In this document: positions 1-64,000 of the stretch, piece by piece
Position numbering within the stretch: the stretch's first letter is position 1
Layout of the letters: each line of letters starts with the position of its first letter
NCBI GenBank assembly: GCA_964035545.1
Contig: OZ037767.1
Coordinates: forward strand, 5,968,707 to 6,032,706
DNA: 64,000 nt
Direction of reading: 5' to 3'
Source of the DNA: Bugula neritina
Lineage: Eukaryota; Animalia; Bryozoa
Made by a program: the position numbers and the translations under genes
Notes under the pieces: model-generated
What the model was told of the DNA's origin: nothing
Databases searched by the model: none
What the model saw: the letters and a program-made list of their open reading frames with translations, nothing else

Positions 1-117
1 GCCAGAAAACTCGAATGCTACAAACTAACTTTAGAGTGTGAAAAAGACAAGATTCCGTTCTATGAGAAATTCGGATTTAGGAATAACGAGTGCTTTTACA
101 TGGTTCAAAGATTTTAA
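1..117 (+). CDS. GNPNAT1: Glucosamine-6-phosphate N-acetyltransferase, C-terminal fragment (5' part outside window)
   Basis: Frame 1 reads ARKLECYKLTLECEKDKIPFYEKFGFRNNECFYMVQRF*, matching the GNA1 C-terminal motif (CYKxxLEC...FYxKFG). Candidate AATAAA at 742-747. Confidence 0.88.
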   Translation, partial: ARKLECYKLTLECEKDKIPFYEKFGFRNNECFYMVQRF

Positions 118-329
118 TGTCTTCCTCGAGGTTTTCCGTGGAGATAACAGATACAGCTGACTACAGAAATCTTAGCTAGTCAATTGGTTTCAACTCTCTA
201 ATCATCTCACTACATGTAAATGACTTCGAACTTTAATCTATCCATTGATGTGCTTATCGATGGTACTTATTTGCAACATAATTTATTCTCCATTCTTACA
301 AGGCCATGTATGCCTGTTGCACCCCCTCC

Positions 330-455
330 TTCTACTATAACTCAACCCCCTCTTCTGTTACTCAAACCCCTCCTTCTTTTGCAATTCAAGCCTCTCCCTC
401 TCTTGCAATTTAAGCCCCTCCCTTTCTTGCTACCCAAACCCCTCTTTCTATTGCA
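330..455. repeat. Degenerate C/T-rich tandem repeat, period about 21-24 bp
   Basis: Recurring caattcaagcctctccctctcttg-like units; they explain the spurious ORFs 220-486 and 342-563. Confidence 0.55.
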
Positions 456-2665
456 ACTTGTGCCCCACCATGTGCCAAATCGATGAACGCCAAAATCAAC
501 TGTCCTATCAACTTTTCTTCCCAAATGTGAAAGATACTTATGCTGTTTTTTTTCATTAAACAAAGAACCCTTAGCAAGTCAGTGATCATGTCTTACACTG
601 ACTTATCTAGTTTTTAGCAATTAAAGAAGAAATTTAGGTGAATATTTATAGTTTTTTCTGTGGTGTGATTGGCTCAAACTCTCAAGAGATTTCATCTCGT
701 GGTTTTGTCCTGTAAGATGCTAGCAAGAACTGTTTATTTAAAATAAATGTATGAATTTAAGATTTACTTGTTGCTTGCTACTTACTTTGTCCTTCAATCT
801 TACTTTTGTTTGCACTTTTAGTGTTGAAAGTTACTATTTATTTCTCCATGCATATTCTAGTCTTTTGTATTTCAATTTTGTTTGCATCTGGCTTATTCCT
901 CATAATAAACTTAAAGAAATGATTGCTCATTAATTAGGTCTTTTTATACTTTGTTATTTTTATGGACATTCCAATTTGTGGAGTTTTTCCTATTATCTAT
1001 CTGTATTATCAATGTAAATTTATAATGTGGCAGTTTTCTTTTCCAAATACAAACAATGTTATGTAACATCTAATTTCCTTATGATTTAATATTTCTTATC
1101 AGGACTGTTTGACTTTTCTACACTGACTAAACTCTAAGCTGTGCTGTTGACAAGTTGTGTAGTTACACCAGGGCTATCAAATTGACCAAATACATTACAC
1201 CACTTACCACTCTATAGTCCTATATACAAGTGCACGCGTCTAGCTTGCATACTATAAAAGGGCCTTTTGCCAAGTTGTCTCCCCTCTAAGCTATAGTTAT
1301 TCCATTTTCACCTGTGATCGCATTGTAGCTTGTAGTGTACTGACAACCCTGAATGTTGCTTGTACATGGGGGAGAGGGGGACACTTTAATTTGGAGATAT
1401 AGTCAAGAGTAGACTTGGTGTTTCTTGACTATGCATGTAATTGTGTGCCCATGCAAGCTAGCAGACAACATAATATCAAGTACAAGTGCAAATAATTGCA
1501 ATTTAATAACTATTTCTTCAAAACAATCATAAAAGTTGATGAATACTAGAAAATTTGTAGAAAGTAAATGTACTCATGGAGATTTGCTGTGTATACATGC
1601 TGGTTTATATGGTTTGGCAATGGTTGCGTAATGTGGTTTCCCCCCTATTACACTGATACCAGCATTATTTCTAAATAAGGATGCTGAATGAAAATACTAA
1701 TAATTACAATGCTAGTCTTTAGTTTGTATTTCCGATAGATATATCACATTGAAAAACATGGAGGATGTGTACAGTAGCAATATGTGCCGTCAAAAAGTTA
1801 GAAACTTCAAATTTTCAAAATACTTGTTGTTTATAACACAAGGTGAAGGATCAACATCAAATATACTGATTTCGGGATTGGCATTGCCCCTTGCTATAGT
1901 ATGATCATGTTTCATATCAAGCCTAATAAAACTGGGCTTCTATTTTTTATGTGATGATAGCCTAACATGTTATACAACATGCAAACAATAGAGGGTATGC
2001 CGATGCAATCTTTTTAACCTCCTTACCTCATTGATAGCATTATGTAAGAGTAAAATATAGAAATTTCAATGTTGGTGGAACAACCATGCATGGCAACAAA
2101 CATGATTTTTAAAGTAGGTCTAATCTTCCAGGATGTCTTTACTTAGTTGTTCGACATGATTTATTATAACTGCCTCATGCCATTTTTAACAAGTAGGCTT
2201 CCAAGATGAATATCATTATCATAATTGTACTCTACATAAATATATAATCAGCGATTGTGATAAAAATAACCTATATATATAACATGCGATATGCTTTGCT
2301 TACATTTCTAAGTTGTTTGTACAAGTTTATTGCCTACTATACCTACTATATCGCAATTGGTGATGGTTATGTGGGGAGGGAAAGCCTATACCTATATTTT
2401 TGAAGAAAATGTGCAAATTTTTTTATAAATGGAGCAAAAAATTTACAACCCTGTTACGAGCAGTTTATAGTCAGGCCCAGTTTAACTTGATCAAGCAACA
2501 TCTGAACTATTACAGTAAATTGTAAATTTAATTGACTTAGCTACAGTCTAATAAACTATACTGTTGCAGGTCTACCTCAATGCAGCATTGATTAAGGTTA
2601 AAAATGTGAAGGATAAAACTTTTTGGCTAATAGCAAACAGCAAAAGGTGTAAATCTTCTTCCCCT

Positions 2666-2969
2666 ATACCCCTCATTCACACTTACCGTAGCGTAAGCCA
2701 TAACGTAAAATATCAGCCATTTTTAATGTGTAGGACTGAAGTTTTTAAAGTCCACTATTGGGTACGATCTATGACACTTCATTGAACAATTATATCCAAT
2801 GAGTTAACCAAAAGTTTTTCTGTTCAGTATGAGTCTGCCGCAACTTGTTTGAATCAAGCAGTGCTTGATCCTAATGTACCGCAACACCGTACAGGAAGCT
2901 CAGACATTTGTAAAAATGGCTGATATTTGCTGTTACTGCCTACGGTAAGGTAAATGTGAATGAAGGATA
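2666..2969. mobile_element. MITE-like element, about 300 bp, with imperfect terminal inverted repeats of about 60 bp
   Basis: Left end cctcattcacacttaccgtag...aaatatcagccattttta mirrors right end taaaaatggctgatattt...ctacggtaag...tgtgaatgaagg. No coding capacity. Confidence 0.7.
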
Positions 2970-4439
2970 CAAGTATTATAATACATCATGTCAATTAGTC
3001 TCAGAACTAAATATTCGCATTCTCTATCACGGTTGATGCATTTGAAAATGTTATTATTTATGTAATATATGCAGCAGGCATTGGGCTTCAGGCTCTCTCA
3101 CTATACTGGTGTTTTGATCTAATCCATTTTTTTCAAGTTTAAAGAATATTTGCATCAAACAGTAGCCCGAGTTATATACAGCTGACATGCAAACACTGTC
3201 ATATAGAAACACTGGTTAGCCCAGGTGCTGGAGGCAATAGCACAGGTCACACAAAAGCAGCTGAACAATGAAATTGTATCTCAACAATAGAGGGCTTTTC
3301 CAATCATGGATAAAATAATGGGCACAGTATTTAATCATGCACAGTATTGTTGTGATAGTGTATGTACAAGCACTAATAAATCAAAACCCAATGGCCAATC
3401 AATAAAATCAGCTGATCTTTCATTATATGGTTATGATAGGGGCATTCATGCTGTCTCGCAATAGTCTAAACTCTAATGCATGAGCTAAAGATCTAGCCCA
3501 ATTTCAAGACATGAAGCCTTGAAAAATGGGAACCACTTCAAATCCAAACTTGAGACAAATGTCTTTGAAATTTTTGAACTATCATCTTGAGCTTTTTATG
3601 CAAAAACTAGGAAACCTTTCAAAACTGATGGAACTCAAAAAGCACATTTTATACTATACCTAAATAGACAAAAAAAATGTTTCTACTTACACCAACTGAG
3701 TAAATAAATCAATGAAATTTGGTATATTAGAAAATGATACACAACTGAAAAATCACACTCGATTCTAAGAACCGACGCTATTGAGTAACAATACCTGCTA
3801 GTTGGAAATTGATCATATCTATTTTAAGCTATGCAAGGATCTACATTTCAATAATTACACACCTGTTGGGTTGATATAATATACTGAATATACTGAATTC
3901 TCACTCTTTTATTGCTAGTGTATAGAGTTCGTACTTCAGTATACAATAACTAGCAAGTTATCATTCTGAGGTTTGCTTTCATCAACAATCTGGAATCAAC
4001 TTGGTTATTTTATTGTGTGAGCTTATTAATCGATTTCAAAGTGACTGGTTAGTAAAACCACTTGGAAGAACAATAAAGTGGAGAATCATTTACATATTGC
4101 TTAATTTATTTTTATTTGTGGTAAAACACATTTAACTTCTAAAAATATTGCAGTACTTCAACCACATTGATAATAAATTAATGCACAAAAATAAAACAAA
4201 AATAGAGGCATTGTTGAGTGCTATTCCTTGCAAGTTAGATAGTGTGAGTTCGAACTTGATCTAAGACAGGGTTCTTGAAGATTCCATACTAGACTACCAA
4301 CAAAATAGATTTAAACAAACGGCACTAAAATTTACTAACAAGCTGTGCATTCACTGCCAGAGTGGTTCATTAAAATAATCAATTATATTATATAAATTAA
4401 ACGAAAAATATTAATAATACTTTCTACTTTTGCTAAAGA

Positions 4440-5972
4440 TTACGAGGTTGGTAAGTTCTGTTCAGCATACGCGTGCCTACGAGAAATATTTGGAATAGCA
4501 CCACTGAAGGAGACCCACTGACTAGAAGTTAAAATGATGACAAACACCAGCACTAGAATCGACGCGACTTTCCACTTGGCATTCATCAGCGGCCCAACAA
4601 CATTGGAAACTGTAGACATGAACACCAGTAGCACTGCCAGGAATGCAAGCAGGACGTTGATTACCTTCGTCAGCATGACCTTGGCATTGGGGTTGTCTAC
4701 CCCTTCCATACTGATGAGCTGTTGCTGCTGATTTTGCAACTCTATTTTAGCAATCCTGGTGTTGGCAGTCTCCAAGGCTTCCTGAAGGTCACGAGTTCTC
4801 TCTTCTAACTGATAGTCTATTTTCTCCTCCATATTGGACATTTCCTGTTTCAGATTACTGAGCTCGTTTTGAGTGAGCTCAACAAAGTCATTCAAGTGTT
4901 CTTCCAGCCTTTCATACCGATCAGCCATCCGCTCCTCCTCCAGCGAGGTTCTGACCGCGGCTAGTTCCTCTTGGAACTCCGACATCTGAGACCGAAGCAT
5001 ATCTATTTCTCGAGCAACAACCTCCAAACTTTCGGCATTTCTATTTAGTTTTTGAAGTAGAGGTTCAATTGCCGCCTGGTTATAATTCTGGATAAGATTG
5101 GAAGTAGAAGACGCATGAGGACTGTCTCTAGCGAAATGGTAACTAGCTTCAGACATTGACCCTGACTCCGCCACTGCCAGACCTTCGTTGTCCGACTCCG
5201 TGCCACCAGGAACTCTCATCTTGAAGTTGGCTGGCAGCGTTGTGCTGCCGGTGGGACTGCTAGGACTACCAGCTCGCAGTACGGCAGGCACAGGACTCTC
5301 TGAACTGGTTCCTGTATGAGAAAAGTTATGAGTCAAAGAGTTAATATTATCTGCACTTCCACTTTTGCTCTTACTGCTTCCCCCTGAGTTCTCCTTTGGC
5401 TTAGAGACTAGCGCATCAGTAGCCGTGCGAATATTATCTACAACAGTCCCGCCAAAGTCTTTCAGTCCTTGACCTACATCCTTAAGCATTTCCTTTGCAG
5501 CTCGGTGAGCACCGTGAGATGTGCCGTGTTGTTCTATATTCCGTAGGTCATTCTGATATTTCTCCATTTTCTTCTGCAGGTTTGCTATTCTTTGCGCAGA
5601 CACGGAGTTATTCTTCTCGAAGACTAACTTAATGTTTTTCACTTTTGACTCGTCGTGACTCGCTTTACTTGACAAGTCCAAATATTCCTGAACATGGTCT
5701 TCTTTTATGATCTGCTCTTTCTGAATCTCCATCCTAATCTTATCTATTTTCAGTTTGTATGCGTTTATAGTATTTCTGTGTTTACTCGGATCTGCTGCGA
5801 TGTTTCGGCCACTGTCAGTGGTTTCAATTTCTAGGAGCAAACCCCCAGGTTCTGAATCAGTATAGTCTGAGCCCCCATCTTCCACCGAGTCTGCATGTAG
5901 GTGCTTTTCCATGGTGCCCTTCTTCCCGGGAAGGGGACTCTTTTTATTCCTGAACTCAAACTTTTTCATCAT
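4440..5972 (-). CDS. TMCC: Transmembrane and coiled-coil domain protein (TMCC/TEX28 family), single coding exon, 510 aa
   Basis: Family motifs IKLVFEKNNSVSAQRIANLQKKMEKY and RYERLEEHLNDFVELTQNELSNLKQEMSNMEEKIDYQLEERTRDLQEALE, plus two C-terminal hydrophobic segments. An acceptor (ttcttgtag|gcATG) lies 2 nt upstream of the ATG, implying an upstream exon. Minus-strand AATAAA at 4105-4116. Confidence 0.93.
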   Translation of the reverse strand: MMKKFEFRNKKSPLPGKKGTMEKHLHADSVEDGGSDYTDSEPGGLLLEIETTDSGRNIAADPSKHRNTINAYKLKIDKIRMEIQKEQIIKEDHVQEYLDLSSKASHDESKVKNIKLVFEKNNSVSAQRIANLQKKMEKYQNDLRNIEQHGTSHGAHRAAKEMLKDVGQGLKDFGGTVVDNIRTATDALVSKPKENSGGSSKSKSGSADNINSLTHNFSHTGTSSESPVPAVLRAGSPSSPTGSTTLPANFKMRVPGGTESDNEGLAVAESGSMSEASYHFARDSPHASSTSNLIQNYNQAAIEPLLQKLNRNAESLEVVAREIDMLRSQMSEFQEELAAVRTSLEEERMADRYERLEEHLNDFVELTQNELSNLKQEMSNMEEKIDYQLEERTRDLQEALETANTRIAKIELQNQQQQLISMEGVDNPNAKVMLTKVINVLLAFLAVLLVFMSTVSNVVGPLMNAKWKVASILVLVFVIILTSSQWVSFSGAIPNISRRHAYAEQNLPTS

Positions 5973-8900
5973 GCCTACAAGAAGACATCAAGTAAGTGAA
6001 ACAGTAGATTGACAAAGGAGAAGGTGCAGTGATTTATTGTAGCTTTTGTTGATTAACTTTGGGAGTAAAGGAAGTATGCATATGCAGACTTCACCCTGAA
6101 TGAATTAACAGAAACACACTGATCATTCCAGGAAGTCGCAGCTACTTTCCACACAAACCGCTCAGCAGACAAGTAACTAACTACATACTTTATACACATC
6201 TCTGCTTGCCTAGTGCCTGCCTTATTTTTGTTATCAATCAAAGGAAACTTAGAAAACATGATATATCACAAATTTGTTTTGGAAAACAGTGATGCAACAA
6301 GTTGGCCAACTTGAGAAAGTGTAAATAAAGAGCAAAAGCTTCTACCCTTGCAGCAAATCATGACTGTGAAGAATAGTTATGTTGTGAACATATACAACAC
6401 CAAAATCAATGCTGCGAGTCAACATGAAAAGCCTTACATACTGACAAGTTTAATGAAAATGTCAAAGGTATTGGTTTAATACATAATGCAAGCATTATTT
6501 GGATCGGCAATGAAAGTAAATGTGTTCATGTAATTGATTAGTAGTAACAGACAAAATAAAACAGCATTTCATACAATAGTCCTTTAGAATATTTATTGAG
6601 GCATGACTCCATACCCCAGTCAACCCTATGGCAGATATTTTTTTCTATGGGCAAAATCTAGGCACTTGAGAAAGAGCATGCAAGACAAGGTTGTGCTAAG
6701 GTACCCAGCATTTGTGTTAGTTAAATTGTAGTGCCTAATATAGGTAACTAATGACATAATTTAGCAACATTAAACCAATATAAATATGATACAGTTAATA
6801 TATAACATTTCTGATTGAATTGATAAGAAAATCAATCAATTAATATTAATAGTTAAGGAAAACAATTTTACTATAGCTAATAATTTAACTTGGTGATCAC
6901 TGAGCTTGTTGCTATCAATATAAAAACAGGATACATCATCTAACTACTTATCCATAACTTAGTTGGTCAATTTCTTAGTACATTTATAACCTTGATTCTT
7001 GATCTTACTTTCAAGATAGAGTATCAGTTTTAAATTAATTTCATGAAACTCTTTTAATAAAATTAGGTTCTCGGATATAAACATTTAGGAATACATGCGT
7101 TTAAATTTAAAGGGATAACTTATTATGCACAAACCCAAAACAATCTATTTACTAGGTAGGTGCAGTAATAAAAAAAGTAGGAAAAGCCTGTGTTCTGGAT
7201 AAGAAATGCAGCAAAAGCATATCAACCCTAGCTGCAAACCGAGAATTCATAAAGGACATAGGCTATTGAAAAGTCTCAGTTACTGCACCTACGCAAGAGT
7301 TAGGAGAGGTGCAAGGGTAAGGGGTACATCAGCTAGTAAATGCAACCAGTTAATGACTTTTCAATCAGCTGTCACATGTTGGGAGTAGAAAAACAAATCA
7401 ACTAAAACTTGAATAATCAAAAACTAGTAATCCATCTAATAGTAGAGGGCAGTTCAAACTCCAAATGTCTAATTGACATCATCTTAAATAGTGGCATCAG
7501 TAAATTAGTGCAACGTGACACACAGACAAAGTTCCCATCATGACACCCTGACCAAGTGCCTGAATCACAACCCCATGGTCTGTCTGTGCAGTTCGGGCAC
7601 CTTCTATAGCACTTGTTCTCCGTATTTTGAGAGTGTGACCCAAATTCTAGCAATTAATACCCTATGCAAAGCATTTTACTGCAAATAAAGTCCCACTATA
7701 TAGCTGTGGTGTTATTGGTTTACTTCAATTGGCAGCTTACATAATACATACTGGTATAAAAATTTCTACTGAGACTGGCAACTAATACAATTATTGTTTA
7801 TTCTAGTGTCATTGTGAACAGAGTATTATGACTTAATTTATATTTTATAGGATTGATTAGGAATATTGGCTGTTCCATATTGACCACTTTAAACATGAAA
7901 CTACAAACAAAAAGATTTCTGTCTTGTGATGTATCTCAGGACAAAAAAAACTACTTTAAGGACCTAATTCAAGAATTAGACCCTAGAATTTTTCAACTTT
8001 AGGGTTATCTTTCAACATAGGATATATTTTGTTCCCTCAAAACATGGCTGTTCCTGAATTATTGATTAGGCTAATGCAAAAAAAGATCAGGGAAGATATA
8101 ATTACGAAAACATACATGTAGCATATCATAAACAATATACATTTTATTTGCTATATCTTCCCACTGTGGATAGAAACAGAACCCTACTTTCTGCTGGGAA
8201 ATTCACAGAAATATAATAATATAGTGTGGATTCAAGGTTTAAAGCCAATGACTGACATGTGAGTAACAGTACCAGCATGTGGTGATGAGTAAAATAAATA
8301 TCCCAACCTATTCATTACCTCACTCAAGTTAGTAATGGTAGAACAATTTAGGAAAATCTAGTAGCAGGGCTAGAACCGTTTATTAATGCTTTCATCAACC
8401 ATGTTACATCATGTTTATATGCTTACAATACAATTTATCTTGGAATAACCACTTGCTTCAACCCGCTGCATTTACCCTGTTGCTTGTAACAAATCAAAAA
8501 CACTGAGATTTTTAAGATGTAGTCAGTGTTGCATCAAAACTGTTTGACTAAAAAATAGAAATATCTTCTTTGTACCCCAAACCATAGCTAAGGTGAAAAT
8601 AACAATTTAGTTGAATTTTTCAATTGCTAGATTTCAGTTTTGTAATACCTAACCAATTCTAGAAAATTCAAAAGTGAAATATATATACAATGTACTTGTA
8701 AAAATAACTGTCTAAAATTTAAATGAATGATTAATGTATGCTATAGCAAACATTTTTCAACAAAACACTCAAATATTTCTGGAATAAATGTAAATTCCCA
8801 TTCAATATCTTTTAAAATGTTACGAGCTAGTTGTAATGGTTTAATAATTTATTCAAAAATATTGACAGACCTAATGTCACCATGATAGATCTCAAAATAA

Positions 8901-10299
8901 TCAATTTATAACAAGTTTAATCATTTTTATGGGCTGCTGATTCATAAACATTGTGCTTGTATTGTATCAATCATTTTTACCAGTTATTGTTGCAGACGTT
9001 TTGTTAATAATGCACAAACATCATGTTTTTACTCAGCTGAACTTTGTTTAGGCAAATATTTCAGTCTTACTTGGTTCATTTTGAATAGAAAATAATGAAG
9101 TTACACAATTTTACAGACAGGCAAAATCCTTACACAACGTATGACTGTATCCTAACAAATAAATTAATTACAACACATAACAAATGTAAATCAACTGCCA
9201 TAAAATAGCCATTAGTTTTTCATTGACCCACAAAAAACATTTTCAACTGTAATTATGCTTGTCCATTTAAACTACACCATAAACTTCAATCTTAAATCAA
9301 AATAAATCAAGCAAATCAAATTAAATTTAGTTCGAAGTTACTCATGTGTACGCTAGGTATTACTAGAATGTTACATTAAAATCCAACTGGAATGCAAAAT
9401 ATAGGTGAAGGTAAATGAAGTGTTTCATTATTAATCCCTAGAAGCCATCACTGTTATCAGCCTATAGTTTCTATAGCTGTTGAACCAACAACAAAAAGCA
9501 GAGCCCGGTGGCTATTATTTTTCACAAATTATGGATTGCAGTTTCTCAAAATTCAAACATGCTTAAATTTTACTTTGCAATTTATGCTCTTAGATTTAAG
9601 CCAACGAGAATTTAAATGAAAATTAAGCAAACAATAATATGACATAGTCACAAGTCACAATCAAAATTAGCATTATAAAACTACCAGTCAAAGAATTGCT
9701 AAAAATATTCTAACATTGAGTTCCAGCATAATATGCAGCATCAATGTGTTCATATGATATAATAGTAATCACATTGATAATAATAATAAATATGATAACC
9801 ATATTCAATTTCAGACTGGTTTTCATATTCATAATGATAATGATGATAATTTTAACTTACAACTTAAAAGTTAAACTAAAGTTAAGTATTAGTACCGTAC
9901 TACTAGTAGTAGCACTAGCAGTAGTAGTAAGTACTACTACTAGTATTAGTACTAATAGTAATACTATTACTAATAGTAATAGTATTAGTATCAGACAATT
10001 AGTATTACATTTATTATAGCTAACTACAAGTACAGTGACAGCATGAGCAACTCTAAGAGTAAGACTAAGCTACTCACTAAGTCAGTTACTAAGTGAGTTG
10101 CTAAATATATTAACTGTAAGTTTAACTTAAATTTTTACTTTAAGTTAAAGTTTAACATTAAGTTGAAGTTGAAGTTTAAACTTAAAGTCAAATATTAATA
10201 TAAATAATATCCAATTTGAATTTAATAATATTCTTATAGTTATTCTATTTTTAACAACAAAATCATAAATTCATCTAATTTCTTGATAAAAAAATGACT

Positions 10300-11310
10300 T
10301 GACTCACTCAGTATATTTCACTTTAAAATGCAAGAAATAGCTGCAAGTTCTCCATTGTGTCCTTATAGTTATTCCAAACGTTGATCAGTTAGTTGTGGTG
10401 CAGACTGTGATACTGATAGTGATTGTCATTTCAACTATCGACTATTCCTCTCTAATGACAAAACGGAAATGATTTAGTTTAGACGAGCCCCATAAAGCTT
10501 TTTGTGGCTTAGTTAGTGTAGATCTGAATGGACAAATCATTATTCTTGAGTCGCGTATTATAAAAACATTGACCAATCATTTGCCTGTTAACAAAATTCT
10601 AGCTACAACGGTTCATGGTTCATAGAAAGTTTATATAGTGCTATGGCTACAAGAACACAAGTCATCACTAAAAAAATAAACGTGGTGTCTAGTCTAATTC
10701 ATAACAATTTGTCAAATAGTTAATAATCATAGCCATAATGATAATGTTTATTAAAATTTTTCGTTTCCTAACAGATATTTTTTAAAAGAAAACAACAACG
10801 TGAAAATTGAAATTTTTAATTTTATTTATCTCTAATACTAATAGTAATCATAATGACTAACAGTAAAACTAAAAGGTGAAAAGTAAAACTAAATGTAATG
10901 CTAATTATGATACTAATGCTAATAGTACCAGTTACAGTGAATGTGATCATTACGTGTAATTACTTACTAGCCTTAATTTTACAGTTTGAGTAACTCAGTA
11001 ATTTACGGGGTTTAATATTGATAGATTAAATGTACTAATGTCAATGTTATGTCTAATTGAGCAATTGTTGTTCTGACAACATAGAATTATTTGACAGTTA
11101 GAGGTTAACAGACAATGAATAGTGACGATAATCACAGTGATCAAAAGAATATAAGTTGAGAAAGATAAAAAGTATTTTTAAAACCAACACTTTAATAATT
11201 TTATTGAAATGTTGAACCTCAACCTGGTGAGTCAGGTGACCGTACTTATAGTTCGTTATGGTATTACTATTATAATACACAACATTTGCAAATATTTATC
11301 TGTAAGTCGT
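10300..11310. promoter_or_regulatory. Probable divergent promoter/first-exon region for TMCC (-) and TTC23 (+)
   Basis: Lies between the head-to-head genes. Candidate minus-strand donor GTGAGT at 10307 and plus-strand donor GTAAGT at 11302; CCAAT at about 10574. Inferred from position only. Confidence 0.35.
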
Positions 11311-11487
11311 GCAGAATTTGTAATACTAATAAATCAGAAGTTAGTATTTTAAAACAAAAAATCGATAGTCAAATCAAAAATTTAGACAACGGCAAAACTA
11401 TTTTGCATCAAGTATTGTAAAAACTTTAAAATTAATTGTACAAAAGTATTTAAAAAAGACCCAATAAATGAAGTTTTGTTTTTGCCT

Positions 11488-12039
11488 TTTTAAAGAGATT
11501 TTTTATATGAATGTTTAATACGGTGAAAAGATATATGACATTCAAGCTCATACTGATTGGTTTACATGTTTTCATAACATTCATAGTAGTGTTAATTGTT
11601 AAACTAAATAAAAATAGTTTTATGTGGGTAACTATTATTGTAAAAAGGTGTTCTTATTTTTTGTGATGTTAATTACTTTAACTATGCATAATGATAAATA
11701 GTACTCTAAAATTAGAAATTGATATACACAGTCACATCACTCTCAGGTAATATTAAAGAATAATTTTAAAGAGATTTTTTATATGAATGTTTAATACGGT
11801 GAAAAGATATATGACATTCAAGCTCATACTGATTGGTTTACATGTTTTCATAACATTCATAGTAGTGTTAATTGTTAAACTAAATAAAAATAGTTTTATG
11901 TGGGTAACTATTATTGTAAAAAGGTGTTCTTATTTTTTGTGATGTTAATTACTTTAACTATGCATAATGATAAATAGTACTCTAAAATTAGAAATTGATA
12001 TACACAGTCACATCACTCTCAGGTAATATTAAAGAATAA
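11488..12039. repeat. 276-bp direct tandem duplication (11488-11763 and 11764-12039)
   Basis: Both copies run from ttttaaagagattttttatatg to aggtaatattaaagaataa and look identical by eye. Confidence 0.95.
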
Positions 12040-12449
12040 AGATGTTATGTACTCATTGTATTCATGTTTTCAACACTACACATTTTCATATTTTCCAGTT
12101 TAGAGGGTGTGAGTCCTAATTCCAGCAGAATTAATTTTAGCAAAAAGTTTTGTTTTCTACCTTTTTAGATCTGTTTGGATTAAAATCTGAAATACTTGTG
12201 ACTTTGTGTTAGAATTTGCATCTTTTTACATTTTCATAAACATTGTTTGAATTATCAACAAAAACGTCTGGTAAAAAGCATTATTTTTACTATTTATTCA
12301 TAATGTAGTGTGTTCTTTGACCCACTATGCTACATGCAGCTACTTTTGTTATCTAAACTTTTGAATTTTTTCTGTTTTTTCTTATTTTAATAGCAAGTGG
12401 TAATTTGACCGGTTTGTATTTTTAGTGCTAAAGAGATCCTACTGCCGGC

Positions 12450-15400
12450 ATGTCTAACTACAGTGAAGATGATGATTTTGAAGCCGAATCTGAAGAGGAT
12501 GTTGCCCTTTTAGAGGTGAATGTTTCAAAAAACAACCAACTATTAGAACGACAAGTCTCTGAACAGCCTTCTAGCCTTGGAGATGAAGAGAGTCTTACAG
12601 ATGAGATGGAGCTTCACGGGCGAGGCAACCGTATGAAGTTGAGTAACAAACCACCAGAAGCTCTACTCAGACAGTACCAGTATCAGATTGCACTTAGTCT
12701 GGAGGCTGGGAAGGTTAGGTTTCAGGAATCCTAATGTCAGACTTTACCTGCATTTGAAGTGTTGCTGCTTGTAGAATATTACAAACATATAAACTGCAAT
12801 GTATATGCATAACAATAATCTAATCAATTATTCAAGCGCAATAAAAGTTTTATATTTGTTTGTACTTTTTTGCAACAATTAAAAAGTTTTTAACTACTCT
12901 GAAGTATTTTTGGTTGCTATAATAATTTTGAATATGATTTTACAATTGCAAAAATTGTCCTTTTCATGAGTTTTATTTTATTAATTTTATTATATTGTTA
13001 TTTAGTTAAATTCACATTTATCCACTAGTTCATATTTTATTAAGTAGATACTATAAATTTTTTAGTAGTTTTATAAATAAGATGTTTCTAATATGTTATC
13101 TTTAGAATGACAGAGCAATAGAGGATCTAGTGAGATGTACAGCGCTAGCTAGAATCGTGTATGGAGACTGCCATTGGAAATATGCTGAATCTGAAGCTGA
13201 TTTAGCTAAAGGGTACTGGAAACACAAGTGTAAGCACAAAAGGTGTAACCTTTAATAAATGTCGGCAGTTGGTAGAATTTTTTATCAAGTATTTGAAAGC
13301 CTATGTAAAGCTGTGAGTACCGCTGGATTTGGAGTATAAATTGTGCTTCTCCATGACAGTAACATATACATATGAGGGCTCAACGTAGTCCAGAAGCAAT
13401 TGGACTGTTTTTCTCACATCCCCAATAGTCTTGTTAAAACGCATACGTCTGCAGTACTCTATCCCCCAAATCATCTATGCCAATACTTCTGTGACTCATC
13501 ATGACTAGAATTGGTCTAATTAATGGCTGTTGAAGGCCATTTAGTTTACATTGAATGCATCAGTGTTGACTATAGGAGGTATAGAGTGTTCATATCATTT
13601 TTATTGCAATTTAAACTTCCTACTTTTTAGCAATTGTAGCACGCATGACCACAATCTGAATGTTTTTTCTTTACTGTGTTTAATTTAAACAGTTATTTTA
13701 GCATATAGCAAGACAGGCGCTTGAAAAAATATATGATTCATAATATGAAGTTCTATTTAGAGGGATAACCTAGCAAAATATTTTATTTTATTTCTATAAA
13801 TGGTATTTTAATTAGAAGAAATATATGGTAAATTATGAGATCGTTAAACAACCTATTCTGATTTTGTATATATATCAACAATTTTCAGCAGCAGTTATTG
13901 AACTTTTATAGGTTTAAATTAAATCTATCATAATTCTTTATTAGATGTGCGGTGTCTATTAAACACAATGTATTATTAAATTCAAATTTTATTTTAATAG
14001 CAGAGAACTTGTAAGTTCGACCTTTACTGAGTAAAATCGAGAATATCGCTGCGTATTAGTTAAGGCTAAATTTTGCAAATATTGCTGTATATTAATATTG
14101 CGAAGTGTTGTGCTGTAGAAAACTCTGAAAAATCAACTTTTCACTTGTCCTATCACAAAGATACTAAATTATTATATTTTGCGCAGAAGTAGAAAATAAA
14201 CATACAAGTGAGAGCGCTGCACACTAGGTATGCACTGAAAATAGGTATCTTATAACATTGAATGTAGACCATACTCAGTCATTAAGTACAGTTAATTAAT
14301 TTTCAGTTGCACTGTATTAAGAATACATGCAATAACTAGCATCTGGTTCTGCATTTTTATAACTATAGTTTGATATTTTTAGAGTTTGTTGTTTTGTAGC
14401 CTTAGCACCACAAGCCCAGCAGCATGCCGAAGAGGCTAGAAACATAATGCTAAGAGTGGTGCAAGCTGGAGGGGCTCAAGAAGAAAGAGGCCATATTTAC
14501 AGGTTATTCTTAACTCTCTTATATATAACACTTAATGTATGTGTTGTCTATTCAATAAAACTGGTTTCAATGTGAAAGTTTTAGATTTCAAGTTTTTTTT
14601 AAACAAGTATGATCAATATGTTGTGTAATACATAGTACGTAATGCTACTGCTTTAAAAGAGAGTATAACTAGAAGTCTTATATTCCTGATATATCAATTT
14701 TAGTCCTTGCATAGTAAATAAATTTCTGTTCAAACATTTTAAGCATTGTATGTTTTAATTTGTTTGAATTAATTGGTAGTAAAAGTGCCAATATTAAGGG
14801 TTGTCTTTTCTACATTTTTTAAACCTCCAAGTAAATTCAATGGAATTGTCTTCTTTTTAAGCTCTGTATAATCCACTGTCATGTTGATGTATCTTTTAAA
14901 AGATGTTATTGCACAGTTATTTATTATTGTGCTAAACTTTTAAAAGCTAGCAAAACTTTGTATGCTCTCCGTATTATATCTACTATTACTTGTCAATATG
15001 GCAACTGCTAGTAGGTTCTGGTTTTTCACTCTCGGTGCAAAAAGGCAATGTTTCAGGCTCATAGGTGTGCATGTATATGTTTCTGTATGCACCTTCTTAT
15101 TAACCTACATTTCAGCAATTTGAACTAATTACAGCTTCAATAGTCTCAGTTTTATCTCAAAGTGACTGTTTACAATGATTGAATTACTTAAACCTGATGC
15201 TAAAGTCGAGTTTTCCCTCTCCAGAACTCTACTATCAGTGTACGTGACCCTCGGGGAAGCATACAACGCACAGCAGAAATACACTGATGCGGAGTTATGC
15301 TATCAAAAAGCTGAGAAGATTCTAGTAGAGCAGAGCAAACTTCAGCAGAAGTCTCTTTCCGGTGATGAGCAGGAATTAGACAGAGAGCTTAAATCTGAAT

Positions 15401-18400
15401 TGAAGATTGCTCAGGGCAAGTAAGTAAGCTGCAAGTGCTTGCCGTACTGCTACCTGCAGCCATCTGTCACAAGCTCTAAATGTTTGCATATCAAATGTCG
15501 GTAAAACCCTACTCACTATTAGATAACTCAGACGGAATTGAGAGAGCTCTTTCTGTGTGGAGTAAATCCTCGACTTTCGAGAATTTTTCAAATGGCTGTT
15601 AGAAAATAACAAACTAAAATAACTGAAAATAATCAAATACACATGTGCTCTATGAAAACTGTATTGTTGCTTTAACTTAAGCTTAGAATGTTACATGGTT
15701 TTTATTAAACGTATGATTAGGCATCACCTATTCTAAAATTATCAAAGGTAAGGAAATTGAAGCATATTTGATTAGCTTGCAAAAATTTTAAATAATAATT
15801 TAAGGACTAATTGATTAAGATGAGAAAATCCAATTTACACAGTATGCCCTTATGCGGCAGACTCAAAACTTATTTACTCTCGATTTTTTTAATTTTGTAA
15901 GATTCAAAATTTTTAGTACTTAAAATTTATTAGATGATGTATAGAACAAATTATATAATAATTGTCATAATTTAAACAAATTTTCGTATATGCCAAGATT
16001 TCATATTTATTCTTGCAGTAACATCACTTAAATTCATAAAGGAGTTAATTTGAGTGTTCTCAAGGAAGTAGGCATTAAGAATCTACTTAAAGAATTTGCG
16101 TCATTGTTTGTAATTAAATTCAAGTAGTTACAAAAATATAATCATTAAATATGCTTTATTTTTCACTTTGACTGCCCATAGCATTGTGTTGTTACCAATC
16201 ATACATTGCTAAACCTGTTAATCTGAATATTTTATATTATAAGCACCTTTTTGTTCGTCAGACAAACATCTGTTATTTTATTAACAAGCAAGTTTTACTA
16301 GAAACTGTGGTTTGTAATGTAGGATTAAATTTTGGATTATATCTATTAACTCCTTTTACTTGAGGTTACATCATGTTGTATTCAAATGTCAATGTTAACT
16401 GTGAGTTGAAGAGTGTTGTTTGTGTCAAACAAATCTTTACATTCAATCCATTGTTTATCAATATCAAAAGTTAATCAGTAATAAACATTAGTCATTTCCA
16501 AAGTGTCAAATTGCAATACTGAAGAATTTTTAGTCAAAATTTTTACTGGTTCCATTAGGGAATGTTTTAATATATTATGCTTCTCGTAATTTACTTGTAA
16601 GAATAAATTTTACACAAAATATATGTGATTTGTTGGGAAAATGGTTAATGAGCACAAGTTATAGTTTTCATTAAACCGAATTTATTTGCAACTGGAAATG
16701 GATTTTTTTATTCTTTTACAAAATAAATTGCTGACAAGTTGAATTCTATGTTTGGTTAGGTTGGCAGCAAACCAAAACAAAGCTGCCTCTAGTATCGCCT
16801 ACTTTGAAGAGGCAATTGTTTTGCTGCAAGAAGAATACGGAGATGATTCCATCAAACTGATTCCCCTCTACCAGATGGTTGGTAAGGTAGAGCAGAGTAG
16901 GGAAGGCGTAAACCACATCAAAAGTATTGAAGCTTTTCTTCAAGCTCACTCTATAGCCAATGCCAAGTAAGTTTCATTTGTAATTATGTCCCCTGATCTC
17001 CTCTACTTGTATAGCAATATTATTATGTTTGTGCACGACAGTATGTACACTTGCTTTACATTTATTTATAAATAATAATAATTGAGATAAATAGTGTTCT
17101 TAGATGAAAATAGCATGTCTTTTACAAGGGTCTGAACTCTTTACAGCATACCATTCTTTATAGTTGATGAGTAGTGCAAATGGGTAAGGGCTCACCTCAG
17201 ACTGCAAATATGGGTGTTGTAAGGGTTTAGACACTGAATCCTAGATTGTTTCTATTAATATATAAGAAGCATGCTCTATATTGGTAATTACTCTACCATA
17301 TTCATGCAGCTTTGATCTCTAATCACTAAGTCATGTGTAGGTATATATATTTCTGACAGGAGAAGTCAAAAATGTTTAGTTATGAAGCTTCACTGTCTGA
17401 TGGAACTAATAAGTTAATTTTCATATTCCAATTTTTATTGATCAAGACAAAAGTGTTGTTCCCACATACACTCGTTCCTTGTATAGGTTTTTGCAAAAGA
17501 AAGTAAAAATGTTGACTTACAAAATGCAGGATTACAAGAGTTTTCTTTTTTGTGTCCACTATAGTGCCATTATATGTAATGTAGTATTTGGTGAGAGAGC
17601 CTTTGCTCAATTTTGGAATGGTAAAATTTACTTATAAAATATTAGAATGGCAATAAATGAAATGAAATAAATTACGTATGTTTTCTAATGTTGACTTGTA
17701 GTTTTGGCCAATACTCCACCATGTTTTCTACATGCAGATGACAAGCACCGAATTTTAGTTGCTACTATTATATAATGACTACACAAATATTAGTGTGTTC
17801 TTTGCTTTTATATGCAGCATTGTTACAAAACACCAAGAGTTGTTTTCTTTTCTTTGTTGTATATCTTGGAGTTGTCTTATGTGAAAGTAGTTTCTTGTTT
17901 GGGAGGTATCAAAGTTAAGCATTTGTTTGTGCTTCAAATTTGAAAACCTTGTAGATTACTCATGATTACATATGTCATGATATGATAACGATTACATATT
18001 TTATAGCAACTGTTTTAGTTTACTATCACGATAGCCTTCTGGCTTCAAATTCAAATTGATAGTAAATTTCAAGAGATAGATTACCTTTTTTTTAAAGTTA
18101 TTTTTCTTTACAAATGATACTTGATCAATCTAGGCCAATCAATAAATTTAATGTAGAACTAGAAGTAGAGGTTGACTAGAAGTAGGTGTAGAACTAGAAG
18201 TAGATATTTCATGTTTCTTCAACTTCAGCTTGAGCTTCAAGTTCAAGTTGAACTTGAGCTTCAAGTTCAAGCTTAAGTTAAAATTAAAGTTAATATTTAT
18301 GATTATCCTAATTTTCAAGTGTATCATAAAGTAAAAGTTATTCAGTTGAACTTAATCATGCCCATGGTCACTATCATGGTGGTGATTTTAGTAAGACTGA

Positions 18401-21400
18401 GACTCAATATGAATAAGTATAACTTTGAGCAGAAGCTCGAAGTCTAAGAATTACTCAAAGTTAAAAATATACTACTGTTGGTTTTAGTTTCAATATTCAT
18501 AATTTGATTATAAAATTTCAAGTTTAGTAAATATTTGAAGCCTAAATAGTTTAACTTGATTAAACTTTAAAACTAATGAAACTAAAAGCAAAAAATAAGA
18601 GTTAAATTTAAATTAAAAAGAAACATAACTTTAGGTCATTATGATTAAGTTTAACTTTAAGCCTAAAGTTAACTTTAATTTCAAGTGAATAATAAGCTCT
18701 AGATGATTTATTTAAGTTTATTAGTTATATAAATAAATATTTGTTGACTGCATTCTTTTTCTCAGTAAGTTATATTTATAATTGTAGTTATGATAAATTA
18801 ATTTATATGTCATCTTGAATTTAATGCAAAATAAATATTACTATTTATATTATAGTGTTCCTTAGTGCTACTTGTTTTATGAATATGATGATCATGGTCA
18901 GTATGACTATAATTCTAAGTTGTCTAAATATAACTTCTATTTGCAATCTATACATGTATCATGATATTTTTCATTCACACCAATACTAATAGCTATTACT
19001 TATAAGCTTTTGCTTCAAGTTTATATTAATACTTAGTCTTATTATTTCAGTGGATTATTTGAACACTCTCAGTATAACATTAACGGTGTACATCGCTGTA
19101 TAGATTACATTTAATAGCTTAATTATTAGTATTAGCTTTAAGTATAAGTTTTAGTTTGAGTATAACTGTGAAGTTGCCTTTATACCTTCATGATTTTCGG
19201 TCAGAATTTCAATTTGGCCGGGTTGAAATTTCACCGAGTTGAAATTTCACCGAGTTGCATTGCATTGTAAAAGCCACTCGTAAAAATTTTTGTACTGTGA
19301 TAAGCCTAGGCCCACCTTTGCTACTTGTGATTTAAATTTTCGCATGCGAAAATACGTGCAGTGTGGCCCTAGGCTAACTTAATCGGCCAACTTTAGAATA
19401 GGGGTAATAACTCCTTGTAAACATCGTTATTTAGTTATTACTTTGGCGATTAGACAACGTACTTATACGGTTATAATTATATAGCCTACGCCTTCTCAAT
19501 TATCGCTTTTATCCTGTCCGCTTCACTAATTCACGATGTTTACAAAGGGCATTAAATAGCTATTATGCGAGTCAAATTTCAATTTCAGAAAGTGAGCAAC
19601 CGCATCAATATGATTTCAACGAGTTTCAGTTTGACTATAAAGTGGTACCCGGGCAAGCATTATTAACTTAAACTCGGTACTTTTTGCAGCAGAGGTATAA
19701 ACGTAACTTAACTCTGGTGCGTTATAAAAAAGACATCAATATATCTTTCAATACATGAAGTCTATCAGACTATAATATATTTTATAAATATGGCTGAAAT
19801 AGCATTAAGTATGCATTGAGTTGTTGTTTACTTTTATTCATTAGTTCCCTTAGTTTTAGTTCATTTTGGAGCAAGGTTAAAGTTCACCACATTAGAGGCT
19901 GTGACTATATATATTTGTTTGGTATCTCAGCTTTCATTTCTCTTCTCACATTGTATCTTTGATACCCTTGCTTACTCTGCTACTTTTATCTTCTTGTACT
20001 CTATCCTCAGTGTGAATATCATTATCTTTTCAGTATCAGCTAATACTTTATTAAGAAAAGTTGCTATATTTTGTTGTTTTTAATTTGGCTATCCTAGATT
20101 TTCCAGTAATAAATTAACTATATTTGATTTAGGGATGGCCTATTACCCCTTATTGAGTCTTGCCTCTGTAGTTCACAATAATGACGAGTCATTTAATTTG
20201 ACTTAAGTATTACATGGGCCAGTTTGTATGGGACTGATGTATAAAAGTTTCCCTGTGTTCTGGTGTTGATAGTAACAGAAAGTCTCTTAGGTTCTTTTAC
20301 TGCATTAAAATCAACTGCATGCTATCAACTCTTTTGTCTAAGAGTTCTACGTTTCTTACAAATTAAAAATAAAACTTCTAAGCAATGGAAATTTATTATT
20401 TAAATAATGATTTGCAAAATTCAGACAAATATAAGTTTTCATGTGCCAGTCTCTAGTCACATGGCTACCTGTTTGGTTTCCAGATTGTTGGAGTTACATT
20501 CTCTTTACAGTTACAGTGAAGGCACAGAAGAACTAGCAGAGACTGGTCACCAACTGGCTTTAGCATACACAAGAGCAGCTGTGGAAGATAAAGATGCTGA
20601 AAGTAAGTATTCAGAGTTGTCTTCTCCTTCAGCTGCTTTACTGATATTCTAAAATTAATTCACTCTCCATTTAAAGCTGGCCATTAAAATCAAATTCAAT
20701 TTGGATGTCTGTTTCAACAAAATTGTAAAACAAATGTATTTGTTGAAAATATATGTCCACTAAAGTTAGATCAACTGACATTAATTCTGTCTTTGTTTGC
20801 CAAGTATATGTAAAAACCATGTTAAACATCATCATTTAATGTTTCTGTTATTGCATTAGTTTATGGATTGACTCAAGGAAATTTAGTTTCGAAATACTGC
20901 CTGGCATCTACACAAAACTCTCTTCATTTATTATGTAAAACTATTCTCAGATCTTTATTATTATGTTTGTTAGTAATTTTTAGTTTGATTTCAACTTTAA
21001 TACAAAATAAAGTATTATAGACGCAGAGAACATAAAACATATCAAATACAATCAGCTGCATCACATGAACCGGTAGTTGAAGGATCATCAAAATATTCTC
21101 CCTCCATTATTCCTTCTAATCCTACCACAGCAGATAATCTCTCTTATACGGTGATTAATATTCATCGTGGTTAATAAGGTTAAGGTGGTAATCCTGACAT
21201 TGCGTCACTCGGGCCTGTCCCGTATACCTAAGCTACACGTAGGCTTTAGCTGCACTTTTTAGGTTAGGTGAGATGATATCAAATAGTGCCAATCTATATT
21301 ATGATTTTATATTGTGCACTTTTTCAGGTGTTAATTTATTTTTACTACTAATTCCATCATACATAGGTGGAATAGGGCCTTATGTGGACAGTTACTCAAC

Positions 21401-24400
21401 ATTCATTTTTAAATATAAGTTTTCTAACCATTTACACATTCTTGCATATGAATACGTGTTTATTCAATATATACATATACTGCTACATATTAACAGAGGT
21501 GAGTTGGTGGATAGATTACATGTATAAAATCCGCTGTTCAGAATAAAAATATCTGTAATAATGAATAATGAGGTGACAATCTATGTTCAGTAACCTTTGT
21601 TGTTATTTAAAATGTTGCCATCATCAAATTTATGGTATTGGTTGATTCAACATTGGAATGGTAGAAACTGTCCATTGTAGTAAAGACTGGAATATAAGAG
21701 CAAATACTTTAGTAAATATTTTATCTCATCTATTTCTATATGAAATTTATATTTTATAAATAAAATTATATTAAACTCCTTTTATACCAAATGTTTATAT
21801 AATTACTTTCTGTGTCATTTTATATCACAGCACTAGTAGTTTAGTGAAACTAAACTTTTTGCTTACAACCTGCTTTGTTATAATATGTGTTATAATATAT
21901 CAGAACAAGTCAGGTAGGGAAGGACCACCACACCTCCCCCCCTCCCTTCTCTATAGCTCACAAAACTTGTATAGTTATTCTGATCTATGGCCATAATCCT
22001 TAGAGCAAGCTCAGTTAATAAAATTAGTGGTAAACTTTTATTTGTTTAATACTGTTTATTTAATGATTTTATGGAATAAAATGAAAGTGATTTGGTTTAG
22101 ATGAGATATTTTCAAAGGATTGAATGGTTGCCCAAATGTTCCATATATCACTGAAATGATACACTTATAGCACTTGGCCCTCTGATAAGATTCCTATTAG
22201 TTGCCTGACCACATATTTTGTAACGCATTAACTGTTCTACAAGCCCTTTTACACTTTACTACCATTAAGAGACACATAAATTGGCACCTTAAGGTGTTGC
22301 ATTAAAATTATCTGACCTTATTATCAAAGTGAAAAAATTTTAATGTCACATCCCCTCAATAATTGCTTAATATTATGTATTATATTGTGTTATTTCGGTC
22401 TTGTAGCATCTGCAGAGAGCTACTTGAATGAATGTATTGCCACATACCTATCTCTATATGGACCCAATCATGAGAAAACCCTTCGCTGTCAAGATGAGAT
22501 TGCTCGGCTTATGATTAGAACTGACCGATCTGATGAAGCCATTCAGGTCAGCTTCCCTACTACCCTCCCACTACCTCCTCTACCTCTCCTTCCCTCCCAC
22601 TACCCACCACCTCTCACTTTCCCAGTTATACAGCGTCACTATACAATGGCAAAGAGATGTGAATTTTATTCACATTGTGTTCTCTTTTAAAGATTAGTTG
22701 AAATATTAGTATAAAACATAATATATTAATGAACAAATTTCTTATGAATTTTTAGTAGCTCGTCACACTGAAAATGTTTAATTTTTTCAGTTTGGTCAAA
22801 GAAATATGTTTGATTTCAACTTTTCTCGAGAAATTATGCAATTAAATGTGGAATTTACACATCACTGGGTCATCATCATAGCAGTCTGTTTTTGTTTTGG
22901 TTTGATCCCACATCTTCATCGCCTCTATATTTAGCCTTCTTCTGCCAGCAATTTCTATCCATACCAATCTTCTTCATAGTTCTTCTTACAGTGTCTTTAA
23001 ATCTCAGTCTGGGCCTTTCTGGGTTACATTTCCCTTCTTTCAGCTGTGAATAAAGGAGTTTTCTAGGTACTGCAGTGTATTCAATCACGTCTTTTTGAAA
23101 TTAAGATCAATTAAACTAGCTTATTGTTCTGAAGATAAACTGTATTGTCTGTTAGAACATTTTGTTCAGTGCCAGTATCTGATTTTCTCTTGCAGCTGCT
23201 AAGATCCACTTTACCAGCTAAGAGGGAAACGTTTGGTGAATATTCACAGAGTCTAGCCTCTACTTATAAACTACTCGGATCTGTTCACATGTCGCAAGGC
23301 AACATGGAAAAGGCTTTAAAGTCTATGAACAAAGTAAGAATTATAGACCTTGATTATGTTCTTCCTGATCACATCCCTCCTATTGCTACTCACTACTTCC
23401 ATGTTGTACACCAGTCTGTAGAAAGTTTATAGAGCTTTAAAGGAGCAGGTAATTAAGGCTTTACACCATTACTAGCATTATCCATGAAATGGTATCAAAT
23501 TCGAATTAGTAGAAATTTCATCACCTGTTTAAACCATTATTGAGCAATTAAACAATTCCTGCTTAGGAAAGTATACCAAGTTTTCTTCCCTGTCATTTCG
23601 AAGTAGCTTTTTAAAACTACAGACATTTTCAGCTTTGAGAGCGTGCTTTCGGAGCAATAAAAGGTAAGATGAAAGTTGGTGGGGTTTCTGGTAAGTTGAA
23701 GTGTGTTGTCAAGCAGGCACGTTACTGAACCTCCATGACTAGTGCCGTATTTATAGGAGCTGAGTGAAGCCGAGCTGCAGTATAGAACTCTTCAACAGCA
23801 GCACCTATCTCAGCTGCAAAATGCTTTAGAAGAAAAAGATAAGCAGCTCGCGGATGGAAAAGCACTTTTCAATCAGCTCAAAAATGATTTTAAATACAAT
23901 TTGAGGCTTTTGCAAGAAAGAGACGATGAACTGCAACAAAACGATGTCACAATAGCCCAATTACGAGATCAGCTCAGTCAGCAACTGGAGCAGGTCAGCC
24001 AACTTGGCATCAAGTTACAGGAAGCCAGTGAAAATGGTGCAAAATTGGAACAGGCTCTTTCTGATAACGAAAAGAGATTTCATAAGCAGCTACAAAGTGA
24101 CCGAGCTGATTTTGACAAAAGGTTTAGTGAAAAATTATCAGAATATAATGCTGAGCGGTTGGAATGGAACTGCCAGAAAAGGGCTCTGGAAGAGAATTGC
24201 AAGGTAACATGTGTTAATTGATTTTACGAAATTTACTAGTTTGCTTAGTATCTCGTCTCATCAGTTTTCTCCATCAAGTGTTGATAGCAATCAAAGTTTT
24301 TAATGCATCTGCATTTGATCTCTTGAGTTATATGTTCTCATTACGTAGGCCACAGCTCATTGCTTTATTATAGCATGGTCTAGTGATAATCCATCATATA

Positions 24401-27400
24401 TTCATCAAATTCGTAAATATTCTGTGATCTGTGGTGTCTCAGTGCTTTGGCTTATTTGACATAAATTCTAGATGTTATTCAAACCCTTTTGAAGATTTTT
24501 CCATGAATCACATCTATAATAGCAAAAATATGGATTCATACTGTTTACAATGTTGTGTGTGGTAGTTAAAACTATGAACAAGTAAATTGCTTTTTTCTAT
24601 CAACATGTGCTTAATGACAAAAATTAACGTTTTGTAGATTTTTAGTTTTTGTATAGAATTGCCGGCCTGTTTTCTTTTTACAATAATTTGGTGCTGAGCA
24701 TTATTTTAGTGTAATGTGCTTATATGTAAGATGTTCATCAAGTTATTCAAATATGAACTAAACTTGTTAACTCAACTTTTGCTTTTGGCAAATTTTTTTA
24801 AGATTCATGTTGCATGTGCGTAATTGCATTACAATAGCTTCGATAGGTTTGTTAATGTTTACCAGTGTTCCTCATATGCAGTGCTGTTGATAATCATAAT
24901 ATTTCCTGCACACGTTTTCATTAAATATAGCTGGAAATAACCATTGTAGATATCTGAGGAGAAGCGACTGGCTGAAAAGAGAGAAACACAGATGCTGTTT
25001 GAAGAACAGCTTGCATCTAGAGAAAAAGATTGGAAAACAAGAATAGAAGAGCTTGAAATGCAAGCATTGAGCCATGAGCTTCGTGCAACATGTTTGACTA
25101 CTGAAACTGAAAAACTCAGGGAAGACAGAGTTAAAAAGTGTCAAATTGTAGAGAATGCTGAAGGAATGCAGCGTCAACTTGAGAATAAGTTGAAGCAAAG
25201 TAAGTGGGAGCTGGAGGACTATCGTGGGATGTGCACACGTAGGATTCAAGACCTCGAGTCTCAAATCGCTCACACAGAACAATCGCAGAAAGCATTAGTA
25301 GAAAAATATGAACGGAAAATTATTCAATGTGAGGCTAGACTTCAGGAAACAGTTGAGCGACACGAGAAGGTCGCGTGTAGTCATCAAGACAAAGTTAACA
25401 CTCTGAATAGTGCTATAAGGGAGCTAAAGGATGCACTCTCAAACAAAGAGACTGATCTTGCTAAACTCGGCTGGAAAGTAGAAGATCTGGTAACCGAGCG
25501 GAACAAGCTGGTGGAGAACCATGTTTTAGAAAAGTCAAAACTTCAGAATGAGATCAAAACTTTAGAGTCTAAGAATGACTCTAATAGATTAAAAGAAGAA
25601 GTAACTTATTTGAAGAACTGCTTAACGGAATTGAAGGAGGAAGTTGCATCACAAAAGGTTTCCATAGAAAATTACCAAGCCAAGCTAGCAGTGGCAGCTG
25701 ATGAACTTTCTGAAGCAGACAGGCAGCGTGCAAAGTTAGAGCTTGATTGTCAGCAAAGATGTCTGCAAATAGAACGTGAGCAGCATAAAAAGTCAGAAGA
25801 CCTTATTTCTCGACTTTCTCAAGCTAAGGACCGTGCTGAGGTAACAGTCAAACGGCTGGAAAAAGAAGCAAATCTGCATCAGCAAGCTATTAATGAATTA
25901 AAAAAAGAGAGAAACAATGCATACAACACTCTTGCTGCTCACGGTATTGCTTTAGCATTTTCAGATGTAAAGTCTTCTAGTAACTCAAATGTTACACAAT
26001 CAGAGGTCACACAACTGAAGGCTCAAAATGACAACCTGAAGAAAGTGGTAGCTCAAATGAGACAGGCTGCGGAACATGAAGGTTCTTCGAATCCTTCTGT
26101 CTATTTCAACCAATCACACATATATGTGAAAAGCTTAGAAGACGAGATAACACAATTGAAGCAGCAAGTTCGAGAGAAGGAAAGAGCAGCTATGGCAGTG
26201 GCTCCAGCAACTAGTGATTTGGTCAACTCTGTTCTTTCAGCCGGAGATGCTGGTGTACAGAAGGTTGTGGCGTCACTAAACTCAGATATAGCGGCATTGC
26301 GATCTGAGAAAGTGAGCTTGACGGCTGCGAGTCGAAAACAGCAAATAGAAATAGAACAGCTGAAATCAGAATTGCACAAGCTTGAGATGAGTCCAAAGAA
26401 CATACAGGTTGAGTTAGAGCAATGTCGTTATGAACTTAACTCAGTCTGTAGACGTTTCGAACATGATGGTGCATCATACAAGCAACGGATTGGAGATTTG
26501 GAGAAGCAGTTAGAATGTACTCGTGAAGAGGCTGCTGAATATCACAAAAATTTGCTTTCAATGAATGCTGAAAACCAGGCACTCTCAACCCAGCTGTCCA
26601 ACCTTAGTATGCTGCAAGCTAGATCTGGTAGTGCCATCAACTACGGCGCTCAGGAGTTGGTTATTCAGAACTTACAAGATGAGGTTAGCCAACTTACATG
26701 CTCTTTACACTCTGTTCAAAAAATATATGATTTTTAGAACTGTTTCAATATTTTCTAATGATATACTCAGATCCTATAACTAAATGTTTAGTTTTTCAAA
26801 GTTTCAAAAATATTAAGATAGCTTTTGCTGTGTTAACTTTCTGATTAGACGACTTTCTCATTTACACATCTTTAATAAATTTCATACCAACTTTGAATAC
26901 GTATGTTATTTGAGTAATAAAAAGTATGTTGATCACTTGATAAAATACCTTAACTATGAGGAAAGCATTTTGCTGTTCAGTAAGATGTTGTATTTATTCT
27001 TATACAGAATGCTAGATTGCGGAACTTGGTAAAAGACAAATCAGAAGGAATTGATGGTAGTAAAGAACTCTCAAAAGCACTGTCTCAAGTAGTTCAATTA
27101 AAAAAGGAAAAGATTGTTTTAACAGAATTAAGCAACAAATTGAGATCAGAGCTATTAAAAACAGGAGTTGATCCTCATAGAGTTAATGAACCAGCTCATA
27201 AAACTATTTCGAATTTGGGTTCTGCAGCTGTTCAAAGAGATTTACCAAGCAACATAAAAATGGCTGAAGCTGTTTCTAGCAAATTGCATCAATTAGAAAA
27301 CATCCAGTATCAGTTAACGAAGGCAAAAATAAGTGGAGTATCGCAGAAGGAGAAGAAGATTGCAGATTATACTCAAACTTCACCTCCAACTAAACAAGTG

Positions 27401-29220
27401 AAGTCTGTTAGCTCTGGCTTAAAACCAAAATCAGCTCGTCAGCAGTTGCCCAAATATGTAGAGCAAACATCTTCCAGCAGTTCTTCTATAAAAGCTCAAG
27501 GAGAGTCTAAAGTTTTACAGCCGCCAAACTTTGATTCGCAGCCCAAATATTCAGCTCCATACCCAAGACCTAAATCCAAGTCCAACTTACCATGGCTAAA
27601 CAATAAGAAACTGGCTAATGATAGAAGATCCAAAGAAAATGTTCCTTCACGAGTTTCTGTTGATCATAGTAAATCCCTGGAGAAATCACTGGTGGCTAAC
27701 AGTACACTAAATGGTGGTATGCCTCCACTAGATTCCATGGACTTTGGATCATCCATAAATGAAGTGTGGAAGCTGGTTGATGGGCAAAATAGTCCTGACT
27801 CTACATTCCCTGAGTGATATTTTATTCATAAATATTTGTTGGATTTTGCTGATAGTTTAGTGATTTAAATTATGCTTCAAGCACGCCACAATGTTTTTTT
27901 TATTCTATAAAGTTTTGTAGTTTCAACTTGTATATTAATCACTGCGTTTTCAATCAATAAATTTAATGGTTAGATGAATTTAATGTGTTCAGATGTTTAT
28001 TTAGTTCGTTGGTCACTTCTACAAGTCAGTCATACTCTATAAAATTCCATTCCACTGTTGCTAATCAAGTATTATGCATCATATTAAATGAGGTATTTGT
28101 AGCGCCCTGGTGAATAATAGTTGTATGCATACAAGCGGATTCAAGAAAATGTATCAGTCAGTTGATCATAAGAAAAAACGGAAGTGAGCAAAGATCTCAA
28201 CAAGATAGTGTGACTGGTGAAGCACATGTCTGCCTTGTAGAAAGCTTGTTAGCTAAATTTAGAATCCGATGGACATATAGATACCACACCTTATTTCTTT
28301 TACAGCCTACATCTTTTTACACTCAATTAACCCTGACCTTATAATTCATTTTGTAATATGTGCTTCGATTTTCATGATGATAAATCTCACATTTCGCAAG
28401 CTAGTGTTATAAATTTCAGATTATGGCCCATCTTACCTACGCCATGGTAAAGCTTTTAAGAATGTTAACAATAAAAAGATCATTTTACATCTGTCTAGTA
28501 TGGATAAACATTGAGGATTATGATGTTGCACTCTGTCACTTTCTGTACAATAATCTGTTTGTTTTGTTATAACGTAAACTTCCATATAAACTACTTCGTC
28601 TGTAGCAATATACTTATTTGGAACAAAACAATGCGTACCCATGCTTGGATGAATATCCTACCCTATAAGAACCAATAATGATGAAATATCTTATTGATTC
28701 TAGATTCTCCAACTCCATAGTCACATGAGTTGATAACTTTACACAATAAATTTAATTTGTATAAATTAATGCATTTTTTGTAAAAGTGCTGTAATAGCTG
28801 TTCAAGGCAGGGTTTTGAAATTTGTCCCATTATAGCATTCTTACTGGGTTATAGTACAAGATGTTTGTATCATATGGCTTTAAAAGTGTGCAAATTTTCT
28901 TTACAGATCATTATATATTAATTTAGTATATTAATTTGAATCCTAAACATATCCATCAAAGATGGTACTTTTTAAAAGAGCAGTTTTCTTATGTGTTGAT
29001 TTTTAATTTTATTTAGTGCTTAGAAGTGCAGACCTTTTTATATGGAGCTAAAAGTCGGAAAGTAAAGGAGACGCAACAAACAATAGACGTGCTGATGTCA
29101 GATCCTCAGCTAGCTGCAAAGGTATCTCAAGGCAAAATCAAGGAACTTTCTGCAAGGCCAAGATTTAACACCATTGTTAAAGGACAGCAGAATTTGGGCG
29201 GTTTCAAAGGGTGTTTCTGA
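12450..29220 (+). CDS. TTC23: Tetratricopeptide repeat protein 23-like, 9 coding exons, about 488 aa
   Basis: Exons 12450-12713, 13106-13229, 14400-14502, 15225-15419, 16760-16966, 20511-20602, 22407-22546, 23196-23333, 29017-29220. All are GT-AG and phase-consistent. Motifs DLVRCTALARIVYGDCHWKYAE...QAQQHAEEAR and KCLEVQTFLYG match TTC23/TTC23L. AATAAA at 29711. Confidence 0.88.
19181..19699. mobile_element. Putative non-autonomous DNA transposon (about 520 bp) in TTC23 intron 5
   Basis: Termini TATACCT...AGGTATA. Subterminal ACCGAGTT occurs twice at left (gttgaaatttcaccga tandem) and inverted (AACTCGGT) at right. Richer in CpG than its flanks. Confidence 0.45.
22860..23090 (-). mobile_element. 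5'-truncated RTE-clade non-LTR retrotransposon relic
   Basis: Translation PRKLLYSQLKEGKCNPERPRLRFKDTVRRTMKKIGMDRNCWQKKA resembles the RTE ORF C-terminus, followed by a short (ATG)n tail on the minus strand. Confidence 0.75.
23757..27817 (+). CDS. CCDC57: Coiled-coil domain-containing protein 57-like, nested in TTC23 intron 8; 3 exons, about 996 aa, start codon unresolved
   Basis: Exons 23757-24203, 24950-26683, 27008-27817, all phase 0. Motifs LKNDFKYNLRLLQERDDEL, QALSHELR and LELDCQQRCLQIEREQHKKSEDLISRLSQAK match CCDC57. Own AATAAA at 27956-27961. Confidence 0.85.
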
Positions 29221-30482
29221 CAGCTGTCCATGTGATCTTGATTGCTATTCGCTGAATTTTTGCAAAGCTGATGACAATCTTAATAGAATATATACATTCC
29301 TGTAGTTTGGTATTTTAATCTCACCTAATCTACTAACTGAAATCTCTACACTGACAGGGTTTCTAATCTTGGATGTAGCTGCAAAATGGGCAGATGTATT
29401 TTCATACTTTTTCAAGTTCTTTGCATGTATAGCCTACACTTTATAGTGTTTATACCTTGTTTTATTAGGTTATTGAAATGATCCAGGTGTGTTGTGTTTT
29501 TGATAGATCCAGTGGTACTAGTTTAATAGATTTTAAATTATTATCCGTTTGATTTATAGTGGCATTATGGTTATGAGTCTACAGGCAGTTAAACATTTTA
29601 TTGTTGTTACTAATCATTACTAATATGCTTGATAGTCGTCCTCAAATGGTTAATATTTTCACTATTTGTCTATCTCAAAGCATATTTTTTTCAAGTTAAT
29701 AATTAATTGTAATAAAAATAGTCTAATATAGCCAGATTATTTATTTTAATACCATTTAATTTATATTTTGTGTGACATTGTCTGTGAAATAGTAATAGAC
29801 TTGGAATAATATTAATTCTCCACTAAAACCCACCGCAACGAAATTAGAAAGACTCAGGCGAAGTTTCTGTTTGTTTTATTTTTTGCAAGAATATTTTAAT
29901 GGTGGTTTTTATTCGGTAAAGTAGGGCAGTTACTGATTGCTGCTTCTTAAGAACTAATCACTTGTTTAATAACATACTGCATGGCGTCTTGTAAAAATGA
30001 TATGCTTGGCTGTTTTATATGTTTTTAACTACTTTTCCAACTTTTAATGACGTTTTGAGAAGTCATTAAATAAGCATAGATATTTCAGTTTTCTTGCATA
30101 GACAATAGAGAACTACTTTAATATTTAAGGAACTGTAACAGGTGCTCATTAGCTTTGTGAGGTAAAGAAATGTGTTGGCGTAAATTGCTGAAGTTGGCGA
30201 GTTAGGACTCATTTGCTAAATAAGTTTAATAAGTGAGTAATTAGAGTATCTCCCCATGAGTTTATATGGTAACTTTTGTGCCACCAGGTGGTGTGAGTTT
30301 TGTTAATTATACTTGATTAAAATATTTTGCAGCTCATTAGGTTTAAGTTGTTCAACCCTTTAAAGTATTGGGGTGGATGTCAGGGTGTAGATATTACTGT
30401 GATGAATGCTCTTGTATATTGGAGTACAGGTTTCTAGGCGTATATTTCAAGAACAAGATGACGGCTAAGATAACTTCTCTGG

Positions 30483-30490
30483 TATATAAA
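30483..30490 (+). promoter_or_regulatory. TATA box of secreted Cys-rich gene A
   Basis: TATATAAA about 150 nt upstream of the ATG at 30633. Confidence 0.55.
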
Positions 30491-30632
30491 TGTTAGCCAA
30501 GTGTTTGCATCGACACTGGTAGTTTGGCTACGGGTAGCGTTGTAAGATTCAGTTGACCTTCTAGTGGATCTTTGTTCATAATAGAAGTAATATCTGTATC
30601 AGCTGTTTATGCTACTCGTATATGTATCGAGA

Positions 30633-32380
30633 ATGATGAAGCTTCTGTTACTATGTGTAGGAACGTTTGCGGTGTGTCTAGGAGTCGGCCCGACATCACC
30701 TCATCAAAATGGTAAGAATTTGTGACTATTATCACCATTTACTCAACCTATTTAAAAATATATCTAATTTAGTCAATAAATACATGTATATTTACTACTA
30801 TTTCACATGTATTTTGATATCTCTGTGGTTAAACAGTTTCGAGTGTCACATGCTTATTGCTTTCAAACGCATTGCAGCTGTGTGTGACAGGGTTGGAAAG
30901 TTTGCTGTGGATCGAAACAACATGTGTTGGTACCATGAATGTGTAGTTAATGATGGACAGCTACGTTTTCTACCAAGAATATGTGGCATTGGCTCCCGCA
31001 TCAGCTACAACTACATACAAGGCATGAGTAATCCTTGCACAATCAACTTTGATTCAGGTAAGAAAGCCATGCACCAACTTTCTCACCTACCTGCTAACGC
31101 AGTTTTCCAGAATTGTTTATTTTTAGATATTGTTAATTAATCATTCAGTTTTGTTCTTCTCAATTTGCACATGGATTTCCTTGAGATTGCTTATTCTTTA
31201 AAACATTTCCTGAATTAGGTATTGTTTTATAATAATATCTTACATTGCTTGGACGGAAAAACATTTGACATCATAAAAAAGGGCAATTTATATGATGGTG
31301 TATTTGCTACACATTTATGTTGCTGTTTTTCTCATATGCAAAGTTAAAACGAGCTATGACTATTACACGTGTTGTGATTTTAGTATATGGCTATGAGTGT
31401 AAAAGGAAACAGGTGTCCGTAGATGGCCCACCCCTGTGCCACGCCCCTAATGTTAGACTGAGGTGTCAGAATGGAGGAACTGCAGTCTACGAATCAGAAA
31501 AATGCTGGTGTGACTGTCCAGTGACGTGGCGGGGAGACTACGATTGCAGCAAGCCAACCAGAGATCCTGAAGATCTTCCGCCAGGAAGTGATATCTGTAA
31601 GTTGAGTCTATCAACAATAACAGCTCAAATTATTTTATTTTATTTGAAATATTTAGCTTTTTTTTATCTGTTTTATATATTTCCAAACTCATCTCTTCAG
31701 CAACTACATCTGCCATTCATATTTCCTGACAAATAAGTTGTGTTTGCTTATGAAAAAGGCTTGCAAGTATTACAACACAGATTTTATGTTATTTACTAGA
31801 AATTTATATAATTTAATACAAACTTATATAATTCAATACAAATATATGTAATTTAATTTTTTTCCTCCACTTCCACTTGGTTGACTATTAGCAGTCTTGT
31901 ATGCAGCTCTCTATATTTTCAGCCTTTTGAGCTTGTTTTTAAGAGTTTAGCAGAGAGAATTCATATAACACCAGCTAGATTTTTTTTACCCTTCTAAACT
32001 ATTTTATTGAATATGTTTCTTTTGGAGAAGTTATTCAATAAAAAAATTAAAATAATTATTCAGAAATAATATATCATCTTAATTACGTGTTTTCCTTAAC
32101 AAGTTTTTTTAGCATTTCTGGTAGACTTGTGTTGTTAAACTGTGATTATTTAATTTTATTATTATTTGTACTTTGACAAAGTTCTTTTCTTCAAAACCTC
32201 TGCCTTTATTTTGCAGGTGTTGGAGGTGCACCCATGGCAGATTTTTGTCGTCAGCCAGGGGGTGGTTGTCTGAACGGTGGTGAATGCTACAATCAGTGCG
32301 ACAGTTTCTGGTGCAAGTGTCCAGATCCTGAGGAGAATGACTACTATGGAAAGAGATGCGAATATAAACCTTCAAAATAG
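30633..32380 (+). CDS. Secreted Cys-rich protein A: signal peptide, ChtBD2-like domain, two EGF-like domains; 211 aa
   Basis: Exons 30633-30711, 30878-31057, 31384-31596, 32217-32380, all phase-1 introns. Signal peptide MMKLLLLCVGTFAVCLG; EGF motifs CQNGG...CWCDC and CLNGGECYNQCDSFWCKC...YYGKRCE. Confidence 0.85.
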
Positions 32381-32672
32381 CTCAGTGTCTGTGTTTGATA
32401 ATATGGTTATGCAATATTTTAATCAGAATGCATATTTTTCGTTTTGTAGAATATGGAATTGTTTGTAATTCACATGTCATTTTATGTTATATTTTTGTAT
32501 TTACGCTAATATTAAATAAAATTTCATTGTGATGGACCATGTTATTGAACATTGTTAATTATTAAAACTAGGTGTAATATTCATAAACTAGCGTAGAATT
32601 TTATGTTGGCAAGTTGCTTAGCAGAAAAAATAGTTAAAAATTTTAACCAAAATATGTTAATAGAATCTATAA

Positions 32673-32783
32673 GTACATACATACGTACGTACGTACGTAC
32701 ATACATACGTACATACATCCGTACATACATCCGTACATACATGTACATACATACATACATATATATATACATATATAGATACA

Positions 32784-32817
<34 letters not shown>

Positions 32818-32930
32818 CATACATCCGTAAATGCATGCATCCATACATACATACATACATACATGTACATACATACATACATGTATACAGCCATATATAC
32901 AGCCATATATACAGCCATATATACATACAT
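32673..32930. repeat. Imperfect (TACA)n microsatellite
   Basis: Directly visible; source of the spurious MYVC/HTYI ORFs. Confidence 0.95.
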
Positions 32931-33239
32931 ATGAATAGTTCACATAACGTATTACGGTTTTGTCGGTCACCTATAATATTCTGCGCACGGTCTGGAGGTC
33001 AGTCATTAGCTCAGTTACAAGGGATACATGGGGTGAGACGTGATGTATTAATCACTATTGCTATATTAGGCAGCTCCTAGCACCAGATGATGTGATTAAC
33101 GCTTATCTCCAGCTCATCTTAAAAACTTATTTATCACACTTGAACATTATATGGATATCTCTGGTAAGCTAGCATTGCTAAATACTTTATTTGGTAACCA
33201 TGGCGATAAAATAGTATTACTTACCAGCGATTCTTGCAT

Positions 33240-33681
33240 CATATAAAGAGAAGCTGAAGAACTTTCTCCTCACTGATCAGAAAGCTCTGGGCAGTCAACA
33301 CATTGTTGCAGGTAAGATGGCTGCTAGCATCTGGGTCAACTTCAGCAGACTTACACAAAATAGTTTTAGTATTAAATATAGTTAACATTTCTAGTTACAA
33401 TATATCATTAAACCATGCAGGTGCTTGCTTGGTATACTACTTGTTTTAGTAATAATTGTAGTTAAAGAGTTACAATGCCCATTTATGATGGCAATGTTTC
33501 ACGTCGTGGCTTTTTAAATATTTCGTTTTGTTGAAATTTTGTTCATGTTTATAAGATAGGTATGTGTTTATTGTACTTGTATAGTATATTTTATGTAGAA
33601 CAACATACTCTGTGGGCGTGAGTAAAGCTCTACTGAGAGAAATGTTTTTGCATGATTATGATGTGTAAAGTTTTGTTTCAG
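33240..33681 (+). promoter_or_regulatory. TATA-like box, non-coding first exon and 5'UTR intron of secreted gene B
   Basis: ATATAAAAG at 33241; donor cag|gtaaga at 33311; acceptor tttcag|gcaacATG at 33681. Confidence 0.5.
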
Positions 33682-33686
33682 GCAAC

Positions 33687-35384
33687 ATGGCAAAATTCTT
33701 GATACTTTTGGCAGCTACTGCTGCTGTATGTTCAGCTGCTGGACCAACCCAGCCAGACTCAAGAGGTTAGTCACCGACTTTTTTTGTTATTCAACATCAT
33801 TTTAATATTTCACAAGTTTTCTGCTAATTACTACTGCTTATTGTTATGTCTATTTCATGGTTTTCTTGCTACAGCAAAAGTTCTATTGTTACAGAAATAA
33901 ATTTTGTTCATTTAGAAATATAACATTCATCTTATTAGAAAATCATGCTTTTTCTAAATATAGATTATGCTATCACATATTGCATGCAATCAACATAATT
34001 GTTCTATTTGACACGTTAATACTTTTACATTCGAGTAATTACATTAAACTATATGCTACTTTTACAAGGTCGATGTGATGAAGAGTTGAACAAGGTTGTT
34101 GACCAGAACAATATGTGTTGGTACCACGAGTGTGTGAATAAGGATGGCTATTTAGAATTCCTTCCGAGACGCTGCGCCGGTGGATCTAAGATCAGCTACA
34201 ACTTTGTCCAAGGACCTGAGAATCCCTGCACAGTTAATTTCGACTCCGGTAAATAAGTTTTAATTTTTCCGCATTTTTTGCAACACCTTATAAATACTTT
34301 AAATTGATTTTTTATTTTAAATAATTCAACAGAGTTCTGACTAATTGTTTTCTTCATGATCACTACTTATTAAAGCCAGTATTTACACTGAATTTCGCAA
34401 TGTGTTTTTATTTCTGTGATATGTAATAAATCAGTCGATTAAGCTAATCTTTGGAATCAATATAATTTCACTGTATCAGATATTTGGTAGTTCAAAAGAG
34501 TTGTCTTCTGTTGACAGTAATTGGTTACGACTGTGTGAGAGATCGCCCCTCAGTTGACGGGCCACCACCTTGCCACGACAGCTCTGTCAGACTGCAATGT
34601 CAAAATGGAGGAGTTGCTGTTTATGAGGCCGACAAGTGCTGGTGTGACTGTCCACTATCTTGGCAAGGGGATGAGCTCTGTCGTCTGCCCACTAAGCCTG
34701 TGACAGACCTGCCTGCAGGCAGCAGCATCTGTGAGTTATCTTCTCATAGCTACAATTCTGTGTCATTCAGCTGCTTTATACAAAACTGATCAGTTCCTTA
34801 GAACATGAACTTTTTGTGATAAGGTAGGGGCAGTAATGGAGAAATTGAAAGAAGCCTGTGTTCTAGAATAGAAATGTAGCATAAGAAATTATGTTCTTAT
34901 GAGAATATAAACCCGCGCCCCAAACCATAATTTAATAATAAAATTAAAGAACTTGGGCTATCTCAATTTTTCCACTACCGCTCCTAAATGTTTGTGGTGT
35001 TGTCCCCTATAGTTTAATAGGTTTGTAAGTTGAAAACCTGTGACCCGGTTTCTGGTGGGGGCAGCTGTTTTTACAAGCTATTTCAGCACTGAGTGTTGAA
35101 TTGTTTTAAGTTTTTTACACTTTGCTGGCATGATTATTACCTTGTTTGTTTGCAATAAAATATGAGTATAACTACACCAATAATCACATTTATTCAGTAT
35201 ATAATGTTGTTCTCGATTAATTTAAGGTGTGGATGGAGAACCAATGCAAGATTGGTGCAAATTAGACTACGAAGGTGGATGTAAGAATAACGGCATATGC
35301 TACAATCAGTGCGATACCTTCTGGTGTGACTGCCCCAGGCCAGAGGATTATGACTATTATGGCAAAAGATGTGAGCTTAGATAA
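33687..35384 (+). CDS. Secreted Cys-rich protein B, tandem paralog of A; 209 aa
   Basis: Exons 33687-33765, 34069-34248, 34518-34730, 35227-35384. The first three exon lengths (79, 180, 213) equal those of gene A. Signal peptide MAKFLILLAATAAVCSA; mature-region Cys pattern conserved with A. AATAAA at about 35529. Confidence 0.85.
34825..34986. mobile_element. Short MITE-like element in gene B intron 3
   Basis: taggggcagtaatggagaaattga at left is an imperfect inverted copy of tcaatttttccactaccgctccta at right; TA at both ends. Confidence 0.55.
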
Positions 35385-37329
35385 AGCAAATCTCATTTTT
35401 ATACCACAATAATGTAATGCGATGCTGTATGAACTTATACTAATCTAGTGTAATCCTTCTTTTTTATTTATGTTATGAGGTATTTTTCAACAGATCAGAT
35501 TATTCATGTGATTATTACATGCAATAACAATAAAACAATATAGACCCTATCTCTAGTGCTTTATAAAGTTATATTCAAGTTCAAGAAACTTACAGTACTC
35601 ACAACACAGCATACGTGGTAAAAGCATAAGTATGTTGTCCAACATTTCATTGGAAAGTCAGTGTTTCTAGTAGCTCACTTTAAACCATGATAGGTATTGG
35701 CTGGAATTTGACTATTAGGAGTTTTCTACACAAACTAAAAATAAACAGCATTGCATTATATAGCGCATATAAAATTCAACCAATCAGAGGCATCTATCAA
35801 CTCTAGTATCTCAATGTTATGTTATAACTTTACTACCAGATCAGGTTTCTGTAAGTCGTTCAAGTACCAATACATCATGCCCAAAAAGACGTGTTAAAAT
35901 AGAGTTTTTCATCTGTCCCATCACTTTAAACTGCTTAATTCTCAGTTTTATGTTCCGACATTTTACAAAAATAACTTTTTTTAAATGAACTCCAGGCCTC
36001 CAAAGTCACATAAATGTTAAAGAATGCACAAATTCTTTGGAAGCACGTGCATAATAATATTAATTACAATAGTGAAATATAAAAATTGGTAGTTTTCTCT
36101 GCTTTTTCATAGGAGTTGCCTACACTTCTGAATTTCCTAAATTGTCTATCGGCAGCAAGGCTTTCACAATTTTCTTGGCAGCTATTATTAACTTTTTTAA
36201 ATTATAGCTGTATATAGTCAAAGTCTTCCAATTTTAAGCGTACAAGTCCTGTGAACTAATAAAGTTGATATTTTTGTGTCACATTTTGCAACATTAACAA
36301 CAATTAAATATTTATTAAGTAGGTACTATCGCCAAAGATTCCAGTCCATATTTAGTTGACAAGTTTTCCAAGAACACTCATTTACAAACTTTGAATGGCC
36401 ATAATACTTGCGTATATTTTAGAGCTAAGTATTTCATACATATCATTTAATAATTCAACATGGCGGTGGCTTTACCAGCTGCTTGCAGATTTATAAATGA
36501 AATGCGGCTAGGTAGGATTTATCAATGATAATCCACCCGATTATTGCTTCACACATAATATAACTACATACTTATAGATTAGAACTACCCATGCAAGTAT
36601 CATAAATTGACATTTTGTATGAAGATGCCCTCATTAACCCATGTAAAAAATCATATTTTGTATTAAAGCTTTGATGTCTACAAACTTCTCTCCGGCATTG
36701 CAATTATAGCTTGAATAGGTTATTAAATTTTGAGTTGGCCTTTGTAATGATAATATTACTCGCAGTGTAGTAGGCAATTGCTGCTGCTATAGCCTATATG
36801 CTAGCAAACTGGAAATCAGTATTAGAATTTTAGTAACTTCTGGTATGCGTATCTTTATATAGGATTGTCAAACTACCAGCAATTCAAATAAATACTACTG
36901 AAATGTAAGCTAGTAGTTTCACAAAGGAATTCTTTTACTGCTCTCTTTAAGGTAAATATTATAGAACACACTTTATCTTGCTTTTTTATAGTATGCGCCT
37001 AGATGTAATAGAAATCTACTGAAATGTAATTGTTTTCTAAGGTTTTGTGTAGAAACAATATTGCCACACTGTAAGAATGGTGAGTTGACAGTTTTTGCTT
37101 TGTTTAAAAAAGCTACAAAATAATAATTTCCTTTATCTAGCAGATGCTTATCATTATATAGCAGTTAATAAATTCCTAACTTATAATCTAAAACTCATCA
37201 CAGTATATGTAGTAGCATTCTGCTAGCAGGAACATTTGTCTGTGTTCTAAACACTTATATCACTCCGAGTGCATTAAAGCAACAGAGTATGGATAGGGAG
37301 TTGCCTTTCCGATATACATGCACTAAATT

Positions 37330-37379
37330 CTCTAAACCACTGAACTGAAACTATAATATTATAGTTCAATGCTCTAAAC
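37330..37379. mobile_element. 34-bp palindromic insertion with 8-bp target-site duplication (hAT-like mini element)
   Basis: ctctaaac [cactgaactgaaactataatattatagttcaatg] ctctaaac. Confidence 0.6.
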
Positions 37380-38430
37380 ATGCACAAACACAAACTATTC
37401 CGCAGATAAACTTTTCTGTAGTTTGTTTTCATGCCCATTGCAGTAACCCAATATGTGATTTTTCATAATCAGACATTTCAAAACTAGCATTCTTTTGTAT
37501 GCAATTTGGAGCATTCTAGAAAAGAGAAATTAATCTCGGTTATATGTGATTTGGAATGTCATCTGAATTCCAATTAAATGAAAGACAAGTTATTTTTCCT
37601 ATACAGCCTTTTGACCTCAGTACTATTTATTAAAAGAAATGCAAAGAAAATACTATAGAGCGAGGAGTTATAGATGCAATACGTGTTAATGTAGGTTCTG
37701 CTCATACAGAAACAAACCCCAAGGGCTAGTGAAGCTGACGTACACTAATGAATGCAAACGAACTGCCAAGAGCACACAACTCCTGTTAATTGTAGATGCT
37801 TCATAGGAGTATGTACTCATCAGGCTGGGAAAATATTGGGTGTGAAAAGACAGCATTTTGTATTACAGGTTAGAGAATAATATATCTGTATAGTACTAGT
37901 TCTTATAAAATAACATCTGAATGATAATCATAATAATTATATATTCATGGCGTGAAAACAAGCTTTTAGTGAACTCATGAGGTGCTTGTCCTTATTGTGA
38001 CAAATGCCATAATTTGATGCAATGAAGAACATGCCAAGACAGCTTTATATTTGTATAGCAATAGCAGTACAAGTGCAATTATGCATTTTAAAATAATAAA
38101 TTGTAAATCGTTTAGATTAACAAAATATCACCATGACTTTGAATTGTTTATATAAAATTTTCCTATAAATTTATGCAAAAATAAGTGCAAGACATCACTA
38201 AATTCGCCATGAGTTTTTGCTCAAGACATACACAGATTCAGTTGTATGATCTAAACTTCCAATATAAATTCAAGACTAGCACCTAGTAATATTGCAACTA
38301 TTCAAAAAGTAAATTTATCACTTTATCATTGCTAAAACTATCTCCCTTTTGAAAAAAAACATGCTTTTATGAATTATATAAATTTTCATTCCCAAGGCTG
38401 CTATGCATGTCCCTGATTGGCTAAAATAGA

Positions 38431-40432
38431 TCATGAGGTTTTAGTGTCAGCTACAGGACTAGACGTGTCATTTGTTTCTGCAGATTCCTTATCACGTCGA
38501 ACTTCTTCCAGGACCTCCTGTGCTTCGTCGTACAGAGCGTCACTTTGAGACTCGAGTTCTTGCAAGGCCGCATCTACTTCATCTATTGTCTCTGATAAGT
38601 TTGCTACCTCTAAAATACAAGAACAATGACTGCAAAACGAAGGAACAGTAGCTATAAGATTAAAGAGAATTGACTAAAAACTTTTCCAAAAGGGCCATGG
38701 GAAATGCCACATGAATTTCTTAACGTATGTGCATAAATTCGCTTCTGTGTTTTCATACATGTGCAGTTGCAGAGAGTTTAAAAATGAAAGTAAAATTAAG
38801 CTATTAAACTATTTTCTGTCTATTAAATATTTTGATTTAGAATTTCTCAAATACATAGGAAGCACTTTAGAACCTCAAATAAAGAACCTGCAATTACAAA
38901 TAACATGAATTAAATATTGAATAATGAACCAAATACTAAATAAAAAAGAAAACACTAATAAATAAATAAACTAAAAAAACTTAATTTGTGTGCAGAAAAA
39001 TGGGACTTACGCTGAGTTTTGCAACAAAAACTCTACAAGCAAAATGACTAATAGGAAAATTTGAATACCTGTTAATTAGTTTAGTTACTGAACATGATGG
39101 AATCATTAATTGAAGAGTTACTCAACTTATTTCTATTTGTAATTATTACAAATAAATCACAGCAGATAAGATATCAAGACATGATCTGACAGAAGTGAGA
39201 TGAGCTCTTACGACTCTAACATGACAATATTATTACAATCTTCTCTAATATTTTACTAATTTACTTCTTTCATCTGTCAGCTTTTATATAATTTACCATA
39301 GTCAAGAATGTGTATAAACCATGATCATCAAGTAAAATTTGAACTAATCTTTGCACCTAATTGCCATAATTATTATAATTACAGATAATACATATATTCC
39401 AAATATCTAAAAATAATATTCCTGTTGATTTTTCAACTTCATATCTCTTGTTGACTCATCAAAGTGGCAATAATATTTTGCGTAACAACAGTATTAAATA
39501 GTTAATCAATGCATGGAGCGAGATACTACAAACTTTTTGGTTGTTTGATTTTAGTAATTAACATGGAAACTATTTCATTCACAATAGCCCTAAATATGAC
39601 AATAGCAATATATCTAATCACAACCACTGATAACTGTTTCTACAACAAGTACAGCCCTCTACTCGTTTAAAAAAAAACCCAACACCAAAGTTTCAAACCA
39701 ATTGTGTACAACAGACTGGATGTATTACTGCCTTAATTCTCAATGACCGATGATTTTTCTGGAGTTTAAGTTTATATTACAATGTACTCATACAGTGAAT
39801 ATTATATAGACATCATTATCATATTCCTGAATATCGATTATGCTCAAAAATTAGGGCAGGTCCTAGGCAGTCTAGCATACTATTTTAGATATTAGTAATA
39901 TTATAAATATTAGTATTTCTAATAGAGGTTGTTGTACCTGTAGTCGTATGCAACTTACACCACATCTCAGCTTTAATCATAATCATTCTGATTCAGTCAT
40001 TCACAAAATTAATTAATAACCTGACTTTAATAGTTTAAATAAAATTCACCATCAGTGGCAATATAAATATGACAATGGAAAAAAACTACATACAAAACAA
40101 TCAGTTCAAGTATGACTATAAATATGAGATAACCATAGTGAGTAACTCACTAACTCAAACTGACTGGACATCTTATTCACTCATAGTTATAATGATAATG
40201 ATTCACTGAAGCTGATGTGGAATCAAATAACAATCACAATCGCAATCTACACTTCAAGTTTAAAATTAATGACTCTTGAAGACTAAAACAGTAAGTAGAT
40301 TAGCTTCCACAGCATACCACTTCCATAAGCTGCCATCATAGTTTCCAGAGTACCATCAGTGTTGGTCTGTTGGATAGTGTCACAATTTTCATTGCAATTC
40401 TCTGCCTTCCCGTTAGATGTCTGATCAGCCAT
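38431..40432 (-). CDS. BBLN: Bublin coiled-coil protein (UPF0184/C9orf16)-like, 2 exons, 97 aa
   Basis: Exons 40432-40318 and 38609-38431 with a phase-1 GT-AG intron. EVANLSETIDEVDAALQELESQSDALYDEAQEVLEEVRR aligns in register with the UPF0184 core as I recall it ([39 protein letters not shown]). Absent from the ORF track. Confidence 0.68.
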
Positions 40433-41295
40433 GGTCAAAAAGTCATGTGATATGACATTGGCAATGAGCTTAGGTACGGAGAAACGATACTTGCATCGTT
40501 GCGCGGGTGTCAGCAGGCTCCACTCTTTCTTTATAAAAATACTTAACTAACAAATGACCTGAGAGTGACCTTACCAATAGAGAGCGCACAGTGAAGTGGG
40601 AATTTCCTGTTGAGTATTCTTAGCGAATAACTAGTACTACAAGTGCAATATAATAACATTTCATTAATTGTAAATATTATTAATAATTTATTAGTTAGGT
40701 TCAAAATTGAAACAGTGAAATCAACAATTTTTGTAACGCTGAATATTAAATATCTAAGTATATTAAAAAAAAACAAATCTCGTGGCTGCTAAGCCGCTTT
40801 CAGTTTTTAAAATTAATGTTTAAGTTGAAGTTCAAGTTGACTGTTGAACTTGAGTTGATGTAATTGTATCAGTCTATCACTATCAGTATCACTCATAACA
40901 TTAACGGTAACCAGATCACTCAGAGTCGGTCTCAGTAATGTCAATGTAATTGTCACATCACTAAGTCTAATCAGAACCAGCCCTGTGTCTCACTCGAAAT
41001 TTTGTAGTCCAATGGCAAGTTATTCCGCAAGTTGAAATAGATACTTACAGTTTTACTAATACGTTAAGTTGATAATATTACAAATAGGAATGCAAATTAT
41101 AAACACTAAAACAAACGTTTCACTGTTATATTCATATTGTAGGTTTCTAGCTTCATTTTTTGTTTCAAGCTTACTTCCAATTCAATGTTTGGTTATTGGG
41201 ATACCCACGCTCACTTTGACTCTCAGTCTCACTCACGGATTTTGAAACTTGAGTGATTGACATTTTGAGTCACATTATTATTGTGTATTACCAAC
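40433..41295. promoter_or_regulatory. Probable bidirectional promoter between BBLN-like (-) and UBR1/2 (+)
   Basis: Start codons are 863 nt apart, head-to-head. Local CpG cluster (gcgcgggt, gagcgcac) and CCAAT at about 40575. Confidence 0.5.
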
Positions 41296-44200
41296 ATGGA
41301 AATGGGCAATAAAAGCATGAGCTTTAAACCTGGTGTGCCCAACGATCGAATAACATCCTATGTCTATGGAGCTTCATTATCAAAGGTACTCAAGTTGATA
41401 TAAGTTATCATTGTAATTGATAGAATAAATTGCGCTTCATTATATTTGATAGTTTATGCTATGAAGTCTTGTTAAAAGACTTATAGTTAGCTTCAATAAC
41501 TTCATTATTATTTAAAGGTAAAAAGTTTCCTAGATAAAAAAATGACATTTAACTCTTCACGTTTTTAGATGTGGCTTACAAAATCATATTTTAATGCTTT
41601 TTGTAGGACTTTAGTAACTTGGAGCAGGTATTACATCACAATTGGGCTGTGTTAGTACCACAGGCATTCAGTAAAGAGATAGTAGCTGAGGAGAGACAGT
41701 AAGACTATTACGCTTGCTACTTTTGTATCTACTAGAATTCTATGTATGTGATTTGTGTATTGCTAGCTTTATGACATGGTCAGACTCAAAGTTGTTCATT
41801 GATTTGGTTATCCTATATTATGGGTTAATTTTTTTCTTAACTGAATATTTTTGACAATAGTAAGTTATATTATGGTTTTATGGAAGTTTAGTAAGTTATA
41901 ATAGAGTTTTATTTATTTATTTATTTATGTTTGTAGAGTCTTGCAGTCACAGCTTATTTATAACATCGAGCTATTTCTGTCCCAAAGTTCAACTCCAAAG
42001 GAAGTATTTGCTAAGTTGAAGGCCGGGAATGCCCCTGACCTGTTTTGTGGGCGGGCTTTTAGGAACGGAGAGCCGACATACAGCTGCAGGGATTGTGCCT
42101 ATGACCCTACCTGCGTACTCTGTATGCAATGCTTTGAGAAAAGTGCACACAAGTCTCACAAATACAGGGTGAGTAGATGATGCAGAGCTGTGCATAGTAT
42201 ATAGTGAGCTGTGCATAGTATATAGTGAGCTGTGTATGGTATATAGTGAGCTGTGTATGGTATATAGTGAGCTGTGTATAGTATATAGTGAGCTGTGTAT
42301 AGTATATAGTGAGCTGTGTATAGTATATAGTGAGCTGTGTATAGTATATAGTGAGCTGTGTATAGTATATAGTGAGCTGTGTATAGTATATAGTGAGCTG
42401 TGTACTCATATAATATAGCCCATGTTCTTTGTTTAAGTGTACACATAGTGTGCGGCCACTCTGTCTGCACCTCCAACTAGTATAGCAGTGTTCATTTTTT
42501 ATCTACTAACCACCAAACTGTCTTGTCTGATTCTTCTCTCAGATACACATGGCAGTACCATCTTTATTCAGCTTCTTTTAGAATGTGCGTCTACTATCTA
42601 CTTGTTGGGTTGCATGTGACTCTGTGTTATCATATTGTAATACTGAAGACCTTGTCACAGTTAACATTATTCAGTACTGAGCAGTATTTAGTACTGAGCA
42701 GTATTTACTAGTTGCTTATATAGCACCTTCTTTAGCTGTTGACTTCAACTGCTTTGTTAAATTTTTTTTCCAATGTATCCAATTTTCCAGCAAAAATCTC
42801 GGATCATTTTAATAAAAAAAATTAACATAATATTTTTGCAGATTTATTGTGAAACTCTTGGTTCAATCAGCTACTAAATCAATCCTGTATTGAATGCTAA
42901 AGGTGAAATATTTTAAACTATGAAATGTATTTAAGCAAAAAACTCTTCCTATGCCACAGTCTGCTTTGTATGGTAGTACGAAAGTACAGTCCTTTGTAGT
43001 ATTAGTTGAAGAATGCAATACTTCTATGGTCAGTAGCTGTGTAGCAACACATATGCACTCACAATGCATCAATAATACTATTAACAGTATTAAGTGAATT
43101 GTATAACTATATTCTCTAATGGTTGCTATAAGTATTTATGTATCTCCAAATCACCACAAAAGTTCTCTTCCTGTAGCTATCATAGACATTTAATGAAGCT
43201 TGTTGAGGATTAATACATCAACTAGTCAACTAACCTTCGTGATTTGCTATTAGACTAATTAACACTATCGAATATACTAGAAATTACCTGTGAAACACAA
43301 GCTTTGTTTGTGATCAATTGTATTCAATATTGCCTAATCAACCAATGAATACGAAGTAGCTTTACATTGCACGAGAGTGTGCTGCTGTGTAGTAAGCAGG
43401 TGCTCTATAGTACTTGCTACTTAATGTCAATAATATGCATGATGCTATCACATGCATAATATGCTGTGTGATATCTGGTGTAATACAATGTCATTGCATA
43501 GGGCCGTGTAGTACTGCAGTTCTTAGAAATTTGGAGACGTTTCTTTATTATTTCAGATAAACACATCGAGTGGTGGTGGGTATTGTGATTGTGGAGATGT
43601 GGATGCGTGGAAGGCATTTCCCGCCTGCTCTGAACACGGCAAAGCTGCCACTACTGACAATCAGGTTTGTAGAATACGCTGCCTCTTCTACTTGCAGTCT
43701 GAGTCAGCAGACTCTATAGAGATCTCTGCACCATATAATGTCTAGCTCATGATCTCTAAGCTGTGATTTCTGTCAGGATTAGAGGTGGTGATTAGAGAGG
43801 TCATTATGACATATGTCGGCTGTATGTGCGGGAATAATCTTGCATCTCCCAGTATCTAGTCTAGTGGTGGGGCTACAAAGCCGAATAACTGCAATACTCT
43901 TATCAAGTTATGTGAGGCGTGAATGCCAGCAGATTAAATCTGGTTATGCACTTAGTAGTACTTGTAGCTATGGTAATATCGGATTGTACTAAGCAGTACT
44001 AGTAATATTCAGTAGTACTGCTAGTACTGCTTTGTACTATTAGTAGTAATAGTCTTAGTAGTACCAAAAGAACTACTAGTACTAATAGTACCAAGCAGTA
44101 CTAGCAGTACTTAGTATTTCGTGCCCAACAGTAAATTTAGATTCTATTAGCATGTTTTAACAACACATCTTCGTACTGTGTTAGTGTAGAAGTAGCAGTA

Positions 44201-47200
44201 AAAGCTGTTAAACCAAGACATTACATTTGTCATAATAGCAGTTATATAAATTGCAAGTATGTTGAAACATAGCCAACAGCTGTAGTACATCTCCAACCTG
44301 TGACGTAATATATTACTACAGCATCAACTTTATATGCTTATCGGCTTTCTGGCTCATTTATTCTTAGCTTCTTATTAGCTACATCTACAACCTAAAGTTA
44401 CAGTATAATTATTATTACTGATGCAATTACTACATAACCAAATTATTGATCATCTAGTCATGCAGTCTTTGCATGGCTAGATATCCACTGGTTGCCACAC
44501 CCCACTTCTTCAGTGATTAAAACTCTTCTCTGAAAGTTAGAGAAAAGTTTATTCACTCTTGAATCATGTTCCTGAAACTTTCTAAAATATTTTGAATTCT
44601 TTTTAAAATATTTTACAAGGTGTAGAAAAAGTTTAACATAGATATATGTGTGTCTGAAATAGTATAACTCCTTTAATTCAATTTGTTGTTTTTTTATGTC
44701 GAATTTCACACCTTTCGTAATATACGACTCATCTTCTGAAGATTTACCAGCCGTTATGTCATTTCCTGTTACAGAACCCGGAGAGCCGGCTGCCGGATGG
44801 CATGGTCCAGAGAGCAGAGGCGCTGTTCCAGTGTATCCTGAGGTACTCCTACCAGGTGCTGTCGTCGGCTCTGGACGCTGACTTACCTGACTCACTGGTG
44901 GAGAAGAATGTCCTCGCTACAGATAGCTACTGCACTATGCTGCTCAATGACGAGATTCACACCTACGAACAGGTAACTTCTGCTGGCCTGGTTGCCCACT
45001 ATGTGGCCCGGCCTTCAACTTTCAGTAGCCCACTCACCCGCTTTAAATGGTCTGGCCGCTTTCTTGTAATGACCTGGCCGCTTTCTTGTAATGGCTTGGC
45101 TGCTTTCTTGTAATGACCTAGCCACGAAATTTCAGTGCTCCAGCCACCTTATAGTGGCCCAGCTACTCTTTTAGTGGCCTGACCACCTTCTTTCTGTGGC
45201 CTGACTATTGAGGTAGCTATACCATGGTTAGCTGCTTGTAGGATCACAGCATGACAGACCCTCTGTTGTGTCTCTACTAACTAGAGTGTAGCATATGTTT
45301 ACGTATGTGCAGGTGATCAGCAGACTGATCAAGGCTGTTGGGGTGACAAACAAGGAGGCTGTAGACTTTGCTACTACAGTAGATAGAGAGGGTCGGGCAC
45401 CTGTGTTTACTGGACCCAAGGCTACATGTCAGAAGTTGTCACAGGAAATACAGGTGAGTTTGTGGTATAACATATACAATATTGCTAACACATTATATAC
45501 TGTGTACAATAGTATATAATATACTGTATACACACAGTAGAATATCATATGTGCAAGTACAGTGCTCTCTCTATATCTCACAGTTCTATTTCTTTCGAAG
45601 TTTCATAGGTCACGGGAAGGGCTTGGACCCCGTTTTTGTGGCCTTTGTATGTGTGTATAGAGACAAAATGGCTGAATTTAACAAATTTATAAGTTAAATC
45701 TGGTATTCTACTGTCACCAATTGAGGTTTCAGGTCCCACAGCTTAGTGAGATACGGAGATGGCAATATATATAATACATATATCTTACGCATGCTTTAAT
45801 AAACTTGTACAGTATACAGCATGTACTGCATAATATACTGCATAGGATCATAGTACAGGGTATATATTATGTGAACAGCACAGCATGTAACCTTCACACT
45901 GCGAGATACTCACAGTATAGTCGAAGCACTCACACACACACACATGTACGCATGCACACTCTCACGCACGCACACACACACACACACACACATGTACGCA
46001 TGCACACTCTCACGCACGCACACACACACACATGTACGCACGCACGCACACTCGCACGCACACATGATTTTAGATTTTTTAAAAGAATAAATCTAACTTA
46101 TTTGTTGGAATGGTACTGAATTGTTCACACAGAATAAATTTTATTCTTCCAGAAGAAGTTTAACCTAAATGACAGCAAGATCCTAGAGGCAGCCGTAATG
46201 CACCATTCATTTGTCTCCCACCAGGACTTTGCTCAGCTTCTGCTCAAGTGGTTGGAGGAAATCATAGACTACTCTGGTAAGTCTAAGCTGGCCAATACCA
46301 AGTCTTTACAAATAGCGGTCTTTTGTTTACAGCATTAATTCATAGACATGCTTTTTTATTCTTCAACAGCCAATGCATGATCAGTTTTTATCTTGTCATT
46401 TAAATGAATATTGAAAACTTGTGGGTTTTGAAAAGCTAGAGTTTGTGATAAACATGGGTATTGTAAGTTGCTTGGGGTAGGAACGAAGTAGAAGAACTAG
46501 GCTAACGTAAACTGCTTTAGTTACATACACTGCGTTTCCAAGCTTCGCATTGTGTGAAAGAATTTTTCATTCAATGTTTGGAAGCCGCAACCACGAATTA
46601 ATCTGTATGAGCATAATTATATTCACATAATGCAAATAATGAAAAACGTAGTAATAATACCTCTGGTGGTGACCAGCTTCTTATCATTCTGAAGTCAACA
46701 ACTTTTAATCTAAAATTGCCAGCATTTTTTTTTAAATTTATAAAAATAATAATGAGTCTCTAGAATTTCATTCTCGTTATTCTCTCTGTTTGTACAGCTG
46801 AGTGAAGTTCTGCATTATGTTCTGAGTACATGATTGTTCTAAAGGGGTCTACATCTTCACCCGTATGTCTGCATGCAGCACCTACCTTGATGTGTATTAC
46901 CCATTTTACTTGTAAGTTGCTCTGATTTGCAGATGGTCTGAGAAAGATCTTCTGCCGAGTGGCCATGGTGCCAGATGAGGATGCGAGTGACATTTCCCTG
47001 TTGGAGAAGATCTTACTTGCTGATACTAGTTTCTGGAAAGGTAACTGCAGAGGGAGTGTGCTGTATTGGTTGATTTTTAAACCTTGTAATCAATTCCTCT
47101 GAATTCAATCGAATACTGAATTGCATACATTGTGCTGACAAACTTCCTTAAAGCTTTCAAGTTTAAAAATGTTTCAGTTGATGTATTCTGACATTCTTGT

Positions 47201-50200
47201 TATAATTGCATGTCTAAAGAGTTATGCATGTAGTTTTAGGGCAATACCTTTATTCATCATGATCGGTGTAATGAAGATACAGTCTTAAATTTCAAATTTC
47301 ATTTTGCGTAGAAAATGTATAAATAAGGCAATAATTTGCAAAGAAACAACTTACCTATCTTTTACCATGTAGAAAGAGCTAGTGTGTTGTATATTTTCTT
47401 TTTATTTCTCATATGCATAAACAATAATCTTCCACCACTGCTATGACCATTCAATACTGGCTGTGAAATAACTCAACCTTTCTTTTTTATTTGTTTTTTT
47501 TAAGATGGCGTTTACGATTAATGCTCTTATATAAACTAGAACTTGCACTATGATAGCCTAATATTCCTAGCCCACTCAGTTGATTTCAAGGGTGGCTGTA
47601 TGAAACCCCCATGTTGATGTTGCAGCTGTCAGACTGCAGTTTCACCAACTCTTTATGACTGGAGTATTCAAAGACGTGGAGAGTAAGACGCAGTTTGCCA
47701 TCCTCCTCACCAAACACTACATAGATCTGTACCGTGACTTTGTCAGGGATGATCACTACAGGACAGTGTCCGCTACAGCTGTTACCGTGCAGGTCTACAC
47801 TGTCACTCCCATAGTATGTATATATGTATACAGTGTGTAGTGTATACAGTAGCTATAGTATGTACAGTCTGTGGTGGCTGTTGATTCAACAATTTCAATT
47901 AATTTTTGTTATAAACTGTAATACAAATGGTATAATACAGTTACTGTGTAATAGATATGATATACAGATACTGTGTAATAGATATGATACAGTTACTGTG
48001 TAATATATATGATACAGTTACTGTGTAACAGATATAATATACAGTGACTGTGTAATAGATATGATACAGTGACTGTGTAATAGATATAATACAGTTACTG
48101 TGTAATAGATATGCTATACAGTTACTGTGTAATGATAGGCTAAAGTGCTGATAGAGAAACACAGACTGATTGAAGTCATACTCAAAACACTTCTAAAAGA
48201 AAGCGAAAGGTGGAAAAACGGTTGGTTTTATTTTGTCTTCTCAGAAGTACTATAAATAGACTGATCTATGCCCATGTAATATATACACACTGTAGTTTAT
48301 ATACCTATCTACATGTGTACATACTATCATATATCCGTACGCCTGTCTACATTATACACAGTGTATATACGTACATCTGCCTATATAAACATGCACCTGT
48401 ATACACAGTACATACGTATGCTTTTAGACAAGGGTATATTGGATTTTCAGTCAAGACGAGATAGTGAAGCGTATGCCATATTTAAAAGAGCCCAGTTTGT
48501 GATACATGACTTAAAGTAAGTCTACAATTTACTTTGTGTATGTGTAATGCATGAACAGTATACCTTGTCATTGTAGTGAATTCTCATAAATTTATTCTCA
48601 GGTTTATGGGCATCATGTGCACCTCTTATATACGCATTCTTTTACTTAGCTATTTCTTACATCTGTAGCCAGTATGTGTCCAGTACTTACCTTTGTATCC
48701 AGTTTGTATCTAGTACTTACCTTTGTATCCAGTTTGTATCTAGTACTTACCTTTGTATCCAGTTTGTATCTAGTACTTACCTTTGTGGCCAGTACTTACC
48801 TTTATATCACTACTTACTATTGTATCCAGTACTTACCTTTGTAGTCAGTATGTAGTCAGTACTTACCTTTGTAGATATGCTCTCGGTTGCACACTCAACA
48901 ACCCGCAGTGGACTCCAGACTTGCAAAGCTCTTTCCTAAATGGATTCACCACTTTCTTGGAGTTGCTTACCCAGATTCAAGTGAGCCTCTGCGTAGTTCT
49001 TTCACTTGTATATTGTAAGATACACTGGAAGATCTAGAATTCATATTAAGTTTTATGGAAGGGTTTGATGCGCATGCCTTTTCTAATCTCTATTGCATGC
49101 ATTTTCTAGTTGCAATATCATGAATATTTCTTGCTTTTCGTCTATGAAAAATGAGTAATACTTTCTATCTGCTTTGTCTGCTAGTGTTTTCATCTCATCA
49201 GAAATCTGCCCTTTATTTTACTCAAATCTGAATAGTTGAAGTAAATGAATGGTTAACTATTCTATAAACAGCTGCTAAAAAGTTATAACACAGTTACCAC
49301 TGAATACACTTAGTAGTCTTAGCAACCGCCATTTTATATTTTCAACAGGATTCGGTTTTTCAACAGAATCAAATGTTTTTGCTGTTTTACACATTATTTC
49401 ACATTTGTTGTTGTGTTGGAAGTTGTCCCATCTCTGTACTGTGAATACAGTGAGGTAATGTTTTGCCAGGGAATGGATGCAGCTAAGAGGTTTACCACTC
49501 ACCACATAGAGTATGAGATGGAGTGGGAGACGGCCTTCACCTTACAGCTCAAGCTAACCGATATCATCACGCTGTTCATACAGCACTGTAGGACCAGTCC
49601 CGAGGTGCTAGTCTCCGCATACGCCGCCATACTGCGTTACATGCCAAAGTATACTATCTATACTAATGAGATTACAAGTGAGTGCTGCCTTTCTAGGACG
49701 CTGTTTACTGTTCTGTGATGAGAACTGGTGGGATTGTACTTGTGGCATTTTATGCATATCCTTTCTGTTTTTATTGTATTTCCACTGTTTATTGAAAGAA
49801 TTAAGTGCATTTCAACAAGTTTTAAAATGTGTTGTACTGTTAACTTGTTAAACTGGTGGTAAGCCCTGATGGAATTGCACCTGTAAGATAGTGTATTGTG
49901 TTTAATGCTTTTTATTATGTTTTGGGCATTTACAAATAGAATTAATCGCATTTAAACAATTTTTACACCGTGTTTTGCTGATTAATCGTTGAATGAAATT
50001 TAAACTGCATATTGTATGGGAATTATGTTACACAGTTGCCGGGCACTCTGCCAACTGCTGTGTGTTTGACGTGGGTGGTCCTGAGAAATGTGTCAGCATA
50101 CATCTTCCTCTCCACAGACTACTTGCTGGTCTCAACCACCACCTGCCACCAGATGTCAACTATACCAGCCCTCAGTTCGCTCCTATGGTAGGTGTTTTGT

Positions 50201-53200
50201 GACAATAGTAAGGGTGGTGTGACAGTGTGTTTTGTGACAATAGTAAAAGTGGTGTGACAGTGTGTTTTGTGACAATAGTAAGAGTGGTGTGACAGTGTGT
50301 TTTGTGACAATAGTAAAGGTGGTGTGACAGTATAGGTGTTTTATGACAATAGTAAGGGTGGTGTGACAGTATAGGTGTTTTGTGACAATAGTAAGGGTGG
50401 TGTGACAGTATAGGTGTTTTGTGACAATAGTAAGGGTGGTGTGATGATTTGCCACAGTGCTTGTTAGGAAGACACTTGGTAACTTACTGCAGGTACAATA
50501 TTAATTGGGAGTAGATGGAGCAGTTTGTTAGAGTAGATGAGCAGTTTGTTAGAGTATATACTTATACGGTAGTTAGTAATAGCGAGTTTGCCATGTTTTG
50601 GGGTTGATTTTGCCAAGCAGCTTATTTCATTGATATAAATAAACCCCATGCGTGTTTAAAAGCCGTGGTAAACCAATGTTGCAAATTTATAGTTGTCCTG
50701 CATCGAAGAAAAAAGAGTTTTAGCAGCCATCTCTATTTGAGTTTTATGTATTGCTCTCAGATAAATTAATGCTGGTTATATGTGAGTCAATTTATTTCCA
50801 TGTAATTCATAAAAGTGTGTAACGAAGCAATATGTATTCTGTCTGGTACGCTAAAAGTATTTTCATACAGTTTTAAGGAAAAATATTAGTGATATTTTTC
50901 CAGTCCAACTCATTATAGAATGGACATTGTTTCCATTAATTTACTGAATTTCTTACCTCGTTTATTAGAAGACATGTTACTATGTTGGTGTAACTGTAGA
51001 ACTGCCAGTTGCAACTGTTCAACCTGCTGGAAGAGCCACTCAGAATCCAAGTGATGTTGGCTCAGATTTATTCAGAGATGTGGAAGAGAAACGGATACTC
51101 TATACAGAGTCAGGTGAGTAGCTTCACCTGCTACCTCTGTCAGCTCTGTGGCAGCGGTAGCAGGTGAGTAGCTTCACCTGCTAGCTCTGTGGCAGTGGTG
51201 ATGCCCATACCCCGGTATATGGCCCTCGCCCTTTTGGCTCAGTACAGCTGCCTCAAAGTGTCGTAGCTACTCGAGTACTTCTTCTTTCTGTACGACATCT
51301 CGCCAATTCCTTGCAACTTCATCTGAGTCTTCGCCAGCACTCAGTAGTAGCAGTAAGTAGTACTGCTACTACTGAGTGTCAATCATCTCACTGGAAAGAA
51401 GTGAAATAATTCTGACTACCATTTCCACGTCAATCCACTGATGCAGTTGCAGCTATTACAGTGTATGATGGCTATAGTTGCCATTGCATTGCATCCCCAC
51501 CACCACCATTTCTACTCTGATTTCTTCTAGCAAATAGTCTTATTACCTGACAGCCACTAGTCATTCTAAGACTGAAACAATTGTCTTTTCTGCTTTAACA
51601 ATAAGTTGCATTAACATCACTAATATCAGTAGAGCTACTATGGCTACAGCTGCAACTAACTGAACATGACTGTGACTGTATACACCTGCTATAACCTGCT
51701 TGCAGGTGTACTATTACATGTACGTCAAGTGTCGTCCTGAGATGTACGACAGAGATATTCAACTCATACAGTCAGTAGCTGCAGTCTTGGATCCCAACTC
51801 CTTTCTTATACACGTCATTCACAAGTACAGCCTCACCTCAATATTCCAGTAAGTACACTCCAGTCTACTAAATATTCTTTGTTCATGTGAGTAAAATTCT
51901 TAGCCTAGTGTATTTTAATATATGTTATTCTAATGCTTTATAATACGACTTTTGTTGTAGTGTATATTATTAATAATACACGGGATAAATAATGTGGATT
52001 ATAATGTATAGTATTGTGTTATTATGTTATGGTAGCCTGTGATATAGATCTAGACATCATTGTATATTAAATTAAATTACTTTTATAACCTGGCGGTTGA
52101 ATATTTCAGTAATTTTTGTAATTGTCTACCCTTGTAAGATTGACTCCAATAGCGTCATGTCATATTTGTAGAAACAGCGACTCACAGTTTACCACTCTTT
52201 CTGTAAAACAGACCACAGAAATTGTGAAAGAGATGCTACAGCTGTTAATAATCATACTGGGCGAGAGATATGTGGAAGGGGTGGGTAAAGTCACGCCCCA
52301 ACAGATTGTACAGAGGGAAATCATACATCTATTGGCTATCAGCAGAAGCTCTCATAGTGACCTTGATAAGAATATGCCAGAAGATGTAAGTTGAATGGTT
52401 CTTCTTGTGTGTTTATTATCTTGTAAAAAACCTGAAATGAGTTTATGCGTTGATTATCGTCTAAAGCCACAATAGTTTTTGAAAGACACGGTGGTACAGG
52501 GTTAACAACATGATTTGAGAGTTGTAATGTGGTATAGGAGCCAGTCTAACTATATGTTTACGAACATCACCAATACCTCTGCTGAAATTCAAACCCACAG
52601 CCTTTCACATGCCCCGTGCTAGACCTGTACTCTAGCCACTAAATCACAGCTGTGTTGACTGTATATACTGCATCTACAGTATATACAGTATATACAGTAG
52701 CTACTGTATATACTGTATATACTGCATCTACAGTATATGCTGTATATACAGTATATACTGTATCTAATGTATACACAGTGTCGGTTTAGCTAATAGCCAC
52801 TAGACCACAGCTGTACTCTATACACAAGTAGTCTGGTCCGTATATCTCTCCTTATTCCCTGCAGGTAAACTCTGAGACTCAACTGGAGAACTACGTGAGG
52901 GAAGTTGCAGATTTCACCAGAGACTCTACTGGCAAGGGAATGTACACATTGATGGACGAGTGCCGAGCACTCTTTAACCCGTGTTTCTACCATTACAGTA
53001 AGGCTGACCAGAGCAAGGCCGAGGACTCTCAGAAGATGTTTAGGAAGAACAGCGGTCTAGATGGAGGTTAGTCTGTATAGTATATTTGTGTAGTTTTTAC
53101 AGTAGTTAGTAGAGTTGGTATTTTATTTCTCTGCTATGATGTAAAAATATGGGGAGCAGTGAGTGCTAGTTTATAGGTTTGAATCCCGGCTGGTGATGAT

Positions 53201-56200
53201 TGCTCGAGCAAAAGCCCTCAAACCATGTTTGTCACCCACCATTGTAATAAACAGAGTGCTTAGCTAGATTATAGAAATTTTACTAACATGTGTTTTTACA
53301 AGGATGGAGACTTTAAACAAATATGTTCATTTTATAGAAAAACTAAAGTAGTTCTATAATATCTGTAAAACAAAATTATAAAAAGCAGCCATTTATATGT
53401 ATATTTGTTTGCTGCTTTATTTTTTGTGAACATATTTGCATATATTATTCTACATTATGTCATGAAATTAAATAATTTGTGTGTTTGAATTGTATAGCCT
53501 TGCCCATACCATTCACACCACCGTGGACTGAGCGATATTCCAGCGTCTCCAGACTCTTCACGTGTGACGTTATGCTGCACGTCATCCACACACTGCTCTC
53601 CAACATGGTGGTAAAGAGATCACGCATAAGATCGGAATCGCACCTGGAGAAAGTTCTGCATCTGATCACATTAGCTCTGCATGAAGACAAACACGAATTT
53701 GCTGCCGGTAACAAATCTCTGCCATTTACCAACGCTGCGCAGCGGTACAAAGGCAGCAGCCCATACTCTTCGGGTAAGAAAGATTCTCGGGGTTTTTTGT
53801 CGAGCTGCTATTAGTTGTTGTGTCTACTTTTGTTTTAGTGTTTTTTATATTACCAGTCTTGGTTACTTGCTTGAAAATTGTTAGCATTTTGTTGGAATGT
53901 GGTTGAGTTTTGCTGTCATTATTTATAGTTTTACTGATTGTTGATTGTTAACAGAGAGACTGGGTTCTAGGGAGTTGTCTATCTTGGACTTGTTGAATGA
54001 ATGCCAGAGTTCTGAGCACGTGACTCATGCTCCCCTCAAAGACCTCCTCGGACACGTCCTCAAGTACTTCTCAGAGGTGGCCGGCATGGGCCACGGGTGT
54101 GGCAGCAGCATCGTGACTAAGAAGAGGAGTACGGAGAACTTAGACAGCGCTGCTCAGGCTGCCATAGATAGGCAGAAGGCATTGAGGGTATCCATTACTT
54201 CATCCCTTATTAGTAGCTTGTAGTAGAAAGCATTAGATTGAAGGTAGAGTTTACTTTCTAGAGCTAGTGTACTTATCAGGATGAGTGCCAGAATAGAAAG
54301 GGTGGTCCCTCCCCTCCCCTGCCTTGTGACCTGCTAAATGCTCCTGCTCATAACTAAAACAAGAGAAGCAGTTTAGAAATTATCCCACTTGTAATTTTTA
54401 TTATTTTGCATGTGTTCTAAGCTAAGCACAGTTATTATGTAAGAAGTAAGTCAGCAAAGTATAGAAACATATTACACGCTGTTTATATCAGCTGTTATAC
54501 TCGCCATAGACTTCAACCTCAGCGTTTACTCTTCAGGCTAAAAAGGCTGCTAAAAGCAGATCTAAAATAATAGAGAAGATGATGAAAGCACAGCAGAAGT
54601 TTATGGACGGAGCTGCTGATCTGTTTCAGACATGTAATGTGGAAAGTGAGGGGGCCAAGGAGACCACCCCTATGGACTGTAGGTGAGTTTTAGTCATATA
54701 TCCAGTAAGACCTGGAGCTAAGGTAACCACAGAACATTCTACTGTTTTGCTTCGAACACTTGAGCTCTTTCTAATTTTGGTAAATGGCAAAAGATGCTTG
54801 AATGCATTTAGCTACACCATGTCTCCTGAAAGTTCAATGCTGATGTAAGATATTAGTTTCTAGTTGTGCTAGATGTACAGCTGCTCCCTGTTTTCAGCCT
54901 AATATTTGTTAATAATTTAGTGACAGTTTGGCTGAAGAGCCCGAGACTCCTGTAGCCTTGGGACCCAACAAATCTGCCGCCCGCCCTCACTTGGAGAACT
55001 ATGTGTGTATACTATGTCAGGATGCTTCCACCATAGACGATGACACTACGGTGGTCTACTCAGCTTTTGTACAGAGGTATGTTCCCAGATTGCAGTAGCT
55101 ACTGGAGCTAAACTCGTACTACCTTTATATTTGACCATCTGGACATTGTGAGCTAATTGATTGGTGGCTCAAACAATATATCTTTGTTTTCATGATATAT
55201 AAAATCCTATTGTACTGCATACCTGTACGCCACCGATCCTAGTTCTGTAGGTGATATTTATGATGGTTTTGTATGTCATTACTTGGTGCAGTATTTACTA
55301 TGATTACCTTGACCTTTCACAACATCTCTAAGCTCATTTAGTTTAGCTGCCGTCATCTAACTATTAACATCATCATATTTTTGATGACGCATGTGATGCA
55401 CAGCTACAGTACATCCTGTCATAGATATATGCTGTCTCCACAGATCCACGGTGCTGTCTAGAAACAGCTCTCACCGAAACACTCATGAAGACACTACAAC
55501 TGATGTCTCGGTTTTACTCGTTCCATCAGAACTAAGTCATGGCGTCTTCACCACCACCTGTGGCCATGCAATGCATGCTAGCTGCTTCAAGATGTAAGTT
55601 TACTTTACATCCCTTTCATATATGTACTCTTTTATTTGTATAATAATGCAGCAGTGAATATAATACTAGCAGACGTACAGTAATGTAGCAGTAAATATAA
55701 TACTAGCAGACGTACAGTAATGTAGCAGTGAATATAATACCAGCAGACGTATAGTAATGCAGCAGTGAATATAATACTAGCAGACGTACAGTAATGTAGC
55801 AGTGAATATAATACTAGCAGACGTACAGTAATACAGCATTGAATATATTAGCAGACGTACAGTAATGCAGCCATGCTGCTATGTAATTGAACTTTTCTAA
55901 TCCATACCTGCTACTTCTATCATTGCTATTTTTTATGCAAAAATTAGGATTATTAATTTTTGAAAGGAATAGAATTGATAATGAAATATATGTCGGAAAA
56001 AAATTATTTGCATTGCACATATTATATAGAATGTTAATGTATAACCGAACCCCTTCATGTTGTGATTACTAAAGAGCTGTACTGTTTACTTTGCATAGAT
56101 ATCACGACTCCGTCGTAGCCCGAGAACGAAGGCGTGCACAACGAGCTCTATTTCAGTATTTAAACCCAGCATTTGACTTTGATAAGGGGGAATTTTTCTG

Positions 56201-59200
56201 TCCGCTCTGTGAATCCATAGCCAACTGTGTTCTACCAGTACTACCATGTGCAGGGAGGAAAGATTCAAGCCAGTATGTTAGCAATATAGCAATATAATTG
56301 TGAAACTGAATGTTTCCAGAAATTTCTAATAGTTTTCTACTTATTGGAATATATTAATATGACTTATGTAAGTGACTTGTATAAATCACTAAACCGTTGA
56401 ATTAAAGGCTCTTTTTTCAATATTACACTCATGTAATCAGTGGAAATCATCACTTTTATAATCTCTATTCGAATTGGAAATGGATAAACAGCCTTATTTA
56501 TAAAATGATTAGTTACACAGTTTAGCTGTAACAACCACAACTATTTTCCGAATCTCCTGAAGATTTTTGTTCAGCTTCATAGTTTGACTATATTCAATAT
56601 ATACTAGGATTATGCATTTCATTGACTGGGAGCTGTGTATGCAATAGTTGATGCGTGAATTGTTTTCATATTTGCTGCATTGTGCCATTTTATATTGAAA
56701 ACTTTCACGTTAGCTGTATTTTCTACAAGTTTGATTTTATCAAGATTTTTACATTAGAAGAAATTGCTCTTTTTGCTTTGTGAGTTTTCATCATTTACAA
56801 GTTCGAAATTTATATTTAATTGTTCTAGATCACCTCCAGTTTGTGCAGTGAATTTATCTAATTGGTTAAAAATATTGACCCAGTTAGCTCAACCCGATAG
56901 TGCAATGTCGTCATTAGAAGACAACTGTCCAATCCCTGACCTAGCTAAAGTAGCAGCTGATACCGTCTATACAAATCTTATGGAGCTGTATGACTTCCTG
57001 TCATCTTCAGCCAATCAGTGAGTTTCTTGTAGTAATGCCTATGAACTGGCCAATCACAGCAACTCTTATTACACATCATTAAGTGAGCCATCCTATCAGA
57101 GTCTTCTTACATTTTTATCAGCTGCTTGCACTGCAATGTTCATAGATGATCAGTTTTCTAAGCAAAGCTTGTGGTATTTCTTATCTTTATTGCATTTTGA
57201 TTGACAAACTTATTCTGTGAGACAAACTCCAACAGCGTTACGCCAATTAATGCTGACGTAAAAACTGTGTGTTACAGAACCGAGTTGTCTGAAGAAATGG
57301 CAGCTACAGTTGTCAAGTTTCTATCTACTATCTTTGCTGTCGGCAAAAATAAAAAGGTGGGTATTTACCATGTCTATCCGTTGGGCATTGCAAGTAATAA
57401 TGACATGTTTTCAATAAAACGTTTTAAAAATATAACAAAAAAATGTTGTGTAAGCTGTTTGCAGGGTTGTCTCCCCACAGCTGTTGCTTTTTATCAGGAT
57501 CATATTTAACTTCAAAGTTTTGAAATGTTTGTTGCAGCTATCAGCCATTTTGTTTTTAAATATCCTTCTAAAATTAGTATTTGCCAAGTTGTTTCGCCTT
57601 AATGTGAATAAATATGAGTACTTTGTTTTACCTCACTTTGATTAAACAAGCTACTCTGTTCATGGAAATGCTACACACATTTAGATCTGGCAAATGCGAC
57701 ACAAATGTTCTGCGAAGTTCCACAAAACATTGAAGTGTGTCCCTAGTAGCTCTATTTTTAGTTCCAGTCAGTAGCTGTATAGTTACTCCAGTGTAATAAC
57801 ATGTATACCTCTATCTGTATTGTGTAATAACATGTATACCCATAACGAAACTTAGACAAATAATGTCTTTCTTTTCGTCAAATTGGCCAGTCTACACTAC
57901 AAAGAGTTATCTCCTCTGTAAGATTACAGCCCATCAAATTAGTAATCGCAACTGCTAGTCATACTCTAAATGACTGGTGTCTGGATAATGCTTTAACTAT
58001 ATATACATTTGTATGTGATTTTGCCATCTATTCATATTACTGGCCCTATTTTCATAATATATCTACCTGCATATTAAGTAGTGTGATTAAATATCAACTT
58101 TTCTGGTTATGCCGTTTAACCAGTAAATGTTGGAGTTTTCCTCCCTTACAGAATGATAATCCGGACCTCCTGGAAGACTCTGAAATAGCCCCTCTGATTT
58201 GGAACACCACAGCCTACACTATCCAAGTCATGGGTAGGTTCCGCTATTAAGTAGCAGCTATGTCATGGGATAAGCACTACACCCACACAGTGTGCGTATT
58301 GCATACGTACTCACATACACCCACACATTACCTGTTTCATGTACATTTACTCTCACATCACTTATGGCACTACCAATTGTGATGCCTATACAGGTTACAG
58401 TTTTACTTCACGCAAACTCCAAGTTTGGCTTTGAAGGGCCAAGGATTTCAAGTTTGAGGGGATAACCTTTTTTAGTTGAATTTTTGTGCTAAAGGAAAAT
58501 TATTTAAGAGCTATTTTGTAAATATACTTTGCAATTTTTGATATAAATGTTGGTTGTCACATTGTCACAGTAAGCTTATACATTGTCACTTATATAGAGG
58601 TAGCTGATGACAATGTATAGTCTTACTGTGGAAAGAATTGCATTAAGATATTCCTTCAACAATTGTGTCTGACTGTAGCGTGTCGTTCTTTCTGCAGAAC
58701 AAGTAATCCGATCTGACAACAAGCCTCTCTTTGGCCATTTGTCTCTCCGACAGGAAATGTGTATGTCTCTTCTGGTCAGATTCTTGTCTGTTTGCCACAA
58801 AGTTATTCCCCAGAACTTTGTTAAATCTCACTGTCAAGTTCTACTCCATGGTGAGTAGGCATATTGAAACTCTTCACTGATGGTTGCATTTGAAATTATT
58901 TGCCTTTTTACTGACTTATTCGCTGCAGTCCAGTAACGTTATGTATACAGCTCATGTTTTGCCTTAGTGACTTCTACTAATATATTCTAATAATTTCTCT
59001 ATTCGTTTATTTTTGAAAACTGGAAATATAATGTAGGCTACACTCTGTTTCGGCAGTATTACTCAGTAGCCTGATATTACATACTTGAGTTTATTGGCAG
59101 AACTGCAGCTGATTTCAAAGATTGTTGAAATAATATATATTAATTAGCAACCACGCCACCCTGTAAATTATGCAAATTTAATTTTTGCGATATGTTTCCT

Positions 59201-62200
59201 ATTTTTGGAATTATTTTTAATTAATGGCGTAGAGTTAACAAGTATCTGTTGAGTCATTGTAATGTTATTCAGGACTGCTTTCACCTGGCCAGCCTGTCTC
59301 ACAGACCTCTACAGTAAACGCAGCCGTGCTGCCTGCACAGCGCAGTAACTCAATTATAGACATCGATGCCTTTCACTACCTGGTGTCTCTCTGCTTTTCT
59401 CTCCCTAGTCTTTTCTCCAGTTCTATGTACACAGTATCAGCTGGTATGTATATCTTCATGTCTATGTACACTGTATCAGCTAGTATGTATATTTCTATGT
59501 CTATGTATACAGTTTCAGTTGCTATGTATATCTCTATGTCTATGTACACTGTATCAGCTGGTATGTATATCTCCACGTCTATGTACACATTGTCATATAT
59601 CATCTACTTGCAGGCAGCATGAATGAACAGTACATCCTGCATTTGGTGCTGTCGGTTCACATGGCACAAATCATGTTGGGTTACCAGACAACTGCGGCAT
59701 CATCCAGCACGACATCAGCACCTGATCAACCACCTGTGACGCCTGTCACCCAGGAGCCTCCATCCTCATCCTTTAACACCGCAGGTAACTTTAATACCGC
59801 AGGTAGCTTTATCACCTCTGGTAACTTTAATACCACAGGTAGTGTGACCCGTCATCATTTCCAAGAACTTTGTATTCTTGGAGTTGTATACTTGCTAGGA
59901 AATGTTGACTGAAGCTGAATATTTTGTTGTCGTTTTTTTAGTGTTGATCAACTTGGTGTGCAAAAGATTTGATACCATTAAATATAGCAGTTATTTTACT
60001 GCTGCTGCTGTATTTCTCAAGTTATCTCAGTATTACTTGGTGTAGAAATAGAAATATGTTATAATTTTAATATCGCAAGCATATGGAGTGGCTATCATTG
60101 CTACATTTGGTCAAACTTCTTTCAAATAGAATATTCCAGTTCATTTTAAATCAAAGCTTTTACAATTAACTGGAATATTATCTAGTTAAACCTGGCTAGA
60201 TTGCAAAAAATTATTAATTTTTTAAAATAAGCATATAGGTAGTTCGAAATCGTACTGCATTTCAATCTAGACCTTTTCTCATTTTCATATAAAGACATGA
60301 CCAGCACTCGGTGTAGTTTTAGCTGACAGGAAATGTATGCCAAGTATTCCTCTCTCTGTTTCAGTCAGCAGTATGGATGTGGCAGAAGACTCTGTCTCTC
60401 TGGTTGAAGTCTTTTCCAAACTTCACTCGGTGATTGGCGCCCCCTATGAGGACGCGGTTACGGAGTCGGCTCTTGAAAACCACCTCATTACGGCGTCACT
60501 CCCTTTTTTACGGTGTGCCGCTTTTCTCTTTTCAAATCTCACAGACGTGGCTGCACCACCGGCTCTCCACGGTTCGTGCTTTCAACTCTCCTTGTCTGTA
60601 AAACTATGCTATTACCTTAACTGAATATTCTATTTTACTATTCATTCTGTTGATACAGCCTCACTATGAGATTGAGTAGAACTGTTACCAAGTCTCAATC
60701 AAATTATAATATTTGCACTGAGTTGCTGTTACACTAAATTATTGTTGCTAAGTGAACTTCTCGATGGTAATCAGTATGAGCATCTCGTACGGATTCATTC
60801 AATGCACAAAGACTAAAACTGTGTTTCCATTGCTTTGCATTATGTGAATGGATGCTCATACGAAGGAATTTGTGGTCATTCGGTGCAACTGTTTCCAACC
60901 ATCGAATGAAAAATCCATTCCCATAATGCGAAGCTTGGAAATGTAGTGATAGTGTGTATTAGGGAGTCAGTATCCTGTCTGTCAACATGTGTCAACATCA
61001 GTAGAAGGTGGGTCAACATGACCTACACCACTGAGTCATGATTTGCCTGGCTACAGGAATTGTCTTTTCAATGTTTACAGCGCTGTGTAGCCCTAGAGAA
61101 GAGTATGAGGTCATCACAAAGTACTTAGACGTGCCAAACCAGCCCGCAGCATTGTTTACTTCTGAAATACTGACAATACTTGTAAACAAGTGTACAAATG
61201 ACAAAAGTATAGCGTCCAGTATATCTAAGAACGTTCGGCCAGTCATGCCTGTTGAATATCCTCTAAAAATTAACTCACTTATAAAGTTACCAGACGACTA
61301 CAGTGAACTAATCAACACTGCCTCCAGATTCACGTGAGTATGACCTTGACATTTCTCTATTGTTTGCTATGTTTTGAAATAACTAAATGTACGTAAGCAT
61401 AGTTGGCTGGTGCGAATTCATAGTGTAGTTCTTTTATGGTGCAGTATAGTATAATGGTAGTTCAGGATGGCATGAAGTTTGGTAAATGAGTATATTTTAA
61501 CAATCATGTAGTTTAAGAACCTGGAGCTGGCTATGTGACCAATACAGTCTAGGTAGACAACTGTGTGAGCTGTATATAGGCCAATACCTGCTGCACACCA
61601 CATGAAAAATGATGTCTACAGTGTAGACTTTGATACATCCGGGTTCCCTTCAGCTATATTTTAATTTTGCACCGCAGTTGAACTTATATTCAAAAAGCTA
61701 GTTGCGTTGATATTTTGAATCTATATAATTTGCATGTATTTCTAAAGAGTTATGACACGTGTTTTTAAAACATTTTGTAAATCTATATCTTTTTGTGGGT
61801 GCGCAATTTTTCTCTCAACATCAAATTCAAGATCTAGCAAGCTGAAACCGAAGCACATCTCTAAAGATATTTTTAATGGACATAGTCTAAGTTAATTATT
61901 CTGTTTACATTTTACGTTTGCAAACCCTGCATATCATTTTAATTCTTTTATAGAACTGTTTGTTGCTATAAATTGTTGCAACTAAAGCTACAGCTATAAA
62001 TTGATACTAATAGTAGTACTGATTACTGAGTAGTGGTAGAGAGATTCTGTAGCATTACTTAATTTTATTTATTTATATTGAGTGATGGTGATATAGAAGA
62101 AAAGCAGCCCATTTCTCTATTTGAAAACCAAGAAAGTAGATTTACTAAAATATTAAATGTGTTTGATTTATAGCAAAAGTGTGTTCAGTAAATTTTCAAT

Positions 62201-63630
62201 ATTTAACAATTTTCGTACCTGTATTTACTTTTATATTCAACAACTTACTTAATGTTTTAACATAGTTTATATAGAATTAAGCATCTCCAATGTATCAGCA
62301 TTGGGTTTGTATATTAATACACATGTTATCTGTACTAGAAACTTGACCTTGTGAGCAAAGCACTTGTCCCGCGTGTCATATGTACTAATGCAGCCGACAC
62401 TGTCTGCAGGTGCCCCAACTCTACAGGGAGTGACGAATCCCGCACTCCAACACTCTGTCTGGTCTGCGGTGAGATGCTCTGCTCTCAGAGCTACTGCTGT
62501 CAGGTGGAGGTGAACGGCAGCAACTCACGAGGTCGCCAAGAGGCCATTGGCGCTGCTTCCTCTCATACAAAAGTGTGCGGAGCCGGTACTGGCATATACC
62601 TCAGGTGGGTACTGGCATATACCTCAGGTGGGTACTGGCATATACCTCAGGTGGGTACTGGCATATACCTCAGGTGGGCACTGGCATATACTTCAGGTGG
62701 GTTAAAGTATGCCTGAGGGGTGCTAGAACTATTTTTACAGTATTGGATTTCATTGAAATCTGCTTCGCATTCTAATTCCATGTTTAATTTTTTATTTTTT
62801 ATTCAGACAATTCTAATAAATTTATTTTTATTCATCTCGTCATTTCTGTAATAGAAATTATATTCAGAATCATACCTTGTTGAAACAATAAACATTTTCT
62901 ATGTGGCAATATAAGTTGGCGAAAATATATGTGTTGTTGTAAGATTTTGTACTGTGACCTTTCACTCTTAGCTGTATAACACACACACTGCAAGTTTTAG
63001 GCTCTTACTGTGGAAGTGTTTCACCGTTGGATAATGTATTTTTTCTCCAAGTCCCAAAATTATGATGCTGTAACTAAAATTAGCTGACATTGTATAAATT
63101 AACTACCGCATTCTCCCAGTGCTATGGCACAGGGATATACTGCATACCTTAATATACGTCAAGGGCAGCTTAAACACACCCAGCGACAATACTGAGCAAA
63201 TATTTGCTTATCTTCTTGTGTAATCAGGTGTCAATAGCAGCAAGGAATGGAATACGTAGTTATTTTTATAATACAATGTATGCATTTCTATATGCAAATG
63301 TTCACATTTATTTTATGCATCATAGTAATTTCATTGGAAATTTTTCATTACATAACTCTTCTTTCTACTTACAATTATATTGTTTCTTATATTGTTCTCC
63401 CAATCCACTTCCTACTATGCCAGTACTAGTCTCAGCTATACTATATTTGCAATGCATTATGTCCTACTAGCCTAGTGAACCTGTTTCTGCACTTTTCTCG
63501 TGGTTATTAGTATTTCCTGTTTCTGTAGAGTTCGGCAGTGTCAAGTAGTTCTTTTGGCTGGCAAAAGTAAGGGGTGCTTCATACCCGCCCCGTATGTGGA
63601 TGACTATGGTGAAACAGATATTACGCTACG
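41296..63630 (+). CDS. UBR1: E3 ubiquitin-protein ligase UBR1/UBR2 (N-recognin); 34 exons in window, about 1775 codons, 3' end outside window
   Basis: Exons 41296-41385, 41607-41698, 41937-42168, 43557-43664, 44775-44972, 45313-45453, 46153-46276, 46933-47040, 47626-47813, 48139-48220, 48428-48515, 48875-48980, 49470-49677, 50036-50187, 51000-51113, 51706-51848, 52172-52385, 52865-53066, 53498-53773, 53955-54187, 54537-54682, 54921-55076, 55444-55593, 56099-56272, 56829-57017, 57278-57356, 58152-58233, 58698-58850, 59273-59443, 59614-59784, 60365-60571, 61081-61333, 62410-62604, 63529-63630; phases all consistent. Domains: UBR box ([17 protein letters not shown]...GGGYCDCGD), ClpS-like ([12 protein letters not shown]), RING (CILCQ...[10 protein letters not shown]...GEFFCPLC), C-terminal ([27 protein letters not shown]). 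Confidence 0.95.
42185..42404. repeat. 21-bp minisatellite, about 10.5 copies (gagctgtgtatagtatatagt)
   Basis: Directly visible; begins 16 nt into UBR intron 3. Confidence 0.95.
45927..46063. repeat. Compound (CA)n/(CGCA)n microsatellite
   Basis: Directly visible. Confidence 0.9.
46529..46652 (+). mobile_element. MITE-like element of about 125 bp, copy 1
   Basis: Imperfect inverted ends actgcgtttcca...aaaacgtagt; similar along its length to the reverse complement of 60818-60947. Confidence 0.65.
47936..48133. repeat. 25-bp minisatellite, about 8 copies (tacagttactgtgtaatagatatga), abutting an acceptor
   Basis: Directly visible; ends 5 nt before UBR exon 10. Confidence 0.9.
48665..48874. 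repeat. 30-bp minisatellite containing the intron 3' end (cagtacttacctttgta core)
   Basis: Seven ACTTACCT cores; the last copy forms the acceptor of UBR exon 12. Confidence 0.9.
50188..50444. repeat. 35/38-bp minisatellite, about 7 copies, starting at the UBR exon 14 donor
   Basis: Unit gtgttttgtgacaatagtaagggtggtgtgacagt. Confidence 0.92.
52575..52652 (-). mobile_element. Degenerate tRNA-derived SINE head
   Basis: Minus strand has an A-box-like tagtggctagag and a B-box-like gggtttgaattt at tRNA-like spacing; no convincing cloverleaf. Confidence 0.3.
52657..52765. repeat. Palindromic (cagtatata)n array with a perfect 48-bp palindrome at 52677-52724
   Basis: cagtatatacagtatatacagtag|ctactgtatatactgtatatactg. 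Confidence 0.85.
53151..53250 (+). mobile_element. Degenerate tRNA-derived SINE
   Basis: B-box-like ggtttgaatccc at 53176, followed by a SINE-like body (gagcaaaagccctcaaacc). Confidence 0.3.
55644..55870. repeat. 37-bp minisatellite, about 6 copies (taatgcagcagtgaatataatactagcagacgtacag)
   Basis: Directly visible in UBR intron 23. Confidence 0.92.
59422..59589. repeat. 39-bp tandem repeat spanning the UBR exon 29 donor, about 4.3 copies
   Basis: Copies start at 59422, 59461, 59500, 59539, 59578. Confidence 0.92.
59771..59841. repeat. 18-bp tandem repeat spanning the UBR exon 30 donor, 4 copies
   Basis: ctttaacaccgcaggtaa-type units. Confidence 0.85.
60818..60947 (-). mobile_element. MITE-like element of about 130 bp, copy 2, inverted relative to 46529-46652
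   Basis: Inverted ends actgtgtttccattgctttgcattatg ... cataatgcgaagcttggaaatgtagt. Confidence 0.65.
62585..62702. repeat. 23-bp tandem repeat spanning the UBR exon 33 donor, 5 copies
   Basis: Unit ggtactggcatatacctcag|gtg; copies at 62585, 62608, 62631, 62654, 62677. Confidence 0.95.
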
Positions 63631-64000
63631 GTTTGTATTGTTAATAGTATTAATTATTTACTGTCCTGAAAGTTATTGCAAAAAACCTTCACTCTCCTTA
63701 GTTTAGGAAGGGGGAAAATTATAATGAATGATAAAAAAAGTTATAGTTAGCAAAAAATAAGACAGCTACCTTTTCTGGCATCACCAGGTAACTCAGCTCA
63801 TTTCTCACCTGTCCAACTTCATCACAATCTTGGTAAAGCTTACCATAAATAACAAAAAGTATTTTATTGTAGATAAAACTAACTATTTCATTTAGCACAT
63901 ACAGGTTCTTTTTAAATTCCCAGCAGGTAAAATTTATTTAAGGAAATCCTCATTACTTGTTACCATATATAGCCCTGTCTGCATCCTACACATAGCTTAC

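What the first reader, a model, noticed from the sequence alone, without database searches (positions are those of the whole stretch)
23196..29220. CCDC57 nested on the same strand in the last TTC23 intron, in phase for a TTC23-CCDC57 chimera
Seen: TTC23 exon 8 ends at a phase-0 donor (AAA|gtaaga, 23333). Both the first CCDC57 exon (ttatag|GAG, 23757) and the TTC23 terminal exon (atttag|TGC, 29017) are phase-0 acceptors, and each route has its own AATAAA (27956, 29711). To make TTC23, the transcript must skip three CCDC57 exons and a poly(A) signal. Using the nearer acceptor gives an in-frame protein of about 1417 aa (421 aa TPR region plus 996 aa coiled coil). Known: nested genes are mostly antisense to the host; mammalian TTC23 is ciliary, CCDC57 is centriolar, and they are unlinked in human. 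Inference: alternative last-exon choice could couple or fuse two cilium/centriole proteins.
Basis: partly seen in the sequence, partly recalled or inferred. Interest (0 to 1): 0.85.

Follow-up and report, generated by a model that had tools for sequence, protein, structure and literature searches.

The report
CCDC57 nested inside a TTC23-like gene
In the bryozoan Bugula neritina the only CCDC57 gene (a basal-body protein) lies, on the same strand, inside the last intron of the only TTC23-like gene and its large exons have no start codon, so it must borrow one by splicing, from a tiny private first exon, from the host gene (giving a fusion protein), or both.

Summary

- **Organism and genes:** the window is from Bugula neritina (a bryozoan). 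The inner gene is a true CCDC57 orthologue. The host is a TPR gene; I could not test whether it is TTC23.
- **Conservation:** the nesting is found in three more bryozoan species, and both genes are single copy here.
- **New point:** the first large CCDC57 exon has no in-frame Met in Bugula and no conserved one elsewhere, yet it is conserved from its first codon. The start must therefore come from an upstream exon.
- **For fusion:** two species have no possible private ATG exon. Watersipora subatra's annotated gene starts at the TTC23 Met and has a 1425-aa product; 1417 aa is predicted here.
- **For independence in Bugula:** the only conserved island in the exon 8 to CCDC57 interval is CATTAC…GAAATG|GTAT, shared with a relative (shuffles p=0.0014). 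It looks like a private first micro-exon ending in the start codon.

My reading is a nested gene with two routes. No RNA evidence could be obtained, so the fusion is strengthened but not shown. I rate it of moderate interest, as a new member of known kinds.

The parts
12450..12713 (+). TTC23-like exon 1 (start ATG, 88 aa, donor AAG|gttagg, phase 0)
   Evidence: ORF and splice sites. Conserved in L001 and in Watersipora L012, where the annotated gene starts at this Met.
13106..13229 (+). TTC23-like exon 2
   Evidence: Conserved block between the window and L001; phase chain.
14400..14502 (+). TTC23-like exon 3
15225..15419 (+). TTC23-like exon 4 (TPR)
   Evidence: Pfam TPR_1 at E=4e-5; conserved in L001, L012 and L015.
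16760..16966 (+). TTC23-like exon 5 (TPR)
   Evidence: Pfam TPR_12; 77-81% identical in L001, L012 and L015; single copy in the genome.
20511..20602 (+). TTC23-like exon 6
22407..22546 (+). TTC23-like exon 7 (TPR, donor phase 0)
   Evidence: Pfam TPR_12 at E=6e-7.
23196..23333 (+). TTC23-like exon 8. It ends in the first helix of a TPR; donor AAA|gtaaga, phase 0.
   Evidence: TPR_1 profile positions 1-22 of 34 reach the exon end. It is 83-89% identical in L001 and L016 and 67% in L015.
23436..23442 (+). TATA-like TTTAAAG, 26-32 nt upstream of the A of CATTAC
   Evidence: Read by eye. L016 has TATATC at -34 to -29 of its own CATTAC. Weak evidence in AT-rich DNA.
23467..23491 (+). Candidate private first micro-exon of CCDC57: initiator-like CATTAC, a short leader, then GAA ATG followed by donor gtatca
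   Evidence: It holds the only ATGGT in the 423-nt interval. It shares the 10-mer GAAATGGTAT and an upstream CATTAC with the only ATGGT in the 1639-nt interval of L016. Shuffles give p=0.0014 and 5e-5. The introns are otherwise saturated. After splicing the context is GAAATGGAG.
23757..24203 (+). CCDC57 exon C_e1 (149 aa, no in-frame Met, TAG immediately upstream, phase 0 at both ends)
   Evidence: It matches residues ~12-160 of named CCDC57 proteins. The acceptor is at the same codon in 6 bryozoan contigs.
24950..26683 (+). CCDC57 exon C_e2 (578 aa)
   Evidence: It aligns collinearly with Argopecten-type CCDC57 residues ~160-780. Single copy.
27008..27817 (+). CCDC57 exon C_e3 (269 aa plus TGA)
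27956..27961 (+). AATAAA, 139 nt after the CCDC57 stop
29017..29220 (+). TTC23-like terminal exon (67 aa plus stop). It completes the TPR begun in exon 8.
   Evidence: It is 72% identical in L001 and 66% in L015, and lies downstream of the CCDC57 exons in both.
29711..29716 (+). AATAAA for the TTC23-like mRNA

Best explanation
This is a bryozoan-conserved locus. The single CCDC57 gene sits on the same strand inside the last intron of the single TTC23-like TPR gene.

The three large CCDC57 exons encode 996 aa but carry no initiator. Translation has to begin in an exon spliced onto the conserved phase-0 acceptor at 23757. Two donors can supply that exon.

1. **A private micro-exon** (about 23467-23491) ends exactly in ATG. 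A small promoter in the intron would drive it, giving an independent 997-aa CCDC57. I take this to be the main route in Bugula.
2. **The phase-0 donor of TTC23 exon 8** (23333) gives a 1417-aa TPR + CCDC57 fusion that ends at the CCDC57 poly(A) site. I take this to be a second isoform in Bugula. It is the only route I can see in at least two other bryozoans, and it is the annotated product in Watersipora.

The TTC23-like protein itself (488 aa) is made when exon 8 skips all three CCDC57 exons and their AATAAA and joins the terminal exon at 29017.

**Shown:** the anatomy, the conservation, the missing start codon and the conserved ATG|GT island.
**Inferred:** which junctions are actually used.
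For: **Anatomy and open frames:**

**CCDC57 orthology**
- C_e1 hits named CCDC57 proteins of about 870-1070 aa, at their residues ~12-160.
- C_e2 is collinear with them.

**Nesting conserved:** seen complete in L001 and L015, and from T_e8 to C_e1 in L016.

**No usable start in or near C_e1**
- A stop or a Met-free stretch lies upstream in frame in all six contigs.
- The first downstream Met is at varying positions (22, 37, 77, 104) or absent.
- The first codons EL[ST][ED]A are nevertheless conserved, with synonymous changes and AGT/AGC versus TCT/TCC serine codons.

**Private-exon route**
- The window and L016 each hold a single ATGGT in the interval. The two share GAAATG|GTAT and an upstream CATTAC (p=0.0014 and 5e-5 in 20,000 shuffles).
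- Plus-strand and minus-strand k-mer sharing is otherwise equal, so the introns are saturated.
- The element is single copy in the genome.

**Fusion route**
- The donor and the acceptor are both phase 0.
- L001 (284-nt interval, and also introns 6 and 7) and L015 (201-nt interval) allow no ATG exon with a phase-0 donor.
- In Watersipora subatra, the gene next to TMCC starts at the TTC23 exon-1 Met. Its longest product is 1425 aa, with TPR as its only Pfam hits.
- No NCBI protein of 318-1011 aa matched C_e2.
Against:
- The micro-exon donor GTATCA is weak, and a uATG lies 5 nt upstream of the ATG.
- The micro-exon is absent from L001 and L015.
- The TATA-like and initiator-like features were found by eye in AT-rich DNA.
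- I could not fetch the Watersipora 1425-aa protein. It did not appear among the C_e1 hits of the representative search, which I cannot explain. A predicted model may also join genes without transcript support.
Confidence: 0.4

Rival explanations
1. Obligate fusion. Bugula has no independent CCDC57 mRNA. CCDC57 exists only as the alternative 3' module of the TTC23-like gene (1417 aa), chosen by splicing at 23757 plus intronic polyadenylation. The ATG|GT island is some other regulatory element.
For: - Phase match and open frame.
- No private start is possible in L001 or L015.
- Watersipora has a 1425-aa product.
- No standalone bryozoan CCDC57 protein was found in range.
- The intervals are short and intron-like: 201-284 nt in two species.
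Against: - The conserved GAAATG|GTAT island with an upstream CATTAC is shared by Bugula and L016.
- All 120 best CCDC57 proteins of other phyla are 505-1146 aa, with no sign of a fused TPR part, so an N-terminal TPR is not the family norm.
- The fusion would cut a TPR repeat in half.
Confidence: 0.28
2. Purely independent nested gene. CCDC57 always uses its own promoter and first exon. The in-phase host donor is a coincidence (1 in 3), chimeras are noise, the Watersipora 1425-aa model is a prediction artefact, and the other species have first exons that I missed.
For: - The conserved micro-exon candidate.
- CCDC57 is standalone in other phyla.
- The 1425-aa protein was not recovered.
Against: - L001 and L015 have no ATG exon with a phase-0 donor: from exon 6 onward in L001, and in the exon 8 to C_e1 interval in L015.
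- A strong host donor lies 424 nt upstream of a used acceptor, which makes some chimeric splicing hard to avoid.
Confidence: 0.2
3. Spliced-leader trans-splicing. The acceptor at 23757 receives a shared leader whose 3' end supplies the AUG. CCDC57 would then be cut out of the host pre-mRNA (or a private outron) without a cis-spliced first exon.
For:
- The acceptor is conserved, with no start codon behind it.
- Acceptor-like sites lie just upstream of the TTC23 and TMCC ATGs in this window.
Against: - The leader sequence is unknown to me.
- To my knowledge, a leader that donates the AUG is known only in flatworms.
- I found no literature on trans-splicing in bryozoans.
- It does not explain the conserved ATG|GT island.
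Confidence: 0.12

Closest known systems
CCDC57 (coiled-coil domain-containing protein 57) of other animals
   Same: Collinear similarity over about 1000 aa, including the N-terminal KxDFKYNLxLLxERDxEL block, NYGAQELVIQ and the C-terminal LQYQLT block. Named orthologues occur in molluscs, echinoderms, hemichordates, brachiopods and vertebrates. Literature: a basal-body/centriole protein needed for coupling basal-foot and axonemal orientation (PMC11599927).
   Different: Elsewhere it is a protein of roughly 1000-1100 aa with its own Met 10-20 residues before the EL… motif. In Lingula no TPR host gene overlaps it, but that contig lacks the 5' end. Here the body has no Met and lies inside another gene's intron.
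TTC23 (TPR protein of the ciliary EvC zone)
   Same: A TPR_12/TPR_1-type repeat protein of about 490 aa. Mammalian TTC23 is a TPR protein that binds IQCE and EFCAB7 at the EvC zone (bioRxiv 10.1101/156059).
   Different: Orthology was not tested here.
Same-strand nested genes and alternative terminal exons / intronic polyadenylation giving chimeric proteins
   Same: The inner gene lies wholly in one host intron and has its own poly(A) signal. The host must skip it. An in-phase donor and acceptor allow a composite mRNA.
   Different: The inner gene's main exons cannot be translated on their own, and the arrangement is conserved across deeply diverged bryozoans (C_e2 is 40-57% identical). In some of them the host exons appear to be the only source of a start codon.

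Membership tests
CCDC57 orthologue | N-terminal conserved block (…KEDFKYNLKLLEERDxEL…) matching named CCDC57 proteins | tested here: met
   phmmer hits at E 1e-10 to 1e-7 to proteins named CCDC57 in Argopecten, Antedon, Strongylocentrotus, Glandiceps and Arion.
CCDC57 orthologue | Collinear similarity along the whole length | tested here: met
   C_e2 aligns to residues ~160-780 of P0017 with 60 invariant columns. The blocks shared by C_e3 and the C-terminal part (LQYQLT, S.Q.VW.L.D) were read by eye, where MAFFT did not place those rows under the C-terminal columns.
CCDC57 orthologue | Own initiator Met shortly before the EL… motif | tested here: inconclusive
   There is none in C_e1. A candidate ATG-only micro-exon lies at 23489-23491.
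TTC23 orthologue | TPR repeats through most of a ~450-490-aa protein | tested here: met
   Pfam TPR_1, TPR_12 and TPR_10 hits in exons 4, 5, 7 and 8. The model is 488 aa.
TTC23 orthologue | Best reciprocal similarity to named TTC23 proteins | not tested
   The exons are too short for the length-filtered search, the joined protein was not searched, and the Atlas gave only generic TPR clusters.
Same-strand nested gene | All coding exons of the inner gene lie within one intron of the host, on the same strand | tested here: met
   The same holds in L001 and L015.
Same-strand nested gene | Own promoter and first exon | tested here: inconclusive
   A conserved CATTAC…GAAATG|GTAT island occurs in Bugula and L016. 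It is absent in L001 and L015.
Fusion gene by alternative 3' module (intronic polyadenylation) | In-phase junction between shared 5' exons and the alternative module, with an open frame | tested here: met
   Phase 0 on both sides; the 1417-aa frame is open.
Fusion gene by alternative 3' module (intronic polyadenylation) | Transcripts or proteins containing the junction | not testable with these tools
The only indirect evidence is the 1425-aa annotated product in Watersipora.
Spliced-leader trans-spliced gene | A shared leader joined at the acceptor | not testable with these tools

The most novel reading that the evidence does not exclude
In bryozoans CCDC57 lost its own first exon when it landed in the TTC23 intron. 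Since then it has been made, ancestrally and in most lineages only, as a TTC23-CCDC57 fusion. That would be a Rosetta-stone fusion conserved across bryozoans, and it would predict that the EvC-zone protein TTC23 and the basal-body protein CCDC57 work in one complex at the ciliary base in animals generally.
Probability: 0.3. Interest if true: 0.7.

Novelty: new member of a known kind. Interest (0 to 1): 0.5.

Why it matters
Same-strand nesting is uncommon because the host's splicing and polyadenylation tend to trap the inner gene. Here the trap is in frame, it is conserved across bryozoans, and the inner gene cannot be translated without an upstream exon.

If fusion transcripts are real, one lineage has physically joined two proteins of the ciliary base that lie on different chromosomes in humans. 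That gives a testable hint that TTC23 and CCDC57 act together. It also provides a natural example of how a nested gene becomes an alternative 3' module of its host.

If only the private micro-exon is used, this is an ordinary nested gene. The practical lesson is then for annotation: a one-codon first exon, and a likely mis-fused model in Watersipora.

Tried and rejected
**RNA evidence**
- Read laying was not used, because it needs run ids from that tool.

**Other sources of a start codon**
- Other ATG exons with a phase-0 donor in the interval exist only at implausible donors, or 10-82 nt from the acceptor.
- In-frame read-through into C_e1, or an internal Met, is excluded or not conserved.
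- An apparent small exon about 90 nt upstream of C_e1 (shared by L005 and L006) has lengths of 31, 37 and 42 nt with in-frame stops. I left it as an unexplained conserved element.
- There is no second copy of either gene.
- The ATG island is not a multi-copy leader gene: it is single copy.

**Searches that did not help**
- A profile search with an Argopecten CCDC57 plus the bryozoan exon-2 rows, meant to catch the 1425-aa Watersipora protein, returned only non-bryozoan CCDC57.
- Both Atlas searches gave generic coiled-coil or TPR clusters.
- The Lingula contig lacks the 5' end of the gene.
- The Pecten isoform and the window's own TMCC protein are not on record.
- The Watersipora genome is not in the searchable genome collection.

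Only their lengths and open frames were computed from coordinates.
Full report
**What is in the sequence.**
- A TPR-coding exon (23196-23333) ends AAA|gtaaga in phase 0.
- Three coiled-coil exons follow on the same strand: 23757-24203, 24950-26683 and 27008-27817. They encode 149+578+269 = 996 aa plus a stop, and AATAAA lies at 27956.
- A further exon (29017-29220; 67 aa plus stop) has AATAAA at 29711.

I rebuilt the upstream TPR gene from conservation and splice phases. Its eight exons begin at 12450 and sum to 421 codons.

All searches were exon by exon, by reference.

**Identity.**
- A single-exon TMCC gene at 4443-5972(-) is 99% identical to EB796_021913 of Bugula neritina, so the window is from that bryozoan. 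The older assembly's contig ends inside the TPR gene, so it has no model there.
- The inner gene is CCDC57. Its first exon matches residues ~12-160 of proteins named CCDC57 in scallop, crinoid, sea urchin, acorn worm and slug.
- Exon 2 aligns collinearly with residues ~160-780 of such a protein.
- The host has TPR_1/TPR_12 hits in exons 4, 5, 7 and 8.
- Exon 8 ends after the first helix of a TPR repeat, and the terminal exon continues it. So exon 8 joined to 29017 is the natural host mRNA.
- I could not test whether the host is the orthologue of TTC23 (one search gave only generic TPR clusters).

**Conservation.**
- Contigs of other bryozoans from metagenomes and public runs show the same order on one strand. 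L001 (also L002, L003, L014) and L015 carry T_e8, C_e1, C_e2, C_e3 and then T_last. L016 (also L005) carries T_e8 and C_e1.
- Host exons are 61-89% identical to the window, and CCDC57 exon 2 is only 40-57% identical, so these are deep divergences.
- The acceptor of C_e1 sits before the same codon (EL[ST][ED]A…) in six contigs.
- Both genes are single copy in the 216-Mb genome.
- In Lingula no TPR host gene is annotated over CCDC57 and no terminal TPR exon follows it. That contig lacks the 5' end of the gene, so the upstream side is not seen.
- The 120 best CCDC57 proteins of other phyla are 505-1146 aa.

**The start-codon problem.**
- C_e1 has no in-frame Met, and a TAG immediately precedes it.
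- In the other species the upstream in-frame extension ends in a stop without a Met. The first downstream Met is at codon 22, 37, 77 or 104, or absent.
- The first codons are nevertheless conserved as protein, with synonymous changes and both serine codon families.
- Full-length orthologues have 10-20 residues before this point.
- The start must therefore come from an exon spliced onto this acceptor in phase 0.

**Evidence for the host as donor (fusion).**
- Exon 8's donor is phase 0 in every species.
- In L001 (interval 284 nt, plus introns 6 and 7) and in L015 (interval 201 nt) no ATG exon with a phase-0 donor can be drawn.
- In Watersipora subatra the same TMCC neighbour is present. The annotated gene beside it begins exactly at the homologue of the TTC23 exon-1 Met and runs beyond the fetched 10 kb. 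Its longest product is 1425 aa and carries only TPR Pfam hits. The prediction here is 421+996 = 1417 aa.
- No NCBI protein of 318-1011 aa matched exon 2, as expected if Watersipora's CCDC57 exists only inside a longer product.

Caveats:
- I could not fetch that protein.
- It did not appear among the hits to C_e1, which I cannot explain.
- A predicted model can join genes without transcript support.

**Evidence for a private first exon in Bugula.**
- The 423-nt interval has one ATGGT (ATG 23489-23491, donor gtatca).
- The 1639-nt interval of L016, a closer relative (81-89% aa identity), also has exactly one.
- The two share the 10-mer GAAATG|GTAT and a CATTAC 8-16 nt upstream.
- In 20,000 shuffles a shared 10-mer around an ATGGT occurred in 0.14%, and with a shared upstream 6-mer in 0.005%.
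- Shared k-mers are otherwise equally frequent on both strands, so the introns are saturated and this is the one conserved island.
- TATA-like words lie about 30 nt upstream of CATTAC in both species. Splicing would give GAAATGGAG, a good initiation context.
- The element is single copy, so it is not a leader gene.

Weak points:
- The donor GTATCA is poor.
- A uATG lies 5 nt upstream.
- L001 has CATTAC…ATG followed by TA instead of GT, in four independent assemblies.
- L015 has nothing comparable.

**Third possibility.**
I could not check it. If a leader ending in AUG were added at 23757, neither of the routes above would be needed. To my knowledge AUG-donating leaders are known only in flatworms. 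I found no paper on trans-splicing in bryozoans.

**Verdict.**
- The mechanism is most likely a two-route locus. In Bugula a private one-codon first exon gives an independent nested CCDC57. The in-phase host donor gives a TTC23-CCDC57 fusion, which seems to be the only option in some other bryozoans.
- Against what is known, this is a new member of known kinds (nested gene, alternative terminal module, Rosetta-stone fusion). It links an EvC-zone protein (10.1101/156059) with a basal-body polarity protein (PMC11599927).

Noticed in passing
window 4440-5972 (-): A single-exon TMCC-family gene (510 aa, PF10267), 99% identical to Bugula neritina EB796_021913. An acceptor-like site (tgtag|GC) lies 2 nt before its ATG. 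Its adjacency to the TTC23-like gene, in divergent orientation, is kept in Watersipora subatra.
   Followed up: partly
window 12380-12450: An acceptor-like site (ttttag|TGCTAAAG) lies 24 nt upstream of the TTC23-like ATG.
   Followed up: no
window 22876-23088 (-): A 70-aa ORF in intron 7 (…PERPRLRFKDTVRRTMKK…) looks like the C-terminal tail of a LINE-type retrotransposon protein.
   Followed up: no
window 11450-11942: Two near-identical ORF pairs about 276 nt apart (11511-11666 and 11787-11942, identical 51-aa translations) point to a tandem duplication upstream of the TTC23-like gene. AT-rich low-complexity tracts lie at about 9700-11200 and 18150-18950.
   Followed up: no
L005:1270-1300, L006:170-200, window 23632-23672: A short element (…ATATTC..GGTCGTATGCTC… in L005 and L006; …GCAATAAAAGGTAAGATG… in Bugula) lies about 90 nt upstream of the C_e1 acceptor and has donor-like and acceptor-like edges. 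Its lengths are not multiples of 3 and it has in-frame stops. Its function is unknown.
   Followed up: partly
window 23735-23756; L005, L006, L007, L001 at the same place: A conserved TGAC(T) about 20 nt before the C_e1 acceptor in all species is probably the branch point.
   Followed up: partly
L016:3437 onward / L005:1532 onward; L015:6041-6369: Lineage-specific extra introns: one inside C_e1 after …LRLLQ in the L005/L016 species, and one splitting C_e2 in L015.
   Followed up: no
The 1425-aa Watersipora product did not appear among the representative-library hits to C_e1, although much weaker full-length CCDC57 proteins did. Either it lacks that exon, or it is not represented in that library.
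   Followed up: partly
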